Source of the DNA: Sporopachydermia quercuum
Taxonomy: Eukaryota
Direction: 5' to 3'
NCBI GenBank assembly: GCA_001599295.1
Contig: BCGN01000004.1
Span: 1,182,138 to 1,240,655 of the forward strand
DNA: 58,518 nucleotides
Every line of letters begins with the position of its first letter. The first letter of the stretch is position 1. Made by a program: the position numbers and the translations under genes. The notes beneath the pieces are model-generated. The model was not told the origin of the DNA and made no database searches. It worked only from the letters and a program-made list of their open reading frames with translations. Of this stretch, positions 1 to 58,518 are shown piece by piece.

Positions 1-1
1 A

Positions 2-418
2 AGCAAAGGGCCTATTGTCCGTGATGCTTATTTGGTAGCTCTTAAGAAAAAACATAGGTACTTGATACCCAGGGTTTTACGAAATGCTGTTGATAAGGAA
101 GTCTGGAAAGTAGTGTTTGATCATTGTGAAGAAGTTCTATTGGGTGTTTTCCTTATATCTGATAGCGCTGTGGAAGAGCACCTTAAACGTCTTGAAACTG
201 AGGCAAAAACTTTACAGCCTGCATCAGCTTACGCATCTAGTTCCATTGAAAAAGCAATCAGAAGTGACAATGAAACAATGCTAAAATTAAAACGATTAGG
301 ACTTTCCTCAGGCGAGATCAATTCTTTGAAAGAACTGTTTCAAAGCAATCCCCAGTTAATATCACTGGTTGAAAACAATCCAGATTCACTAGTCACAGCG
401 TTACGAATGACTAAATGA
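2..418 (+). CDS. BYE1: 3' end of a probable Bye1-like PHD/TFIIS/SPOC transcription-elongation protein (5' truncated by the window)
   Basis: Frame is open from base 2 (SKGPIVRDAYLVAL...EEVLLGVFLI), resembling the last strands of a SPOC domain. Convergent with RPL14, as YKL005C BYE1 is with RPL14A in S. cerevisiae. Confidence 0.55.
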   Translation, partial: SKGPIVRDAYLVALKKKHRYLIPRVLRNAVDKEVWKVVFDHCEEVLLGVFLISDSAVEEHLKRLETEAKTLQPASAYASSSIEKAIRSDNETMLKLKRLGLSSGEINSLKELFQSNPQLISLVENNPDSLVTALRMTK

Positions 419-627
419 TGTGTAGATATAGAAATATATAATGATAGTGTACAATAGTCCTGTAGTAATATTTTGAAACACAATTCTATAGTATATTAAT
501 CGGACATATAGCTGTAACTGCATTACGTCAGCAACGGTCAACATTGAATAAAAATTGAAAACATGGGCTTATGATACGTTCATTAATTTAAAAACTTTCA
601 TTTATTAAGGAAGATATTTTGACTAAT

Positions 628-1468
628 TTAAGCCTTAGCCAAAGCTTTTTGGACAGAGTATCTCTTCTGCTTCTTCAAAACCAAAACCTTGAATCTGTCA
701 AAGTCAGTTAATTGACTTCTCTTGGCCTTTTGAGCGATCTTACCAGCCCAGGCAGATTTGTTCCATTTCTCGGTAGCTTCAGCGGCTTCCCACTTCTTAG
801 CAACGGTGGTGGACTTGGCACCCCTAGGTAAAGCAATGACAATAGGAGTCAAGGTGGAGTTAGCAATGGAAAAAGCTTGACGAGGAACACCGGTAACAGG
901 ACCGTCAATCAAAACCTGTGAAAATATGTTAGTAAATATATCAATAAAACGCTAGACATGGAACAAATATTTAAAGGGCATTGATCAAAACGTGGGGTAT
1001 TCTAATAAACATTCGATTTTGCTGAATTTATTATTGATATCTTTTGAGCATTGTTCTTCAACTGTTGACTCTTATAGAAGTCAGTTATAGCCGGTGATAA
1101 TCCACTGATAGCACAATGAGAAATAACTACTAAAGCATGCAGAGTCAAATAATTACAGCATTTGTCGATTGTTATGCAAGATTGCTCCTTATACTTGGTT
1201 TTGTCCTTTTCTCAAATTTGATAATTGTTATCGGTCGGTCTACTAGTTGTCGTTGGATAGCATGTCCCTTCGCTNATCAGAATATTTGATAGTGCCCTTA
1301 ATTTTCCATTCTTCCAAATCAATATTCAATACAACTTACTCTCTTGTGGTCGATGATTTCAACGATGGTGGCAAGCTTACCAGCGTAAGCTCCCTTGTTG
1401 ATGAGCACAACACGGCCAACTTCAACATTTCGCCATTTGGAGGCTTTGACAACAGTTTCTGCGGACAT
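628..1468 (-). CDS. RPL14: 60S ribosomal protein L14 (eL14), 2 exons: 1468-1340, 915-628
   Basis: [49 protein letters not shown]...[15 protein letters not shown]. Intron 1339-916 has GTAAGT, TACTAAC and CAG, and falls after codon 43 as in S. cerevisiae RPL14. Confidence 0.98.
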
Positions 1469-1805
1469 TCTGATATATGTATATGTTGGTTGATTGATTC
1501 GTCTAAGTCGGATGCTTTTATCTCCCTTCGATCACTAAACCGTAAGCACTTCGATATATGCAATATTGGAATATCCGATAGGCAATCTGAGTAGTATCAA
1601 ATAACGGTAGCTAAGGAATCAATCTAAGATACAACTGTCCTGGGCCATAGAGTGAGTCGGTTACTCTGAGTAAGCTTACTGTTGTTCCACACTCACATGG
1701 GACTGGGTCTGAGTTGTTTGGTATGCTTGCCGTAGACAAGAGTGAAAATTATTTGAAGGGTACTTTGTGGTATATCACTGTCCGGTCGCCAATATTCCAT
1801 AGGTT

Positions 1806-1877
1806 TGTGACAAAACCCTTGCCCTCTTTAATCATGTGATTTTCAAAGGTTGTATTTAAGGGTACTAGATCACGTGA
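1806..1877. promoter_or_regulatory. Shared RPL14/snoRNA-host promoter elements: Cbf1-type E-box TCACGTGA (1870-1877) and AGGG repeat with TGTGAC (1806-1825)
   Basis: Motifs read directly in the divergent intergenic region. Function is inferred from known fungal ribosomal-protein promoters. Confidence 0.4.
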
Positions 1878-2171
1878 TAAGGATATCAATTGCGCAAACA
1901 ATTTTTTACTCTCTTTTTATTGATTGTTCTTGAGTTTCTTCTTCTTCCTTCGCTCTGCAAAGTGCGATCACTTATGTATAAATGTTATTTGGATTCTATA
2001 TTATGTTGTTTAATTCATTCGTTTGATCAGTAACAGTAGTAGTACTTATCTTGTTAATGTAGTAGAGATCGTGTGATTTTTGATATCTTTCACGATATCG
2101 CAATAGGTAAGGAAGATTTTGCCCATGAGTTTCGCCTGATGCTATTGGTGTTGACAGTTCAAAGAATTCAA

Positions 2172-2274
2172 CAAAATGATGAAATAATTTGCGATTGATA
2201 CATCTGGTTCGGAAACATGCCTAGTTTCATTATTGGCCAGATAGAGTATGATAGCAACTATTAAGTCTGATTTG
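2172..2274 (+). ncRNA. snR87: Box C/D snoRNA snR87 (SNORD16/U16 family), guide for 18S Am436-equivalent
   Basis: Box C ATGATGA 2176-2182. Guide TAATTTGCG is complementary to 18S CGCAAAUUA, followed by D' TTGA. Internal stem ATCTGGTT/GGCCAGAT. Box D CTGA 2267-2270. Flanks ATTCAA/TTGAAT pair. S. cerevisiae snR87 also lies between RPL14A and SFT1. Confidence 0.85.
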
Positions 2275-2459
2275 AATGAACTAACTCTTGTCTTGTTCCC
2301 TTGAGTCAATCATGGAGAGACTAACATTTTTTAGTAACTATGATTTCACAGTAAAATTAATTCGAATAACTTATTAGAAGATTTAGGGCAATGTATGTGG
2401 TATGTTTCGTTTTGANACAGAAGAATTGACAATGGAAATGGAAAACAAGGAATATTGTT

Positions 2460-2543
2460 ATTAAATGATGAGAACCATTTCTGCTACTTAGATTGAACTT
2501 CGTAATGAAAACCGACAAATTATCACCAAGATCGCTGACTTGA
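2460..2543 (+). ncRNA. snR24: Box C/D snoRNA U24 (snR24), guide for 25S Cm1437 and the 1449/1450 region
   Basis: Box C ATGATGA 2465-2471. D' guide TGCTACT followed by TAGA. D guide TATCACCAAGATC is complementary to 25S GAUCUUGGUGGUA. Box D CTGA 2535-2538. Terminal stem TGTTATTAA/TTGATGACA. Confidence 0.92.
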
Positions 2544-3342
2544 TGACATTTTGTTTCTTAAATCCATTCAATTCTTCTGCTAAAAGTTTGCAAGATGCAA
2601 GTGGACTAATAAGTTATTAACAAATATTCAGCTTTTGTAGGACTTTTCTTTCACTTGTTTCATAGGTGAATAGCTTCCAAACTGTTGACATCTATGAATA
2701 ATATTACATAATTGTCTAGTACACTCAAACCTTTCCACCTGTTAATAATATTATATTTCAATATTCTTTTTGAAATTGTTTTAAAGCATTATTTCCCCAA
2801 ACATTAAAGTATAGTATTTAAACACCGAAGTGTAGTTGGCATACACAAAAATATGTGTATCGATATAATGAATNTATTCAGTTAATTGTAGTCCTCTATC
2901 CTTCTATATTATCTCATTTTTACTTATTCTCTTTCAACGCGAACGTATATTCAAAAGAAGTATTAATTACTGAGAATCAGTTGCCATTTTCTTTCTTTCA
3001 TATGTTCATTAATAATTGAAGAGTCTTACTGAAAGCTATGGTGATGGATATGTACATTACATCTCACTCTTAAAATAGGCACTTGCGCAAAGGAATTTAC
3101 CACTGCTTATCTGTCATCTAAGCACCATCAATCAATCAAATGATAAATACAAGTACGGAATTAATTTATTTGAAAGCTCAATAATACCTATGTTATAACT
3201 GTTATTTCTCTAGTGCAGGTCATAGAATTGATATCTTTAGTTTACTTTCCCCAACTATCAAACAACAAGATTTTCCTCATCTCTCAGGCAGAGACTACCA
3301 CAATACTACCATAATAGAATACTCAACGCATTGGAGAACATC

Positions 3343-3746
3343 ATGTCACTAGCTGCTGAAAGAGAACAGGAGGTATGAATGACTACATGCAAAATAGATA
3401 TTGAAGGATCATACTGTTATGGTTATATTGTTATCTGTTTTCTATTCTTGTACCTTTAATCACTTAATGATAACTAACACGTCTGGAATAGAATAATGAT
3501 TTGTTACAATCACTAGCTGGAAAGCTATCAACATTACGTAGTATAACTGAAGATATTCACAGTCGAGCAGAAGATACTTCAGTGATTGATAATTTAACTA
3601 CAACAATGGGGAACATGTTTACGTCTCTTAAACATTCATCAGTCAGACTGGCAAGAACAGCAACAGCCGGTCATCCCATATGGAGGACAGTAGGACTTGC
3701 ATTACTAGTATTCCTGGTTTTCTGTACACTCTTGAAATTCATATAG
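3343..3746 (+). CDS. SFT1: Golgi Qc-SNARE Sft1, 2 exons: 3343-3372, 3492-3746
   Basis: MSLAAEREQE|NNDLLQSLAGKLSTLRSITEDIH... SNARE helix plus C-terminal TM. Intron 3373-3491 has GTATGA, AACTAAC and TAG. Syntenic with YKL006C-A. Confidence 0.92.
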
Positions 3747-3964
3747 AGAACAGGTAGTTTGAGACTTTCAATATTATAGGCAACGTTTATGTGAGTTCCA
3801 GGGACTGTGGAACATCTGTTATTATATGGTGACTAAATACTCACCATTGCGATAGCGCAAAAATATACATATCATGGTAACTTTATCTGTTATATTGTTC
3901 TAAAAATAAATTGATACTTTAAGAAACGACAGAGTTATGATCAAACCATAATTGATAGGAATAT

Positions 3965-5207
3965 CTAATCTGATCTGCCTCCCCCAATTTCTTGGCCCAC
4001 TCTGACAGCAGCTGCACTCTTTTCCCAGTTCATTTTGGATCTTGTAATTGGCAACTGTCTTCTTAAATTCTTGAAAAGTCCTTCGTTCAATCCAACGAAA
4101 CTTTTATTGACTTCGTCTTGCATCTTATCTTCAATATTTTTAAGAGTTTTGGCTATTGAACCGGCGACAGGTTGATTGTCGATTTTCTTTGTTGTATTTA
4201 ACTGGACATTACCATCTTCATAATAATGAATCTTAATTGACACTTGTCCTTCGATTATATTCTTTGAACTTTCATCGATTATGTAATATGATTTCCATTT
4301 ACCATTCCAATAATTAGAAGGATTATATTTATTGTTCACTATCACAATAGCCAAATTTCCTTCATATGGGAAGACACCGAAACTGCCATTGCCTTGATAA
4401 TGCTCTTTTAAGTAGCTTTCCAGACTTGCTGATACAGAGTCCCTATTTCATTGAATTAGTATCTAGAAGTATCAACAAATTGCAAAGGAGTTGATGCCAA
4501 CTGTAACATACACTGAGCTTTCAGTTTCATAATCCTCGATATCTGTTACAGCCTATAGAGTATATACGAGGTTAGTAAAAAATTCCTTGTCCTCAAAAAA
4601 AAAAGCAACTAAATTGATTCCTACGATACCTATCATGATTTACCATGATGGTCAAAAGACTATCGAATCTTCTATCAACGAGAACGTGTAATTACGTGCC
4701 GTCTTACAACATGCTCAAAAAAAAAAAAAAACCATACCTTTGAGGCAGGGTTCACTGAGAACTTCTTCCTTATGCTTGGGCTGAAAAATACATGAGGTTC
4801 AAGTAGATTAAACTTGCTGAGCACCTGTTGTGCTCCTTCAACTTTGACTAGTTCAAATTCATCAATATTGTATTTTTCCAAAGCTTTTGACAACCCTGGA
4901 AGATTGTTTGATCCTGTAATTGTTTTCAAGTCTATCATCCAATCCTTTGTTAAAAATAATTATCCATTGTACTTTGATTGAACTCGTGGACTAACACCAC
5001 CAAGACCTTAAACAAGTTTACTAACCTTCAACAACTTCATCAACCTAACGTAAAATAACAAACCTGTCAGCATCATATTATAAGAAACATCCAATTTTAC
5101 CTCCATTTTATCTTATTAATCAACTACTGATCATCAACCCTACATTTACTTACTTCTCCTGGTGGGGCATCCCTGACCATTCGATTGATAATCTGCTCGT
5201 ACGACAT
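3965..5207 (-). CDS. CAP1: F-actin capping protein alpha, 5 exons: 5207-5154, 5044-5026, 4931-4738, 4552-4512, 4442-3965
   Basis: Motifs DAPPGEVDEVVEDLKTI, KYNPSNYWNGKWKS, IHYYEDGNVQL and FKNLRRQLPITRSKMNW. Four GT-AG introns give a 786-nt in-frame CDS. Confidence 0.95.
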
Positions 5208-5746
5208 TTTGTTTTTTTTGTTCATATATATCTCAACACCACACAACACTTGAAAAATTCTTATTCAGACACTTACAAGAGCTATGCATAATGACACTCT
5301 AATGATAGATTAGCTTATCAATTGATACATCTGTTAAGGAGTTCACATCACCAAAGTAAGTTGGGACTTGTATGTGTATACCTCAAAGATAGTCCAATAA
5401 CAGGTATTTGTCTTATAACAGATAGTAAGGAATAATCATGTCTTCAAGAAGCTAGATAAAGAACAAAGCAGAGGGGGTAATTCGCCCTATTCTAATGGTG
5501 ATTATTCAGGCTAATATGAATGAATGAATAGAATGATTGATTGATTGAATAGAAATCGGAATTGGAATAGCGGAATAGCGGACTTCGATAGGAATGAATT
5601 TATATAAGAACTTAAGTTATGAACAAACATATTGAACTGTATTGAGCGGCCGTTCNACCTTATTTAGGTTCAGGTAATTAACAAAATATGTAAGATCATA
5701 ATCAAGAAGGATACAACATCGGTGCATCGAGAATAACGGAGTATAA

Positions 5747-7559
5747 TTATTGATCAACTGGGTATGAAGGATATTGGCTTTGAGAATAATTTGCAGATGG
5801 TGGTTGAGATAATGAGGGTTGCCTTTGAATTGAAGGATAAGATGGTTGAGAAGACAATGAAGGCTGCCTATGAACTGAAGGATATGATGGTTGGGAAGAT
5901 AATGGAGGAGGAGGATACTGCTGGTTTTGTTCCTGGATAACATACCCAGGTGGAGGTTGTGATTCATACTGAATATGTTGTGGCAATGGTCCAGGTTGAG
6001 GTTGATTCTGTCCTTCAGAATCAGGGTAACCAGACACATCTTGTTGTACACCTTGAGGTGGAGGTGCATAATTATAGCTAAATTTTGGATAGCCACCAGG
6101 TGCTTGTGCCTGATATGGTGCATTCACTGCGTAACCAGGATTATATCGTGATATAGACGAATCCACCAATTGGTTATAAAGACCTTCTGATTCAACAAGC
6201 ATTTTATTTAAGAGTATCAAATCATCTTTCTTCTGGGAATATTTTTCAATAAGTCTTCCTAACTTAGGTTTTAAAGGTGCAACAGAATCGTAACACTGTT
6301 GAATTTCAGGATTATTAGAAAGATTCAACAGGGATAAGTCTGGATTACCATGTTCATCAACAGAATTGGATCTTGAATTTATACTGGATAAAATAGACAA
6401 AAGTCTTTCGATATTTCTTGATTCTCTCATTACACTTGCTTCTTCTTCTAGCTCCTTAGCGATTTCCTCAGGTGTTGGATCCTTCAGTGGAGTAACATAA
6501 TTTAAAGGAAAAATACCAACCTTCCCTCTCAATGAGCCTTTCCACCAGTCTCTGTAAGCACCTTCTAACACTGTTATAATATCGCCAGTTTTGAAAGATA
6601 ACTCATCAGGTTCATATGTTGTTAAATCATATAACGCACGAACCCTATGTACAGTTGTGGCTGAATCACCAGATTCAGAAACAGGAACATTCGCAATACC
6701 ATTTGCTGGTTGCTGACCATTAGAAATATTACCTGTATCACCAGTATTTAAAGCTCCATTATTATTATCACTATTATAATGTTCGATTTCCACATTGTTT
6801 CCATTCATTTCTTGTAAGGACAGCTTAATTGCTTCCTTTAGATCTAATTCTTCTTTAAGCTTGTCTTCATAAGTCATCTTTTCTTTTTCTGGCTTAGCTG
6901 GAGCTCTTATTTGGACCTTCTTAGTCACAAGATTATATGCGTCTTCCAACGGTTTTAAACTAGGATCCGATTTAAAACTCTCAGTTAATTGTTGCATCAT
7001 TTCAATTAGTTTTTCCTTAACTCTCACATGAACCTTACGATCAGTTGCTAGTTTCACTAGTCGATTACTAAAACCCTTAGAAGCTATTTCTTGTTTCATC
7101 CTTGATCCACAGTTTTCAGCAAGTGCAGTAATAAGCTGATAAAGCGATAGTGTTAATATTAAATTCAAAAACCCTTTTTCTTCTTCATACACAGAAAATA
7201 ATACGTACTGATAATGTTCTAAACAATACATTGGCATCAGAAAGATCTAATCGTTTCTCTACAGCTAAAATGGCATTCTTGCATCTAGTTGAAAGGTTAG
7301 TAAATATGACCATTTAGTTGTCAGTGAAATCAAAAAATCAGCACATACCCTTCTTCGGGATCACTTGTTACTTTATCACAGACATCAAGAATGTATTCCC
7401 AATTATCCGATGTTAAATTTGAACTAGTTGCCTTATCTAAAAAAGGAGGAGCTGCGGTTAGTAACTATACCTCAAGCCATAAAGATTTTTTTGGTAACAG
7501 AAATCGCACATACCAACCAAAGGTTGAAGAGGATTTGGAGTTTCGGCTGATCTAAACAT
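5747..7559 (-). CDS. HSE1: ESCRT-0 subunit Hse1 (VHS-UIM-SH3-GAT), 4 exons: 7559-7514, 7436-7349, 7284-7209, 7135-5747
   Basis: VHS (DKATSSNLTSDNWEYILDVCD), UIM (EELDLKEAIKLSLQE), SH3 (VRALYD...WWKG...GIFPLNYV) and PPPGY motif. Three introns give a 1599-nt in-frame CDS. Confidence 0.96.
5807..5904 (-). repeat. 45-bp coding tandem repeat (about 2.2 copies) in the HSE1 C-terminus
   Basis: Units 5807-5851 and 5852-5896 encode SSQPSYPSVHRQPSL and SSQPSYPSIQRQPSL. Confidence 0.85.
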
Positions 7560-8946
7560 TTTATTATTCAACAGTGAACTCTGCTTGGCTTCTAATTAAT
7601 AAACGCTAATGTATCTATTCGATCCTTGGTTCGTGCAACGCAGGGGTAGTGAATGATTGGTGCGGGAATGATTTTCAATTGCAATGCTGAGAATAAATTA
7701 TTTATTAATACACTCAGCGTAAGAGACAATGCCAATAATCTTTTACCTTTCTATAGTTTCTAGGTCTCACTATTCAGTTGAATAAGTAGATGGCAAATAC
7801 ATTTTGATAGCCATATTGAGGTGTTTTTACTGATACTGATAAGATCAACTTTCCATTGAATGATAAAAAGAACAAATGGTTATACTATGTCCGCAGTTCT
7901 CCAGATCATGCATAATCCAAGGACATGCATACATATGCAGGAAGTTTATAAGTGAATGACAGTTGGAGTTACCATAAGCAGATAGCATAGGAAACAATTA
8001 ATGCTTTTTGTTGAATACGGGAAAAGCGGTAGGCTAAAGCTAACAATTTTATTGGCTACTATTTAATATCTATCTAGCTAGCAAATATCAATAATCACGT
8101 TTTTACATTAAATTTTGTTATCCCTATGATGTGTATGCAAGCACATTTGCATCAAATCTGCAGATTACTGCGCCTACCTTTGTCTTGCACTGTCTCAATT
8201 TCTTTATCCCTGACAATCCTAGCCATTTGTTTACCGTTCATTTACATAAAATAAATATTTGGTTCCTTTGGCCGAATCTATTATAAACCATTCTAAATAA
8301 ACTATCACCAGCTTCCTTGACCATACATTTATCACTTGTATTCAACATTTCTATTGAAAAACCTCCCCTTTTACAGTAGAAGAAAATCGACCTTGATACT
8401 ATGTCCCGTATTGTTCAAACCTGACAAGTGACAAATGACAATTATACCCTGACATTTACTCGCTTCCTTGCACCGGTGCCTTTGATTTCTCGTTCAAGAA
8501 TTTCCATGCCTATCAAACGTAAACAAACGCTAACAACTCTATCAGCTTTTCCAATATTACCTATCAATCTAAACGCCTAATATTCTTTCATTCAACCCAA
8601 TTTTTTGAATCTGTTTTATGTAATTGATTATGATTGATTTTTCAGATTGTTAGTATATTACAGGTATTATTCAGACCCTTGCATCACTGATGATAATACT
8701 AGTTCAATAGTCATACGGGAACGACGGTAGAATCATATCAACATTCCAATCAAATATTAAAAGATCAAACAGATATTTTAGAAATTCTTTACTTTTTTAA
8801 AATTCTTTTTTTGACCATTCCCAGTATTTGGTTTTATCATTAATAATATTATTATCAATCATAGACGCCATAACTTTGATGAACACCTGTTGAACGTGAA
8901 TTCACAATTGCCATTTGAGATAGCTTGATAATATCAACAGTTTAAG

Positions 8947-10191
8947 ATGGAGTCGGAACATGAGAAAACACAAAATGCAGGCGAAAGCACTTCTTTAAGC
9001 CCTGAAACAATGAGTGCCATCAGACAAAGAAGAAGAACATCGTCAGTTGGTCCAATCAACCTGGGAGACTCTACTCCCGGGCTTTCAACCATGCATATAT
9101 CAAAGACTCAAACCCAAGCAAGTGAAGCAAGGATCAAAAAACTATCGGATAAATCATCAAGCTCTATGGATTTGGTGAGGAAAATTGCTATTGCTTATAG
9201 AGAATTATCTTTTCGTCAAACGTGGTTGAACCCTTTGATTATTGTAGTTAGCGCTTTTGCTACCTACTATTTGTCTGATAATCAGACAGAGACAAATCCT
9301 TTACACAAATTTCTGTTCTTATCGTACAGAATACCAGGAGAAAATGGAAAGCCTAATATGTATGGAAAAGGCCGTAATGACTTTTGCTTTGTATTCTTCT
9401 ATATGGCTTTCTTCACCTTTTATCGTGAAGTTTGGATGCAAGTGATTTTAAAACCTTTGGCTCAAAGATTAGGACTTCGTAAAGGTAAGATAATGAGATT
9501 CATGGAACAAACTTATTGTATGGTTTATTATGGAATATCTGGGCCTTTTGGATTATACGTCATGTACCATACACCTATGTGGTATTTCAACACAACAGCT
9601 TTCTATGAAGAGTATCCTCATACAACCTTGGATTTTGCTTCCAAGCTTTTCTATTTGCTTCAAGCTTCATTCTGGGCTCAGCAATCTGTCGTCCTTTGTT
9701 TGCAATTGGAAAAACCTAGAAAGGATTTCAAAGAACTTGTCTTCCATCATATTATCACTATGTTATTGATTTGGACATCATATAGATTTCATTTCTCTTG
9801 GATGGGTGTCGCTGTTTACATTACTATGGATATTTCAGATTTCTTCCTTGCTTTATCTAAAACTTTGAATTATATTGATTCTCCTTTTCAAATTCCTGTT
9901 TTTATTTTCTTCATTGTTGTTTGGATCTATCTTCGACATTACCTTAACATCAGAATCTTGATTTCGGTGATTACTGAATTCCTCACTGTCGGTGAAAATG
10001 GTTTGAGTTTTGCTAATGAACAGTTCAAGTGTGGAATAGCACAGTTGATCTGTTTTGCTTTGATCTTTTCATTACAAATGGTTAATTTGTATTGGTTATT
10101 CCTTATTTTTAGAATCCTCTACCGTTTCGTTAAGGGGGGAACAGCTGCTGATGAACGAAGTGATGACGAAGATGGCTCAGACCCCAACTGA
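8947..10191 (+). CDS. LAC1: Ceramide synthase (Lac1/Lag1, TLC domain)
   Basis: Lag1p motif RKDFKELVFHHIITMLLIWTSY...MDISDFFLALSK, multiple TM segments and an acidic C-terminal DERSDDE. Syntenic with YKL008C/YHL003C. Confidence 0.96.
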   Translation: MESEHEKTQNAGESTSLSPETMSAIRQRRRTSSVGPINLGDSTPGLSTMHISKTQTQASEARIKKLSDKSSSSMDLVRKIAIAYRELSFRQTWLNPLIIVVSAFATYYLSDNQTETNPLHKFLFLSYRIPGENGKPNMYGKGRNDFCFVFFYMAFFTFYREVWMQVILKPLAQRLGLRKGKIMRFMEQTYCMVYYGISGPFGLYVMYHTPMWYFNTTAFYEEYPHTTLDFASKLFYLLQASFWAQQSVVLCLQLEKPRKDFKELVFHHIITMLLIWTSYRFHFSWMGVAVYITMDISDFFLALSKTLNYIDSPFQIPVFIFFIVVWIYLRHYLNIRILISVITEFLTVGENGLSFANEQFKCGIAQLICFALIFSLQMVNLYWLFLIFRILYRFVKGGTAADERSDDEDGSDPN

Positions 10192-10747
10192 AGTAGNCTC
10201 GCTCTTGCTGAATAATCTGTGTTCTACAAGCTGATGAGAATATTACACTGTTGAATATCAAAAGTAAAGTGCCCCATATAATAGTATTATGTCACTAACT
10301 TGACAAAGCACATTGTTGGCTTCAACAATGGCTATTGACATTCGATTGATCTTAAGAAAGCGAAACAAAACAAAAGAAAAAGATAGAAAGATAATAAAAA
10401 GAACAAATAATTTCAGAAAGAGAATAAGAACCATCAAAGGCACCTTGACAGAGGGCTATTAAATATTGACAAGCAAACTACAGTTCGATTTTTATTCATC
10501 GATTTGATTAATTTTTTTCTTACTTTCTCCATAAACATACATAAACAACCAACCTTTATCTACTATTCATTAATATTACCTTTCATTCATATTTTACTAG
10601 CTTTACCAATAATTCCAATAATTCTTGTTATAATCATTATATGAGCAAGTAAGATGTCATAAATACACCAAGTCATATTAGATGAGAAAAAATATGTACA
10701 GAACACAGCAAGGTTAAATCTTTATATACTGTCATTAACTACACCCA

Positions 10748-12013
10748 TCAGATATTATCCTTACCGAACTCAAAAGATTCAGAAGCGTCCTTTTGATCAT
10801 CAGAAACTCTGTAGGCTTTGGTAGCTGGACGTGTGGCCAAAGATTCTTGATACTGAGCTAAACCATCTCCGTAGACATCTCTACGGTAAGCATTGTAAGT
10901 TTCTATTCGTTTGTTCTTTCCAACTTGTCCAGCTTTGCTTAACATACCGCAAATTAAATCAGTGCTTCTGATTGAATCATCATTTGCAGGAATTGGGTAA
11001 GTAACCAAAGAAGGCTCAGAGTCAGTATCAATAATACCAATGGTAGGAATGCATACTTGAGCAGCTTCTGCAAGAAGAACCCTGTTTTCAACAGGATTCA
11101 AAACAACGATGAGATCTGGTTTGATTACTGCTTCAGATTCAAAAGGAGTAACTTCTCGCGGAGCAGCTTTATCGCCCATGTCTATATATTGACGAGGGAA
11201 TCCTTTCAAAACAGAAACACCATTAGTCAAAGAGCCAGGCACCCATCTCCTGGAAACGTAAAAACCATTGACACGCTTTGCTGCTTCATAAACACTTCTA
11301 TATTGACCTTCCCTTGTTCCAACGAAGGCAATAACACCACCAGCTTCGGCGACACCTTCTACTACCTTTGCAGCTTTTCTTAAATGAACTAGTGTTTGGT
11401 TTAAATCTATTATGTGAAGATCATTATGTACACCATAGATGTATGGTTGTGTTGAGTCTCTCCATAAGGATTTATGATGACCCAAATGACATCCAGCGGC
11501 AAGCAACATCGACAGAGTCGCTGATGAGGCATTCTTTGGTTTCAAATTGTCTAAATGAGGTCTGTAGATATTTTCAATCACAGATCCATGACTTCCATAT
11601 TGAGTATTAGCAAATTGTCTCCGTAAATACAGTTCTTGTTCTGAATAAGGCTCCTCAGGGTTTGTTAAACGAACGTTAGGGAAATTCTTCAATAAAGGAC
11701 TTGTTGACGTAGACTGGTCTTCTGTGACAACAACTTCATCCATTTTTTCAATATACTTTTCTAAGAGCTTTCTAAGCTCTTGTGACAAAGCTTGAATTTT
11801 TGCATTTTCTGATCCAGACTTGACTAGCTGAACAAGCTCTTCAAAGTTGAAGTTATCGATAGCAGTGTTACTTTCTGGTTCTTCAGCAACTTTCAGCCTG
11901 ATTTCTTCAGCTAGCCGCCGTGCACTGGTGTTTAAACTTCTTGTNCGCACCACAGTACTACCCGTGTATTCCTTTAAGGCACTACGGCCTATGAAACGAA
12001 AGCTTCGTTGCAT
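10748..12013 (-). CDS. MRP4: Mitochondrial small-subunit ribosomal protein uS2m
   Basis: LLAAGCHLGH, HIIDL, RWVPGSLTN, PTIGIIDTD and PIPANDDSIRS motifs, with an Arg-rich presequence. Syntenic with YHL004W. Confidence 0.95.
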   Translation of the reverse strand: MQRSFRFIGRSALKEYTGSTVVXTRSLNTSARRLAEEIRLKVAEEPESNTAIDNFNFEELVQLVKSGSENAKIQALSQELRKLLEKYIEKMDEVVVTEDQSTSTSPLLKNFPNVRLTNPEEPYSEQELYLRRQFANTQYGSHGSVIENIYRPHLDNLKPKNASSATLSMLLAAGCHLGHHKSLWRDSTQPYIYGVHNDLHIIDLNQTLVHLRKAAKVVEGVAEAGGVIAFVGTREGQYRSVYEAAKRVNGFYVSRRWVPGSLTNGVSVLKGFPRQYIDMGDKAAPREVTPFESEAVIKPDLIVVLNPVENRVLLAEAAQVCIPTIGIIDTDSEPSLVTYPIPANDDSIRSTDLICGMLSKAGQVGKNKRIETYNAYRRDVYGDGLAQYQESLATRPATKAYRVSDDQKDASESFEFGKDNI

Positions 12014-12699
12014 CTTGGTATTCTATCAATTATCAACTACTTCAATTAAATGCAATTCAAGGAATGGGAATCAATAAACTCCCAAAAGCACAGCCTATGT
12101 ATAAACTTGAGAATGTTGAACGACAGCAACATCTATAGGAATGACTGGAGTCTTATTATTCTAGCTTGGCAAATTAGCTAATAACTCAATATCATCACTC
12201 TCGTTCTCATGGTTCTCAATCCATTTATATTGTCCTGTTGATTTGATCATATATAGTTTTCCACTTCTCCATTTCATCCGCAGCTAGTTTGCACAGTCTG
12301 ATTAGTGCTGAGGATTACCGTGAACCGTTCTTCTGGCATGCACATTGCAGAACAACTAACAAGAACATCATGTCTCATTATGGAAAGTTGAAACAACACA
12401 TGTAATATATAGATAATGCAGGACTCTGCAGATAAAAACCTTAAAACATAAACAGGAAATTAAGTTCATAATATGATGTTGTAGTTGAGAGACTTGATAT
12501 AGCTGTGGATAGTTGTAGGTTGGCTGTTCGAAGTGTTGATCAACGGAACTGGTTTGGTGATTAATTAAGGCTCCAAAGAAGATACCATAGACTGTTAAGT
12601 GGCCAAAAAAAGAAAGCGAACAGGAAAAAGGTGGAAAGCTAACAGTGGAAGACATAAGCTAGAAGAATGAATGATTGGTAGCAGAGAAATTACAATCAG

Positions 12700-13377
12700 A
12701 TGTTGTATCTGGCTACATTTGATAGATTGATCAGTGAAACGATCTCTCGGTACATTGAGCTCAAGGCAGCGTTAGACAATAGCAATGTTAATGTTCAAGC
12801 TAAGATTGTAGTTTTTGACAAAAGCTTGCTTCAACCAGCAAGTATCAATGTTAAAGACAAAGACTTATCCACTAGAATTGCTTCATTGGCGATTGATGTC
12901 ATGTATATGCCGAATATGAGTTATTTATTGCAACAATTGAAGACCTGGAATGAAAATGCAGTAAAAAATAGCAATTTTATTTATTTGATCTCAATATGGG
13001 GATTACTTGAATGCTATGAAAGGTTCTATTGTAATAGAATCAAAGGGGAAACATTAAATACACACCCTAGCACACCAATTGGGTCCGAGCTTGATGAATC
13101 TCCTCCCATTAGAGATTCAATTGACGGGAAACAATTCTCCTCTTCTTTTTTAACATTATTAATGATGATTTTGCATCAGTTGGGAAAATATAAAGACTTC
13201 AGATACGATCGCAACATCATTTTTGGGGAGAGAGAATCAATCGATCTTGAGGAAGTAAAATTACCTATACAGCTTTCACCGACTGGTAGAAAAACTCCAT
13301 CCAAAAGGGCATCGGCAGTAGAATGGATAAATTTGAGCCAATTTACTAAGAAATGGCAGGATATAGAGTACCTCTAG
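12700..13377 (+). CDS. SHU1: Probable Shu complex subunit Shu1 (divergent Rad51 paralog)
   Basis: 225-aa ATG ORF divergent from MRP4, as YHL006C is. Hydrophobic patterns IDVMYMPNMSYL, LISIWGLLE, FLTLLMMILHQL and KKWQDI resemble recalled Shu1 blocks. Confidence 0.6.
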   Translation: MLYLATFDRLISETISRYIELKAALDNSNVNVQAKIVVFDKSLLQPASINVKDKDLSTRIASLAIDVMYMPNMSYLLQQLKTWNENAVKNSNFIYLISIWGLLECYERFYCNRIKGETLNTHPSTPIGSELDESPPIRDSIDGKQFSSSFLTLLMMILHQLGKYKDFRYDRNIIFGERESIDLEEVKLPIQLSPTGRKTPSKRASAVEWINLSQFTKKWQDIEYL

Positions 13378-13536
13378 AAGTTTTTAAAGCAAGAATGTGT
13401 TAAAAACTCTACCAAAATGTTCTATGGTTGCATTTACATAACTTGGTCATGCTAAGAAACCATAGAATTTACAGATTGAACCCTCATCTACCGACCTATG
13501 ATTATAACAGCGTTTATTAATCTACATGCAGAAATT

Positions 13537-14405
13537 TTATTCATTCTCTTCAGTTTCATCTTCTAGAATCTTTTCAGCGGTTGAACTTTTAACATCATAA
13601 TATCCAACTAGTTTGACTGTGAACTCAGAGCAAGCAATGCCAAACTGTTTCAGAATAAGAGCTTGACGAACGTCTAGAACTTCACCTTCTTCACAAACCT
13701 TATAATCATTATCTAAAACAATCTTACCACTCTTAATTCTAGTAGGTATCTTAAACTTATTTCTGAACATTTCTTCTACTGAATGGGTCATTGGGACATC
13801 ATTCTCTATTGGTATTTGNCCACCTCTGGAATATACAATACCTGCAGGGATTGTGAATNAGACGGGTGACTTATTGTTTGCTCTAGCAAAGTCACTTCTG
13901 GTGTAATTATCAAAATAGTTTCTAACAACTTCTGGTGTTTCATCGGTGAAAAGATATCCAAAACTGCCACCGATCTTCGATGTCCAGTTAGATACTTTAT
14001 ATAAGTTGTCTTTATATTCTTCCTCCGCAGACGTACCTAATGCCTTTTCTAAAACCTTTCTCTTTCCGAGTATTATCTTTGATCCTTGCCAATCCTTTCT
14101 GATATCTTGCAAAAAGTTGGTTCGAGGGTTATCAAGTTGGAAAACCCATGTGTATTGATAAGTATCCAAAGCTTTCCTCACTTCATCAAACAACCTCTCT
14201 TTGATCTCTCTTCCTTTTTTTTCAGTTTGCGACAGCGTCACTACAAATTGTTAGTCAATCAATTTCAGGATAGTTTGGAATCTGACCCTGTACGGCTTCT
14301 GATGATTGTATGCATGGAACAAATCAGCCAAAAGTCAGCTTCTTATTGATAACCCATAAATGTCTGAGAGTACTTACCAAGCTTAGATCTCCTTGACTTA
14401 GGCAT
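13537..14405 (-). CDS. MRT4: Ribosome assembly factor Mrt4, 2 exons: 14405-14378, 14240-13537
   Basis: MPKSRRSKL|VTLSQTEKKGRE..., LFTDE, DFARA and LDVRQALILKQFG. Intron 14377-14241 has GTAAGT, GACTAAC and TAG. Confidence 0.97.
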
Positions 14406-14594
14406 TTTGTGTGTATATTCGTTCTATTTTCGATACTTCTAGTTGATACTTTAAAGTAATGCTGCAATGCTACAATGCTACAGAAGAACAATTTATATGC
14501 TTCGCACCGATTACTAACGAGCTTTTAACAACATGAATCATATCCCACCTCACTATATAACATTGTACTTAAGAGCCTGTAGCACCATAATAAT

Positions 14595-14646
14595 TGAAAA
14601 AATTTGTTATATGAGAGGAAATTTTCCAATCTCTCGAATTACCCGG
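14595..14646. promoter_or_regulatory. RRPE-like element (TGAAAAAATTT 14595-14605) and Reb1 site (TTACCCGG 14639-14646) upstream of MRT4
   Basis: Exact Reb1 consensus and an RRPE-like motif about 200-240 bp upstream of a ribosome-biogenesis gene. Confidence 0.6.
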
Positions 14647-15561
14647 CTAGATTAAATTGATCTTTAACAACCGATTACATAATCTTTAAGATAAGGGAAT
14701 AAAAAGCCTAAGGCGAGGGGTGCATGGAGATCTACGGAGAAGCGTGTCATTTTGGAGATAGAGATGTTTGATAGAATAGCATAATTGGCTGTCAGACATA
14801 ATCAACTAATAGATGAAAATATCCCATATAACGATATTAGGTTTTGGTGTTTAAAAAGGGACAATATATTGCATTTCATCCTTGAAAACTCTCCTATCGT
14901 CCATCTTCCTTCACTACTACCTTATTCATCCTTATTCATCTAATTAATCTCAATTGACATTGGCTCATTATATTCAACCCTATGCAACGACGTAATTCAT
15001 AATTTAACTATACAATTTAGAATAAACAGTCTCATACCTAAAAGAAGTCAACTCTTCCATTTCTCAACTTAAATTCACTGCTAAATGAAATATTATATCC
15101 TCTTTCATTCCTCTAACTCGTTCGTTAACTTACCTTATCTATGAACATCAGATCTCCTTCCCCTTGATACCATTTCCGTCTCATATCAGATATCGCCGTT
15201 ATTCGTTGCTGAGTTATCTTAACTCCATTTGCATTTTATCATATCTCATTGTTGCGACTGTATTCAAAAGGTGGTTTAGTTATGAAAAGAGAAGAAAACT
15301 CCTAATATTTTCATACTTTTGTTCTGGTTTGTCTTTTGAATTAGTCTAGTAGTAATTATATGGATTTATAAAGGAATTTGCACTGTACAAAGTATAGAAG
15401 GTTTACTTGTGCAGCCAGCATCTAAGCTCTTACCACAGACCAAAAGGTGCAGATACCAAACATAAAGAACAACAGTGATAAGAGACGCATTCTGAATTTG
15501 TAACAGACAAATAAAAATCTATTGCCATTTGATTATTAAAATCAAAGAGGGTAGTTCTGAT

Positions 15562-18500
15562 ATGGCAGGTGGAGCCTCAAAAAGTCGTTTGGGAAAGCAA
15601 AAGTTTGGAAGCTCCAACTCATTGGTTTCGCCATCCGCATCTAAGTTAAGGAAGATGAAGCAGAACAAGGCAGATAGTTCTCCTTCAAAAGAAAGGTTAG
15701 AAAAGACCTCTCGCGACAAGCATAAAACAAAACATTCCGATATAATAATTGAACCGGAAAGTTCATCTGCTTCATTTGGAACCAACTTTCCCATTACTGC
15801 ACATCCAGATGATATTACCATGACTGACCGTGATTCTGATGGAGAGAACGATGAGTTTATGTACGAAGTTGATGAAGAAGGTAACGATGAAGAACTATCA
15901 CAGCCTATGGATACATTCAACCCATTATCTTCTCCACGACATCGTCGATCAGATGCCTACAGAATTTTGGCTCAACTAGCAGAAGAAGATACGGACTCGG
16001 ACCTCGAATCATCAGGCTCGACAGAACTAGTTCCACATTTGGGTCAACAGGCAACTGATCATTCTATTTACCATGATGACGGCGAGGAAGAAGACGATAA
16101 CAGTGATGACGAGGATTATAATGATGGCTCTGATATGGGAAATGATTCTGAAAATGACTTCGAATCTGATGTGAATGCTGCCAAGGAGTTCATTCGACTG
16201 GCCAGTGGTGGAGTAGATGAAGACGCAGAAGAGGACGAAGGAGACGTCGATAATGAGGAAGAAGAGGACGAAGAAGAAGACGATGAAGAAGAAGATGAGG
16301 AAGATCATGAAAGTGATGCCGAGTTATCGTCACTTCGGTTTGGAAGATTCAGAAATAGTACCCATCAGGGATTATCAGCTCTTCTCAATATGGGTTCTCC
16401 TTCCTCGCGCGATAGTCAAGAATTTGATCCTTTAATGGAACTAGCATCAACGCTTCTAGGTATGTCGAATTCACGCATCGGAAATCTAGTTCAAACAATA
16501 TCTCGTGATTTAGAAGAAGATAATCCATATGGTGTTTTAGAGCCTTTACAGGAGCTNTGTGAGTCGCTATTAATGTTATCAGCAATGGAAATTGAACGCG
16601 GGGTTCCGGCCGGAAAAATCTCACAAGTTCTAGTTGCAATAATGAACCATCCTGTATTAGAAGAAAGTCTAGAAACACAGTTATTAGCAGCAAGAGCTGT
16701 TTTCAATTTGATTGAAGCTAATTATAATTATGGAGCTGATATTGTTGCCGCTGGTGGTTTGCAAGCTCTAAAATCTAAACTATCCAATATTGCTTATATC
16801 GATTTAGCCGAGCAAGCTTTACAGACGTTTGAAACTCTTTCCAGAGTGGTAGGACGCGATGTCCTATACTCTGGTGCTGTTGACGCTGCTTTAGAGTATG
16901 TTGATTTTTTCACAGTTCATAATCAACGAAAGGCATTGGCAATTGCTGCTAATTGTTGTCAATCAGGTAGAAGTATATCTCTAGGTGTTGTGAAGGATAT
17001 CTTCCCTATATTAGAGACAATTGCTACCAATAATAGTGATAGTATTGTTGTTGAAAATTCTTGGCTTGCCATCACCGGAATTATATCAGGGTTAACTAAA
17101 CCTGAGGATATTGAAAAAATGGTCAGTGAAAAGCTTTTAAAAGATATGCTTCAAGTTATTTCCCAAGGTAAAGATTTATCTATTGTTTTACGCATTGTTG
17201 GTAATTTATCAAGAAGTGTTGTAATCAGTAGAAAGTTAGCTAATAGAATAATGGTGCTGGATAACTTAAGTGAAACAATCAAAAGTTGTTTTAAAGGATT
17301 TTCAAAATATTCTAGCTCCCAAAACAATGATACTACTATTGGACCAAATCACATCACCATTAATGAAGAATCACCAGAAAGTTCGGAACCTGAGCATGAA
17401 TCTGTTTCCATGGCTGAAATTATTTCTGTTCCTAAAGAGCTTGTTAGAACTGTGATTGAGTTTGTACGTAACCTTCTTCCTACGACTAGTATATCAGAAA
17501 AGTATACTACTGACAAGAAGATAACAGGTTCTGGAAATAGTAGCGATAAGGAAGAATTGTCAGAAGAAAGTATTAAAGTGCTATCTGAACACTGCAAAGA
17601 TCTTCTTCCTTTATTACTGGATGTTTATCCTGATACTGTTGTTCCTGAGATCAAGAAAGCTTGTATAGAAGGTATTTCAAGAATGGTTTCATTTCTTACT
17701 TTAGAGAGCATCAAAAAGATTCCTAGAGGTCTAGAGCTTTGCGGCTTAACATTTAGTATATTATCACATTATAAGTACACCTTTGGAGAAGATGAAGGAA
17801 TCAAAGGTATCCCTACTAAAACAGGAAGAGACATTTTAACTTGGACCCTATTAATAGTTCTAGTTCTGCTTGAAAAATTCCCAGACTATTATGTATTTGA
17901 ACTAGAACAAGAAGGCATCTTGAAAGAGATTGAAAAGATCAAAGAGTTTGTCAAGATTGAAGAAAAATCCGAGTCTGATGAAGAAGAAGAAGGTGAAAAT
18001 GAAGGAGACTCAGATGGTACCGAACTGAGAAATAGAGTTATTGGTAGAATTGTTGGTAGTAGGTATACTATTACCAGAAGATCGTTTATTGGGGAAACCG
18101 TTGAGGAGTTTAAGAAAAAGCTGAACAAAATCAGTAAAGACATACTGTTAGTTGCAGCAAGTACATTAGAATCATTTGGTGGAATTAGAGATACTGTTCC
18201 GAAACAAAGAATTCAATCTATTGTTTCTAATATATCCGAAATTAGGAACAATAAAACGCATAATGTTTCCAATTGGGTATCTATTTTCCAACAGCTTCAG
18301 GCCCTTGTTTCTGATCAGGAGCATAAAGCTTCCAGCATAGAATTATTGAACTCTGGACTAATAGGAGTTCTATGGAGATTGTTAAGAGATGATGCTACTG
18401 CTTCGTACGCATTTGGTCAAGTATTTATAAACGTTGGTTCATTAACTTCGCTTATAGCGCTGCTTGATAAACTGCAAGAAGCACTAGCTAGAGTTGAGAC

Positions 18501-20817
18501 TTTTGAAATAGCCACTTCGGGCTACTCGGACATTATCTTTTATAGTAGATTGAACGGACCAGCTAAGACATCCGTGATGGCTAAGCAGATTCGAATCAAG
18601 CTAGTGCCAGAAGAAGAAAGCACAAAGTTGATTGGAGACAATAAATCAAACGATGAAGGTAGCTCTGAAGCCAGTGCAGAAGGACAATCAGACACTGACA
18701 GTGAATACAAAAACAAAACTGTCATCGTTGCCGTTCATGCTATCGCTACTTTCCGCACGATCAATAGGTTCCTTACTGGTTGGCAGTCACTAGGNCTTGG
18801 TAGAAGGATACCAGATCAGGATAATGAAAATCAGTTCCATATGGAGTTTTATCAAAATGGAAACCTCATACCTAATGATACTACAATATATGGAGCCGTT
18901 CGAAATCAAATGACGGATTCTGAAGGTAATGTTGATGCATTCCACTTATGGAATGAATCTCATGTAATCAATTATAAGAAAGTGTCAGGACCAATTCCGA
19001 AAGAAACTCCTTTGGGAGCTTCTCGAGGTCAACTTTACCCTGCTTATTTCAGCTCTGACGAAGAAGATCTACTGGAATTGCTAGGTATAACTGAATCCAT
19101 TTTAGAAGTTTTACAACTGCTTAAACAACTATTTACATTATTCTCCAGATTCAAACATATGATGACTCCTAAAGCTTCTCCTGCTGCAATTGCTAAAATA
19201 ACGGAACATTTTTTGAATCCAAAGATCAGTGTAAAGTTGTCCAGACAGTTAGAAGAGATTTTAGTTGTTGCCAGTGGCACTTTACCTTCTTGGAGTGTAA
19301 ATCTAACAAGAATGTACTCTTTTCTTCTACCGTTCGAAAGAAGACTAGAATTCTTGAAATTTACATCGTTCGGTTATTCAAGATTGATCCAAGCAGCATC
19401 AGAAGACGATGAACCTTCATTAAGTCGTGATTCTACTTCAAGCTCGTCGGCACGAGACGCTATAAGAAGACATGATTTAGGAAGACTTATTCGATATAAA
19501 GCTAGAGTGTCACGTGAAAATATACTAGGATGTGCTATGAAGATTCTACTATTATATGGATCAAGTCCAAATGTTCTAGAGATTGAGTATTTTGACGAAG
19601 AAGGATCTGGACTAGGTCCTACTCTTGAATTCTATTCGAAAGTGTCAAAAGAACTATGTAGGAAGCAGTTGAAGTTATGGAGAGAGAACAACTCAGATGA
19701 CTTGGGATTTACAGAAAGTGAGAGCGGAGATGATGATGATGACCACAAATCTAAGGCAAATTACACAGGAATTGATTCAAATGAGTTTGTTTATAGCAAA
19801 AATGGGCTTTTCCCTGCTCCATTGGATAAAGCTCAATTGTCGAGCAACAATGGTCAGAAGCTTCTGAAGCTTTTCTCAGTTCTCGGGAAATTTGTAGCTA
19901 GATCATTACTTGATAGCAGATTGATTGATTTGCCATTCAATGAAGTATTCTTTCATTTGGCTCATAGAATGGAAGAACGGGATGGATCAGATTTAGTCTT
20001 TGATGATGATGATGAAGATGCAGACATATTGGATCAATTGGAATTAGTTTCCAGAGTTGATATTAAACTTGGTAGATCATTACGTATGCTCTATAGGTAT
20101 GTTGAAGCTGACAAGCTCAAGAAGCAGAAATCAAATGGTATCCCTGTTGAACACGATGAAAATGATATATCTGGAAAGCTGGCTATTGATGGAGTGGAAG
20201 TTGAAGATTTAGCATTGGATTTTACACTTCCAGGTTACCCTGAGATTGAACTGAAGGAAAATGGTGAAATGATCAATGTTACTTTGGCCAATATCGAAGA
20301 GTTTATTAGGCTTGTAATCGACCTTACGATAGGATCGGGGGTCCAAGCACAATTGAAAGCCTTTAGAGAAGGATTTTCAGAAGTATTCCCGTACTCTGCA
20401 ATGCTTGTTTTTTTCCCAGAGGAAATGGTCAAATTGTTTGGCAATGCTGATGAAGATTGGAGCTTACCCACCTTAGCTAATTCTCTAAAAGCTGATCATG
20501 GATATATGATGTCTAGTCCTGCAATTACTGACTTATTGAGTATTATGAGCGAATTTTCAATTGAAGAGAGACGATTGTTCTTACAATTCGTTAGTGGAAG
20601 TCCTCGATTACCTGTTGGGGGATTTAAAGCATTAAAGCCAACATTCACTATTGTTTGCAAACAGTGCGAGGCACCTTTGAAATCCAATGACTATTTACCT
20701 AGTGTGATGACCTGTGCAAATTATTTGAAGCTTCCTAGTTATAGCTCTAGAGAAGTTATGAAGGCCAAATTAATCCAAGCAATGAACGAAGGTTCTGATT
20801 CTTTCTTGCTTTCATGA
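15562..20817 (+). CDS. UFD4: HECT E3 ubiquitin ligase Ufd4 (TRIP12 family)
   Basis: ARM region (AYIDLAEQALQ, YVDFFTVHNQRKALAIAANCC) and HECT domain (EEGSGLGPTLEFY, YLPSVMTCANYLKLP, SFLLS). First ATG at 15562. Long acidic N-terminus. Confidence 0.97.
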   Translation: MAGGASKSRLGKQKFGSSNSLVSPSASKLRKMKQNKADSSPSKERLEKTSRDKHKTKHSDIIIEPESSSASFGTNFPITAHPDDITMTDRDSDGENDEFMYEVDEEGNDEELSQPMDTFNPLSSPRHRRSDAYRILAQLAEEDTDSDLESSGSTELVPHLGQQATDHSIYHDDGEEEDDNSDDEDYNDGSDMGNDSENDFESDVNAAKEFIRLASGGVDEDAEEDEGDVDNEEEEDEEEDDEEEDEEDHESDAELSSLRFGRFRNSTHQGLSALLNMGSPSSRDSQEFDPLMELASTLLGMSNSRIGNLVQTISRDLEEDNPYGVLEPLQEXCESLLMLSAMEIERGVPAGKISQVLVAIMNHPVLEESLETQLLAARAVFNLIEANYNYGADIVAAGGLQALKSKLSNIAYIDLAEQALQTFETLSRVVGRDVLYSGAVDAALEYVDFFTVHNQRKALAIAANCCQSGRSISLGVVKDIFPILETIATNNSDSIVVENSWLAITGIISGLTKPEDIEKMVSEKLLKDMLQVISQGKDLSIVLRIVGNLSRSVVISRKLANRIMVLDNLSETIKSCFKGFSKYSSSQNNDTTIGPNHITINEESPESSEPEHESVSMAEIISVPKELVRTVIEFVRNLLPTTSISEKYTTDKKITGSGNSSDKEELSEESIKVLSEHCKDLLPLLLDVYPDTVVPEIKKACIEGISRMVSFLTLESIKKIPRGLELCGLTFSILSHYKYTFGEDEGIKGIPTKTGRDILTWTLLIVLVLLEKFPDYYVFELEQEGILKEIEKIKEFVKIEEKSESDEEEEGENEGDSDGTELRNRVIGRIVGSRYTITRRSFIGETVEEFKKKLNKISKDILLVAASTLESFGGIRDTVPKQRIQSIVSNISEIRNNKTHNVSNWVSIFQQLQALVSDQEHKASSIELLNSGLIGVLWRLLRDDATASYAFGQVFINVGSLTSLIALLDKLQEALARVETFEIATSGYSDIIFYSRLNGPAKTSVMAKQIRIKLVPEEESTKLIGDNKSNDEGSSEASAEGQSDTDSEYKNKTVIVAVHAIATFRTINRFLTGWQSLXLGRRIPDQDNENQFHMEFYQNGNLIPNDTTIYGAVRNQMTDSEGNVDAFHLWNESHVINYKKVSGPIPKETPLGASRGQLYPAYFSSDEEDLLELLGITESILEVLQLLKQLFTLFSRFKHMMTPKASPAAIAKITEHFLNPKISVKLSRQLEEILVVASGTLPSWSVNLTRMYSFLLPFERRLEFLKFTSFGYSRLIQAASEDDEPSLSRDSTSSSSARDAIRRHDLGRLIRYKARVSRENILGCAMKILLLYGSSPNVLEIEYFDEEGSGLGPTLEFYSKVSKELCRKQLKLWRENNSDDLGFTESESGDDDDDHKSKANYTGIDSNEFVYSKNGLFPAPLDKAQLSSNNGQKLLKLFSVLGKFVARSLLDSRLIDLPFNEVFFHLAHRMEERDGSDLVFDDDDEDADILDQLELVSRVDIKLGRSLRMLYRYVEADKLKKQKSNGIPVEHDENDISGKLAIDGVEVEDLALDFTLPGYPEIELKENGEMINVTLANIEEFIRLVIDLTIGSGVQAQLKAFREGFSEVFPYSAMLVFFPEEMVKLFGNADEDWSLPTLANSLKADHGYMMSSPAITDLLSIMSEFSIEERRLFLQFVSGSPRLPVGGFKALKPTFTIVCKQCEAPLKSNDYLPSVMTCANYLKLPSYSSREVMKAKLIQAMNEGSDSFLLS

Positions 20818-21093
20818 AGAGCCATAGCAAAGTTTTTTTCTAACTATTTATTATTTTCTAAGGAGTTTTAGTGTTCATAATATTTTTTTCTTGATTTTTT
20901 ATTGGTTGATGTTTTTCTATTTCTTTTATAACGGTTCTGGTGAATAGGTACGGTGATTATTATTGTTAATGTTTTATGAGATTAGCGAGCATAATGTATA
21001 TTTCTAACTTGTAGCATAAATGGCCGCTAGATCACATGATATTAAACAAATGTTGGAATATGCAGCGCTTTCCGTTGTATTTCCTGTATCAGA

Positions 21094-21101
21094 TCACGTG
21101 A
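21094..21101. promoter_or_regulatory. Cbf1-type E-box TCACGTGA, with a near copy ATCACATGAT at 21031-21040, upstream of the Gemin8-like gene
   Basis: Exact palindrome about 200 bp upstream of ATG 21299. Confidence 0.4.
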
Positions 21102-21298
21102 TGTTACACAGAGANTTTGGCACAAGTTTCTCCAAAAAAATCCAAAGTCAAGCCTTTCCTACCTAACGACGAACTGTTTACTAAATTGACTCTTTATTCG
21201 GTCTATGAATGGAAAGTAGATGAAGCGATACTCTTCAGCATTCATAGACATTCAAAACAATCAGAAGGTTTTAGTGAAAAAGCGGTCGGTTCTATGAA

Positions 21299-21763
21299 AT
21301 GAAAACTCCTTCTATAAGTGAAGATGATCTGCGGAGATTCAACTACCAACATATAGGTGAAGGCAAGGAACAACTTGCGAAATGGAGTTTAGTTTTACTT
21401 AGTGCAGTAGATCTCAGTCCTAATGAGACCAGTCATAATGAGGAAAGTCCCAGCTTAACTAAAGAGGAAATTAGTTTCTTTCAACGACAAGAAGTTCACA
21501 AGCAAGCATTTGCTAAAGAACAAGCTGAATATAGGAAAGTTACTGAGCTGTATGAGAAAGAAGTTGAACATGAAGTATCACAGATTGAATCAAAAGCTGG
21601 GAAGGCAATACCTGTCTTATTAGAAGTCTACGAAAAGGTATTCAAGAATCCTGAATTAATCGAAAAGGCAAAGAATTTTGATCGAGGAATCGATCTTTAT
21701 TTTGAGCATCTTGCATCTAAAGGTAGAAGCCAGTATTATCCTGCTGCTCCTATTAGACTTTGA
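21299..21763 (+). CDS. Gemin8-like protein (putative SMN complex subunit; fungal DUF3807-like N-terminal half)
   Basis: 154 aa. LTKEEISFFQRQEVHKQ and the terminal DLYFEHLASKGRSQYYPAAPIRL parallel the recalled Gemin8 blocks ITEELRQYFAETERHRE and [23 protein letters not shown]. Confidence 0.7.
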   Translation: MKTPSISEDDLRRFNYQHIGEGKEQLAKWSLVLLSAVDLSPNETSHNEESPSLTKEEISFFQRQEVHKQAFAKEQAEYRKVTELYEKEVEHEVSQIESKAGKAIPVLLEVYEKVFKNPELIEKAKNFDRGIDLYFEHLASKGRSQYYPAAPIRL

Positions 21764-22971
21764 TTGGGCTTTATATATAACTACCAGCGTCTAAAGAATT
21801 ACATGGAGTGTTCATTAGCGAAAAGAGACAACAATTATATCCACTAGATATGGTATACGATGTGACCTGCTATGAAACCAGCACAGCATTTGGTATACCA
21901 CAGAGCTCTCTAGGGATCTAGTGGCTTCCGCCGTGAGCCTGGATCAGTACTTTCAATGTGGACTGTTAGTTTACTGGACAGAACCAAAAGGGCCAATTGA
22001 CATCACTGAATAGTAGTTGTTGAGATATGATTATTCAGTCATCTTCATGCTTCCCATTTACTCCCCTTAATCAACTGCTTGATCGTTTTTGAGTCAACCA
22101 CTATCGAGTAGTATTAATATGCAACTATATGCATAGCCATGCAAAAGTTAAACGTTAATAAATCCGACACAAGTTTTGGTAACCGGTCCGTTTTCTCTAA
22201 CTGAGGGTTAGCGGATATGCCACAGACTAAATTAAANAATTATGTGATCTAATAATATCGGGCTTTTCTATCTATCTGTAAGTTAGCCGTTCATTTATTT
22301 ACCGAACGGGTTTACCAGTGATTGACTTCAAATTCAACTGATTGCTATATAATAATTGTAAATTAGCAGTAATTTCATTTCATTTGCAGGTTTAATGTAT
22401 TCAGTGATTGTTTTGTATCTTTTACTCCCCTTCCTCAACGTGACTAGCTATATACTTCCAACCAACCATCGCCCTCCCGTTTATATAATCACCGAATATC
22501 GCTGGTTTTATTAACCCAGCCACAACATTTTGGATTACATAATCCAAATGGCAAGTGTTTATCTGTAGCTGGGGAAACGCACAACTTTGGAAATGTCAAG
22601 GAGGCCAACCCGTGTTAAGAGACAAAAGACAAGACTATCGATAAAGATATAGCAGGCTGCTTGAGATTATAACTGACATGCTAGAACTAGTAATGAGATA
22701 AAAATATTCAATTCAGACGCTCTATTTACTTAATTTCACAGGAAACCCTTAAACTTTCAGCAATACGGATCATAAGGTGACCGGTAGTTGCAATTCCAAC
22801 ATTGTGAACGAAGAAAAATCGCGAACTGCATCGAAAAGCGTTACACTTTGTGGATGTGGTAATTGACACTACAATTCATACAATTCTTTCTTCCGATAAG
22901 CTTTTCTGAATCTTTTCTGAATCGTATGATACAGTTTGATAGTGAGAATAATTAAAGGAAATTGTGCTAAA

Positions 22972-25755
22972 ATGACAAATGAAGAGATTGAAACAGAGAA
23001 AGAAGCATCTGATTTACCATCCGGTTTACCTAGGTTTCCCGCGTCCTTGAACGTTAACGCTTTGGTAACAGAGAATTCTTCCTCGTCTCTTATAACAGAA
23101 TTGAGTAAGCATATATACTTGTTGGGATAAATTCGTTGCATGACGTGTCCATTGCACTGAGTCGCGAAGCGCTTTTATTAAACCTATTTTTACTAACTAC
23201 ATCCATCTGTTCCATTAGATCAAACATATGAACAACTTCAAATCAAATCTGATGAATTATCAACGACAAATTCCAATTCCATAGCATCTACGACAAATTC
23301 GTTAGATGATCCGATAAAATTTCGTCAGGTATCATCTACTGATTCCATCTCTGGGTCTGAATCCTTATCGCTTTATTCGGACGTTGATACTGAAGCAAAG
23401 ATAGAAACCTCTGCAAAGCCAGAAGCAGAAGTAGCTACTGGCTTTGTTACAGTTTCTACTGAAAGTGAATCTGCTGTTGAATCTGAGGGTGAACCTGGTA
23501 TTATCGAAGATACCTCAAAACTTAGAGAAAGCGAATTACCTGAAGAAGAGGAGGACGAAAACACGCTTTTGGATCAATACACTTGCACATCTGCTCAAAG
23601 TGGGGCAGATTCTACCAGTACAAGCGGTACATCACCCAACCAATCAAGATTAACTGAATCACCCGTTGTGCCTCGGCTTAGAGAAAGTCCAATTGTGAGT
23701 AAGAACTCAACGGGTTCAGGAGGATCTCTTGGAGCAGGTATCCAGTTGTCATCTACATCACCGGTATCAACCTCTCGACGGCAAATATCTGATTCCTCAA
23801 CCGTTTCCAACGGTTCCCAGAGCCAAGGGCCTCTAACAAGACGGAAAAGCAGCAGAAGTACAGTGAAAGGCGCTTTTGCCAAGGTAGTGAAAGGAATGAG
23901 AGGAAATAGTTCAAGTTCTGGTAGTGGCTCTGGTTTCAATTCTCCCGGGAAATCAAACGGTAGCAATTTGAAGATATCAAGTCCTTATAACTCTCATGTT
24001 GTGTACCATGTAGCTTATGATAAAGAGACTGGTGGTTATACCGGATTGCCTCCGGAGTGGGTGAAACTGTTGCAGGAGTCTGGAGTTTCTTCTACAGATC
24101 AATCGCGAAATCCTGAAGCGGCACGTAAAGTGTATGAATTCATGCAAGCAGAACAAGGGAGAAATCGCGACGAAGACATTTGGGAGAAACTGAAAGAAGT
24201 GCATCCAAATAGGCAACCGTCAGATTTCATACAGAGCTCTTCTGGTATTGATGATGACACATCGGGATCATCCGCTGGTTCGGCTTCTGATCCGTCACTA
24301 GGGAGAAACTCGGATCAATATAAGACACCAAAAGATCAAACAATAGAATCATTCCCTATAATGTCACCAGAGACTCCTCAAAAGACACCGAGTTCAGCAA
24401 CAATGCCTCGTATTCGTCCTGGGAATAAACTGGAAAGGAAGTTCATTCCTACAAGGCCTGCGCCTAAACCCCCAGGGAAATCAAAGAGTTCAACTCCTAT
24501 GCTAAAACAAGCCCCTACGACTCCTGGTGCTGTTGGACTATCNTCACCTGTAGGCCATGGAAGCTCCGATACACCAAATACCAATACGAAATCATCACCA
24601 ACACCTGCTTCTCCTTCAAGGCTACCTCCACGATCACCTGTTCCTAAAGCACCTGTGAGAACATCTCCAAAAATACTTTTCGATCAAGAAAACCAATACC
24701 AACTCAAGAATCCTAAGGCTTTTATCAATAACAATCATCATCGTGATGAAGATAAACCACCACCGGTGCCTTCAAAATCACCTACCACTCGACCTTCTGA
24801 TGCCCCACAGCAGCTCCGACTGAAAGCTGCAAGAAGAAAAGAAGAAATGCGAAAACGGGACACCCAAGTATATGCCAGACTAATGATGATCTGTACACCC
24901 GGAGATCCTACTAAACTGTATAAAAATCTGCAATTGGTAGGACAAGGTGCATCTGGTGGTGTTTATATAGCAAACACGATCGATAGTAATAATGCAGTTG
25001 CAATCAAACAGATGAGTTTGGAAACACAGCCTAAAAAGGAGTTGATTATTAATGAGATTCTAGTAATGAAGGAATCCCATCACCCAAATATTGTGAATTT
25101 CATTGATTCATACTTCCATAAAGGTGATTTATGGGTAGTGATGGAATACATGGAAGGTGGTAGTCTTACAGATGTTGTTACCCATAATGTGATGACAGAA
25201 GGTCAAATAGGTGCTGTTTGCAGAGAAACATTAAACGGTTTACAGTTTTTACACTCTAAAGGTGTGATTCATAGAGATATTAAGTCAGATAATGTGTTAT
25301 TGTCTATGCAAGGTGATATCAAACTAACAGATTTTGGTTTCTGTGCTAGGATCAATGAATCAAACTCGAAACGAACAACTATAGTTGGTACACCTTATTG
25401 GATGGCACCAGAAGTAGTCAAAAAGGAAGAATATGGACCTAAAGTCGATATTTGGTCATTAGGAATTATGACCATTGAAATGATTGAAGGAGAACCACCA
25501 TATTTGAATGAGACACCAGCTAGAGCATTATTTTTGATCTCTGATAATGGGACACCCAAGTTGAAGGAACCAGAATTACTTAGTGAAGTGTTCAAGGACT
25601 TCTTAGGTTGGGCATTAGAAGTTGACACGAATAAAAGAGCAACTGCAGCAGAACTACTTAACCATCCATTTATTGCAACAGCAGATAAATGTTCAGCTCT
25701 GGCGCCATTAGTCGAATTCGCACGCTTAAAGAGAAATAGACATGGAGCTGAGTGA
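22972..25755 (+). CDS. STE20: PAK kinase Ste20, 2 exons: 22972-23104, 23219-25755
   Basis: [13 protein letters not shown]-terminal block, CRIB, kinase domain ([28 protein letters not shown]) and C-terminal G-beta-binding SALAPLV. Intron 23105-23218 has GTAAGC, TACTAAC and TAG. Confidence 0.96.
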
Positions 25756-26282
25756 ATACTAGATGAAGGAAATGAGAAAGAGGATGAGAACAAAAAATTG
25801 TGGAAATCTCAGATATGGGTTAACTAGTGAAATAAATCGAAAATAGAAAAGTAAAGTCCAAAGAAATCAGTGGATAGTTAGATAGGAAGCATTGGTGATT
25901 TTTTTACTTATAAGTAAGTGAACGTAAATGACAAAATAAACAGTTTGAGGAATCAAAAAGTCAGCCTTTCTTCTCTTTATTTTCTTTTTCTGTCCTTTTT
26001 GTTCTTTCTTTCTACTACTTAGTCGTCGTGTCACTATATTAATAATAGGTAATGCATTATAATAAACCAAATATAACAAGAGTCATAAATCATCTCATTA
26101 AAGCGGTCTAGACGTTATGTTAACTATTAAAATATCTTTATATGCTCAGTTTCCATTGGCTTCAGATGCAATAACGACAACATCTAAATTATAGGCTAGA
26201 AAAACAAATATAATACAAAAAATTATACAACGGTCAAAGATAGAAGCTTTTGAAATTCTGACTATCATATTACCTCTAATCT

Positions 26283-27953
26283 TTAATCCTCTAAAATGAC
26301 AAATTTCGTTTGAACAAAAAACAGTCGAACATCACTTTTACCAACGTTTTGAAACATGTAGTAATTCCCCATTGGTACTTCAAACGAACTCCCCGTCCGT
26401 GCTATGAAACTAGTTTCACTTAAATTTACTTTAACATTACCACTAACAACGTAAAATATGAAGTAAGTATCGTTAGAAGCTTTTACAGGCTTTGAGCCTC
26501 CAATTGGCATAAATATCTCTCCGGATGCACAGAATTCTTTATTACGATCATAAAGAATAGCCAATTTGAAATCAGATCCTTTCACATCCTTAAACTGCAC
26601 ATATTCATCTTTCCATGCTACAGTTCTTGGCTTCTTTTCTTCAAAGTCTGGATAATCAAACACATCTGCAGATAAGGAGCCTTGTTGTTCCCATTCCAAC
26701 TCCTCGGGTTCAAATAAACTGGGATCCAATTCATCTTCTTTCTTCTTAGATCGTTTGGAAATATGCCCATTATCAACGTCTTCATCTTCGCTGTTTAATG
26801 GTTCTGAATTATCAAGAACTGTCATCTTCTTCCGTTTACTTGTCTTGCTAGTAGGAGTCCTTGAACGAGATTTTTGGTTAGCGCTGTGGGTTGAATTTGT
26901 TCTCCGTTTAGTTGTAGCGGATTTTGGAGTATCCACTTTCACGATAGTTTTTATCTGAGGCAAGGCAACAGTGTTTTCTCCTGAAGCATGATCCAAATTA
27001 TATATAATACGTTCGTTTCTCCAGAATGCTAATGGTGCAACTCGTGTCCGCTTGGATCTTCTCACGTGAGTTGAAGATTCTTCACTGTCTGTATCGTTGA
27101 GAGTACCTTTCAGTAATGGATCAATGTTCTGCAATTGTTGGGAGTGTTTACTGATCTGCCTATTTGTTTTCTTTCTTGGTGATTGTTTGTTTTGAGACGT
27201 CTTTTTAGGAGATTCTTTCTTTGACGATATGTGATATGAACCTTTCCGAGGTTTTCGTGCTGGTTCTTCATTTTCACCTTCCCCTTCCTCTTCTTCTTCT
27301 TCTTCCGATTCACCTACCTCTGAATCATCAGGGTGTAGACGAGGATTGCGCGACATACGTGGTGAAGACTTGGTAAATGTTCGTCTTTCCAGCACAGACT
27401 TTTTTCGTAGCGATGAACGCTGCTTAGATCCCTTTGAAAATGATTGCGAAGGCTCAGCTTCAGACTCGGAATCTGAAAACGAATGTGCATCTTGTGGCGC
27501 AGATAGATTATCTTCTTCTGCAGTTTCAAAATCACTATTTTCATTACCATGACTCTCTTGATCTTCGTCCTCCTGGTCTTCCATTTCAAAATCGCGCATA
27601 CTGTTACGATCCCTAGTAAAGGTGTCTTCGTTCTCTATTGGTTCATCGTCTGATATATCAAAAATGCTTTTAGAATTTGGCCTTGAGTTTCTAGACTTAC
27701 CGCTACCACCGAAATTCAATCTTCTGGCTACAGAATCTGGTGTTTTGGTTTTCCCGGTTGATGATGAAGTTGATGATAAACGAGTGGATTTTCTTGTGGA
27801 GCTTCCTCTTTTCCTTGAAGTCCCTTTTGAAGAGCTGGCTGGTGAATCAAAGTAAGCATCCATTGATTCCATACCATATTCATCTCTCTTGCCTGTATCT
27901 TGTACACGAAGGCCTGTTTTACGGGCCTTTACCCCAATGTTTACGACATCCAT
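26283..27953 (-). CDS. MIF2: Inner kinetochore protein Mif2/CENP-C
   Basis: N-terminal MDVVNIGVKARKTG...DEYGMESMDAYF, CENP-C motif RRSKRTRVAPLAFWRNERIIY and C-terminal cupin (FEVPMGNYYMFQN). Confidence 0.96.
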   Translation of the reverse strand: MDVVNIGVKARKTGLRVQDTGKRDEYGMESMDAYFDSPASSSKGTSRKRGSSTRKSTRLSSTSSSTGKTKTPDSVARRLNFGGSGKSRNSRPNSKSIFDISDDEPIENEDTFTRDRNSMRDFEMEDQEDEDQESHGNENSDFETAEEDNLSAPQDAHSFSDSESEAEPSQSFSKGSKQRSSLRKKSVLERRTFTKSSPRMSRNPRLHPDDSEVGESEEEEEEEGEGENEEPARKPRKGSYHISSKKESPKKTSQNKQSPRKKTNRQISKHSQQLQNIDPLLKGTLNDTDSEESSTHVRRSKRTRVAPLAFWRNERIIYNLDHASGENTVALPQIKTIVKVDTPKSATTKRRTNSTHSANQKSRSRTPTSKTSKRKKMTVLDNSEPLNSEDEDVDNGHISKRSKKKEDELDPSLFEPEELEWEQQGSLSADVFDYPDFEEKKPRTVAWKDEYVQFKDVKGSDFKLAILYDRNKEFCASGEIFMPIGGSKPVKASNDTYFIFYVVSGNVKVNLSETSFIARTGSSFEVPMGNYYMFQNVGKSDVRLFFVQTKFVILED

Positions 27954-28226
27954 AGTAACATTATTTGTAATATGCTGAACCAATGAAAAACAATAAATAC
28001 TAAAACTACAAACTCATTGAAAGCCTTGCAATTCCGACTCAATATTTCTCTGTTTTGTTTACTTCTATGACAATTGGCGGGCATTTATAATATTATTATA
28101 CACTACATTTACATATCTATGTACAAATCTACATATTAACCTCTACTAGACTATACAACCTCTCTTCGCGTGTAGCTGAGGTCTCAAAACAATAACTAAC
28201 AAAGAATTACATTACATACTGCGTTT

Positions 28227-28232
28227 ACGCGT
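28227..28232. promoter_or_regulatory. MCB element ACGCGT upstream of MIF2
   Basis: Exact MluI box about 275 bp upstream of the ATG, with a second CGCG core near 28167. Fits G1/S expression. Confidence 0.4.
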
Positions 28233-28512
28233 TTGTATATGATTAGCGAAAAACACCCTGACACCATCAAAAAAAGCTTGGGTAACACCCCTGTTGACCT
28301 AGATTGAGTTGAGACTCTATATTAGAGATTTGGGGTGGTTCTGGTGATCAGGCAGATGTGAGACCCAATGCCTCATCTCAGAAATTACTAGTTGGCAGAA
28401 AAGACTATAGTGTCAGTATGTATAGAAACCGCACGGAGAGGAAGGAGGAAGAGTCAATTGATAGGAATAAAATACTGAATTTGAGTATCTGATAGCATAG
28501 ACTGGTCTTGCT

Positions 28513-30036
28513 TCAAAAATCCAACTTCCCTGTAACAAATAAGGATCCACCGTTGTTAGTTTCATAGTATTTGTACCTGTTTGATTTCAAGTAGGATATA
28601 ACCATTGGTTTGATTTTGGCTTTCTTGTTCTGGCTGTGAATTCCAACTCCCGTAATTAGTTGAAGCGATTGTATAGGTGTTTTCTCATTGAAAACAATCA
28701 TTTGCTTTTGAGACTCCCACCAGCGGGGAACAACTCTCTGAATGATGATTTTAGCATCTTGAATGATCATTCTATGCATATCCAGTGTCTTGTTAGCTAA
28801 TGCATCCGACACAATGGTATCAATTTGCCGAGAAATGTAAATTTCGTTAACATTTTGAACTGAAGAAGAAGATACCCTTTTCAGGCTNTTCAGGACATTT
28901 CTATATTTACCAGGAACTTTTGTTTGATCAACATCTCGGGTATAATTATAAAGCTTTCTTGCCATAACTCCTGCTTGATATTTTTCTCGGGGTGTCAACT
29001 TTGAATCATTAAGTGAAAAGGGACTATAAGAAGATACAGATCTTTCTGATTTTGATGTTGAAGCTGTTTTCCCCTTTTTCACTGGTTTAAAAGGTTCTTG
29101 ATGTGCTGTGATATTATCTCCTTGGATGAAAGGCCTCCAAAATGTTTCTCCGATACATTTCTCTTCTATGATAATTTGTAGTAATGCATATAAGGATTCT
29201 GGATCAAAGAAACTGAAAACATAAGCTTTAACCAGAAATATGTAGGATATCTTTTGAAGATTATGATCATTTTCACAAAGAACTTCAAGAGAGATATCAT
29301 TTACTGATGTTTTGACCTTGTGTTTATAAAAAGCCATAACTTGTTTCTCGTAATTGTCATAGCTTTTTTGACTAGAGAATCTTTCCTTGCAGTCTTCCCA
29401 ATATTTGACACATCGTTGTGGAAATAAGATGGCATAGGTTATTATCCGAATAACAGTCAAGGCAGGACTTCTTTTTGACTCAAAATAATACGATAAAATT
29501 ATATCAACACTAAGCCCAGTGCACATGCTAACTCTTTCGCAATCAGCTCGTAATTTAACATCTTGTTCTTCGTCTCCAACAATCGTTTCCAAATGTTCAT
29601 AACTCAACAACTCATCTGTTATAACATTGAGGTCACAGTTGTGTTCTTTAATAACTCTGAGCAATGTAATCTCAGGAATCATTGAGAATGTTTCTTTTAG
29701 CATCTGAAACAAGTCTTGTTCAGTTGCATTTGATGGTTGTAAAGAATCAGAAATGGTATCTGAAGATCCAGAGAAATCCTTATCTGATAGGTGGCCTTCT
29801 GATTCATCTTGTTCATCCTTCGCTTCATTTTCGTCATGAACTTCCAAATCAAGCATTCCAACTAATCGTTTAACAATCAGTTCCATTTCCTCGCCAGAAT
29901 CAAAATCATCCCAAATGCCAATCTCTGACAGTAGTTTCAAAAGAAACTCAGTATGCTGTTCCCCAACTTCTTCTACAATTGAATGTATCAAGTCTCTTGA
30001 TACCTGAGGATACTTCTCTGGCAATGTCTTCTCCAT
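28513..30036 (-). CDS. CUE2: CUE- and SMR-domain endonuclease Cue2 (no-go decay)
   Basis: CUE-like repeats (LKETFSMIP...DLNVITDELLS) and C-terminal SMR (LDMH...LITGVGIHS...KIKPMVISYL). Directly upstream of MIF2, as YKL090W is of YKL089W. Confidence 0.85.
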   Translation of the reverse strand: MEKTLPEKYPQVSRDLIHSIVEEVGEQHTEFLLKLLSEIGIWDDFDSGEEMELIVKRLVGMLDLEVHDENEAKDEQDESEGHLSDKDFSGSSDTISDSLQPSNATEQDLFQMLKETFSMIPEITLLRVIKEHNCDLNVITDELLSYEHLETIVGDEEQDVKLRADCERVSMCTGLSVDIILSYYFESKRSPALTVIRIITYAILFPQRCVKYWEDCKERFSSQKSYDNYEKQVMAFYKHKVKTSVNDISLEVLCENDHNLQKISYIFLVKAYVFSFFDPESLYALLQIIIEEKCIGETFWRPFIQGDNITAHQEPFKPVKKGKTASTSKSERSVSSYSPFSLNDSKLTPREKYQAGVMARKLYNYTRDVDQTKVPGKYRNVLXSLKRVSSSSVQNVNEIYISRQIDTIVSDALANKTLDMHRMIIQDAKIIIQRVVPRWWESQKQMIVFNEKTPIQSLQLITGVGIHSQNKKAKIKPMVISYLKSNRYKYYETNNGGSLFVTGKLDF

Positions 30037-30852
30037 CTTAAAAACAAAACGCTTGCTGCTTCTCAAAAAAAATTTGGCTAATCTATTTCATTTTGTTTGC
30101 CCGATGTCTATTAATTACTCTATCTTCATTCATCTATCTTCAAGTATTAGATGCAGAACAAAGTTGGTCATGAGCAGTAAGAGTGACCTTTCAAGTGTGT
30201 GATACTCAATGGCCCCCGTTCATCAAAATTCTTATCTAAAAGAACAACAAGCAAAAAANAAAAAACTTAATTTCTTCCTGAATTGCTTAGCAAAAGAAAG
30301 GTACAATAAATAAAGAATGAACAAAAAAACACTCTGTCGATTTTCTTATCTATGTTACGAAGAAACTGTTATGCTATTATGGGGACTCAGATATCGAGAA
30401 ACTGGTATATCTGATATGAGACGCTATGATTACGTGATATAGAAACTCTTCTTTTTGGGCATGGGAATTAACATGGGTTGATATACTTACCATGAAAGAA
30501 TATATAGTCGAAGTAAGTCAAGCTCATGTTGAGGGAAAGACTGGCATATCTACTAATGAAATTGGCAGGAGATAATTTTTCATCTATTTGAAGTATTTGA
30601 ATCATCTGGTAACAGAATTAAGAAGTGACTGCACATCTTATATTCTTATAGTTGAACCATGGGAAAGTTAGTATAGGACTATAAAAATGAAATGACGTAA
30701 ATACGATAATGAATAAAGTACAGGAATAAACTAATACCGTATGAGAAACACACGATGGTAAGAGTGATTAACTAGTTTTTATTTTGAAATGCATCATGGA
30801 AATATCTTTCAATGCATTGTACTTAGTTGTTTGAGATCATAGACCCTAAGAT

Positions 30853-32610
30853 TCATAGAGGTACATCCTTGCCAGCAGCTATGCTGCCAATAAGATATAA
30901 GTTCAAAAACGAAATTATACCCCAAACAGACCAGCCAATAATAGAAACCAATTTCCCATTTTTGAAATCGACATATTCCGGTTGCTCCTCATTCTCTTCT
31001 TCACCATTAGAATTCACTGACACCGCTCTCGATGATACTATGGAGCTTGCGTAATCACGTCTAGAACCATCATGGAACACTGATACTCTCATTATTTCTT
31101 CGCACCCAGTAAAATAAACTAATGGTGCTGATAAAGCGGGCAACATTAATGATAAGACAACTTGCGAGCCATTGAGAATTTGAGATATACCTTTCCTTCC
31201 AGTTAAAATTACCACTATTAAGCAAGGTATAATTGAAATCACTCTTGTCACTAATCTTCTAATCCATGGTGGTAACGACCATTTCAAAAATCCTTCTGAT
31301 ACCATTTGACCAGAGAGTGTACATACAATTCCAGCAGATTGCCCAGAAAATAATAATGCCAGTGCGAACACTGTCCCCGCAAACTGTCCCAAATATTTTC
31401 GAAGCATTTCATAGATGGAATATAAGTCAGCGTTCTCCGCTTCTTTTGAACCACTCAAAGTTGAACCAGCAACAATTAAAATTGAACAGTTAACAAACAT
31501 AGCAACTGTAAACAGAGAGACGATCAGCTCGGCAATTGAATATGTCATTGCATACTTCAACGCCCCTATTGTAGGTTTGTATTTAAGATCTAATTCATCA
31601 ATATTTTCGTAATCATCTAGATTTGCCGTCAACTCAGATGAATATAATCCATGGTCGACATCATATTCAAGCAACCTTGGTTGAACTAACCCTGATCCAA
31701 GATATAAAGAATGAGGCATCACTGTAGCTCCGAGAATTGCAAGTGACATATATAGCCCTTTAGATTCAGTAAGCTCTTTGCTGGGTAGGAAGCCCCGCCA
31801 TAAATCTGCCGGATTGGATATATCAACCTTGAACAACTCAATTCCAAAACATATCATTGTGAGAAATACAAATATAGAAACAAGGATTTCAAACAATCTA
31901 ACAACCTTCATCGTACCATCTGGTCTATACGCCATTAATACTATCAAAACATCTACCACAGTCAAGCATACACCATACACCAAAGGTATTCCAAATAGAA
32001 TGTCCAATGAGATTGCAGTTCCAACAACTTCCGCTAGATCAGTAGCAACGATAGCAAGTTCCGCTAGAACGTATAATGTGATACTTAGCCATTTTGGAAA
32101 ATGCCTTCTACAATTCTCTGCCAAATCAAGCCCGGTGACAGATCCAAGTTTAATACATAATGCTTGAAGAACAACTGCAAATATGTTTGATAAAAAGATT
32201 GCAAAAAGTAGTTTATATTCATACGCTGCCCCAGCCGCGACAGATGTAGCATAATTACCTGGATCCATATAAGCAACTGACACCATTATTCCTGGTCCCA
32301 CAAATCTTATATATTTTCGAAACATGTTTATTATTTTCCAACTCCATATTTTATAAGATTTCTTTGTCGCTAAACGTCTGTTAACCTTTTTACCTTGAAA
32401 CGAGCTAGGAACTTTGGGTACACCTGTAATAGCATTCTCGTTTGTTCTATGGAAGTGAAACTCTTCCAAAACATTTGTATTGCTGCTATATTCTGGTATA
32501 CGACCAGTAGCTGCTATCAGCCCTTCTCGCTCCCTTTCATCTCGTGTTGGAGATACGGTTGGAAGCCTCTGATTAGAAGAATTCAATTCGCCAGATCTTC
32601 CAGGTACCAT
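30853..32610 (-). CDS. SMF2: NRAMP divalent metal (Mn/Fe) transporter, Smf2-like
   Basis: AYMDPGN, ATDLAEVVGTAI, ILGATVMPHSLYL and CTLSGQMVSEGF motifs. C-terminus GKDVPL. Family is certain; the paralog assignment is less so. Confidence 0.8.
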   Translation of the reverse strand: MVPGRSGELNSSNQRLPTVSPTRDEREREGLIAATGRIPEYSSNTNVLEEFHFHRTNENAITGVPKVPSSFQGKKVNRRLATKKSYKIWSWKIINMFRKYIRFVGPGIMVSVAYMDPGNYATSVAAGAAYEYKLLFAIFLSNIFAVVLQALCIKLGSVTGLDLAENCRRHFPKWLSITLYVLAELAIVATDLAEVVGTAISLDILFGIPLVYGVCLTVVDVLIVLMAYRPDGTMKVVRLFEILVSIFVFLTMICFGIELFKVDISNPADLWRGFLPSKELTESKGLYMSLAILGATVMPHSLYLGSGLVQPRLLEYDVDHGLYSSELTANLDDYENIDELDLKYKPTIGALKYAMTYSIAELIVSLFTVAMFVNCSILIVAGSTLSGSKEAENADLYSIYEMLRKYLGQFAGTVFALALLFSGQSAGIVCTLSGQMVSEGFLKWSLPPWIRRLVTRVISIIPCLIVVILTGRKGISQILNGSQVVLSLMLPALSAPLVYFTGCEEIMRVSVFHDGSRRDYASSIVSSRAVSVNSNGEEENEEQPEYVDFKNGKLVSIIGWSVWGIISFLNLYLIGSIAAGKDVPL

Positions 32611-35600
32611 TTCTTCCCACTAAGTCAATATAAGAAGGTTTTTATAATTGAGTAATTTCAATTCAAGCCAACTCTCAGAAAACTTTGGATTTATAATTGT
32701 TATAAGTTAGCGTTGACTTCCAAAATCTGGTTCAATGTTCGAATTGTTGTTTGATGTTCCTCCCTAAGTAATGAACCCACTTCACTCTATTTCAAAAAGT
32801 ATCGATTCCTTTTTGATGATGATACCTTATATCAACCAAACTTTGACTGTAATTTGTTACTTTTATTATTTCTATTTTTTATTCGTATTAACTCATCGAA
32901 CGTGCAGCTACTTATCATTCCTTTACCCTGGTAATACCTCCATAATGGTTCAANGATGTGATGATATATATGTATGTGTGTTCCNGATTTAAAGCTGGGG
33001 CTTTAATAGTGAACCGAACATGTGAAATATGTTGAAACCAAGGGGTTCCGGTATGTTCCGATTTCCAAAACGCGTTTTATCATACATAGTAAAGATATCT
33101 TGATAGTAAGTGAGTTGATTTGAATGTAAGGGTATGAAGTGATATGGAAGCATATATATTAGTTTCTTGAATTATTTTATTAAGATTATCGTATTTTGAT
33201 GAAGAATTACCAAAAGGTGATGCTTATTTTCATTTCTTCCTTCGCGCTGCTCGTCCCTTGGTGTAGATTCTAGAAAATCGGTGAGCTTATGTAAATTACA
33301 ATATTGCGCATATACATGCATACTAGAAAAGTTAGTTTGGAAAGAATAGCATCCGTGATAACGATCGATAACACGATATCATATAACACAATAAATGAAT
33401 GCCATTTAGCGTCTAAATCTTTTATTTAATTGATCAAAAGAGATTTATCGCTTTAACCTGTTATAATAATATCTTTATTCTTGATGATGAACCTGATATT
33501 AACGTATGATAAATTGTTAGTCTTTGATTTATGGATAAACATTCTGTTATCAACATGCAATTTCTTCTTGTTCAGTTGAGCAGAGCATTCTTGGTTGAAA
33601 CACCATTCAAAAACAGAAAAAGTGATAGAGTATACCTAGTTCACAAGAAAACGAAATCGCTTTTCCCCTTGTCAGTCTTTTAGGTTAATATTGTTCAACA
33701 AGAACAATGGATTAGAATGATTATCAGAAACCTGGGGTAAAAACTTTATATGTACGGACGGGATAAGTCCTGTACGCTAAAATTGTCAACATCGCTTCTC
33801 CGATCTTCCAATATTCAGTGGAAACCGGCAAAGATAGATGATGCTCTTATGACTATGACGGCACAATATGGCCGAAACAATAATTCTATTGTTCTTACAG
33901 TGATGAGATAATTATATTTCGTATATAAAAAAATGAATGTTAAGGACGATTAATATGTTACTACCAAAATTGATAATTATTGATTGTTGCGCCTGAACAT
34001 TTCCAGTATTCAACGGATGAACCTGCCGAATAACACTGGTATTGACTCCTCTTGCCTTTATAACAATAATAACATACAATAGGCGAAACTGAAATATATC
34101 AACTGGTGGGGGTGAGGAATTATTGGAGACTCTTGCTTTCTTGACAACCGTTATTACTTTCTAGATCTTCGATGCATGCAAAACATTATAATAATACTCA
34201 TAAGAAATATCTAAAAATAGTGGAAACTAATTCTTTTCAAAAGATGTTCAATTATGTTACCACTACCACATGGTCGAATGTGGTTCTCCTGGCAAATGGA
34301 TAACAATAGTTCAAAGGGATATACGGTATTCACCGGGATCTATCTCAAGAACAATAGTATTCCAAATCATATCCAACGATTTTTATTTATCTATTCTATA
34401 AAATGAACATAATAAGAAAGATGTTGGTGAAAATCTACAGGCTATATTCACATTGCGCGATTCCCCGGCAAATCCATCCTTTCTAAAGTTTATCCCTAAA
34501 TAGTAAAATACTTTCGCCTTTATATATATGGTTCCACAAAAGGAAACAACTGTAATTTAAAATTTTGGAGATAATAGTTCCAGGTACTGAAGCTAACTTA
34601 TAAGCAACAATGTACCTATTGGATCCTCGTTTTATTGTTAGATGTTAAAGTGAAATCTATTCAATTATAAGACATTCAACGTTTAATTGCACTTCATATT
34701 GGCCAATTTTTCTTCCAAAAGAGTCACGTCGTTGGCTTTGATTTATTGTGGAAACCCTAAATTGAAGAAGGCGGTATAAGCTTCTNNGACGCGTGGACTT
34801 TTGAAAAATAGGACTTCCGAGAAACATTTCCTTTTTTGAACATTCCCCAAGGCACATGCCGCTGGTACTATTTAGTTATTACTATGTTAATTACGAAACG
34901 AAGTGAAATCACCTTTTAATTTATTTCATCAGTAAGGTGAGAAGAGTTCATTTATTGGCTGATTCACTACAAACTTTCATCGATTTTAATGAAGTTTAAA
35001 CTATAGTAGAATGCTAACGTTTTCAAATTTTTGAGCTGAAAATGAAAGCCAAAAAAAATCCAAAAAAAAATCCCTAAACAGAATTCATTCCCCATAACAT
35101 GGTAAACTTGGCACTTAATTATCCCTAGGAAACTAACAGATAATATATCAAAAATCTAAATCCCACATGCAATCGGCCCACTTTTCCTTCATAGCTAGCA
35201 TACTCTATCTCATCGCAACAAGTTAATGTAATGGGAATTTACTTAATGACATACCACGTTCTGGAATATTGAATGAGACTAACAAGGCTAAGAGTTTAGT
35301 TCATTCGCAATACCGAACAAGAAAGAAATCTCTATTCGGAGAAGATCTCTTTATGTTTTCCTACTTTGCTGGTTAATAATTGTAAATTGTGGAATACGGA
35401 TTTCCCCAATGGGCATTATTTTTCCTTGTGATCATGACATCATCTCCGTTATGTTATTACCCTATTTCAAATAAGGTTATATGTAACTAACGTACCGAAC
35501 GGTAAACCCATACTAAAAAAATTGTATTTCCAAATCTGGTAGCGATGACATTCAGTATAAACGGTAACTCCCTAGTAGTTCTTAGAAATTAAGGAATAAC

Positions 35601-35911
35601 CTCAAAATGACATAACAATTAAAACCAGAACAGGCTGCGAGTCAGTAGTCATATTGTGGAAATAATATATATTAAACGCTTCCCCTCTTCTTGTTAATTG
35701 ATTAATACTCGCGTTATATTTATTTTCTTCTTTTGTTTTATTTTTCCATAGAATAAACAGTTATAATTGTTATCATTTCTAAAAGATATATCCAATCAAG
35801 AAACACTAGTTTTCTATCTAATACGTACTAATTGCAACTCGTTACAAGCATAGAAACAACTTAGTCCCAACAGTCATTATCGAAAAGTAGAGCAATAATT
35901 TTAAAAAGTCA

Positions 35912-37123
35912 ATGACCAAAGCAAAGATTTCAAGGTTCGGATTGATAGGTCCAGAAGGATCAGGTAAATCTAGTTTGGTTTACCTACTCTCAACTGGGTT
36001 CTATTTGGAAAGTCATTATCCAACAAGGGTCCAGAACTCAACGTTGACACAGCTTAGTAAGGATTCATTAGTGTCAGACTTGCCACCAAGTTATGAATAT
36101 GGCTCTGTACAACCGGAAAGCTGTGATACAGTTTCATTGTCACAACAGGCAGCTTCAGATAAGCTGTATGAATTCGTCGACTATCCTGGTTTCAATTCTC
36201 ACGAAAAGGTTGAACTCCCATTTGTCACAACGGCGCAGAAGATCACATATGACAGTACTAATCCTGAAACAGAAGATGATAGTCACGTAACCAAAATATC
36301 ATATCAACCGTTAATCATAGCATCACATAGTTGGAATACGAATGTCGAAGGTTATTTATTAGTAGCATCAGTTGATGAACTTGATAGGATTCAAACTCTG
36401 TTTAAAATGAGATCTTGGGTTAGAGATGCTTGGAAACATTACTATATGTACAAGACAGAGTACTTCCTCAATCATGAGGATGACATATATTCATTCAGAG
36501 GTATCTTGAAAACCTCTTTAAGAGAACAAAAGAAATACAAAGATGCCACTTCACATTCTACATTAGATGCAAAACTTCAAAAATCGTTGAAGAAGATACA
36601 ACAATTGCAGACTCGAGACTCTCTTGCCTTTAAAGATTTACCGAACAAGAAATTACCATTAGAAGATGTTATCTGTATTATTGACTATCAAGAAAAACTT
36701 GATGGAGAGTTACAATCCTTGTATATGTCTATCGTGCAGGATGATAATATTCATTTCGAGGACATTCTCGACTCAGAAAAATATCAAGCATTGAAAGAAG
36801 ATATGCGGATTACTTCCTTTGTCCTTCCTAAGACCACATTGGTAACTAGCAAGATTGACAAATTGCCAAGCTTAGGACAAAAAGCCCAAGAAGTTGCATC
36901 GCACATGGAAGTTTTGTCGGACATTTGGGGATTTGATCATTTCGCTATCAGTTGTGCCACTAAACAAGGTGTCCTAGATTTGGTTAACTACATTGAGTCT
37001 CAAGATCAAGTCGCCCAAAAATCAGGATTACAAAAATTGGTCCTCGAAATGACAAATAATTCCAACAAACCAAAAAGTGATCATAAAAAATCAGCAGTGT
37101 TGAAAACACTACTCCGAATCTAG
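35912..37123 (+). CDS. Atypical Ras-superfamily P-loop GTPase with large insertions
   Basis: G1 GPEGSGKS, G2 HYPT, G3 DYPG, G4 SKID and G5 ISCAT spread over 403 aa. No CAAX box. Confidence 0.7.
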   Translation: MTKAKISRFGLIGPEGSGKSSLVYLLSTGFYLESHYPTRVQNSTLTQLSKDSLVSDLPPSYEYGSVQPESCDTVSLSQQAASDKLYEFVDYPGFNSHEKVELPFVTTAQKITYDSTNPETEDDSHVTKISYQPLIIASHSWNTNVEGYLLVASVDELDRIQTLFKMRSWVRDAWKHYYMYKTEYFLNHEDDIYSFRGILKTSLREQKKYKDATSHSTLDAKLQKSLKKIQQLQTRDSLAFKDLPNKKLPLEDVICIIDYQEKLDGELQSLYMSIVQDDNIHFEDILDSEKYQALKEDMRITSFVLPKTTLVTSKIDKLPSLGQKAQEVASHMEVLSDIWGFDHFAISCATKQGVLDLVNYIESQDQVAQKSGLQKLVLEMTNNSNKPKSDHKKSAVLKTLLRI

Positions 37124-38554
37124 GTATTCAGATTGTATTATATTTAACCATCAATGACTGGCTCACCTGTATATTATATTATTATTAGCATAATAAAGTT
37201 TCCCTATTTATATTCTAGAAGCCCCCTTTTTTTCTTATTGATTCACTTCTTCTGTAGCTCATAGTTTGTTTGTTGTTAGTCAACCGAATGTTCTGAATAG
37301 AAACCATCTATACTTCTATTTTCTAATAGATATGACCATCATTTAAGAGAATTAACAAAGGACGATTGAATATTTTGTTGGTTAACATGTCACGACTTTT
37401 GGGATTATATCTTCCAATTTATCTGTTTAGTGAGTCTTATTCGAACAATCCATTCGAATATAAGTTAATCGCTGATCTACAGACACTCGTCAGCTCCAAG
37501 AACAGAAGAATGGGCAACGAAACAATGTCTAGCCCTTTATTATCATTCTGAGAGGAGACATGAGGATGTGATAAAGAGACTATAGACTGATTAAGGTTAT
37601 ACCCAAAAGAGGTTTGAGATCCTCTTCAACTTTAAAAATTATCAATCACTGAGATTTAGCGCATTTAGATTGTTTGATTCTGCATTATTTTTCTTTTCCA
37701 TAACTCATATCAAACAGCTCATTAGATTTTCTTTTACTCAGATTAAAAATGTTCTCTATTTTAAGCTAATGGATTATTTTAATATATTTTTCCTGATGAA
37801 TTCATAGGAAAGGAACCCTCAACTTCATTCCAGTGTTTCATGCAATAATATGCATGATAGTGCTAGTTCTAAAAGAGGAGAATAAATGGGCATCTAATGA
37901 AACTTTATTCTTTAACTATCGCTGTTTCATCGTAAATCCCACAGACTAAAATAATCCATTTGCTGCAATTGCTGCAAACATAGGCTCAACATGAAAACGA
38001 TTTCAATTATGAAGATGAAAAAAATGGAAAAAANTTGATTTCATAGGATATAAATGCTAGTTTTCAAATTGCAAACAGTTTGCTTTGTAAGCTCCAGAAC
38101 ACACGTTACCACATCAGTTATTGTAATTCGCTATTTGCTGGGTGGCACGATCTCAAAATTTAGTTTATCAACGTTTTAGCTCTATTTCCTANTACCCTTA
38201 ATTATATTGGTAGATATCTCAAAGCAGTAAAAATAATCAAGATCCCAATATTTCTCCTAGTTCATTCTCAACTCAAGTAAATGTATTTGAGTGAGCCAAG
38301 TAATCAATGAGCTTCGTTGGTCACATCTCAATTTGGGTATTAATCTGGACACTCTAGATAAAGTTAATTACTATAAAAAGCAACCAAAGGACTGATTGAT
38401 TCTTTCTGAGATTTTATCAGTTCTCTTCCTTTCTTTTAACAATGCATATATCATATATGAATAAATGAATAGAAATTAAGGCACAAGCTGGAAATCATAG
38501 ATTAATTTTAGGCATTTTCACTTACATTCTGATTGATAATTATCTTCTACAAAA

Positions 38555-40054
38555 ATGTCATTGGAACTTTCTACTACAATTACTTTACCAGATGGGCAAA
38601 CCTATGACCAGCCAACCGGTTTATTCATTGGAAATGAGTTTGTCAAATCAATTGACGGCCAAACTTTAGATTCAATTAATCCCACTACTGGTGAGATTGC
38701 TGCTACTGTATATGCTGCAGAAGCAAAAGATGTTGATTATGCTGTCTCTGTTGCAAGAAAAGCTTACAAGACCACATGGAAAAAGCTTCCTGGTTCAGAG
38801 AAAGGAAAACTATTATATAAATTAGCTGATTTGATGGAAGAAAAGAAAGATATATTTGCAGCAATTGAAGCATTTGATTCTGGTAAACCAAAAGCTACTA
38901 ATTCGATCGAGGATGTTTATGAATGTATCAATGTTTTTCGATATTATGCTGGCTGGGCCGATAAGATCCAAGGAAAGACCATTGAAACAACACCCGCTAA
39001 ATTTGCTTATACTATCCATGAACCATACGGAGTTTGTGGGCAAATTATTCCATGGAATTATCCATTGGCAATGGCTGCATGGAAAGTTGGACCGGCTATT
39101 GCTGCTGGTAATGTAATTGTTTTGAAGACTGCTGAGCAAACACCACTTTCCATGTTATATTTTGGAAATGTAGTCCAAGAGGCAGGATTTCCTCCTGGTG
39201 TGATTAATATCATCTCTGGATACGGTAAGACAGCTGGTGCTGCATTGGCAGGTCATCTGGATGTTGACAAGATTGCCTTCACTGGTTCTACTGCTACTGG
39301 TAGAACAATTCAAAAGCTTGCTTCCAGTAACTTGAAAGCAGTCACTTTGGAATGTGGTGGTAAATCACCTTTGATCGTCTTTGCTGATGCTGATTTGGAT
39401 CAAGCTGTCAAATGGGGTGCCTTTGGTATCATGTATAATATGGGTCAAGTGTGTACTGCTAATTCAAGAATTCTAGTGGAGGAATCAGTTTATGATGAAT
39501 TTCTTGCAAAATTCAAAGAACACGTTCAAAAGGAATATCCTCAAGGCGATCCTTTCAACGACGATAGTGTTTTAGGTCCCCAAGTTAGCAAGCTTCAACA
39601 AGAAAAGGTTCTGAAGTACATTTCTATCGGTAAAGAAGAAGGAGCCGAAATTTATATGGGCTCCGAAAAAGCACCCACTGAGAATGGCTGTTTTGTTGAA
39701 CCAACAGTGTTCAAAGATGTATCAGATGAAATGACTATCATGCAAGAAGAAATCTTTGGTCCTGTTGTTGCTACTTCATCATTTAAAACTGATGAAGAAG
39801 CTGTTGAAAGAGCCAATAATACTACCTATGGATTGGGAGCGGCAATCTTTACCAAAGACATTACTAGAGCTCATACATTAGCTACCGAGATTGAAGCCGG
39901 AATGGTTTGGATTAACAGTAGTAATGATTCTGATTACCGAATTCCTTTTGGTGGTGTGAAAATGAGTGGTGTTGGAAGGGAACTTGGTGAATATGGTTTG
40001 TCCGTTTATACTCAAGTTAAGGCTGTGCACGTAAACTTGGGTACCACTTTGTAG
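38555..40054 (+). CDS. Cytosolic NAD(P)-dependent aldehyde dehydrogenase, Ald2/Ald3-like
   Basis: IIPWNYP, FTGST, LECGGKSP, catalytic Cys in GQVCTANSR, EEIFGPV and PFGGVKMSG. No presequence. TATAAAA at about 38372. Confidence 0.95.
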   Translation: MSLELSTTITLPDGQTYDQPTGLFIGNEFVKSIDGQTLDSINPTTGEIAATVYAAEAKDVDYAVSVARKAYKTTWKKLPGSEKGKLLYKLADLMEEKKDIFAAIEAFDSGKPKATNSIEDVYECINVFRYYAGWADKIQGKTIETTPAKFAYTIHEPYGVCGQIIPWNYPLAMAAWKVGPAIAAGNVIVLKTAEQTPLSMLYFGNVVQEAGFPPGVINIISGYGKTAGAALAGHLDVDKIAFTGSTATGRTIQKLASSNLKAVTLECGGKSPLIVFADADLDQAVKWGAFGIMYNMGQVCTANSRILVEESVYDEFLAKFKEHVQKEYPQGDPFNDDSVLGPQVSKLQQEKVLKYISIGKEEGAEIYMGSEKAPTENGCFVEPTVFKDVSDEMTIMQEEIFGPVVATSSFKTDEEAVERANNTTYGLGAAIFTKDITRAHTLATEIEAGMVWINSSNDSDYRIPFGGVKMSGVGRELGEYGLSVYTQVKAVHVNLGTTL

Positions 40055-43000
40055 TAGCAATTGCTCATGGGATGCGGATGTTCAGATTTCTATTTTATTG
40101 GCCAGTATGTAATTAGTAAAATCAATATTTTTTATACCTTTATATTTGTTAGATCCAAGTGTCTTTATACAATAGCATTTATTCAGTTGGTTTATTAATT
40201 AGCTATGGCATGACTATAGGATAACGGTAGGATGATATTACAATCGTACTTGTGAAGGTCATAAATTCTAGACAGTATATATATTATATAAGCTGTACTG
40301 ACAATGTTCTATTTAGTTCTACCGAGTTTATCTCTGGTACTTTGACCTAAGGCAAAATTGAGATACTGAAACTACGCTGCAATGATAACTGCATATTAGT
40401 GCGGAAAGAGGGTGAACATGGATTATTTAAATTTTCCTGTTTCAACTTCATATTTGTTGGAAATTNGCTACTTGCATGTATTCTATAAGTTGTCGGACTA
40501 CTGAGTATTGAGTATTTGAGCAGGCAAACATATCTGACATCGACATACATACTTTGAAGTGATCTTAAACTTCAAATTACAAATGCTAATATTAATTTGA
40601 GTGACAACTGATACATCAAAAAAAGAAGAATAATTTATTAGAATATGGTTGATCACAGAACAGCAGTTCTCAAATATATACCAAAACCTTTATTATTGAA
40701 CATAATTTCACTTATAGTTCGATATCAGCGAATTTCCCTTATTCCCTTGAATAATTCAAGCTCCATAAGGTATTCTGTTCAGATATTCTAACTGGTATTG
40801 TATAAATGGTATTATAAACAGAAAACGCTGAAAATTGAAATATAGCACATTATAAATAGGAGTAATTGATGCCAATCTTGGAAAATGATATAAACATGGA
40901 GTGCTAATGCATCATGTTCACTGCGACTTATCTCCTTGTTATCATACTAACATTCTTTCATGACAAGTGATAAACAGAGAACATACATATTTATTGACAC
41001 TTTTGTCATCAAGGAATTGAACAGAAATACGGTTAATACGTTAAAAACCGAATCTCAGTTAACATCAAGGGTCAAAAAGCTATTTCAAATTTAGAACTGA
41101 TATCGCTATGTTGAATAATCCAATTCCTTATATCAAGTTATTTATTTCTTAACTCGCCATTCTCTGTGGATATTTAACGTGAAGTGATGAGTTCAACATC
41201 CAAAAAAACCTCTCTAATGATTGCTATTGATTTTATTCGTGAGACAGTTTGCTTATCTATCTATAATAATGTTGACCTCATCACAGAGTGCTATGTCTTA
41301 GAAAACAGTATGTCATCAAATCGTTGCTACTTTCGTTTTGTAAATACTAGACATACCAAGAAATACGAAAATGAGATTATTTCCTCTCTTATACCGATCA
41401 GAACAGAATGTATTGTGTTAAGATGATGGTTAACTTTTGATCTTTGATGGAATTTGGAACATGTCAACAATATCGAAGAGCTAAAAAGCCGTTACTAGAA
41501 ACTAAAATTAACGTTATTGCTGTATTTTATGTTTGCAATATTATTTCTCTTTTTGGAAGTTGTCATAAATATCATAAACCTGAGTTGGGCTTAGTATATG
41601 TGATTGTAGAGATATTTATTTGTACATTTACTCTTTTAGACATAACTAATTCTAAAAAGAAACTAAAAGATTACAGTATATTAGTTGACTAAGACTGCTC
41701 TAAATCTAATTTTTAAAGTTTTGAAGAAATAAATAAAGTTCGAATCGGTAAGCTAACTTTCGCTAAACTGATTAGAACTACATTCGTTCATCTTTTGTCA
41801 TGAGTTTTAGCTCTCGATTAATCACTGATGCTGCCGTTTCTTACAAATTCCTAGAGGTAAACACCAATTTACAGAAAGGAGTTAAAACTTTTACTTGCAG
41901 CTCCTAATTAACGTAGAAATGAATGAAGGGAAGTACTTTCCATTGTGAATCCCGTTATTTCTGACAATTGCCGGAAATGGTAGTACGCCTATAACACTAA
42001 AGTTTCACTTGACATCATTCTTAACAACCGAGGATGACAGTTTGCAAGCCCAAACTTAAAACACGAAAAGGAAAAGAAAGAAAGATTTCCTGGAAACCAT
42101 TAAATCATCCTTTCGATACAAGTATCAATCAACGTAGGGAATCATTCTTTCTCCATTTCCATTCAACTTGTTCTAAATATATATACTCTATATTTTTGTC
42201 TAAAAGACATCTCTGATGCAGCAGGGATATCTGAACCTGCAGTGTAGTAAGTATGAAACTCTATTTTTCTTCTTTTTCTTTTTCTTCGGTTTCCAGAGTT
42301 ACTGGTTTTTTTCACCAAATTATAGTCTTAGAAGCTGTTCTTTGTACATAATAGTCTACCAAATCTAAATCGCTCTGTATTTCTTTATAGAATCATCCTT
42401 TAGGTAATCCCTTACGGAGATTCAAACGCCTTTGAATAGAAAATTACTCAACCAAATTCCTACCAAATAGTAAAAGCTATTGAAAAANTTTTTTGAGCAT
42501 CTCATCTATAAGATATTGATCTAGAAAGCCTATCTATTCGCTTCTGAAGATACGTGGTCCACCAATGATGTATTTACATCATTTCCGTCCCTTCCTTGGC
42601 AATTAATGTATAAACTAATATATAAATGGAGTATTCGGATAATCGTTTAATCCAATCTGAACTTTAACCTTACAAGCTTTCTAGTAAGCTTTTAGGACTT
42701 TTAAAGGAATCATGAAATGAAGTTCTTCGAACAAGGATGTAAGCTTAATTAAGGTTTTTAATTAAGTTTGAATCTCGTTTTTTTCCGAGATCGCCAGCTC
42801 CGGTGGAATTAAAGGGCCAACGTTTTACATTATTATCGTATCTGAATAGAAAGCTCTCATACTTTCTTGTGTTAAGATGAAGATGAAGATGACATGAAAT
42901 GAAACGAAAGAAGGGAGGCAAATAGATAAACAGAAAGACCGAGAGCAAAGATCGCTCTTCTTGCAAACATTTAGGTATATCGTTACAATAATCAATTGTA

Positions 43001-46000
43001 TTGTATGTCTTGCCTTACTTTCGTGTAACACTTAGGTCAAACGTTTCGTTATATTGTTGGTATTTTAATGCTAACTGAAGGCTCCTGGAGAGTCTATAAA
43101 TGTTATACTGCCAATCGACATTTTTTCAGGTTCCGATTATAGTACCTTATATTGCTGCTGTTTGATTATTCTTATTTATTGTATTCTACTGTGAGGTGCT
43201 TGATATTACTAATATTATCTTCTTGGTTCATTGGTACCAATTAATTTTCGAATGATCCTTTGTCCCAAAAAATACTTTTCTATCAAATGAGGTATTTTAT
43301 ACTAAAATTTGTCGAGAACAGTAACTATCCCAACGAGTTTGCTCATTCTCTCTATATTGGTCGGTGATAATAATACCAAGATTTATAGATGTCAGAAGCT
43401 AACAGAATAAACGCAGTCCAGTATACTACCTTGCTTAAATTTGGATTTAAAACCAAGATCCTTTTTAAGTTCTATATTATGAATTTCAGATTGGTTCTGA
43501 GATACGCATCTTTACAGACTTATACTTTAAACTTACAGTTTAGTGAAATTGATTATTAAACTTTAACGAATATGAACTTATGCTCATACTTCATGTATCT
43601 GCACCTGTACATATAATAATTACCTGACCTGACTTAGAACATCAAATACCCTATAACCTAGACGTAGGTTAAACTTTTCATACTTTTTTTCCAGAATATC
43701 TATATACTTCGCTGCACGCTGAGGTGAAATTTTGGATTCTGTTAATACAACGAATATGTTAAATGTTGCAATGTATTGTTCAGTTCATTAATAAGAATAA
43801 TAAGAAAGCGATGTTATGTTGTTGCTATGTTCTTCAAGAGGAATCAATGGTGGAACGTTATTGACAGAAAAGGCATCAAATAATTAGGTGCTCAATATCC
43901 AATGTGATGTCGCGACTTTTAGCTATTGAAGAAAAACCAGGAGGATATTAGTGCTTCATTTTTTGCTGTCCTATATTTTGTGTTATTGTTGAGTCAGATT
44001 ATCAAACTGTTGACTGCTTGGTCGTTGCTTGCTCTATCAATCAGTTAGACGCCACGAAATTAATAACAAAGTTCAATAACTTAGTAGAACCTAAGACTGA
44101 AGTGTTTCCAACTTGAATAAATTCATGGTTGAGGAGAGCCATTTCCGAATTTTCAGTCTTTGCGCTCTGTTTTCTTTTGAAGGAGTTCAACCCTCTTTTT
44201 CTTTCGCCAAACTGAAATTCCAATTATAATGTCACTTATTGTTCAACAAACATGAACAGTTTGTATGATAAAGCAACTTATTTGAAAGTCCATTGTTCTT
44301 TCAATCCAAATGAAGCATCAATAAGCCTTCCAAAGGATTTCTACAATTCTTTAGTACTTTTCTTGTGTTTCGGTTTTCAAAGCGAATGAAGATAGAAAAC
44401 AAAGATAGTTTAACTACTCGGTCCCTTCCGTTGCTAGCAGTTTATTCTTTTTAGGGACGAGAAAACAGTTAAGGTTGTACTAGCAGAAGTACTTGAATTG
44501 CTATTTCTTCATTTATTCATTCATCTATCAATTCCATTTAGTGAATTATATATTAAATAACAAGTTTTCTTGTTTCAACAAATACTCTGTCTATATCTGT
44601 ACTATCTTTTCAAATAAAATGAATTGCTTATCAAATATGCAGTACAAGAAAGATGTGAAGGACCTTCCAATAGAATTTGCAGAACACTACAAACATATTT
44701 TATCAAATTAGTCAACTTAGAGATTGCTGATGGTGCGTGCCATCAGAAAATTCATAATTTAGCACTTTATCGGTACAAATTGCAATATAATTTCTTCATA
44801 ATTTGATCAATTCTCGCTTGAAAACTGGGTAGTTTTTACTGCCATATTAAGTTTTCGTACCTCTCTAAAATTTTTCTCTCTTGATTGGAGATACGAAATT
44901 ATGACCATTGATGAATTTGTTGTTGCACATGCTTGCAATAATCGGGAATTACGAGCGACATGATATAGATATAGATGAATGAAGAGCCGATAACTATGTG
45001 GATCACAATTGCTGACTGTCTTCATATATACTTGAAGGAATAATTCAAACACTATACAAAGTCCGATAACACTTCATCGTATTTCATTCTTAATTTTTAG
45101 TTGCTCGTTAAATTAGGCTACGTTTCTGCATTGGTGTTTCGAGATCACCATCTAAGCATAGAAAATGGTTTGTTAAAATTCATCTGAAATTCCAAGTTAG
45201 CCAGCCCTACAAGTATCCAATCAGACTATCTTCTTTACTTGAAGAGGAAAAAAAGCATCGTTTTATCAGCAATTTCTATGCAGAGGATAACTAAAAATAA
45301 CAGTTAGAAAATCCAGAAGTGATGTCAAATGTGCATATTAGACATTGCAATGTTTCGGTTGTCTCACCATTGTAAATACACAATGATCTAGGTATTCAAT
45401 TGAATTAAGAATTTGAAGGGATTGATGGAAATCAAGAATGTGTATAAAGGATTAAACACATATATACACGCCCTGTGGATAACATTCCGAAGACCGAAAC
45501 GTGAGATAAGTCCAGTAATACGTATTGATTGTTCAATTACTAGGTGACTACTCTGGTTCGTAGTTTTGTAATAGAATTAAACTAAACCTGTAGAAATTCA
45601 ATCCAATGTATACACTAAAAATACTAAGAAAAAGCAACTCGAGATAGATAATCACAGAATATTTAGCATAAATATGAGACAATGGAAGAAAAGCAGTCTC
45701 GGCAATCTACAATTACATGTTCAGAAACTTAAACTAAACCTGAGTAAGTTCTTAAGTATACAGGAACTTCCGATTTTATTTTGAGATTGTTCCTGAGACG
45801 GGCTTAAACTTAAAAAAGCCAAAGTTAACCCCTAAACGAACAACGAAGAAAAGTTTAACTTCTCTTTCTGAAGATTAATTGAAACTTGTTGCACATTCCA
45901 TATCCGAAAAGGATGAATACGACCATTACAATAATTGTTTTCAAAGCTAACATTCAGTTGTTCCCAAATCTTAACTTTTCAATGGTTCGATTGGGTTCAA

Positions 46001-46642
46001 TTATTTTACTTCTTTGTTTTTAGTATTTTGACTACGGGAGAATTGAAACCATTCATTTATTATGTCATCAATTAAATACGTTAATATTTTTGTTCGTTAC
46101 TCGGACGAAGTTTATCTCATTAAGGTTATTATGGAAATAAGATTGACATTCATCTTAACTTTAACGTCATTTCCTTTCGATTTTTCGTAGGTATTCTGTT
46201 AAACTTAGAGTGAGAATTAAGTTTAGCCATGCCAAGGTTATCTCAATGCACCCTTGCTGATCTTGCTGAGCCTTAAATACTTTTTGTCTCTCTCTACTTC
46301 ATACATTTTCCTACTGAAATAGCAACAAAGTCGATCCTATTTTTCATGACCATAGAGTTCAACTTAGGCAATCAATTAATAAGCAAGCCAGTATTCACTA
46401 TCGAAATTACGTCGTGCTATGTTATAGAAAACCAAGTCAAATTAAAGATTCAAAATTTCTTTTGGATCCCACATAGTAAAGATAAAAGTAATCAAGAGTA
46501 ATTAATAACATAATTACTTGCCAATACTTGAGTCATTGCAATTAACAGCTTTGTTATCAATTATTTAATTAATCTATCATAAAAACAATAATATTAACAC
46601 AAATGATGAACAGAATTGTCGCTAAAACAAAACAGAAGGAGA

Positions 46643-46687
46643 TTTAAGACGGCAGTTTTAGACGGCGGTTTTAGACGGGGATTTTAG
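46643..46687. repeat. 13-bp tandem repeat, about 3.5 copies (TTTTAGACGGNNN)
   Basis: tttaagacggcag / ttttagacggcgg / ttttagacgggga / ttttag. Confidence 0.85.
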
Positions 46688-47812
46688 TTATCCTTTTTCG
46701 TCATTAGTTTAGTAGAAATCTCAGTATGAATTTCTTTCCCTTGCTCAAACTAGCTGTATCTATCTTCGAAGAAACTTTCCGGATCGTAATTCCCACGGTC
46801 TCCAACGCGTTTCGGAATATTCTGCTTTTCCTTAACTAACTCTATGAATCTTCCTAAATAAAGTTGGCACTTTAATTCCGAGTCGCATTCTCCCACAACT
46901 TTAGTCGAATCTAATTCTAACTTTATTTTGATTTCAGTTTTCCACATTAAGACCTTTTACCTTTCTGGGTCAGGTGGAGCTCTTACTCGAACTATATCCT
47001 GAATGCATTTTATATATTAACTCTACTATTTCTCGTTTAATGATCTCATCTGTTTAATTTTGAATTAACGTGGTAAAGAATTGCTTATATACATCTAAGA
47101 TTTCTGCATTCATACCATAGCCAATCAATCCCTCCCCAGTTTGTCAGTTATATATAATTTTCGCCTAAATATTATCAATATTCAATATATTTTATCTATC
47201 AAATTTTCATTCTGCATCGAACAAGTGTTTGTATTGCTATCAACCAATCTGTTAGCAGGAACTCAACAGATTCCTAATCGACTTTTGACTGTAGTTCAAC
47301 AATCATTGCAGTCTTTTTAATTCATTCAACAACCAACGTGCTATTCATATCAAATATTGATTGGCTTCCATAACATTTGATTCACTTCAATCATTAAGGA
47401 AAGGGGCAAAAAAGAAAGGAAGGAGAGTACAAGATCAATGAAAGTTTTCAACATATCAGATTATTCCATTTTTGCATCTTTAAATCTTTAAAGACTTAGT
47501 ATCAGATCCATATTCGATGAGGTAGTGATACATGTTTAAGTTTTATTTCTGCTAGGGGGAGTAGAGTGTTAAAAAAGATCGCCCATTGATTTACAGATTA
47601 GCTGTTTATCTGTCAGATAGATCCAAGACAAGATTACTCATACTACACCATACTCATTACGGAGACCAACTTCTTTGTTACTAGAAGAGAACACGACGAA
47701 GGGGGTTGCTAAATTATCACAATATTGATAGAAGGAGCCAGTCAGTATAAGAACAAACTTTTGGCTCTTTCTCGCTTATTTTCAGCTCTTAGCTACTGTA
47801 CCGTTGATTTAA

Positions 47813-49165
47813 ATGTTTGGGCTAAAGTTCATCAGGCCAATGCATCAACACAATTCAAACCAGACATGGCACCCAACTAATTCAGGATTGTTCAAACCAG
47901 TATTTACTTCAGTCAAAGGAGAAACTGATAAATCAGAAGAGCTTTCTAATATTTTAGGCTCAATGGATTCGAATTCGAGGCCAACATTGCCATCATTGTC
48001 TTCAATCCTTAACTCACCTAAAGTGCCAATCAATACTAATGCTCAGAATGCCATAAATCCTTCTGCTTCAATAGGCTCTCAAAATATATCAAATGAATAT
48101 CACCAATATCAAACCAATCAAATAGTCGTTCCTTTTTCATCTTTATCTAATCCGAACCTCAATACACATTTTGGCCCAGGTTGTACAGCGGTAGGGATGG
48201 CAACGTCGATATCATTGCCCTCCAACACGTCAACAAATTCTACACCTAATACAAAATATTTTCCTCTAACAGTAGTGTCACCGAAAAGTGGCAGTGCCCC
48301 TAACATTAATATGAGTGGCCCACATTCTTTTCAACACTATTTTATACCTCCAGGTGCTGGAGAACCAAACTCTACTTTAGTTCAAAATCATGCTTCACAT
48401 TTACAATCGTTCATGTCACAGCCAACAAGTGACCAAACACTTGTTACACAAACACAAACGAAAAACGACACGGTGCAGGAAAGCTCCTTACCATCATTTG
48501 CGCAGAATGATAATAAGAAAAAGGGAAAGAAGAAGTCCTCCAGCAGTAGGAAAAAAGCCGAAAGTCAAGGGAAGTCTACGATTTCGCTCGAAACTAGAGC
48601 GAAAGTTGGGAAGCCAGAAGTCAAAAGGCGGACGAAAACTGGGTGTTTGACTTGTAGGAAACGTCGTATCAAATGTGATGAAAGGCATCCAAGCTGTTTA
48701 AACTGCGAGAAGTCCAAAAGAGTTTGTTCTGGATATGCTACTGTATTCATAGACGATAAATTAAAGCATAATAGTTTCCCCAGTGCNCAACAGATTCCAC
48801 ATCATTTGCCTCAACAGCTTCCTCCAGATCCTCAAAAAATGTCTATTTCAAACGTTGAACAACGATTACCACAGCATATTGTACCTCCTACCGTTCAATC
48901 AATAGATATTCACCAAAGCCATATAATCCCGGGTGTTAATCAACAACAAATACCTATAGGCGTGAGTTATGGATACGGACAGTCCACAAACAAATTGCAT
49001 AACAGTACACAACTACCTCCATTAAATGCATGGCTATCGGGTACGCCTCCTTTTCATGTTGCACCACAAGTAAAATCTCCAGGACATGAAGCCCAATATC
49101 AAACAGTTATAAATACATCACCTCCATTGATGGATCCTACCACTATGTACAGACAAGGCTCTTAA
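47813..49165 (+). CDS. Zn(II)2Cys6 transcription factor without middle homology region, Wor2/Moc3-like
   Basis: KRRTKTGCLTCRKRRIKCDERHPSCLNCEKSKRVCSGY flanked by S/Q/P-rich low complexity. LPSLSSIL motif near the N-terminus. Alternative ATGs at 47840 and 47963. Confidence 0.88.
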   Translation: MFGLKFIRPMHQHNSNQTWHPTNSGLFKPVFTSVKGETDKSEELSNILGSMDSNSRPTLPSLSSILNSPKVPINTNAQNAINPSASIGSQNISNEYHQYQTNQIVVPFSSLSNPNLNTHFGPGCTAVGMATSISLPSNTSTNSTPNTKYFPLTVVSPKSGSAPNINMSGPHSFQHYFIPPGAGEPNSTLVQNHASHLQSFMSQPTSDQTLVTQTQTKNDTVQESSLPSFAQNDNKKKGKKKSSSSRKKAESQGKSTISLETRAKVGKPEVKRRTKTGCLTCRKRRIKCDERHPSCLNCEKSKRVCSGYATVFIDDKLKHNSFPSXQQIPHHLPQQLPPDPQKMSISNVEQRLPQHIVPPTVQSIDIHQSHIIPGVNQQQIPIGVSYGYGQSTNKLHNSTQLPPLNAWLSGTPPFHVAPQVKSPGHEAQYQTVINTSPPLMDPTTMYRQGS

Positions 49166-51046
49166 TGATAGAGCNGCACTATATCAATTGATCATTTTAC
49201 TACAAAGACAATGAAATAGTTTCCTTTCTCTTTCCACTGTTGTTGTTGTTGCTATATTATCTACTGGTTCATTTATGTTATATTACTGGCTTATAAGTGT
49301 ACTTTTTATGTATGAGTATGAATACTAGATGTGTTTTATGAGCACTGGCAGCAATATTACTGGTGGTAGTAGTTGGAGTAGTTGTTGTTCATCGTTGTAT
49401 TCTGTTTAAACATGTCGTAGTCGTGAGAAAGTGCTGTTAGTGGATTATAGGCAAATAATTTTGCCGAATAGAAAGTAATGGAAGTAAATTTTTTGGGAAA
49501 TATGAATTTATTCTGTTGTCCGAGGAGCAATAACTGAAGCAAGAAGGCACGGCAACAGAGGTAATTAGGATCCCTAATTGAAAATGACTAGAGTTGATTA
49601 AAAGTTTACTACAACGATCAAGCACTTAATTACGGATGAATTACTGAAGCGCTCTTCTAAACCCCAAATATTCAATCATTACTACTATAGCTACATTCAA
49701 AACAAACTTGCTCATACTTGGTATCAATTAATATCACTCCTTTTGTTCCCTTCTGCATAGAATATACGATGCGATGCAGTCGCTTAATCCCAATACCAAT
49801 TCAATTGTCCAATCCATTTGGCAACCAAAATTATTAAACTTCTCCCTAACTTGAAACTATACGGGAAATTATCAGTTGTAGTTCAACTTTATTCAGATAA
49901 AGTTAACGATTTGAGTGATGCGTGCAACTTCATTCCATGGTGCCTTATTATTTATTAGATGACCAATCTATCGNTTTGGACGCCTCTACAATTCTATTTC
50001 ATTGAAATTAGAGATGAATAAACATGAGCCTCATTGTTGACTCTTTTGAGGATACAATACATGAATAATGTCAGTACTCGATAGTACTTACTTCCCAAAT
50101 ACTACTTTTGGATAGGAGTGAGAGTATTCAATTTATTCATTTATCGAATCAGTTTAAGAATAAGTTGTTGCAATATCCTTTGTTCGTGTCATCTCCTCAT
50201 GAGTTGTTGTGCCACTGTAGTTAAGTTGTTTCAATCCTGTTACCGAAATCAGGGCTCATATTTCTTCTTCTCTCGAATCTCAAATTTTAAATGCTGACAA
50301 GCTTTCTTGATTTTTCTCCTCTCACATCAACTGTACAAAAAAGTTTAACGATTACGTACGTATAACTTTAAGCTTTGTGTTACGCTTGTGGCTTTAACCT
50401 AATTGTTTTTTTTCAAACCTAATTTCTGACTTAACAAAAGGCTTCCTTTTCTTTTCATTGTTCTTTGTTAACGAAGTAACTATATATCAATGGCATCCTC
50501 ATCTTAACAAATTTTTTAATCTCCGGTGTATACCCTTATCATATGTCCTACCACAGAGCCTCCTAATCCAAACTGTACTGACCAACTGCTCTTCCACGTT
50601 CTTCTAATTGAGGCTATTTCATATCTTTCCCCCCATGAGTCATGGATGTGATCCGTCGTTTCATTTCTTAATAAGGTTAACTGATCATAATGCAACAACT
50701 ATTTGCAACTTTACCGCCAAAAATTAATCCAACCACAATCACTCAGGATAATAGTGATCACGTAATCTATGATTTCAGGTTTACTCCTACATGCGATAAT
50801 CCCAAACTTTAAAATGAAACTGGTTCATTTCAGTTTCTTGCAACAGATCTAATGCCCAATTCTCTTTTCTGCATAGCCTGTGGTTGACTTGATCAATATA
50901 CTTTCATGATGGGAATCTCACCCACCTCTTAGAAAATCAAGCTCAAAGTCATGGTGTTTACCTAATTCTTTAAGTGCCGTCAGTCCTCAATAAAGTAATT
51001 TAAATGATTAAGTAATCTGTTTTTCTATAATACGTGTTAGTGTCGT

Positions 51047-51054
51047 CCGGGTAA
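51047..51054. promoter_or_regulatory. Reb1 site CCGGGTAA upstream of ALA1
   Basis: Exact consensus about 260 bp upstream of ATG 51312. Confidence 0.5.
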
Positions 51055-51311
51055 CTTCATGTTGTAAAATCTAGAAGTGAGTAATTATTATGATAGAAGA
51101 ATTTTTGATTGGGAATCCAAAGGCTGAATTAAATTATTGTGCTAGATAAAGTAAAAGCCATCAGAAGACTAACTAATGGAACTAACGAAGATATCTATCG
51201 ATTCTTAGATCCAAAAGAAGGTTTAAAATAATCTTAGAATTGATCAATTCTGGACTAAGGGTTATTACTAATTGACTTCATTAGGTGAATAACTTGAATT
51301 GGGGTTTATTG

Positions 51312-54287
51312 ATGTGGAAGTTGCAACAGGGCATCTTTCATCAAGGAATAACTACATTTAGAAGGTGTCTGAGCACCAAATTTCAATCAAATATCCATAA
51401 TCGTAAGATGTCTGAATGGACTGCTAATAAGGTACGAGATACCTTCTTAGATTATTTCAAGCAAAAGGATCATACTTTTGTTCCGTCATCATCTGTAATT
51501 CCTTATGATGATCCAACCCTTTTGTTTGCCAACGCTGGTATGAACCAGTACAAACCCATTTTCTTGGGAACTGTAGATCCAGCTTCTGATTTTGCTAAGC
51601 TAAAGCGTGCAGTGAACTCTCAAAAATGTATCAGAGCCGGTGGTAAGCATAATGATCTTGAAGATGTCGGTAAAGATTCTTATCATCACACTTTCTTCGA
51701 AATGCTTGGTAATTGGTCATTTGGTGATTATTTCAAGAAAGAAGCTATTGCCTGGAGTTGGGAGCTCTTAACCAAAGTTTACGGGTTAGATCCTTCTCGT
51801 TTATATGTCACTTATTTTGAAGGAGATGAAAAAGCAGGTTTGGAACCAGATCTAGAAGCTAAACAATACTGGAGTGATATTGGTGTACCTGAGGATCATA
51901 TTTTGCCAGGTAATGCGAAAGACAACTTTTGGGAAATGGGTGATCAAGGTCCATGTGGTCCTTGTAGTGAAATTCATTATGATCGTATTGGCGGACGTAA
52001 CGCTGCAAGTTTGGTGAATCAAGATGATCCTAATGTGTTAGAAGTATGGAATAACGTGTTTATTCAATTCAACAGAGAATCAGATGGAACACTGAAGTCT
52101 TTGCCTGCTAAACACGTAGATACTGGTATGGGTTTTGAAAGATTGGTTTCAGTTTTACAAGACAAATTATCAAATTACGATACAGACGTGTTCATTCCTC
52201 TTTTCGAAAAAATCCAAGAAATTACTGGTGCTCGTCCCTATAGTGGAAAGTTCGGAAAGGAGGATGTCGATGGAATTGACACTGCTTATAGAGTATTAGC
52301 AGATCACGTAAGAACACTCACATTTGCTCTTGCTGATGGTGGTGTCCCTAATAACGAAGGTCGCGGTTATGTTCTTAGACGTATTTTAAGAAGAGGAGCA
52401 AGATATGCTAAAAAATACTTCAACTATCCTATTGGAGATTTCTTCTCAAAGCTTGCTCCTACTCTGATTGCTCAAGTATCTCACATTTTCCCTGAAGTTG
52501 CTAAGAACCCTGAGGATATTTTCGAGATCTTGAATGAAGAAGAATTGTCATTTGCCAAAACTCTAGACAGAGGTGAAAAGCTATTTGAACAATACGCAGA
52601 AAAAGTTGCCAACACAGAATCTAAAACACTTAACGGTAAAGACGTGTGGAGACTTTATGATACCTACGGATTTCCTGTTGATCTTACTAGATTGATGGGT
52701 GAAGAAGCTGGTTTGAAGATTGATGAAGCTGGTTTCGAAGCTGCTCAAGCCGCTTCTAAAGAAGCTTCTAAAGGCGGAAAGAAGTCAAGTGGAAAAGCTT
52801 TGATCAAATTAGATGTACACTCGATCAGTAGAGCCAATAATGAATTAAATCTGCCAAAGACAGATGACAAGTATAAGTTTGAGAACCAAGATATTGAAGC
52901 AACTGTTCTTGCATTGTATGACGGAAAAGATTTTGTAGATGTTATTTCTGAGTCTACTGAAGAAGGAAAAGAATATGGTGTTATCGTGGACAAGACACCT
53001 TTCTATGCTGAACAAGGTGGTCAAGAATATGATACAGGAAAAATGGTAATTGANGGACAATTTGAGTTCACAGTAACTAATGTTCAAGTTTATGCTGGTT
53101 ATGTCTTACACACTGGCTACGTTTCTGAAGGTTCCTTGAAGGTAGGTGATAAGGTCATTGCTGGTTTTGATGAACTTAGAAGATGGCCTATAAGAAATAA
53201 CCACACTGGTACCCATATCCTTAATTTTGCTCTAAGAGAGGTTTTAGGTGATTCTATTGACCAAAGTGGTTCCTTAGTTGCTCCTGGAAAGTTAAGATTT
53301 GATTTCACCCATAAGAAGGGTCTTTCTAAAGAAGAGCTAGTAAAGATTGAAGATATTAGTAATAAATACATCAAAAAGAACTGTGAAGTTTTCTCAAAGG
53401 ATGTTCAATTGGATTTGGCGAGATCTATCTTCGGTGTAAGAGCTGTGTTTGGTGAAACTTATCCTGATCCTGTTAGAGTGGTATCAGTTGGTGTCCCTGT
53501 TGAAAAACTCTTGGAAGACGCAAATAGCGAAGAATGGGGTAGCGTTTCTATTGAATTCTGTGGTGGAACACATGTTGGTAAGACTGGTGAAATCAAGGAG
53601 TTGATTATCATAGAAGAAAGTGGTATTGCCAAGGGTATTAGAAGAATCGTTGCTGTAACTGGAAGCGATGCATATGAAGTCCAAAGAATTGCTAATGAGT
53701 TCTCCAAAGAATTAGACCTACTGGATAAGACTCCCTTTTCAGCAGAAAAGGAAGCCAAGATCAAATCCTCTGGATTTGCTCTGAATCAACTGTCCATCTC
53801 TGTTGTTACCAAAGCTGAATTGAAAGAAAGATTCAATAAGATCCAGAAACAAGTTGTCGATGAATCGAAAGCTAGACAAAAACAAGAAGCAAAGAAAGCC
53901 CTTTCAGCTGTTACATCATACTTTGAATCTGAAGCTACCTCCAGTAAACCCTTCCTGGTTGCCCAAGTTCCTGATATATCTGCAAATCCTAAAGCTATCA
54001 CTGAAGCAATCCAATATGTTAAAATCAAGGCTAAGGATAAATCTGTGTACTTGTTCGCGGCTTCTCACAATGAACCTAAGGTTGCTCATGGTTGCTTTAT
54101 CTCTGAAGAAGCTAACAAAGAAGGTATAAATGCCTCTGATTTAGCAGCAATCGCTAGTAAATTAGTCGGTGGTAAGAGTGGTGGTAAAGGTGCTACTTGT
54201 CAAGGTGTGGGTACCGAAACAGCTAAAGTTAATGAAGCAATTCAAGAAATTACGAAAGTTTTCCAAGACAAATTATCCATCGAATAG
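51312..54287 (+). CDS. ALA1: Alanyl-tRNA synthetase (mitochondrial start 51312, cytosolic start 51408)
   Basis: [43 protein letters not shown], editing motifs NHTGTH and EFCGGTH, and C-terminal DHHA1 (GGKSGGK). Confidence 0.98.
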
Positions 54288-54469
54288 TAGTGCTCGATGA
54301 TTAACTTATGATTATTCATCTATGTCATTTCATGTTAGTACAGTACAGAGTCAACATAATCATCTGCCTACTCTATAGAATTATATTTATTAATATTATC
54401 TCATTTATACAATAAACTAGATGTAACCAGCCAATCAAACTTGACATGCTACAATCAAGAAAGTAGCTA

Positions 54470-55066
54470 TCAACTCTCAAACTCAGTATCATCAGTGATA
54501 TTCGCTAAGTCATCATCTAAACTTTTTAACAGATTTTTCCGAAGTCCCGATTCTTCTTTATCCAACCCGGTAGTTTCCAGATCGGCCAACTGTTCCATAT
54601 AAAGCTTTTCTTGTTTATTTCTCAATATCAAATAGTCTTCACATTTCCTTATCGTTCCGGATGCTCGTATGACCCTAATCGTAACGGGTATATGAACTTC
54701 CCCATTGTTTAAAGGTATACTTCTAATGAAAAATAAAGCTGCTATCACCAGTTTGAAATGATCACGGGAAACTCTCAAAATCCCTTTAGACGTTGATGGA
54801 GAAAAATATTTCAGAGATAGTGAACTGATTACTTTACCCATACCATAATCACCAAAATTCTGCTGAATCACTGTCCTTATCAATTTCAACAAAACACCAG
54901 CATTGATTTCCTTATTTAAGCTTTTTATATTAGCATTTATTGGATTATGAAGTGACAGTTTGAACCGATAGAAGTCAATACTGAGATCGTCATTTATCAC
55001 ATCTTTAGGAATGTTCGCAGGATAATCTACCTCGAACAGTATGTAACGTGTTTTTAGTCTGACCAT
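54470..55066 (-). CDS. POP5: RNase P/MRP subunit Pop5
   Basis: MVRLKTRYIL, NFGDYG, LKYFSPSTSKGILRVSR and SGTIRKCE motifs. Confidence 0.96.
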   Translation of the reverse strand: MVRLKTRYILFEVDYPANIPKDVINDDLSIDFYRFKLSLHNPINANIKSLNKEINAGVLLKLIRTVIQQNFGDYGMGKVISSLSLKYFSPSTSKGILRVSRDHFKLVIAALFFIRSIPLNNGEVHIPVTIRVIRASGTIRKCEDYLILRNKQEKLYMEQLADLETTGLDKEESGLRKNLLKSLDDDLANITDDTEFES

Positions 55067-55777
55067 TAGATATGAATTATTGTTACTATATTAGCTTGTT
55101 TGGCGATCGGTAGTCCTGCTTGCTAAAAAAAAATCGTCTGTTTGCATTTCTTAATATATTAAAACTTTACATATCCCAGTGATTGCTACGTTTATTTATT
55201 TCGTTCATCTAGAGAGCATTCTCATTCTCTTGATGAAAATTGATAGCCAAAGGATGCAGATTTCATGCATAATATTTGCATGTTGTCTGCATGCATCACA
55301 TTGCATACAAGTAGAATGTAGAAAAGAAAAAAAGAGTACTTAGATGATTCTTTCCGAAAGAAGAGACATTGTAGAACCGTGATTTTATATTAAGATTAAA
55401 TAGCAGTTACAAGTTTCACATAATGAAATAAACTAAAGTAAAAAAGATAAGTATCAAGAGAGTACAATTCAGAACACGCTAACACTGGTACTTTATAAAA
55501 TTGTTACTAGTTATTTGAACTGGAACCTCCCTGCATTGTGCAAGTATAATACATTATACTACACAATATGCATATGTGCATGACAGTTTCGAACTCCCAC
55601 CAAGTGAGTGAGTTAAGAAAGATCAAAAACAACACTGAAATGTTGCTTCAAAATGATGGCTAAGATTGCAGTAGAAAATATTATCGTTCTATGGTCAAAA
55701 ATAATACGGGCAACCGAATATAATAATTCTAATCAAGCCTAAAGTCATTTCTTTATAGCGGTTAATCCAGTACTACC

Positions 55778-57402
55778 CTATTGCTCGGTTTCGGTTTTAG
55801 ACTTGATGTCAGAGATCATTTGATTGACGCCAAATGGATCGCCTGATTTTGCTGAAGAGAATTCCACAGGTCCTGTTCTTGCTTCTAATTTTTCTCTGGA
55901 AGCTCCTAATCCTTCAAACCGCTTCTCACCGCTAATACGTGCAAGTCTTTCATCTGCATCATCATCATTTACTGTATTCCTCGGTCTGAATATTGTATTC
56001 AAAGCTTCCTGTGCCGCAAACAAAGGCTTATCATACACTTGATCTTCATTAAATCTAGCAGCTCCGCTTCCAGACGCAGCGAATAATCTAGAGTCATATG
56101 CATCTTCACCACTAAGACCTGTAGGTTTTGCAATATGCAAAGCAACTTGTTCGGAAATGTCTCTATTTTCTCTCTTTGCCAAATACTTTACCCGCGTTTC
56201 TGCATTCATCCTGCCGGTTTTAAGTTCTCTGTCAATCTCCTTTCGTCTTTCAGCACGTCTTCGTTCCCTCTCACGATAGCCGGCATCTTCTTCTAAATTC
56301 TTATTAGGAGACCGCGACCTACTCCGCGCGTAGCTATCATTGTAATCTTCCGCCTCTCTTTTTATTCTGTTTCCATTGGTAGCATCTTCATGTGCCTTTT
56401 TCACTAATTCCTTCAATCTCTCCTCATTTTTCTCCTCTTCTTTACGAGCAATCTTGTCCTGTAAAATTCTCCTTTCCCTTATCTCTTCTCTTGCTTTCCT
56501 TTCGGCTTCTGCTAATGCTTCCGCATACTTCGCATGACGATCATTCAATTGTATCTCCTCTACATTGTTCCTTCCTGATGCAGCAATTCTCTTATCCAAC
56601 TCTATGGTGAAACCTTTGGTGTTTCTATAGTTCGATACTACAGGTGGAATGTACCAGGCTTTCTGCTCTTCGTGAGTAACACGTCTTGTAGGAGAATGTA
56701 GTACTGGTGCAGGTGGTGATGGAGGTCCTCTAGGTACTTTGGTATGTTTGAACTTCGGTGGTGCCATAGGATCTTGCTGAACATCAACTATCTTGATTAT
56801 CCGTTGCTTCATTGATGGATCGCCGGTTATACTGGAAGGTGTATATCTGACATATTGTGCTTCCGTTTTCTTATTTACAGCTTGCGCAGCTGCTTTGGGA
56901 TTGCTGGCTGTAAGCTTCGATTCTATTATACTTTCTATTGCTTGTCGAGTTTTCTCTGTTGCATCATGTATAGTTTTATTACCTGGTCGTGCTAATGATA
57001 TTTTGTCTTCTCCCACTCTTTGCCTCAAAGGCATTAATTCTTTAAATGAATTTTGTACTGTCCTTCCCTTCGCATGCCCTCTTAGAGCTATCTCGTCATA
57101 GTTTAATTTCCCATCTTCATCAGTTCGCAAAGCTAGAGCTCCTGCAGTTTCTGGTCTATAACCATGAAATAATGAGTTAGTATTAGTTTTCAAAAGTCAT
57201 AAAATAGTAAAACTTGTAATGATAGAACATGCAACAAAAAGTATCAAAAATATACATACCTCAACTCTTTGCTTTTTGATCGCTCAGTAGTCACTTCTGT
57301 CAAATGGCTGTAATCCTCATAATCAGAATCTCCGTCATCTTTACTTCTCTGTATCTGACCTGAGTTCTTAGGTTTCGGAAGTAATGATGATATGCTGGAC
57401 AT
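55778..57402 (-). CDS. PRP45: Splicing factor Prp45/SKIP (SNW domain), 2 exons: 57402-57260, 57155-55778
   Basis: MSSISSLLPKPK, YVRYTP, DPMAPPKFKH...PRGPPSPPAPVLHSP, RDISEQVAL, YDSRLF and YDKPLF. Intron 57259-57156 has GTATGT, TACTAAC and TAG. Confidence 0.96.
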
Positions 57403-57718
57403 TATTACTATGCTATAATTGATATGACTGCCCTGTTCTGAACCTATCGGTGCCGACTGGCCGTTTCCTTCTTTCTCACCAACTGGATTCTGACAATAAA
57501 ATTTTTTACCTGTCAGTTCGCAGTCACTACTCTATTGTACAATTTGATGATAATCCAGTAATATCAATCTTATATTGGTATCAAGTTTACTTTCAGTTCA
57601 GTAGATCCGAAGAATATCTCATGAATGGAATAAGAATAATAATTGCAAAAAAAAAAATTAAAACCATAGTAGGAGTTTTGATTTATTAATAAAACACTCT
57701 TTAAAAAAATTAAACACA

Positions 57719-57803
57719 AGGTCTTGCCCGGATTCGAACCGGGGTTAGCGGAACATTCTAAAGACATCAGAATCCGCAGTGATAACCACTACACTACAAA
57801 ACC
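57719..57803 (-). tRNA. tRNA-Gln(CUG) with 13-nt intron (57766-57754)
   Basis: GGTTTTGTAGTGTAGTGGTTATCACTGCGGATTCTGA[TGTCTTTAGAATG]TTCCGCTAACCCCGGTTCGAATCCGGGCAAGACCT. 72-nt mature cloverleaf, B box GGTTCGAATCC, T7 Pol III terminator at 57709-57703. Confidence 0.96.
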
Positions 57804-58518
57804 AGACAGTCAAAAAGTTAAAATTATACTTACTTGTGGATTTATTATTAGTGATGTACTTAAGGGAATGAAGAGCATTTACTTTGAAAAAATTACTTCT
57901 AGACTCGGGAGAATTTCGTTAGCCAAAGTATAAGGAATTCTCTATAAGGATTAATGTGAGAGATTTATGACTGCTAGTGCTTAGTTTGGTTTATAAAATG
58001 GACTATGAAGTAGAGATCCAATGCAACACCTACTTTTTCCATGACTCTGACGATTGTGGATCATTATATACAGGCATGTACTTGACATTTCAGAAAATCA
58101 CCTACATGGTATTCTTTAATTGGCTTTGATGAGTTAAATTAATCGGTTATGATTCATAATACTAACAGTAGAATCAATCTTTTTCTCAACGGTCAGTGAG
58201 AACATAGGTTTTCAAAAGCATATGCTGTCAAATGACAAAAAATGACCAACTATTCCTGAACCTTATAAAATCACTTGTTTCGTTGAAACTGTGAGCTGTA
58301 CTAAGTATTAATAATGATAAAAAAGGTTTTATAATCATTATTCAAACAGTAAACTGAATCAACTGTTTCTAAATTGTGTTTTTTCAATTCCACTGAGTTA
58401 TATTGCTTCTTATTTTTACTTAATGTAACAACCAGCTATGCATTACTTATTACTAAACCACGTGACCTTTCACCTGACACATTGGCATTTCACATCTATC
58501 TATATTTCTATTTGTACC

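What the first reader, a model, noticed from the sequence alone, without database searches (positions are those of the whole stretch)
21299..21763. Probable Gemin8 (SMN complex subunit) in a budding yeast
Seen: a 154-aa orphan between UFD4 and STE20 with an N-terminal ISEDDLRRFNYQH helix, a central LTKEEISFFQRQEVHKQ helix and a C-terminus DLYFEHLASKGRSQYYPAAPIRL-stop. Known (recalled): metazoan Gemin8 has a central ITEELRQYFAETERHRE helix and ends [23 protein letters not shown]. S. pombe has an SMN/Gemin2/6/7/8 complex, whereas S. cerevisiae keeps only Brr1 (Gemin2). Inference: both blocks match in order and the second is flush with the C-terminus, so this lineage may retain a multi-subunit SMN snRNP-assembly system generally taken as lost in budding yeasts. 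That fits the intron-rich genes around it.
Basis: partly seen in the sequence, partly recalled or inferred. Interest (0 to 1): 0.82.

Follow-up and report, generated by a model that had tools for sequence, protein, structure and literature searches.

The report
Possible Gemin8 gene in budding yeast
A small, real-looking yeast gene encodes a helical protein whose tail resembles that of Gemin8, a part of the machine that builds splicing particles and is thought missing from baker's yeast, but no standard homology search confirms the link and the partner genes could not be looked for.

Summary
The ORF is real and as described: 21299-21763 (+), 154 aa, between a UFD4-like HECT ligase and a Ste20-type kinase. 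It looks coding. Its codon score falls within the range of 12 Pfam-supported window genes, and 3 of 2000 spacer shuffles give an ORF this long.

Every homology route I could run was blank. Pfam gave no Gemin8 or DUF3807 hit for the whole protein or four segments. PDB sequence search, two word-indexed searches, an exhaustive phmmer over 1.84 billion representatives, the ESM Atlas, Foldseek and VIA-align also gave nothing specific.

The motif resemblance is still far beyond chance. Placed end to end with the quoted human C-terminus, the last 23 residues score 33 (exact P 1.6e-6). None of 8203 real 23-mers exceeds 17. The predicted layout matches published S. pombe Gemin8.

A rival is synteny, from recalled gene order: this slot holds SHU1 in Saccharomyces. 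But Shu1 has an alpha/beta fold and this protein is predicted all-helical.

No genome is held, so SMN, Gemin6 and Gemin7 could not be sought.

Verdict: plausible divergent Gemin8, about 50%, unproven.

The parts
21299..21763 (+). Single-exon gene, 154 codons plus TGA; 17.9 kDa, pI 5.6, 22 Glu and 15 Lys, only one Met (the start)
   Evidence: Coding-like codon usage and length beyond chance. No 5' splice-site consensus between the UFD4 stop and the ATG. In-frame stop at 21275-21277, read from the sequence.
21320..21403 (+). Predicted N-terminal helix, residues 8-35; inferred counterpart of the SMN YG-domain-binding N-terminus of Gemin8
   Evidence: AF2 single-sequence model, block pLDDT 55-68. 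The role is inferred from the SpG8 deltaN58 result in PMC8287938. Binding was not tested.
21404..21460 (+). Predicted disordered linker, residues 36-54, rich in Ser, Glu and Asn
   Evidence: Non-helical, with pLDDT below 50 at residues 42-50. SpG8 residues 35-58 are described as flexible in the supplement of PMC8287938.
21455..21505 (+). Central motif block, residues 53-69 (LTKEEISFFQRQEVHKQ), at the start of the long helix (residues 55-115)
   Evidence: Best placement of the quoted 17-residue human motif scores 28. 34 of 3000 shuffles reach that score, and 0 of 8293 real 17-mers from 15 window proteins do.
21461..21721 (+). Long helix (residues 55-115), a two-residue break, then a second helix (118-141); the end of the first helix with the second forms a helix-turn-helix, the inferred Gemin7-binding module
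   Evidence: AF2 model, block pLDDT 70-86 over residues 51-130. The human Gemin8 190-230 helix-turn-helix binds the N-terminal helix of Gemin7 (PMC8287938).
21692..21760 (+). C-terminal block, residues 132-154 (DLYFEHLASKGRSQYYPAAPIRL), ending at the stop codon; the last 9 residues carry most of the similarity
   Evidence: End-to-end ungapped BLOSUM62 score 33 with 5 of 23 identities. Exact P is 1.6e-6 with window composition and 3.0e-6 with the ORF's own composition. 0 of 8203 real 23-mers reach 33 (maximum 17). The last 9 residues alone give P 1.06e-5 and the preceding 14 give P 0.011.
21772..21779 (+). TATATATA, starting 9 nt after the stop codon; resembles the yeast 3'-end-formation efficiency element (recalled knowledge)
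   Evidence: Position and sequence. The function is inferred, not tested.

Best explanation
ORF 21299-21763 is a real, single-exon gene for a small acidic helical protein. It is most likely a highly diverged orthologue of Gemin8, the bridging subunit of the SMN snRNP-assembly complex. Proposed mechanism (all binding steps are inferred): the N-terminal helix (residues 8-35) docks on the oligomerised C-terminal YG domain of an SMN orthologue. A flexible linker (36-54) follows. The C-terminal helix-turn-helix (about residues 100-141) plus the conserved tail (YYPAAPIRL) grips the N-terminal helix of Gemin7 in a Gemin6/Gemin7 Sm-like dimer. The protein would thereby tether Gemin6/7 to SMN-Gemin2(Brr1) during Sm-ring loading onto snRNAs. 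Shown here: the ORF exists, looks coding, has the predicted helical layout, and carries the two motif blocks. Inferred: homology to Gemin8, every interaction, and the existence of the partner genes in this genome.
For: (1) The C-terminal 23 residues, placed end to end with the human Gemin8 C-terminus as quoted in the finding, score 33. Exact P is 1.6e-6 for one fixed placement, and 0 of 8203 real 23-mers from 15 window proteins exceed 17. (2) The central motif lies upstream in the right order: score 28, reached by 34 of 3000 shuffles and 0 of 8293 real 17-mers. (3) Gemin8 orthologues are said to be conserved at their C-termini (PMC6385987, passage). The C-terminal helix-turn-helix is the Gemin7-binding module (PMC8287938). 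(4) With the end-to-end register, the human interface residues named pair as follows with residues read: F223 with F135, V219 with I131, M215 with F127, A218 with G130, and the salt-bridge residue E216 with D128. I212 pairs with A124 and Y205 with N117, which are not conserved. This register assumes a human length of 242 aa, which is recalled. (5) Size and layout match SpG8: 154 against 166 aa, a disordered stretch at 36-54 against the flexible 35-58, and a C-terminal module. (6) The authors of PMC8287938 themselves call the S. pombe-human conservation 'weak', with 21% identity in the C-terminal module. Failure of single-sequence searches is therefore expected for a true orthologue. (7) The lineage has introns in genes that I recall as intronless in S. 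cerevisiae (HSE1-like, Ste20-like).
Against: Pfam gave no match to GEMIN8 or DUF3807 at E<=10 for the whole protein or for 4 segments. HMMER's filters drop most hits above about 0.1, so this excludes only a clear match. There was no PDB sequence hit, although 7BBL (human Gemin8 190-230) is deposited. There was no homolog of any kind: 0 of 1.84 billion representatives at E<=0.001, 0 of 10 and 0 of 6 word-sharing candidates, and nothing in the Atlas. Consequently there is no alignment, no profile-profile test, and no evidence that the tail is conserved. The human motifs are recalled, not tool-derived. Partner genes could not be looked for. The gene order matches the SHU1 slot of Saccharomyces (recalled). 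Earlier claims of Gemin6/7/8 orthologues based on weak similarity in Drosophila were overturned (PMC6385987).
Confidence: 0.5

Rival explanations
1. ORF154 is a real but lineage-restricted helical or coiled-coil protein with some other role, and its resemblance to Gemin8 is a chance match picked out after the fact.
For: No database, profile or structure search links it to any family. The long helix matches hundreds of unrelated coiled coils equally well: 629 of 48161 chains at Z>=5, with the top tied at Z 6.4. Most of the score comes from only 9 residues. The other orphan I searched from this window, the 225-aa ORF, also found nothing, so fast-evolving proteins are common in this lineage.
Against: The combined improbability is roughly 1.6e-6 times 0.011, with correct order and an exact end-to-end placement. 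That survives a correction of 10^4 to 10^5 comparisons. The published SpG8 architecture also fits.
Confidence: 0.33
2. ORF154 is the positional orthologue of SHU1, the Rad51-paralogue subunit of the Shu complex that promotes error-free recombination. In S. cerevisiae (recalled) SHU1 is a 150-aa gene directly upstream of STE20 on the same strand.
For: The window order is HSE1-like, LAG1-like, MRP4-like, 225-aa orphan, UFD4-like, ORF154, Ste20-like. With strands, this reproduces the interleaved YHL002W-YHL007C / YKL008C-YKL010C block as I recall it. ORF154 has the size, position and strand of SHU1.
Against: Shu1 is a compact alpha/beta Rad51-core fold: a four-stranded parallel sheet flanked by eight helices (PMC5727457). 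ORF154 is predicted as three long helices, including one of 61 residues at block pLDDT 70-86, with no strand. S. cerevisiae Shu1 is in the PDB (5XYN), yet it appears among neither the 4 phmmer hits at E<=10 nor the 28 Foldseek rows. A second orphan lies in the same MRP4-STE20 interval on the same strand (225 aa, 12700-13377). By eye it has alternating strand-like and helix-like hydrophobic segments and could equally fill the slot. The gene order is recalled, not from a tool.
Confidence: 0.07
3. The ORF is a chance open frame in a spacer and is not expressed.
For: No RNA data are available and no homolog exists. An out-of-frame ATG at 21294 (ATG AAA TGA) overlaps the start codon.
Against: 3 of 2000 shuffles reach this length. 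The codon score is at the upper end of confirmed genes, with both off-frames and all three antisense frames negative. A TATATATA element lies 9 nt past the stop.
Confidence: 0.03

Closest known systems
Gemin8 (human GEMIN8; S. pombe SpG8/Gem8), the bridging subunit of the SMN complex (PMC8287938)
   Same: It is small (154 aa against 166 aa for SpG8). The predicted layout is an N-terminal helix, a flexible stretch near residues 35-58, and a C-terminal helix-turn-helix. The C-terminal block lies exactly at the end of the protein, and a central motif lies in the same order.
   Different: No profile, sequence or structure search reaches significance. Two of six human interface positions are not conserved in the end-to-end register. 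No partner genes have been shown. It comes from a budding yeast, where the held literature documents only Brr1/Gemin2 and Lot5, and only for S. cerevisiae (PMC11965559 and PMC13249430, passages).
S. cerevisiae Shu1 (YHL006C), Shu complex, PDB 5XYN (PMC5727457)
   Same: Chromosomal slot, strand and length: about 150 aa, immediately upstream of STE20 (recalled gene order set against the window map).
   Different: Shu1 has a Rad51-core alpha/beta fold, whereas ORF154 is predicted as long helices only. No sequence or fold match was found.
Drosophila Valette/CG2371, once proposed as Gemin8 and later reassigned to CommD10 (PMC6385987)
   Same: It is also a Gemin8 candidate proposed from weak similarity in a lineage thought to lack Gemin6-8.
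   Different: Valette had a clear better match to another conserved family. ORF154 has no competing family at all. Its similarity also sits in the C-terminal region, the part that paper says is conserved among Gemin8 orthologues.

Membership tests
Gemin8 (Pfam GEMIN8 / fungal DUF3807; accession numbers as recalled: PF15348, PF12720) | Significant match to the family profile | tested here: not met
   hmmscan of the whole protein at E<=10 listed 3 sub-threshold families (APS_kinase 0.081, DUF2433 0.11, Phage_DsbA 0.12) and neither Gemin8 nor DUF3807. Of 4 segments, 2 gave nothing and 2 gave only Phage_DsbA and DUF2433. HMMER's filters hide most hits above E of about 0.1, so a weak match is not excluded.
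Gemin8 | Conserved C-terminal block at the very end of the protein (PMC6385987: 'conserved at their C-termini') | tested here: met
End-to-end score 33, exact P 1.6e-6, and 0 of 8203 real 23-mers reach 33. Only F223 within that block is cross-checked against residue numbers in PMC8287938.
Gemin8 | C-terminal helix-turn-helix that binds the N-terminal helix of Gemin7 | tested here: inconclusive
   AF2 predicts helices at residues 55-115 and 118-141 with a two-residue break. In the end-to-end register, F135, I131, F127, G130 and D128 pair with F223, V219, M215, A218 and E216, while A124 and N117 pair with I212 and Y205. No Gemin7 sequence was available, so binding could not be modelled.
Gemin8 | N-terminal region that binds the SMN YG domain | not testable with these tools
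   An N-terminal helix at residues 8-35 is predicted. No SMN sequence from this organism is available.
Gemin8 | Co-occurrence with SMN, Gemin6 and Gemin7 in the same genome | not testable with these tools
   No whole genome is held for this window. None of the 19 window ORFs scanned shows an SMN or Gemin domain.
Gemin8 | Size and domain layout like the characterised fungal member SpG8 (166 aa; flexible 35-58; C-terminal module 115-166) | tested here: met
   154 aa, disordered 36-54, C-terminal helices ending at 141 plus a 13-residue tail, compared. This feature is weakly discriminating.
Shu1 (Shu complex Rad51 paralogue) | Rad51-core alpha/beta fold: four-stranded parallel sheet flanked by eight helices | tested here: not met
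   The AF2 model has no strand and three long helices, with mean pLDDT 68 from a single sequence, against the description in PMC5727457. The moderate model confidence limits this test.
Shu1 | Detectable similarity to S. cerevisiae Shu1 (PDB 5XYN) | tested here: not met
   It is not among the 4 phmmer hits at E<=10 or the 28 Foldseek rows at E<=10.
Shu1 | Position directly upstream of STE20 on the same strand | tested here: inconclusive
   The window map fits, but the S. cerevisiae gene order is recalled. A second orphan at 12700-13377 (+) could equally fill the slot.

The most novel reading that the evidence does not exclude
This budding-yeast lineage still runs a multi-subunit SMN complex (SMN, Gemin2/Brr1, Gemin6, Gemin7, Gemin8), with ORF154 as the bridging subunit. 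If so, the reduction to Brr1 alone seen in S. cerevisiae happened inside the Saccharomycotina, after this lineage branched off. It could then be dated against intron loss by comparing yeast genomes.
Probability: 0.4. Interest if true: 0.65.

Novelty: new member of a known kind. Interest (0 to 1): 0.5.

Why it matters
The papers I read treat S. cerevisiae as having only Brr1 (plus Lot5) and use it to argue how snRNP-assembly chaperones evolved (PMC11965559 and PMC13249430, passages). My three searches combining Gemin/SMN terms with Saccharomycotina or fungi returned 0 papers. A Gemin8 gene in a budding yeast that shares gene order with Saccharomyces would show that the SMN complex was lost stepwise within budding yeasts and was not absent from the start. 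It would also give a tractable set of species in which to ask what made the complex dispensable. If the resemblance is spurious, this is only one more fast-evolving orphan.

Tried and rejected
Homolog retrieval failed by every route.
- The search for homologous proteins, whole protein: 10 candidates, none at E<=0.01.
- The search for homologous proteins, residues 52-154: 6 candidates, none at E<=10.
- Exhaustive phmmer over 1,835,955,588 representatives: 0 at E<=0.001.
- ESM Atlas, whole protein and residues 52-154: no usable hit.
- The search for related loci with ORF154 in genome contigs: 55 pattern matches, 0 confirmed. In viral contigs: 1 pattern match, 0 confirmed.

I used the UFD4 C-terminus as bait in metagenome contigs. 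It gave 3 loci at 47% identity from a more distant yeast. Downstream of UFD4 there are ORFs that I judged by eye, from their translations, to be CAP1-, SFT1-, OYE- and HSE1-like, and nothing like ORF154. So no orthologue was obtained.

Structure searches were uninformative. Foldseek against the PDB gave 28 rows at E<=10, the best at E 2.5. VIA-align wide gave only generic coiled coils, with the top tied at Z 6.4 and 0 of 48161 chains at Z>=8. Neither 7BBL nor 5XYN was listed, which says little for a model made of long helices.

No listed holder is on record as RNA, so expression could not be examined. Contigs of 3 runs are identical to the window, so there are no polymorphisms for a selection test.

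The 225-aa orphan was examined as an alternative SHU1 candidate. Its homolog search gave 268 candidates, none at E<=0.01. The PDB search gave 1 hit at E 1.6. Its AF2 model has pLDDT 34.5 and is unusable. That question stays open.

Our earlier findings held nothing relevant, whether searched by place, words or sequence. The alignment in Supplementary Figure S1 of PMC8287938 is an image, and only its legend could be read. Kroiss et al. 2008 (PMC2481332) is not held; it surveyed SMN-complex evolution and may bear on which fungi keep which subunits. Complex prediction was not used because no partner sequence was available. I considered a PTS1 or other C-terminal sorting signal for '-IRL' and rejected it from recalled consensus (isoleucine at position -3 does not fit).

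Full report
**What is there.** It runs from ATG at 21299 to TGA at 21761-21763 on the + strand and encodes 154 codons, and the three quoted peptide stretches sit at residues 6-18, 53-69 and 132-154. Upstream lies a 1751-aa protein with HECT and TRIP12-type TPR domains (UFD4-like). Downstream lies a protein with a p21-binding domain and a kinase domain (Ste20/PAK-like). The protein is acidic (pI 5.6, 22 Glu and 15 Lys) and has no methionine other than the start.

**Is it a gene?** Three lines say yes.
- Length: only 3 of 2000 shuffles of the 3078-nt UFD4-kinase spacer yield an ATG-ORF of 154 aa or more. The median longest is 70 and the 99th percentile is 126.
- Codon usage: scored with a table trained on 12 Pfam-supported genes of the window, the ORF gets 0.336 log2 units per codon in frame. 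The two off-frames get -0.34 and -0.88, and all three antisense frames are negative. The 12 training genes, scored leave-one-out, range from 0.08 to 0.39.
- Gene ends: a TATATATA element begins 9 nt after the stop. It resembles the yeast 3'-end efficiency element, which is recalled knowledge.

The stretch is identical in contigs of 3 runs from 2 studies, which may be the source strain. It is therefore not an assembly error, but there is no variation to test selection. There is no 5' splice-site consensus between the UFD4 stop and the ATG, and an in-frame stop sits at 21275. The gene therefore reads as a single exon. One oddity is an out-of-frame ATG at 21294 (ATG AAA TGA) that overlaps the start codon. 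No RNA run was listed.

**Homology searches.** All were negative.
- Pfam at E<=10 lists only three sub-threshold, unrelated families for the whole protein. For four segments it lists only two of the same ones. Neither GEMIN8 nor DUF3807 appears.
- phmmer against the PDB gives four hits (E 0.12-3.5) for the whole protein and three (E 0.5-1.5) for the last 54 residues, all unrelated. Yet 7BBL (human Gemin8 190-230) and 5XYN (the Shu complex) are both deposited.
- The word-indexed search found 10 candidates, and 6 for residues 52-154, with none passing.
- The exhaustive phmmer over 1.84 billion representatives found 0 at E<=0.001.
- The ESM Atlas gave no usable hit. Scans of prokaryotic and viral contigs gave nothing.

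Two caveats limit what these blanks mean. First, HMMER's filters hide hits weaker than E of about 0.1. Second, the other orphan I searched from this window, the 225-aa ORF, also finds nothing, so the libraries appear to sample this yeast lineage poorly.

**Structure.** A single-sequence AlphaFold2 model (mean pLDDT 68) predicts a helix at residues 8-35, a disordered stretch at 36-54, a 61-residue helix at 55-115, a second helix at 118-141, and an unstructured 13-residue tail. Foldseek gave 28 rows with a best E of 2.5. VIA-align over 48161 chains gave its top matches tied at Z 6.4, all coiled coils. Both return only generic long-helix matches and are uninformative.

**How good is the Gemin8 resemblance?** I scored the ORF against the two motifs exactly as quoted in the finding.
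- The last 23 residues, placed end to end with the quoted human C-terminus and without gaps, score 33 in BLOSUM62 with 5 of 23 identities.
- The exact probability of 33 or more for one fixed placement is 1.6e-6 with window composition and 3.0e-6 with the ORF's own composition.
- None of 8203 real 23-mers from 15 window proteins exceeds 17. The 15 real C-termini score from -44 to -7.
- Most of the signal is in the last nine residues (P 1.06e-5). The preceding 14 add P 0.011.
- The central motif's best placement is at residues 53-69, upstream as in the human protein. It scores 28, reached by 34 of 3000 shuffles and by 0 of 8293 real 17-mers.

Taken together, in the right order and with an exact terminal register, this is hard to explain by chance even after allowing 10^4 to 10^5 implicit comparisons.

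One cross-check is available. PMC8287938 names the human interface residues Y205, I212, M215, A218, V219 and F223, plus E216. The quoted block has Phe at the position that equals 223 if the protein has 242 residues, a length I recall. In that register F223, V219, M215, A218 and E216 face F135, I131, F127, G130 and D128 of the ORF. I212 and Y205 face A124 and N117, which are not conserved.

**Fit to the published family description.** PMC8287938 (sections 21, 22, 23, 25 and 29 read; supplement legends searched) reports the following for S. pombe Gemin8. It is 166 aa long. Its first 58 residues are needed to bind the SMN YG domain. Residues 35-58 are flexible. Residues 115-166 bind Gemin7 through a helix-turn-helix. 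ORF154 has the same order of elements at nearly the same positions. The authors call the yeast-human conservation 'weak', at 21% identity in the C-terminal module. PMC6385987 (passages) states that Gemin8 orthologues are conserved at their C-termini. It also documents that three earlier 'Gemin6/7/8' candidates in Drosophila, proposed from weak similarity, belonged to other families. That is a warning. Unlike those candidates, however, ORF154 has no competing family.

**The positional rival.** The window map is:
- HSE1-like, 5747-7237 (-)
- LAG1-like, 8947-10191 (+)
- MRP4-like, 10748-12013 (-)
- 225-aa orphan, 12700-13377 (+)
- UFD4-like, 15562-20817 (+)
- ORF154, 21299-21763 (+)
- Ste20-like kinase, ORF 23896-25755 (+)
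- MIF2-like, 26283-27953 (-)

From my recollection of the S. cerevisiae map, this is the interleaved YHL002W-YHL007C / YKL008C-YKL010C block, in which the 150-aa SHU1 lies directly upstream of STE20 on the same strand. ORF154 fits that slot. Against this, Shu1 is a compact Rad51-core alpha/beta domain with a four-stranded sheet and eight helices (PMC5727457, passages). That does not fit a protein predicted to contain a 61-residue helix and no strand. No sequence or fold match to 5XYN appeared. The 225-aa orphan lies in the same interval on the same strand and, by eye, shows strand-like and helix-like hydrophobic alternation. It could be the true SHU1 counterpart. Its fold could not be predicted (pLDDT 34.5), so this stays open.

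**What could not be done.** No genome is held, so SMN, Gemin6, Gemin7 and Brr1 could not be sought and no complex could be modelled. No orthologue of ORF154 was obtained, so there is no alignment, no profile-profile comparison, and no evidence that the tail is conserved. The only related yeast locus found (UFD4 at 47% identity) has different genes downstream of UFD4.

**Literature.** Searches for Gemin8 with Saccharomycotina returned 0 papers. SMN with Gemin2 and Saccharomycotina returned 0. Gemin6, Gemin7 and Gemin8 with fungi and orthologs returned 0. The papers read (PMC11965559 and PMC13249430, passages only) describe only S. cerevisiae among budding yeasts, with Brr1 and Lot5 as its sole factors.

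**Verdict.** I put about 50% on a diverged Gemin8 orthologue, about a third on an unrelated lineage-specific helical protein, under 10% on a SHU1 orthologue, and a few percent on a non-gene. If it is Gemin8, it is a new member of a known family in a lineage where the complex is assumed to be reduced, which is of moderate interest. The decisive computations are listed separately and are simple for anyone with the genome and the yeast assemblies.

Noticed in passing
window 12700-13377 (+): A 225-aa orphan ORF lies between the MRP4-like and UFD4-like genes, on the same strand as the kinase gene. It has no Pfam, PDB or library homolog and a positive codon score (0.124). By eye it shows alternating strand-like and helix-like hydrophobic segments. 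It may be the true counterpart of SHU1 in this block. AF2 could not fold it (pLDDT 34.5).
   Followed up: partly
window 22972-25755 (+): The Ste20-like kinase gene has a 5' intron. Exon 1 is 22972-23104, the intron is 23105-23218 (114 nt, GTAAGC...TACTAAC...TAG), and exon 2 is 23219-25755. The joined reading frame is open for 889 aa, so the 619-aa ORF understates the protein.
   Followed up: yes
window 7285-7770 (-): The HSE1-like gene appears to have two 5' introns: 7348 to 7285 (64 nt, GTATGT...TACTAAC...TAG) and about 7770 to 7437. An 88-nt middle exon (7436-7349), by my own reading of its sequence, encodes the start of the VHS domain. This explains why the ORF's VHS match begins at profile position 65. 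The first exon was not located.
   Followed up: partly
window 5747-25755: Six genes in a row keep the order and strands of what I recall as the pre-duplication Saccharomycetaceae block (HSE1, LAG1/LAC1, MRP4, UFD4, Ste20). A distant yeast contig, L002, keeps UFD4, CAP1-, SFT1- and HSE1-like genes together in a different order; those L002 names are my reading of the translations, not Pfam hits. The neighbourhood seems old within budding yeasts.
   Followed up: partly
window 21294-21302 (+): A two-codon out-of-frame upstream ORF (ATG AAA TGA) overlaps the ORF154 start codon. It could dampen or regulate translation if the transcript starts further upstream.
   Followed up: no
window 28513-30036 (-) and 35912-37123 (+): Two more long ORFs (507 and 403 aa) have positive codon scores (0.218 and 0.209) but no Pfam family at E<=0.001.
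   Followed up: no
window 57719-57803 (-): This is the only Rfam hit in the window: a tRNA gene at 53.7 bits. ARAGORN reads a four-base anticodon loop entry, most likely because of a tRNA intron.
   Followed up: no
window, whole: 27 single N characters are scattered through a 35.7% GC sequence, some inside genes (X in the UFD4-like and kinase translations). This suggests ambiguous or heterozygous base calls in the assembly.
   Followed up: no
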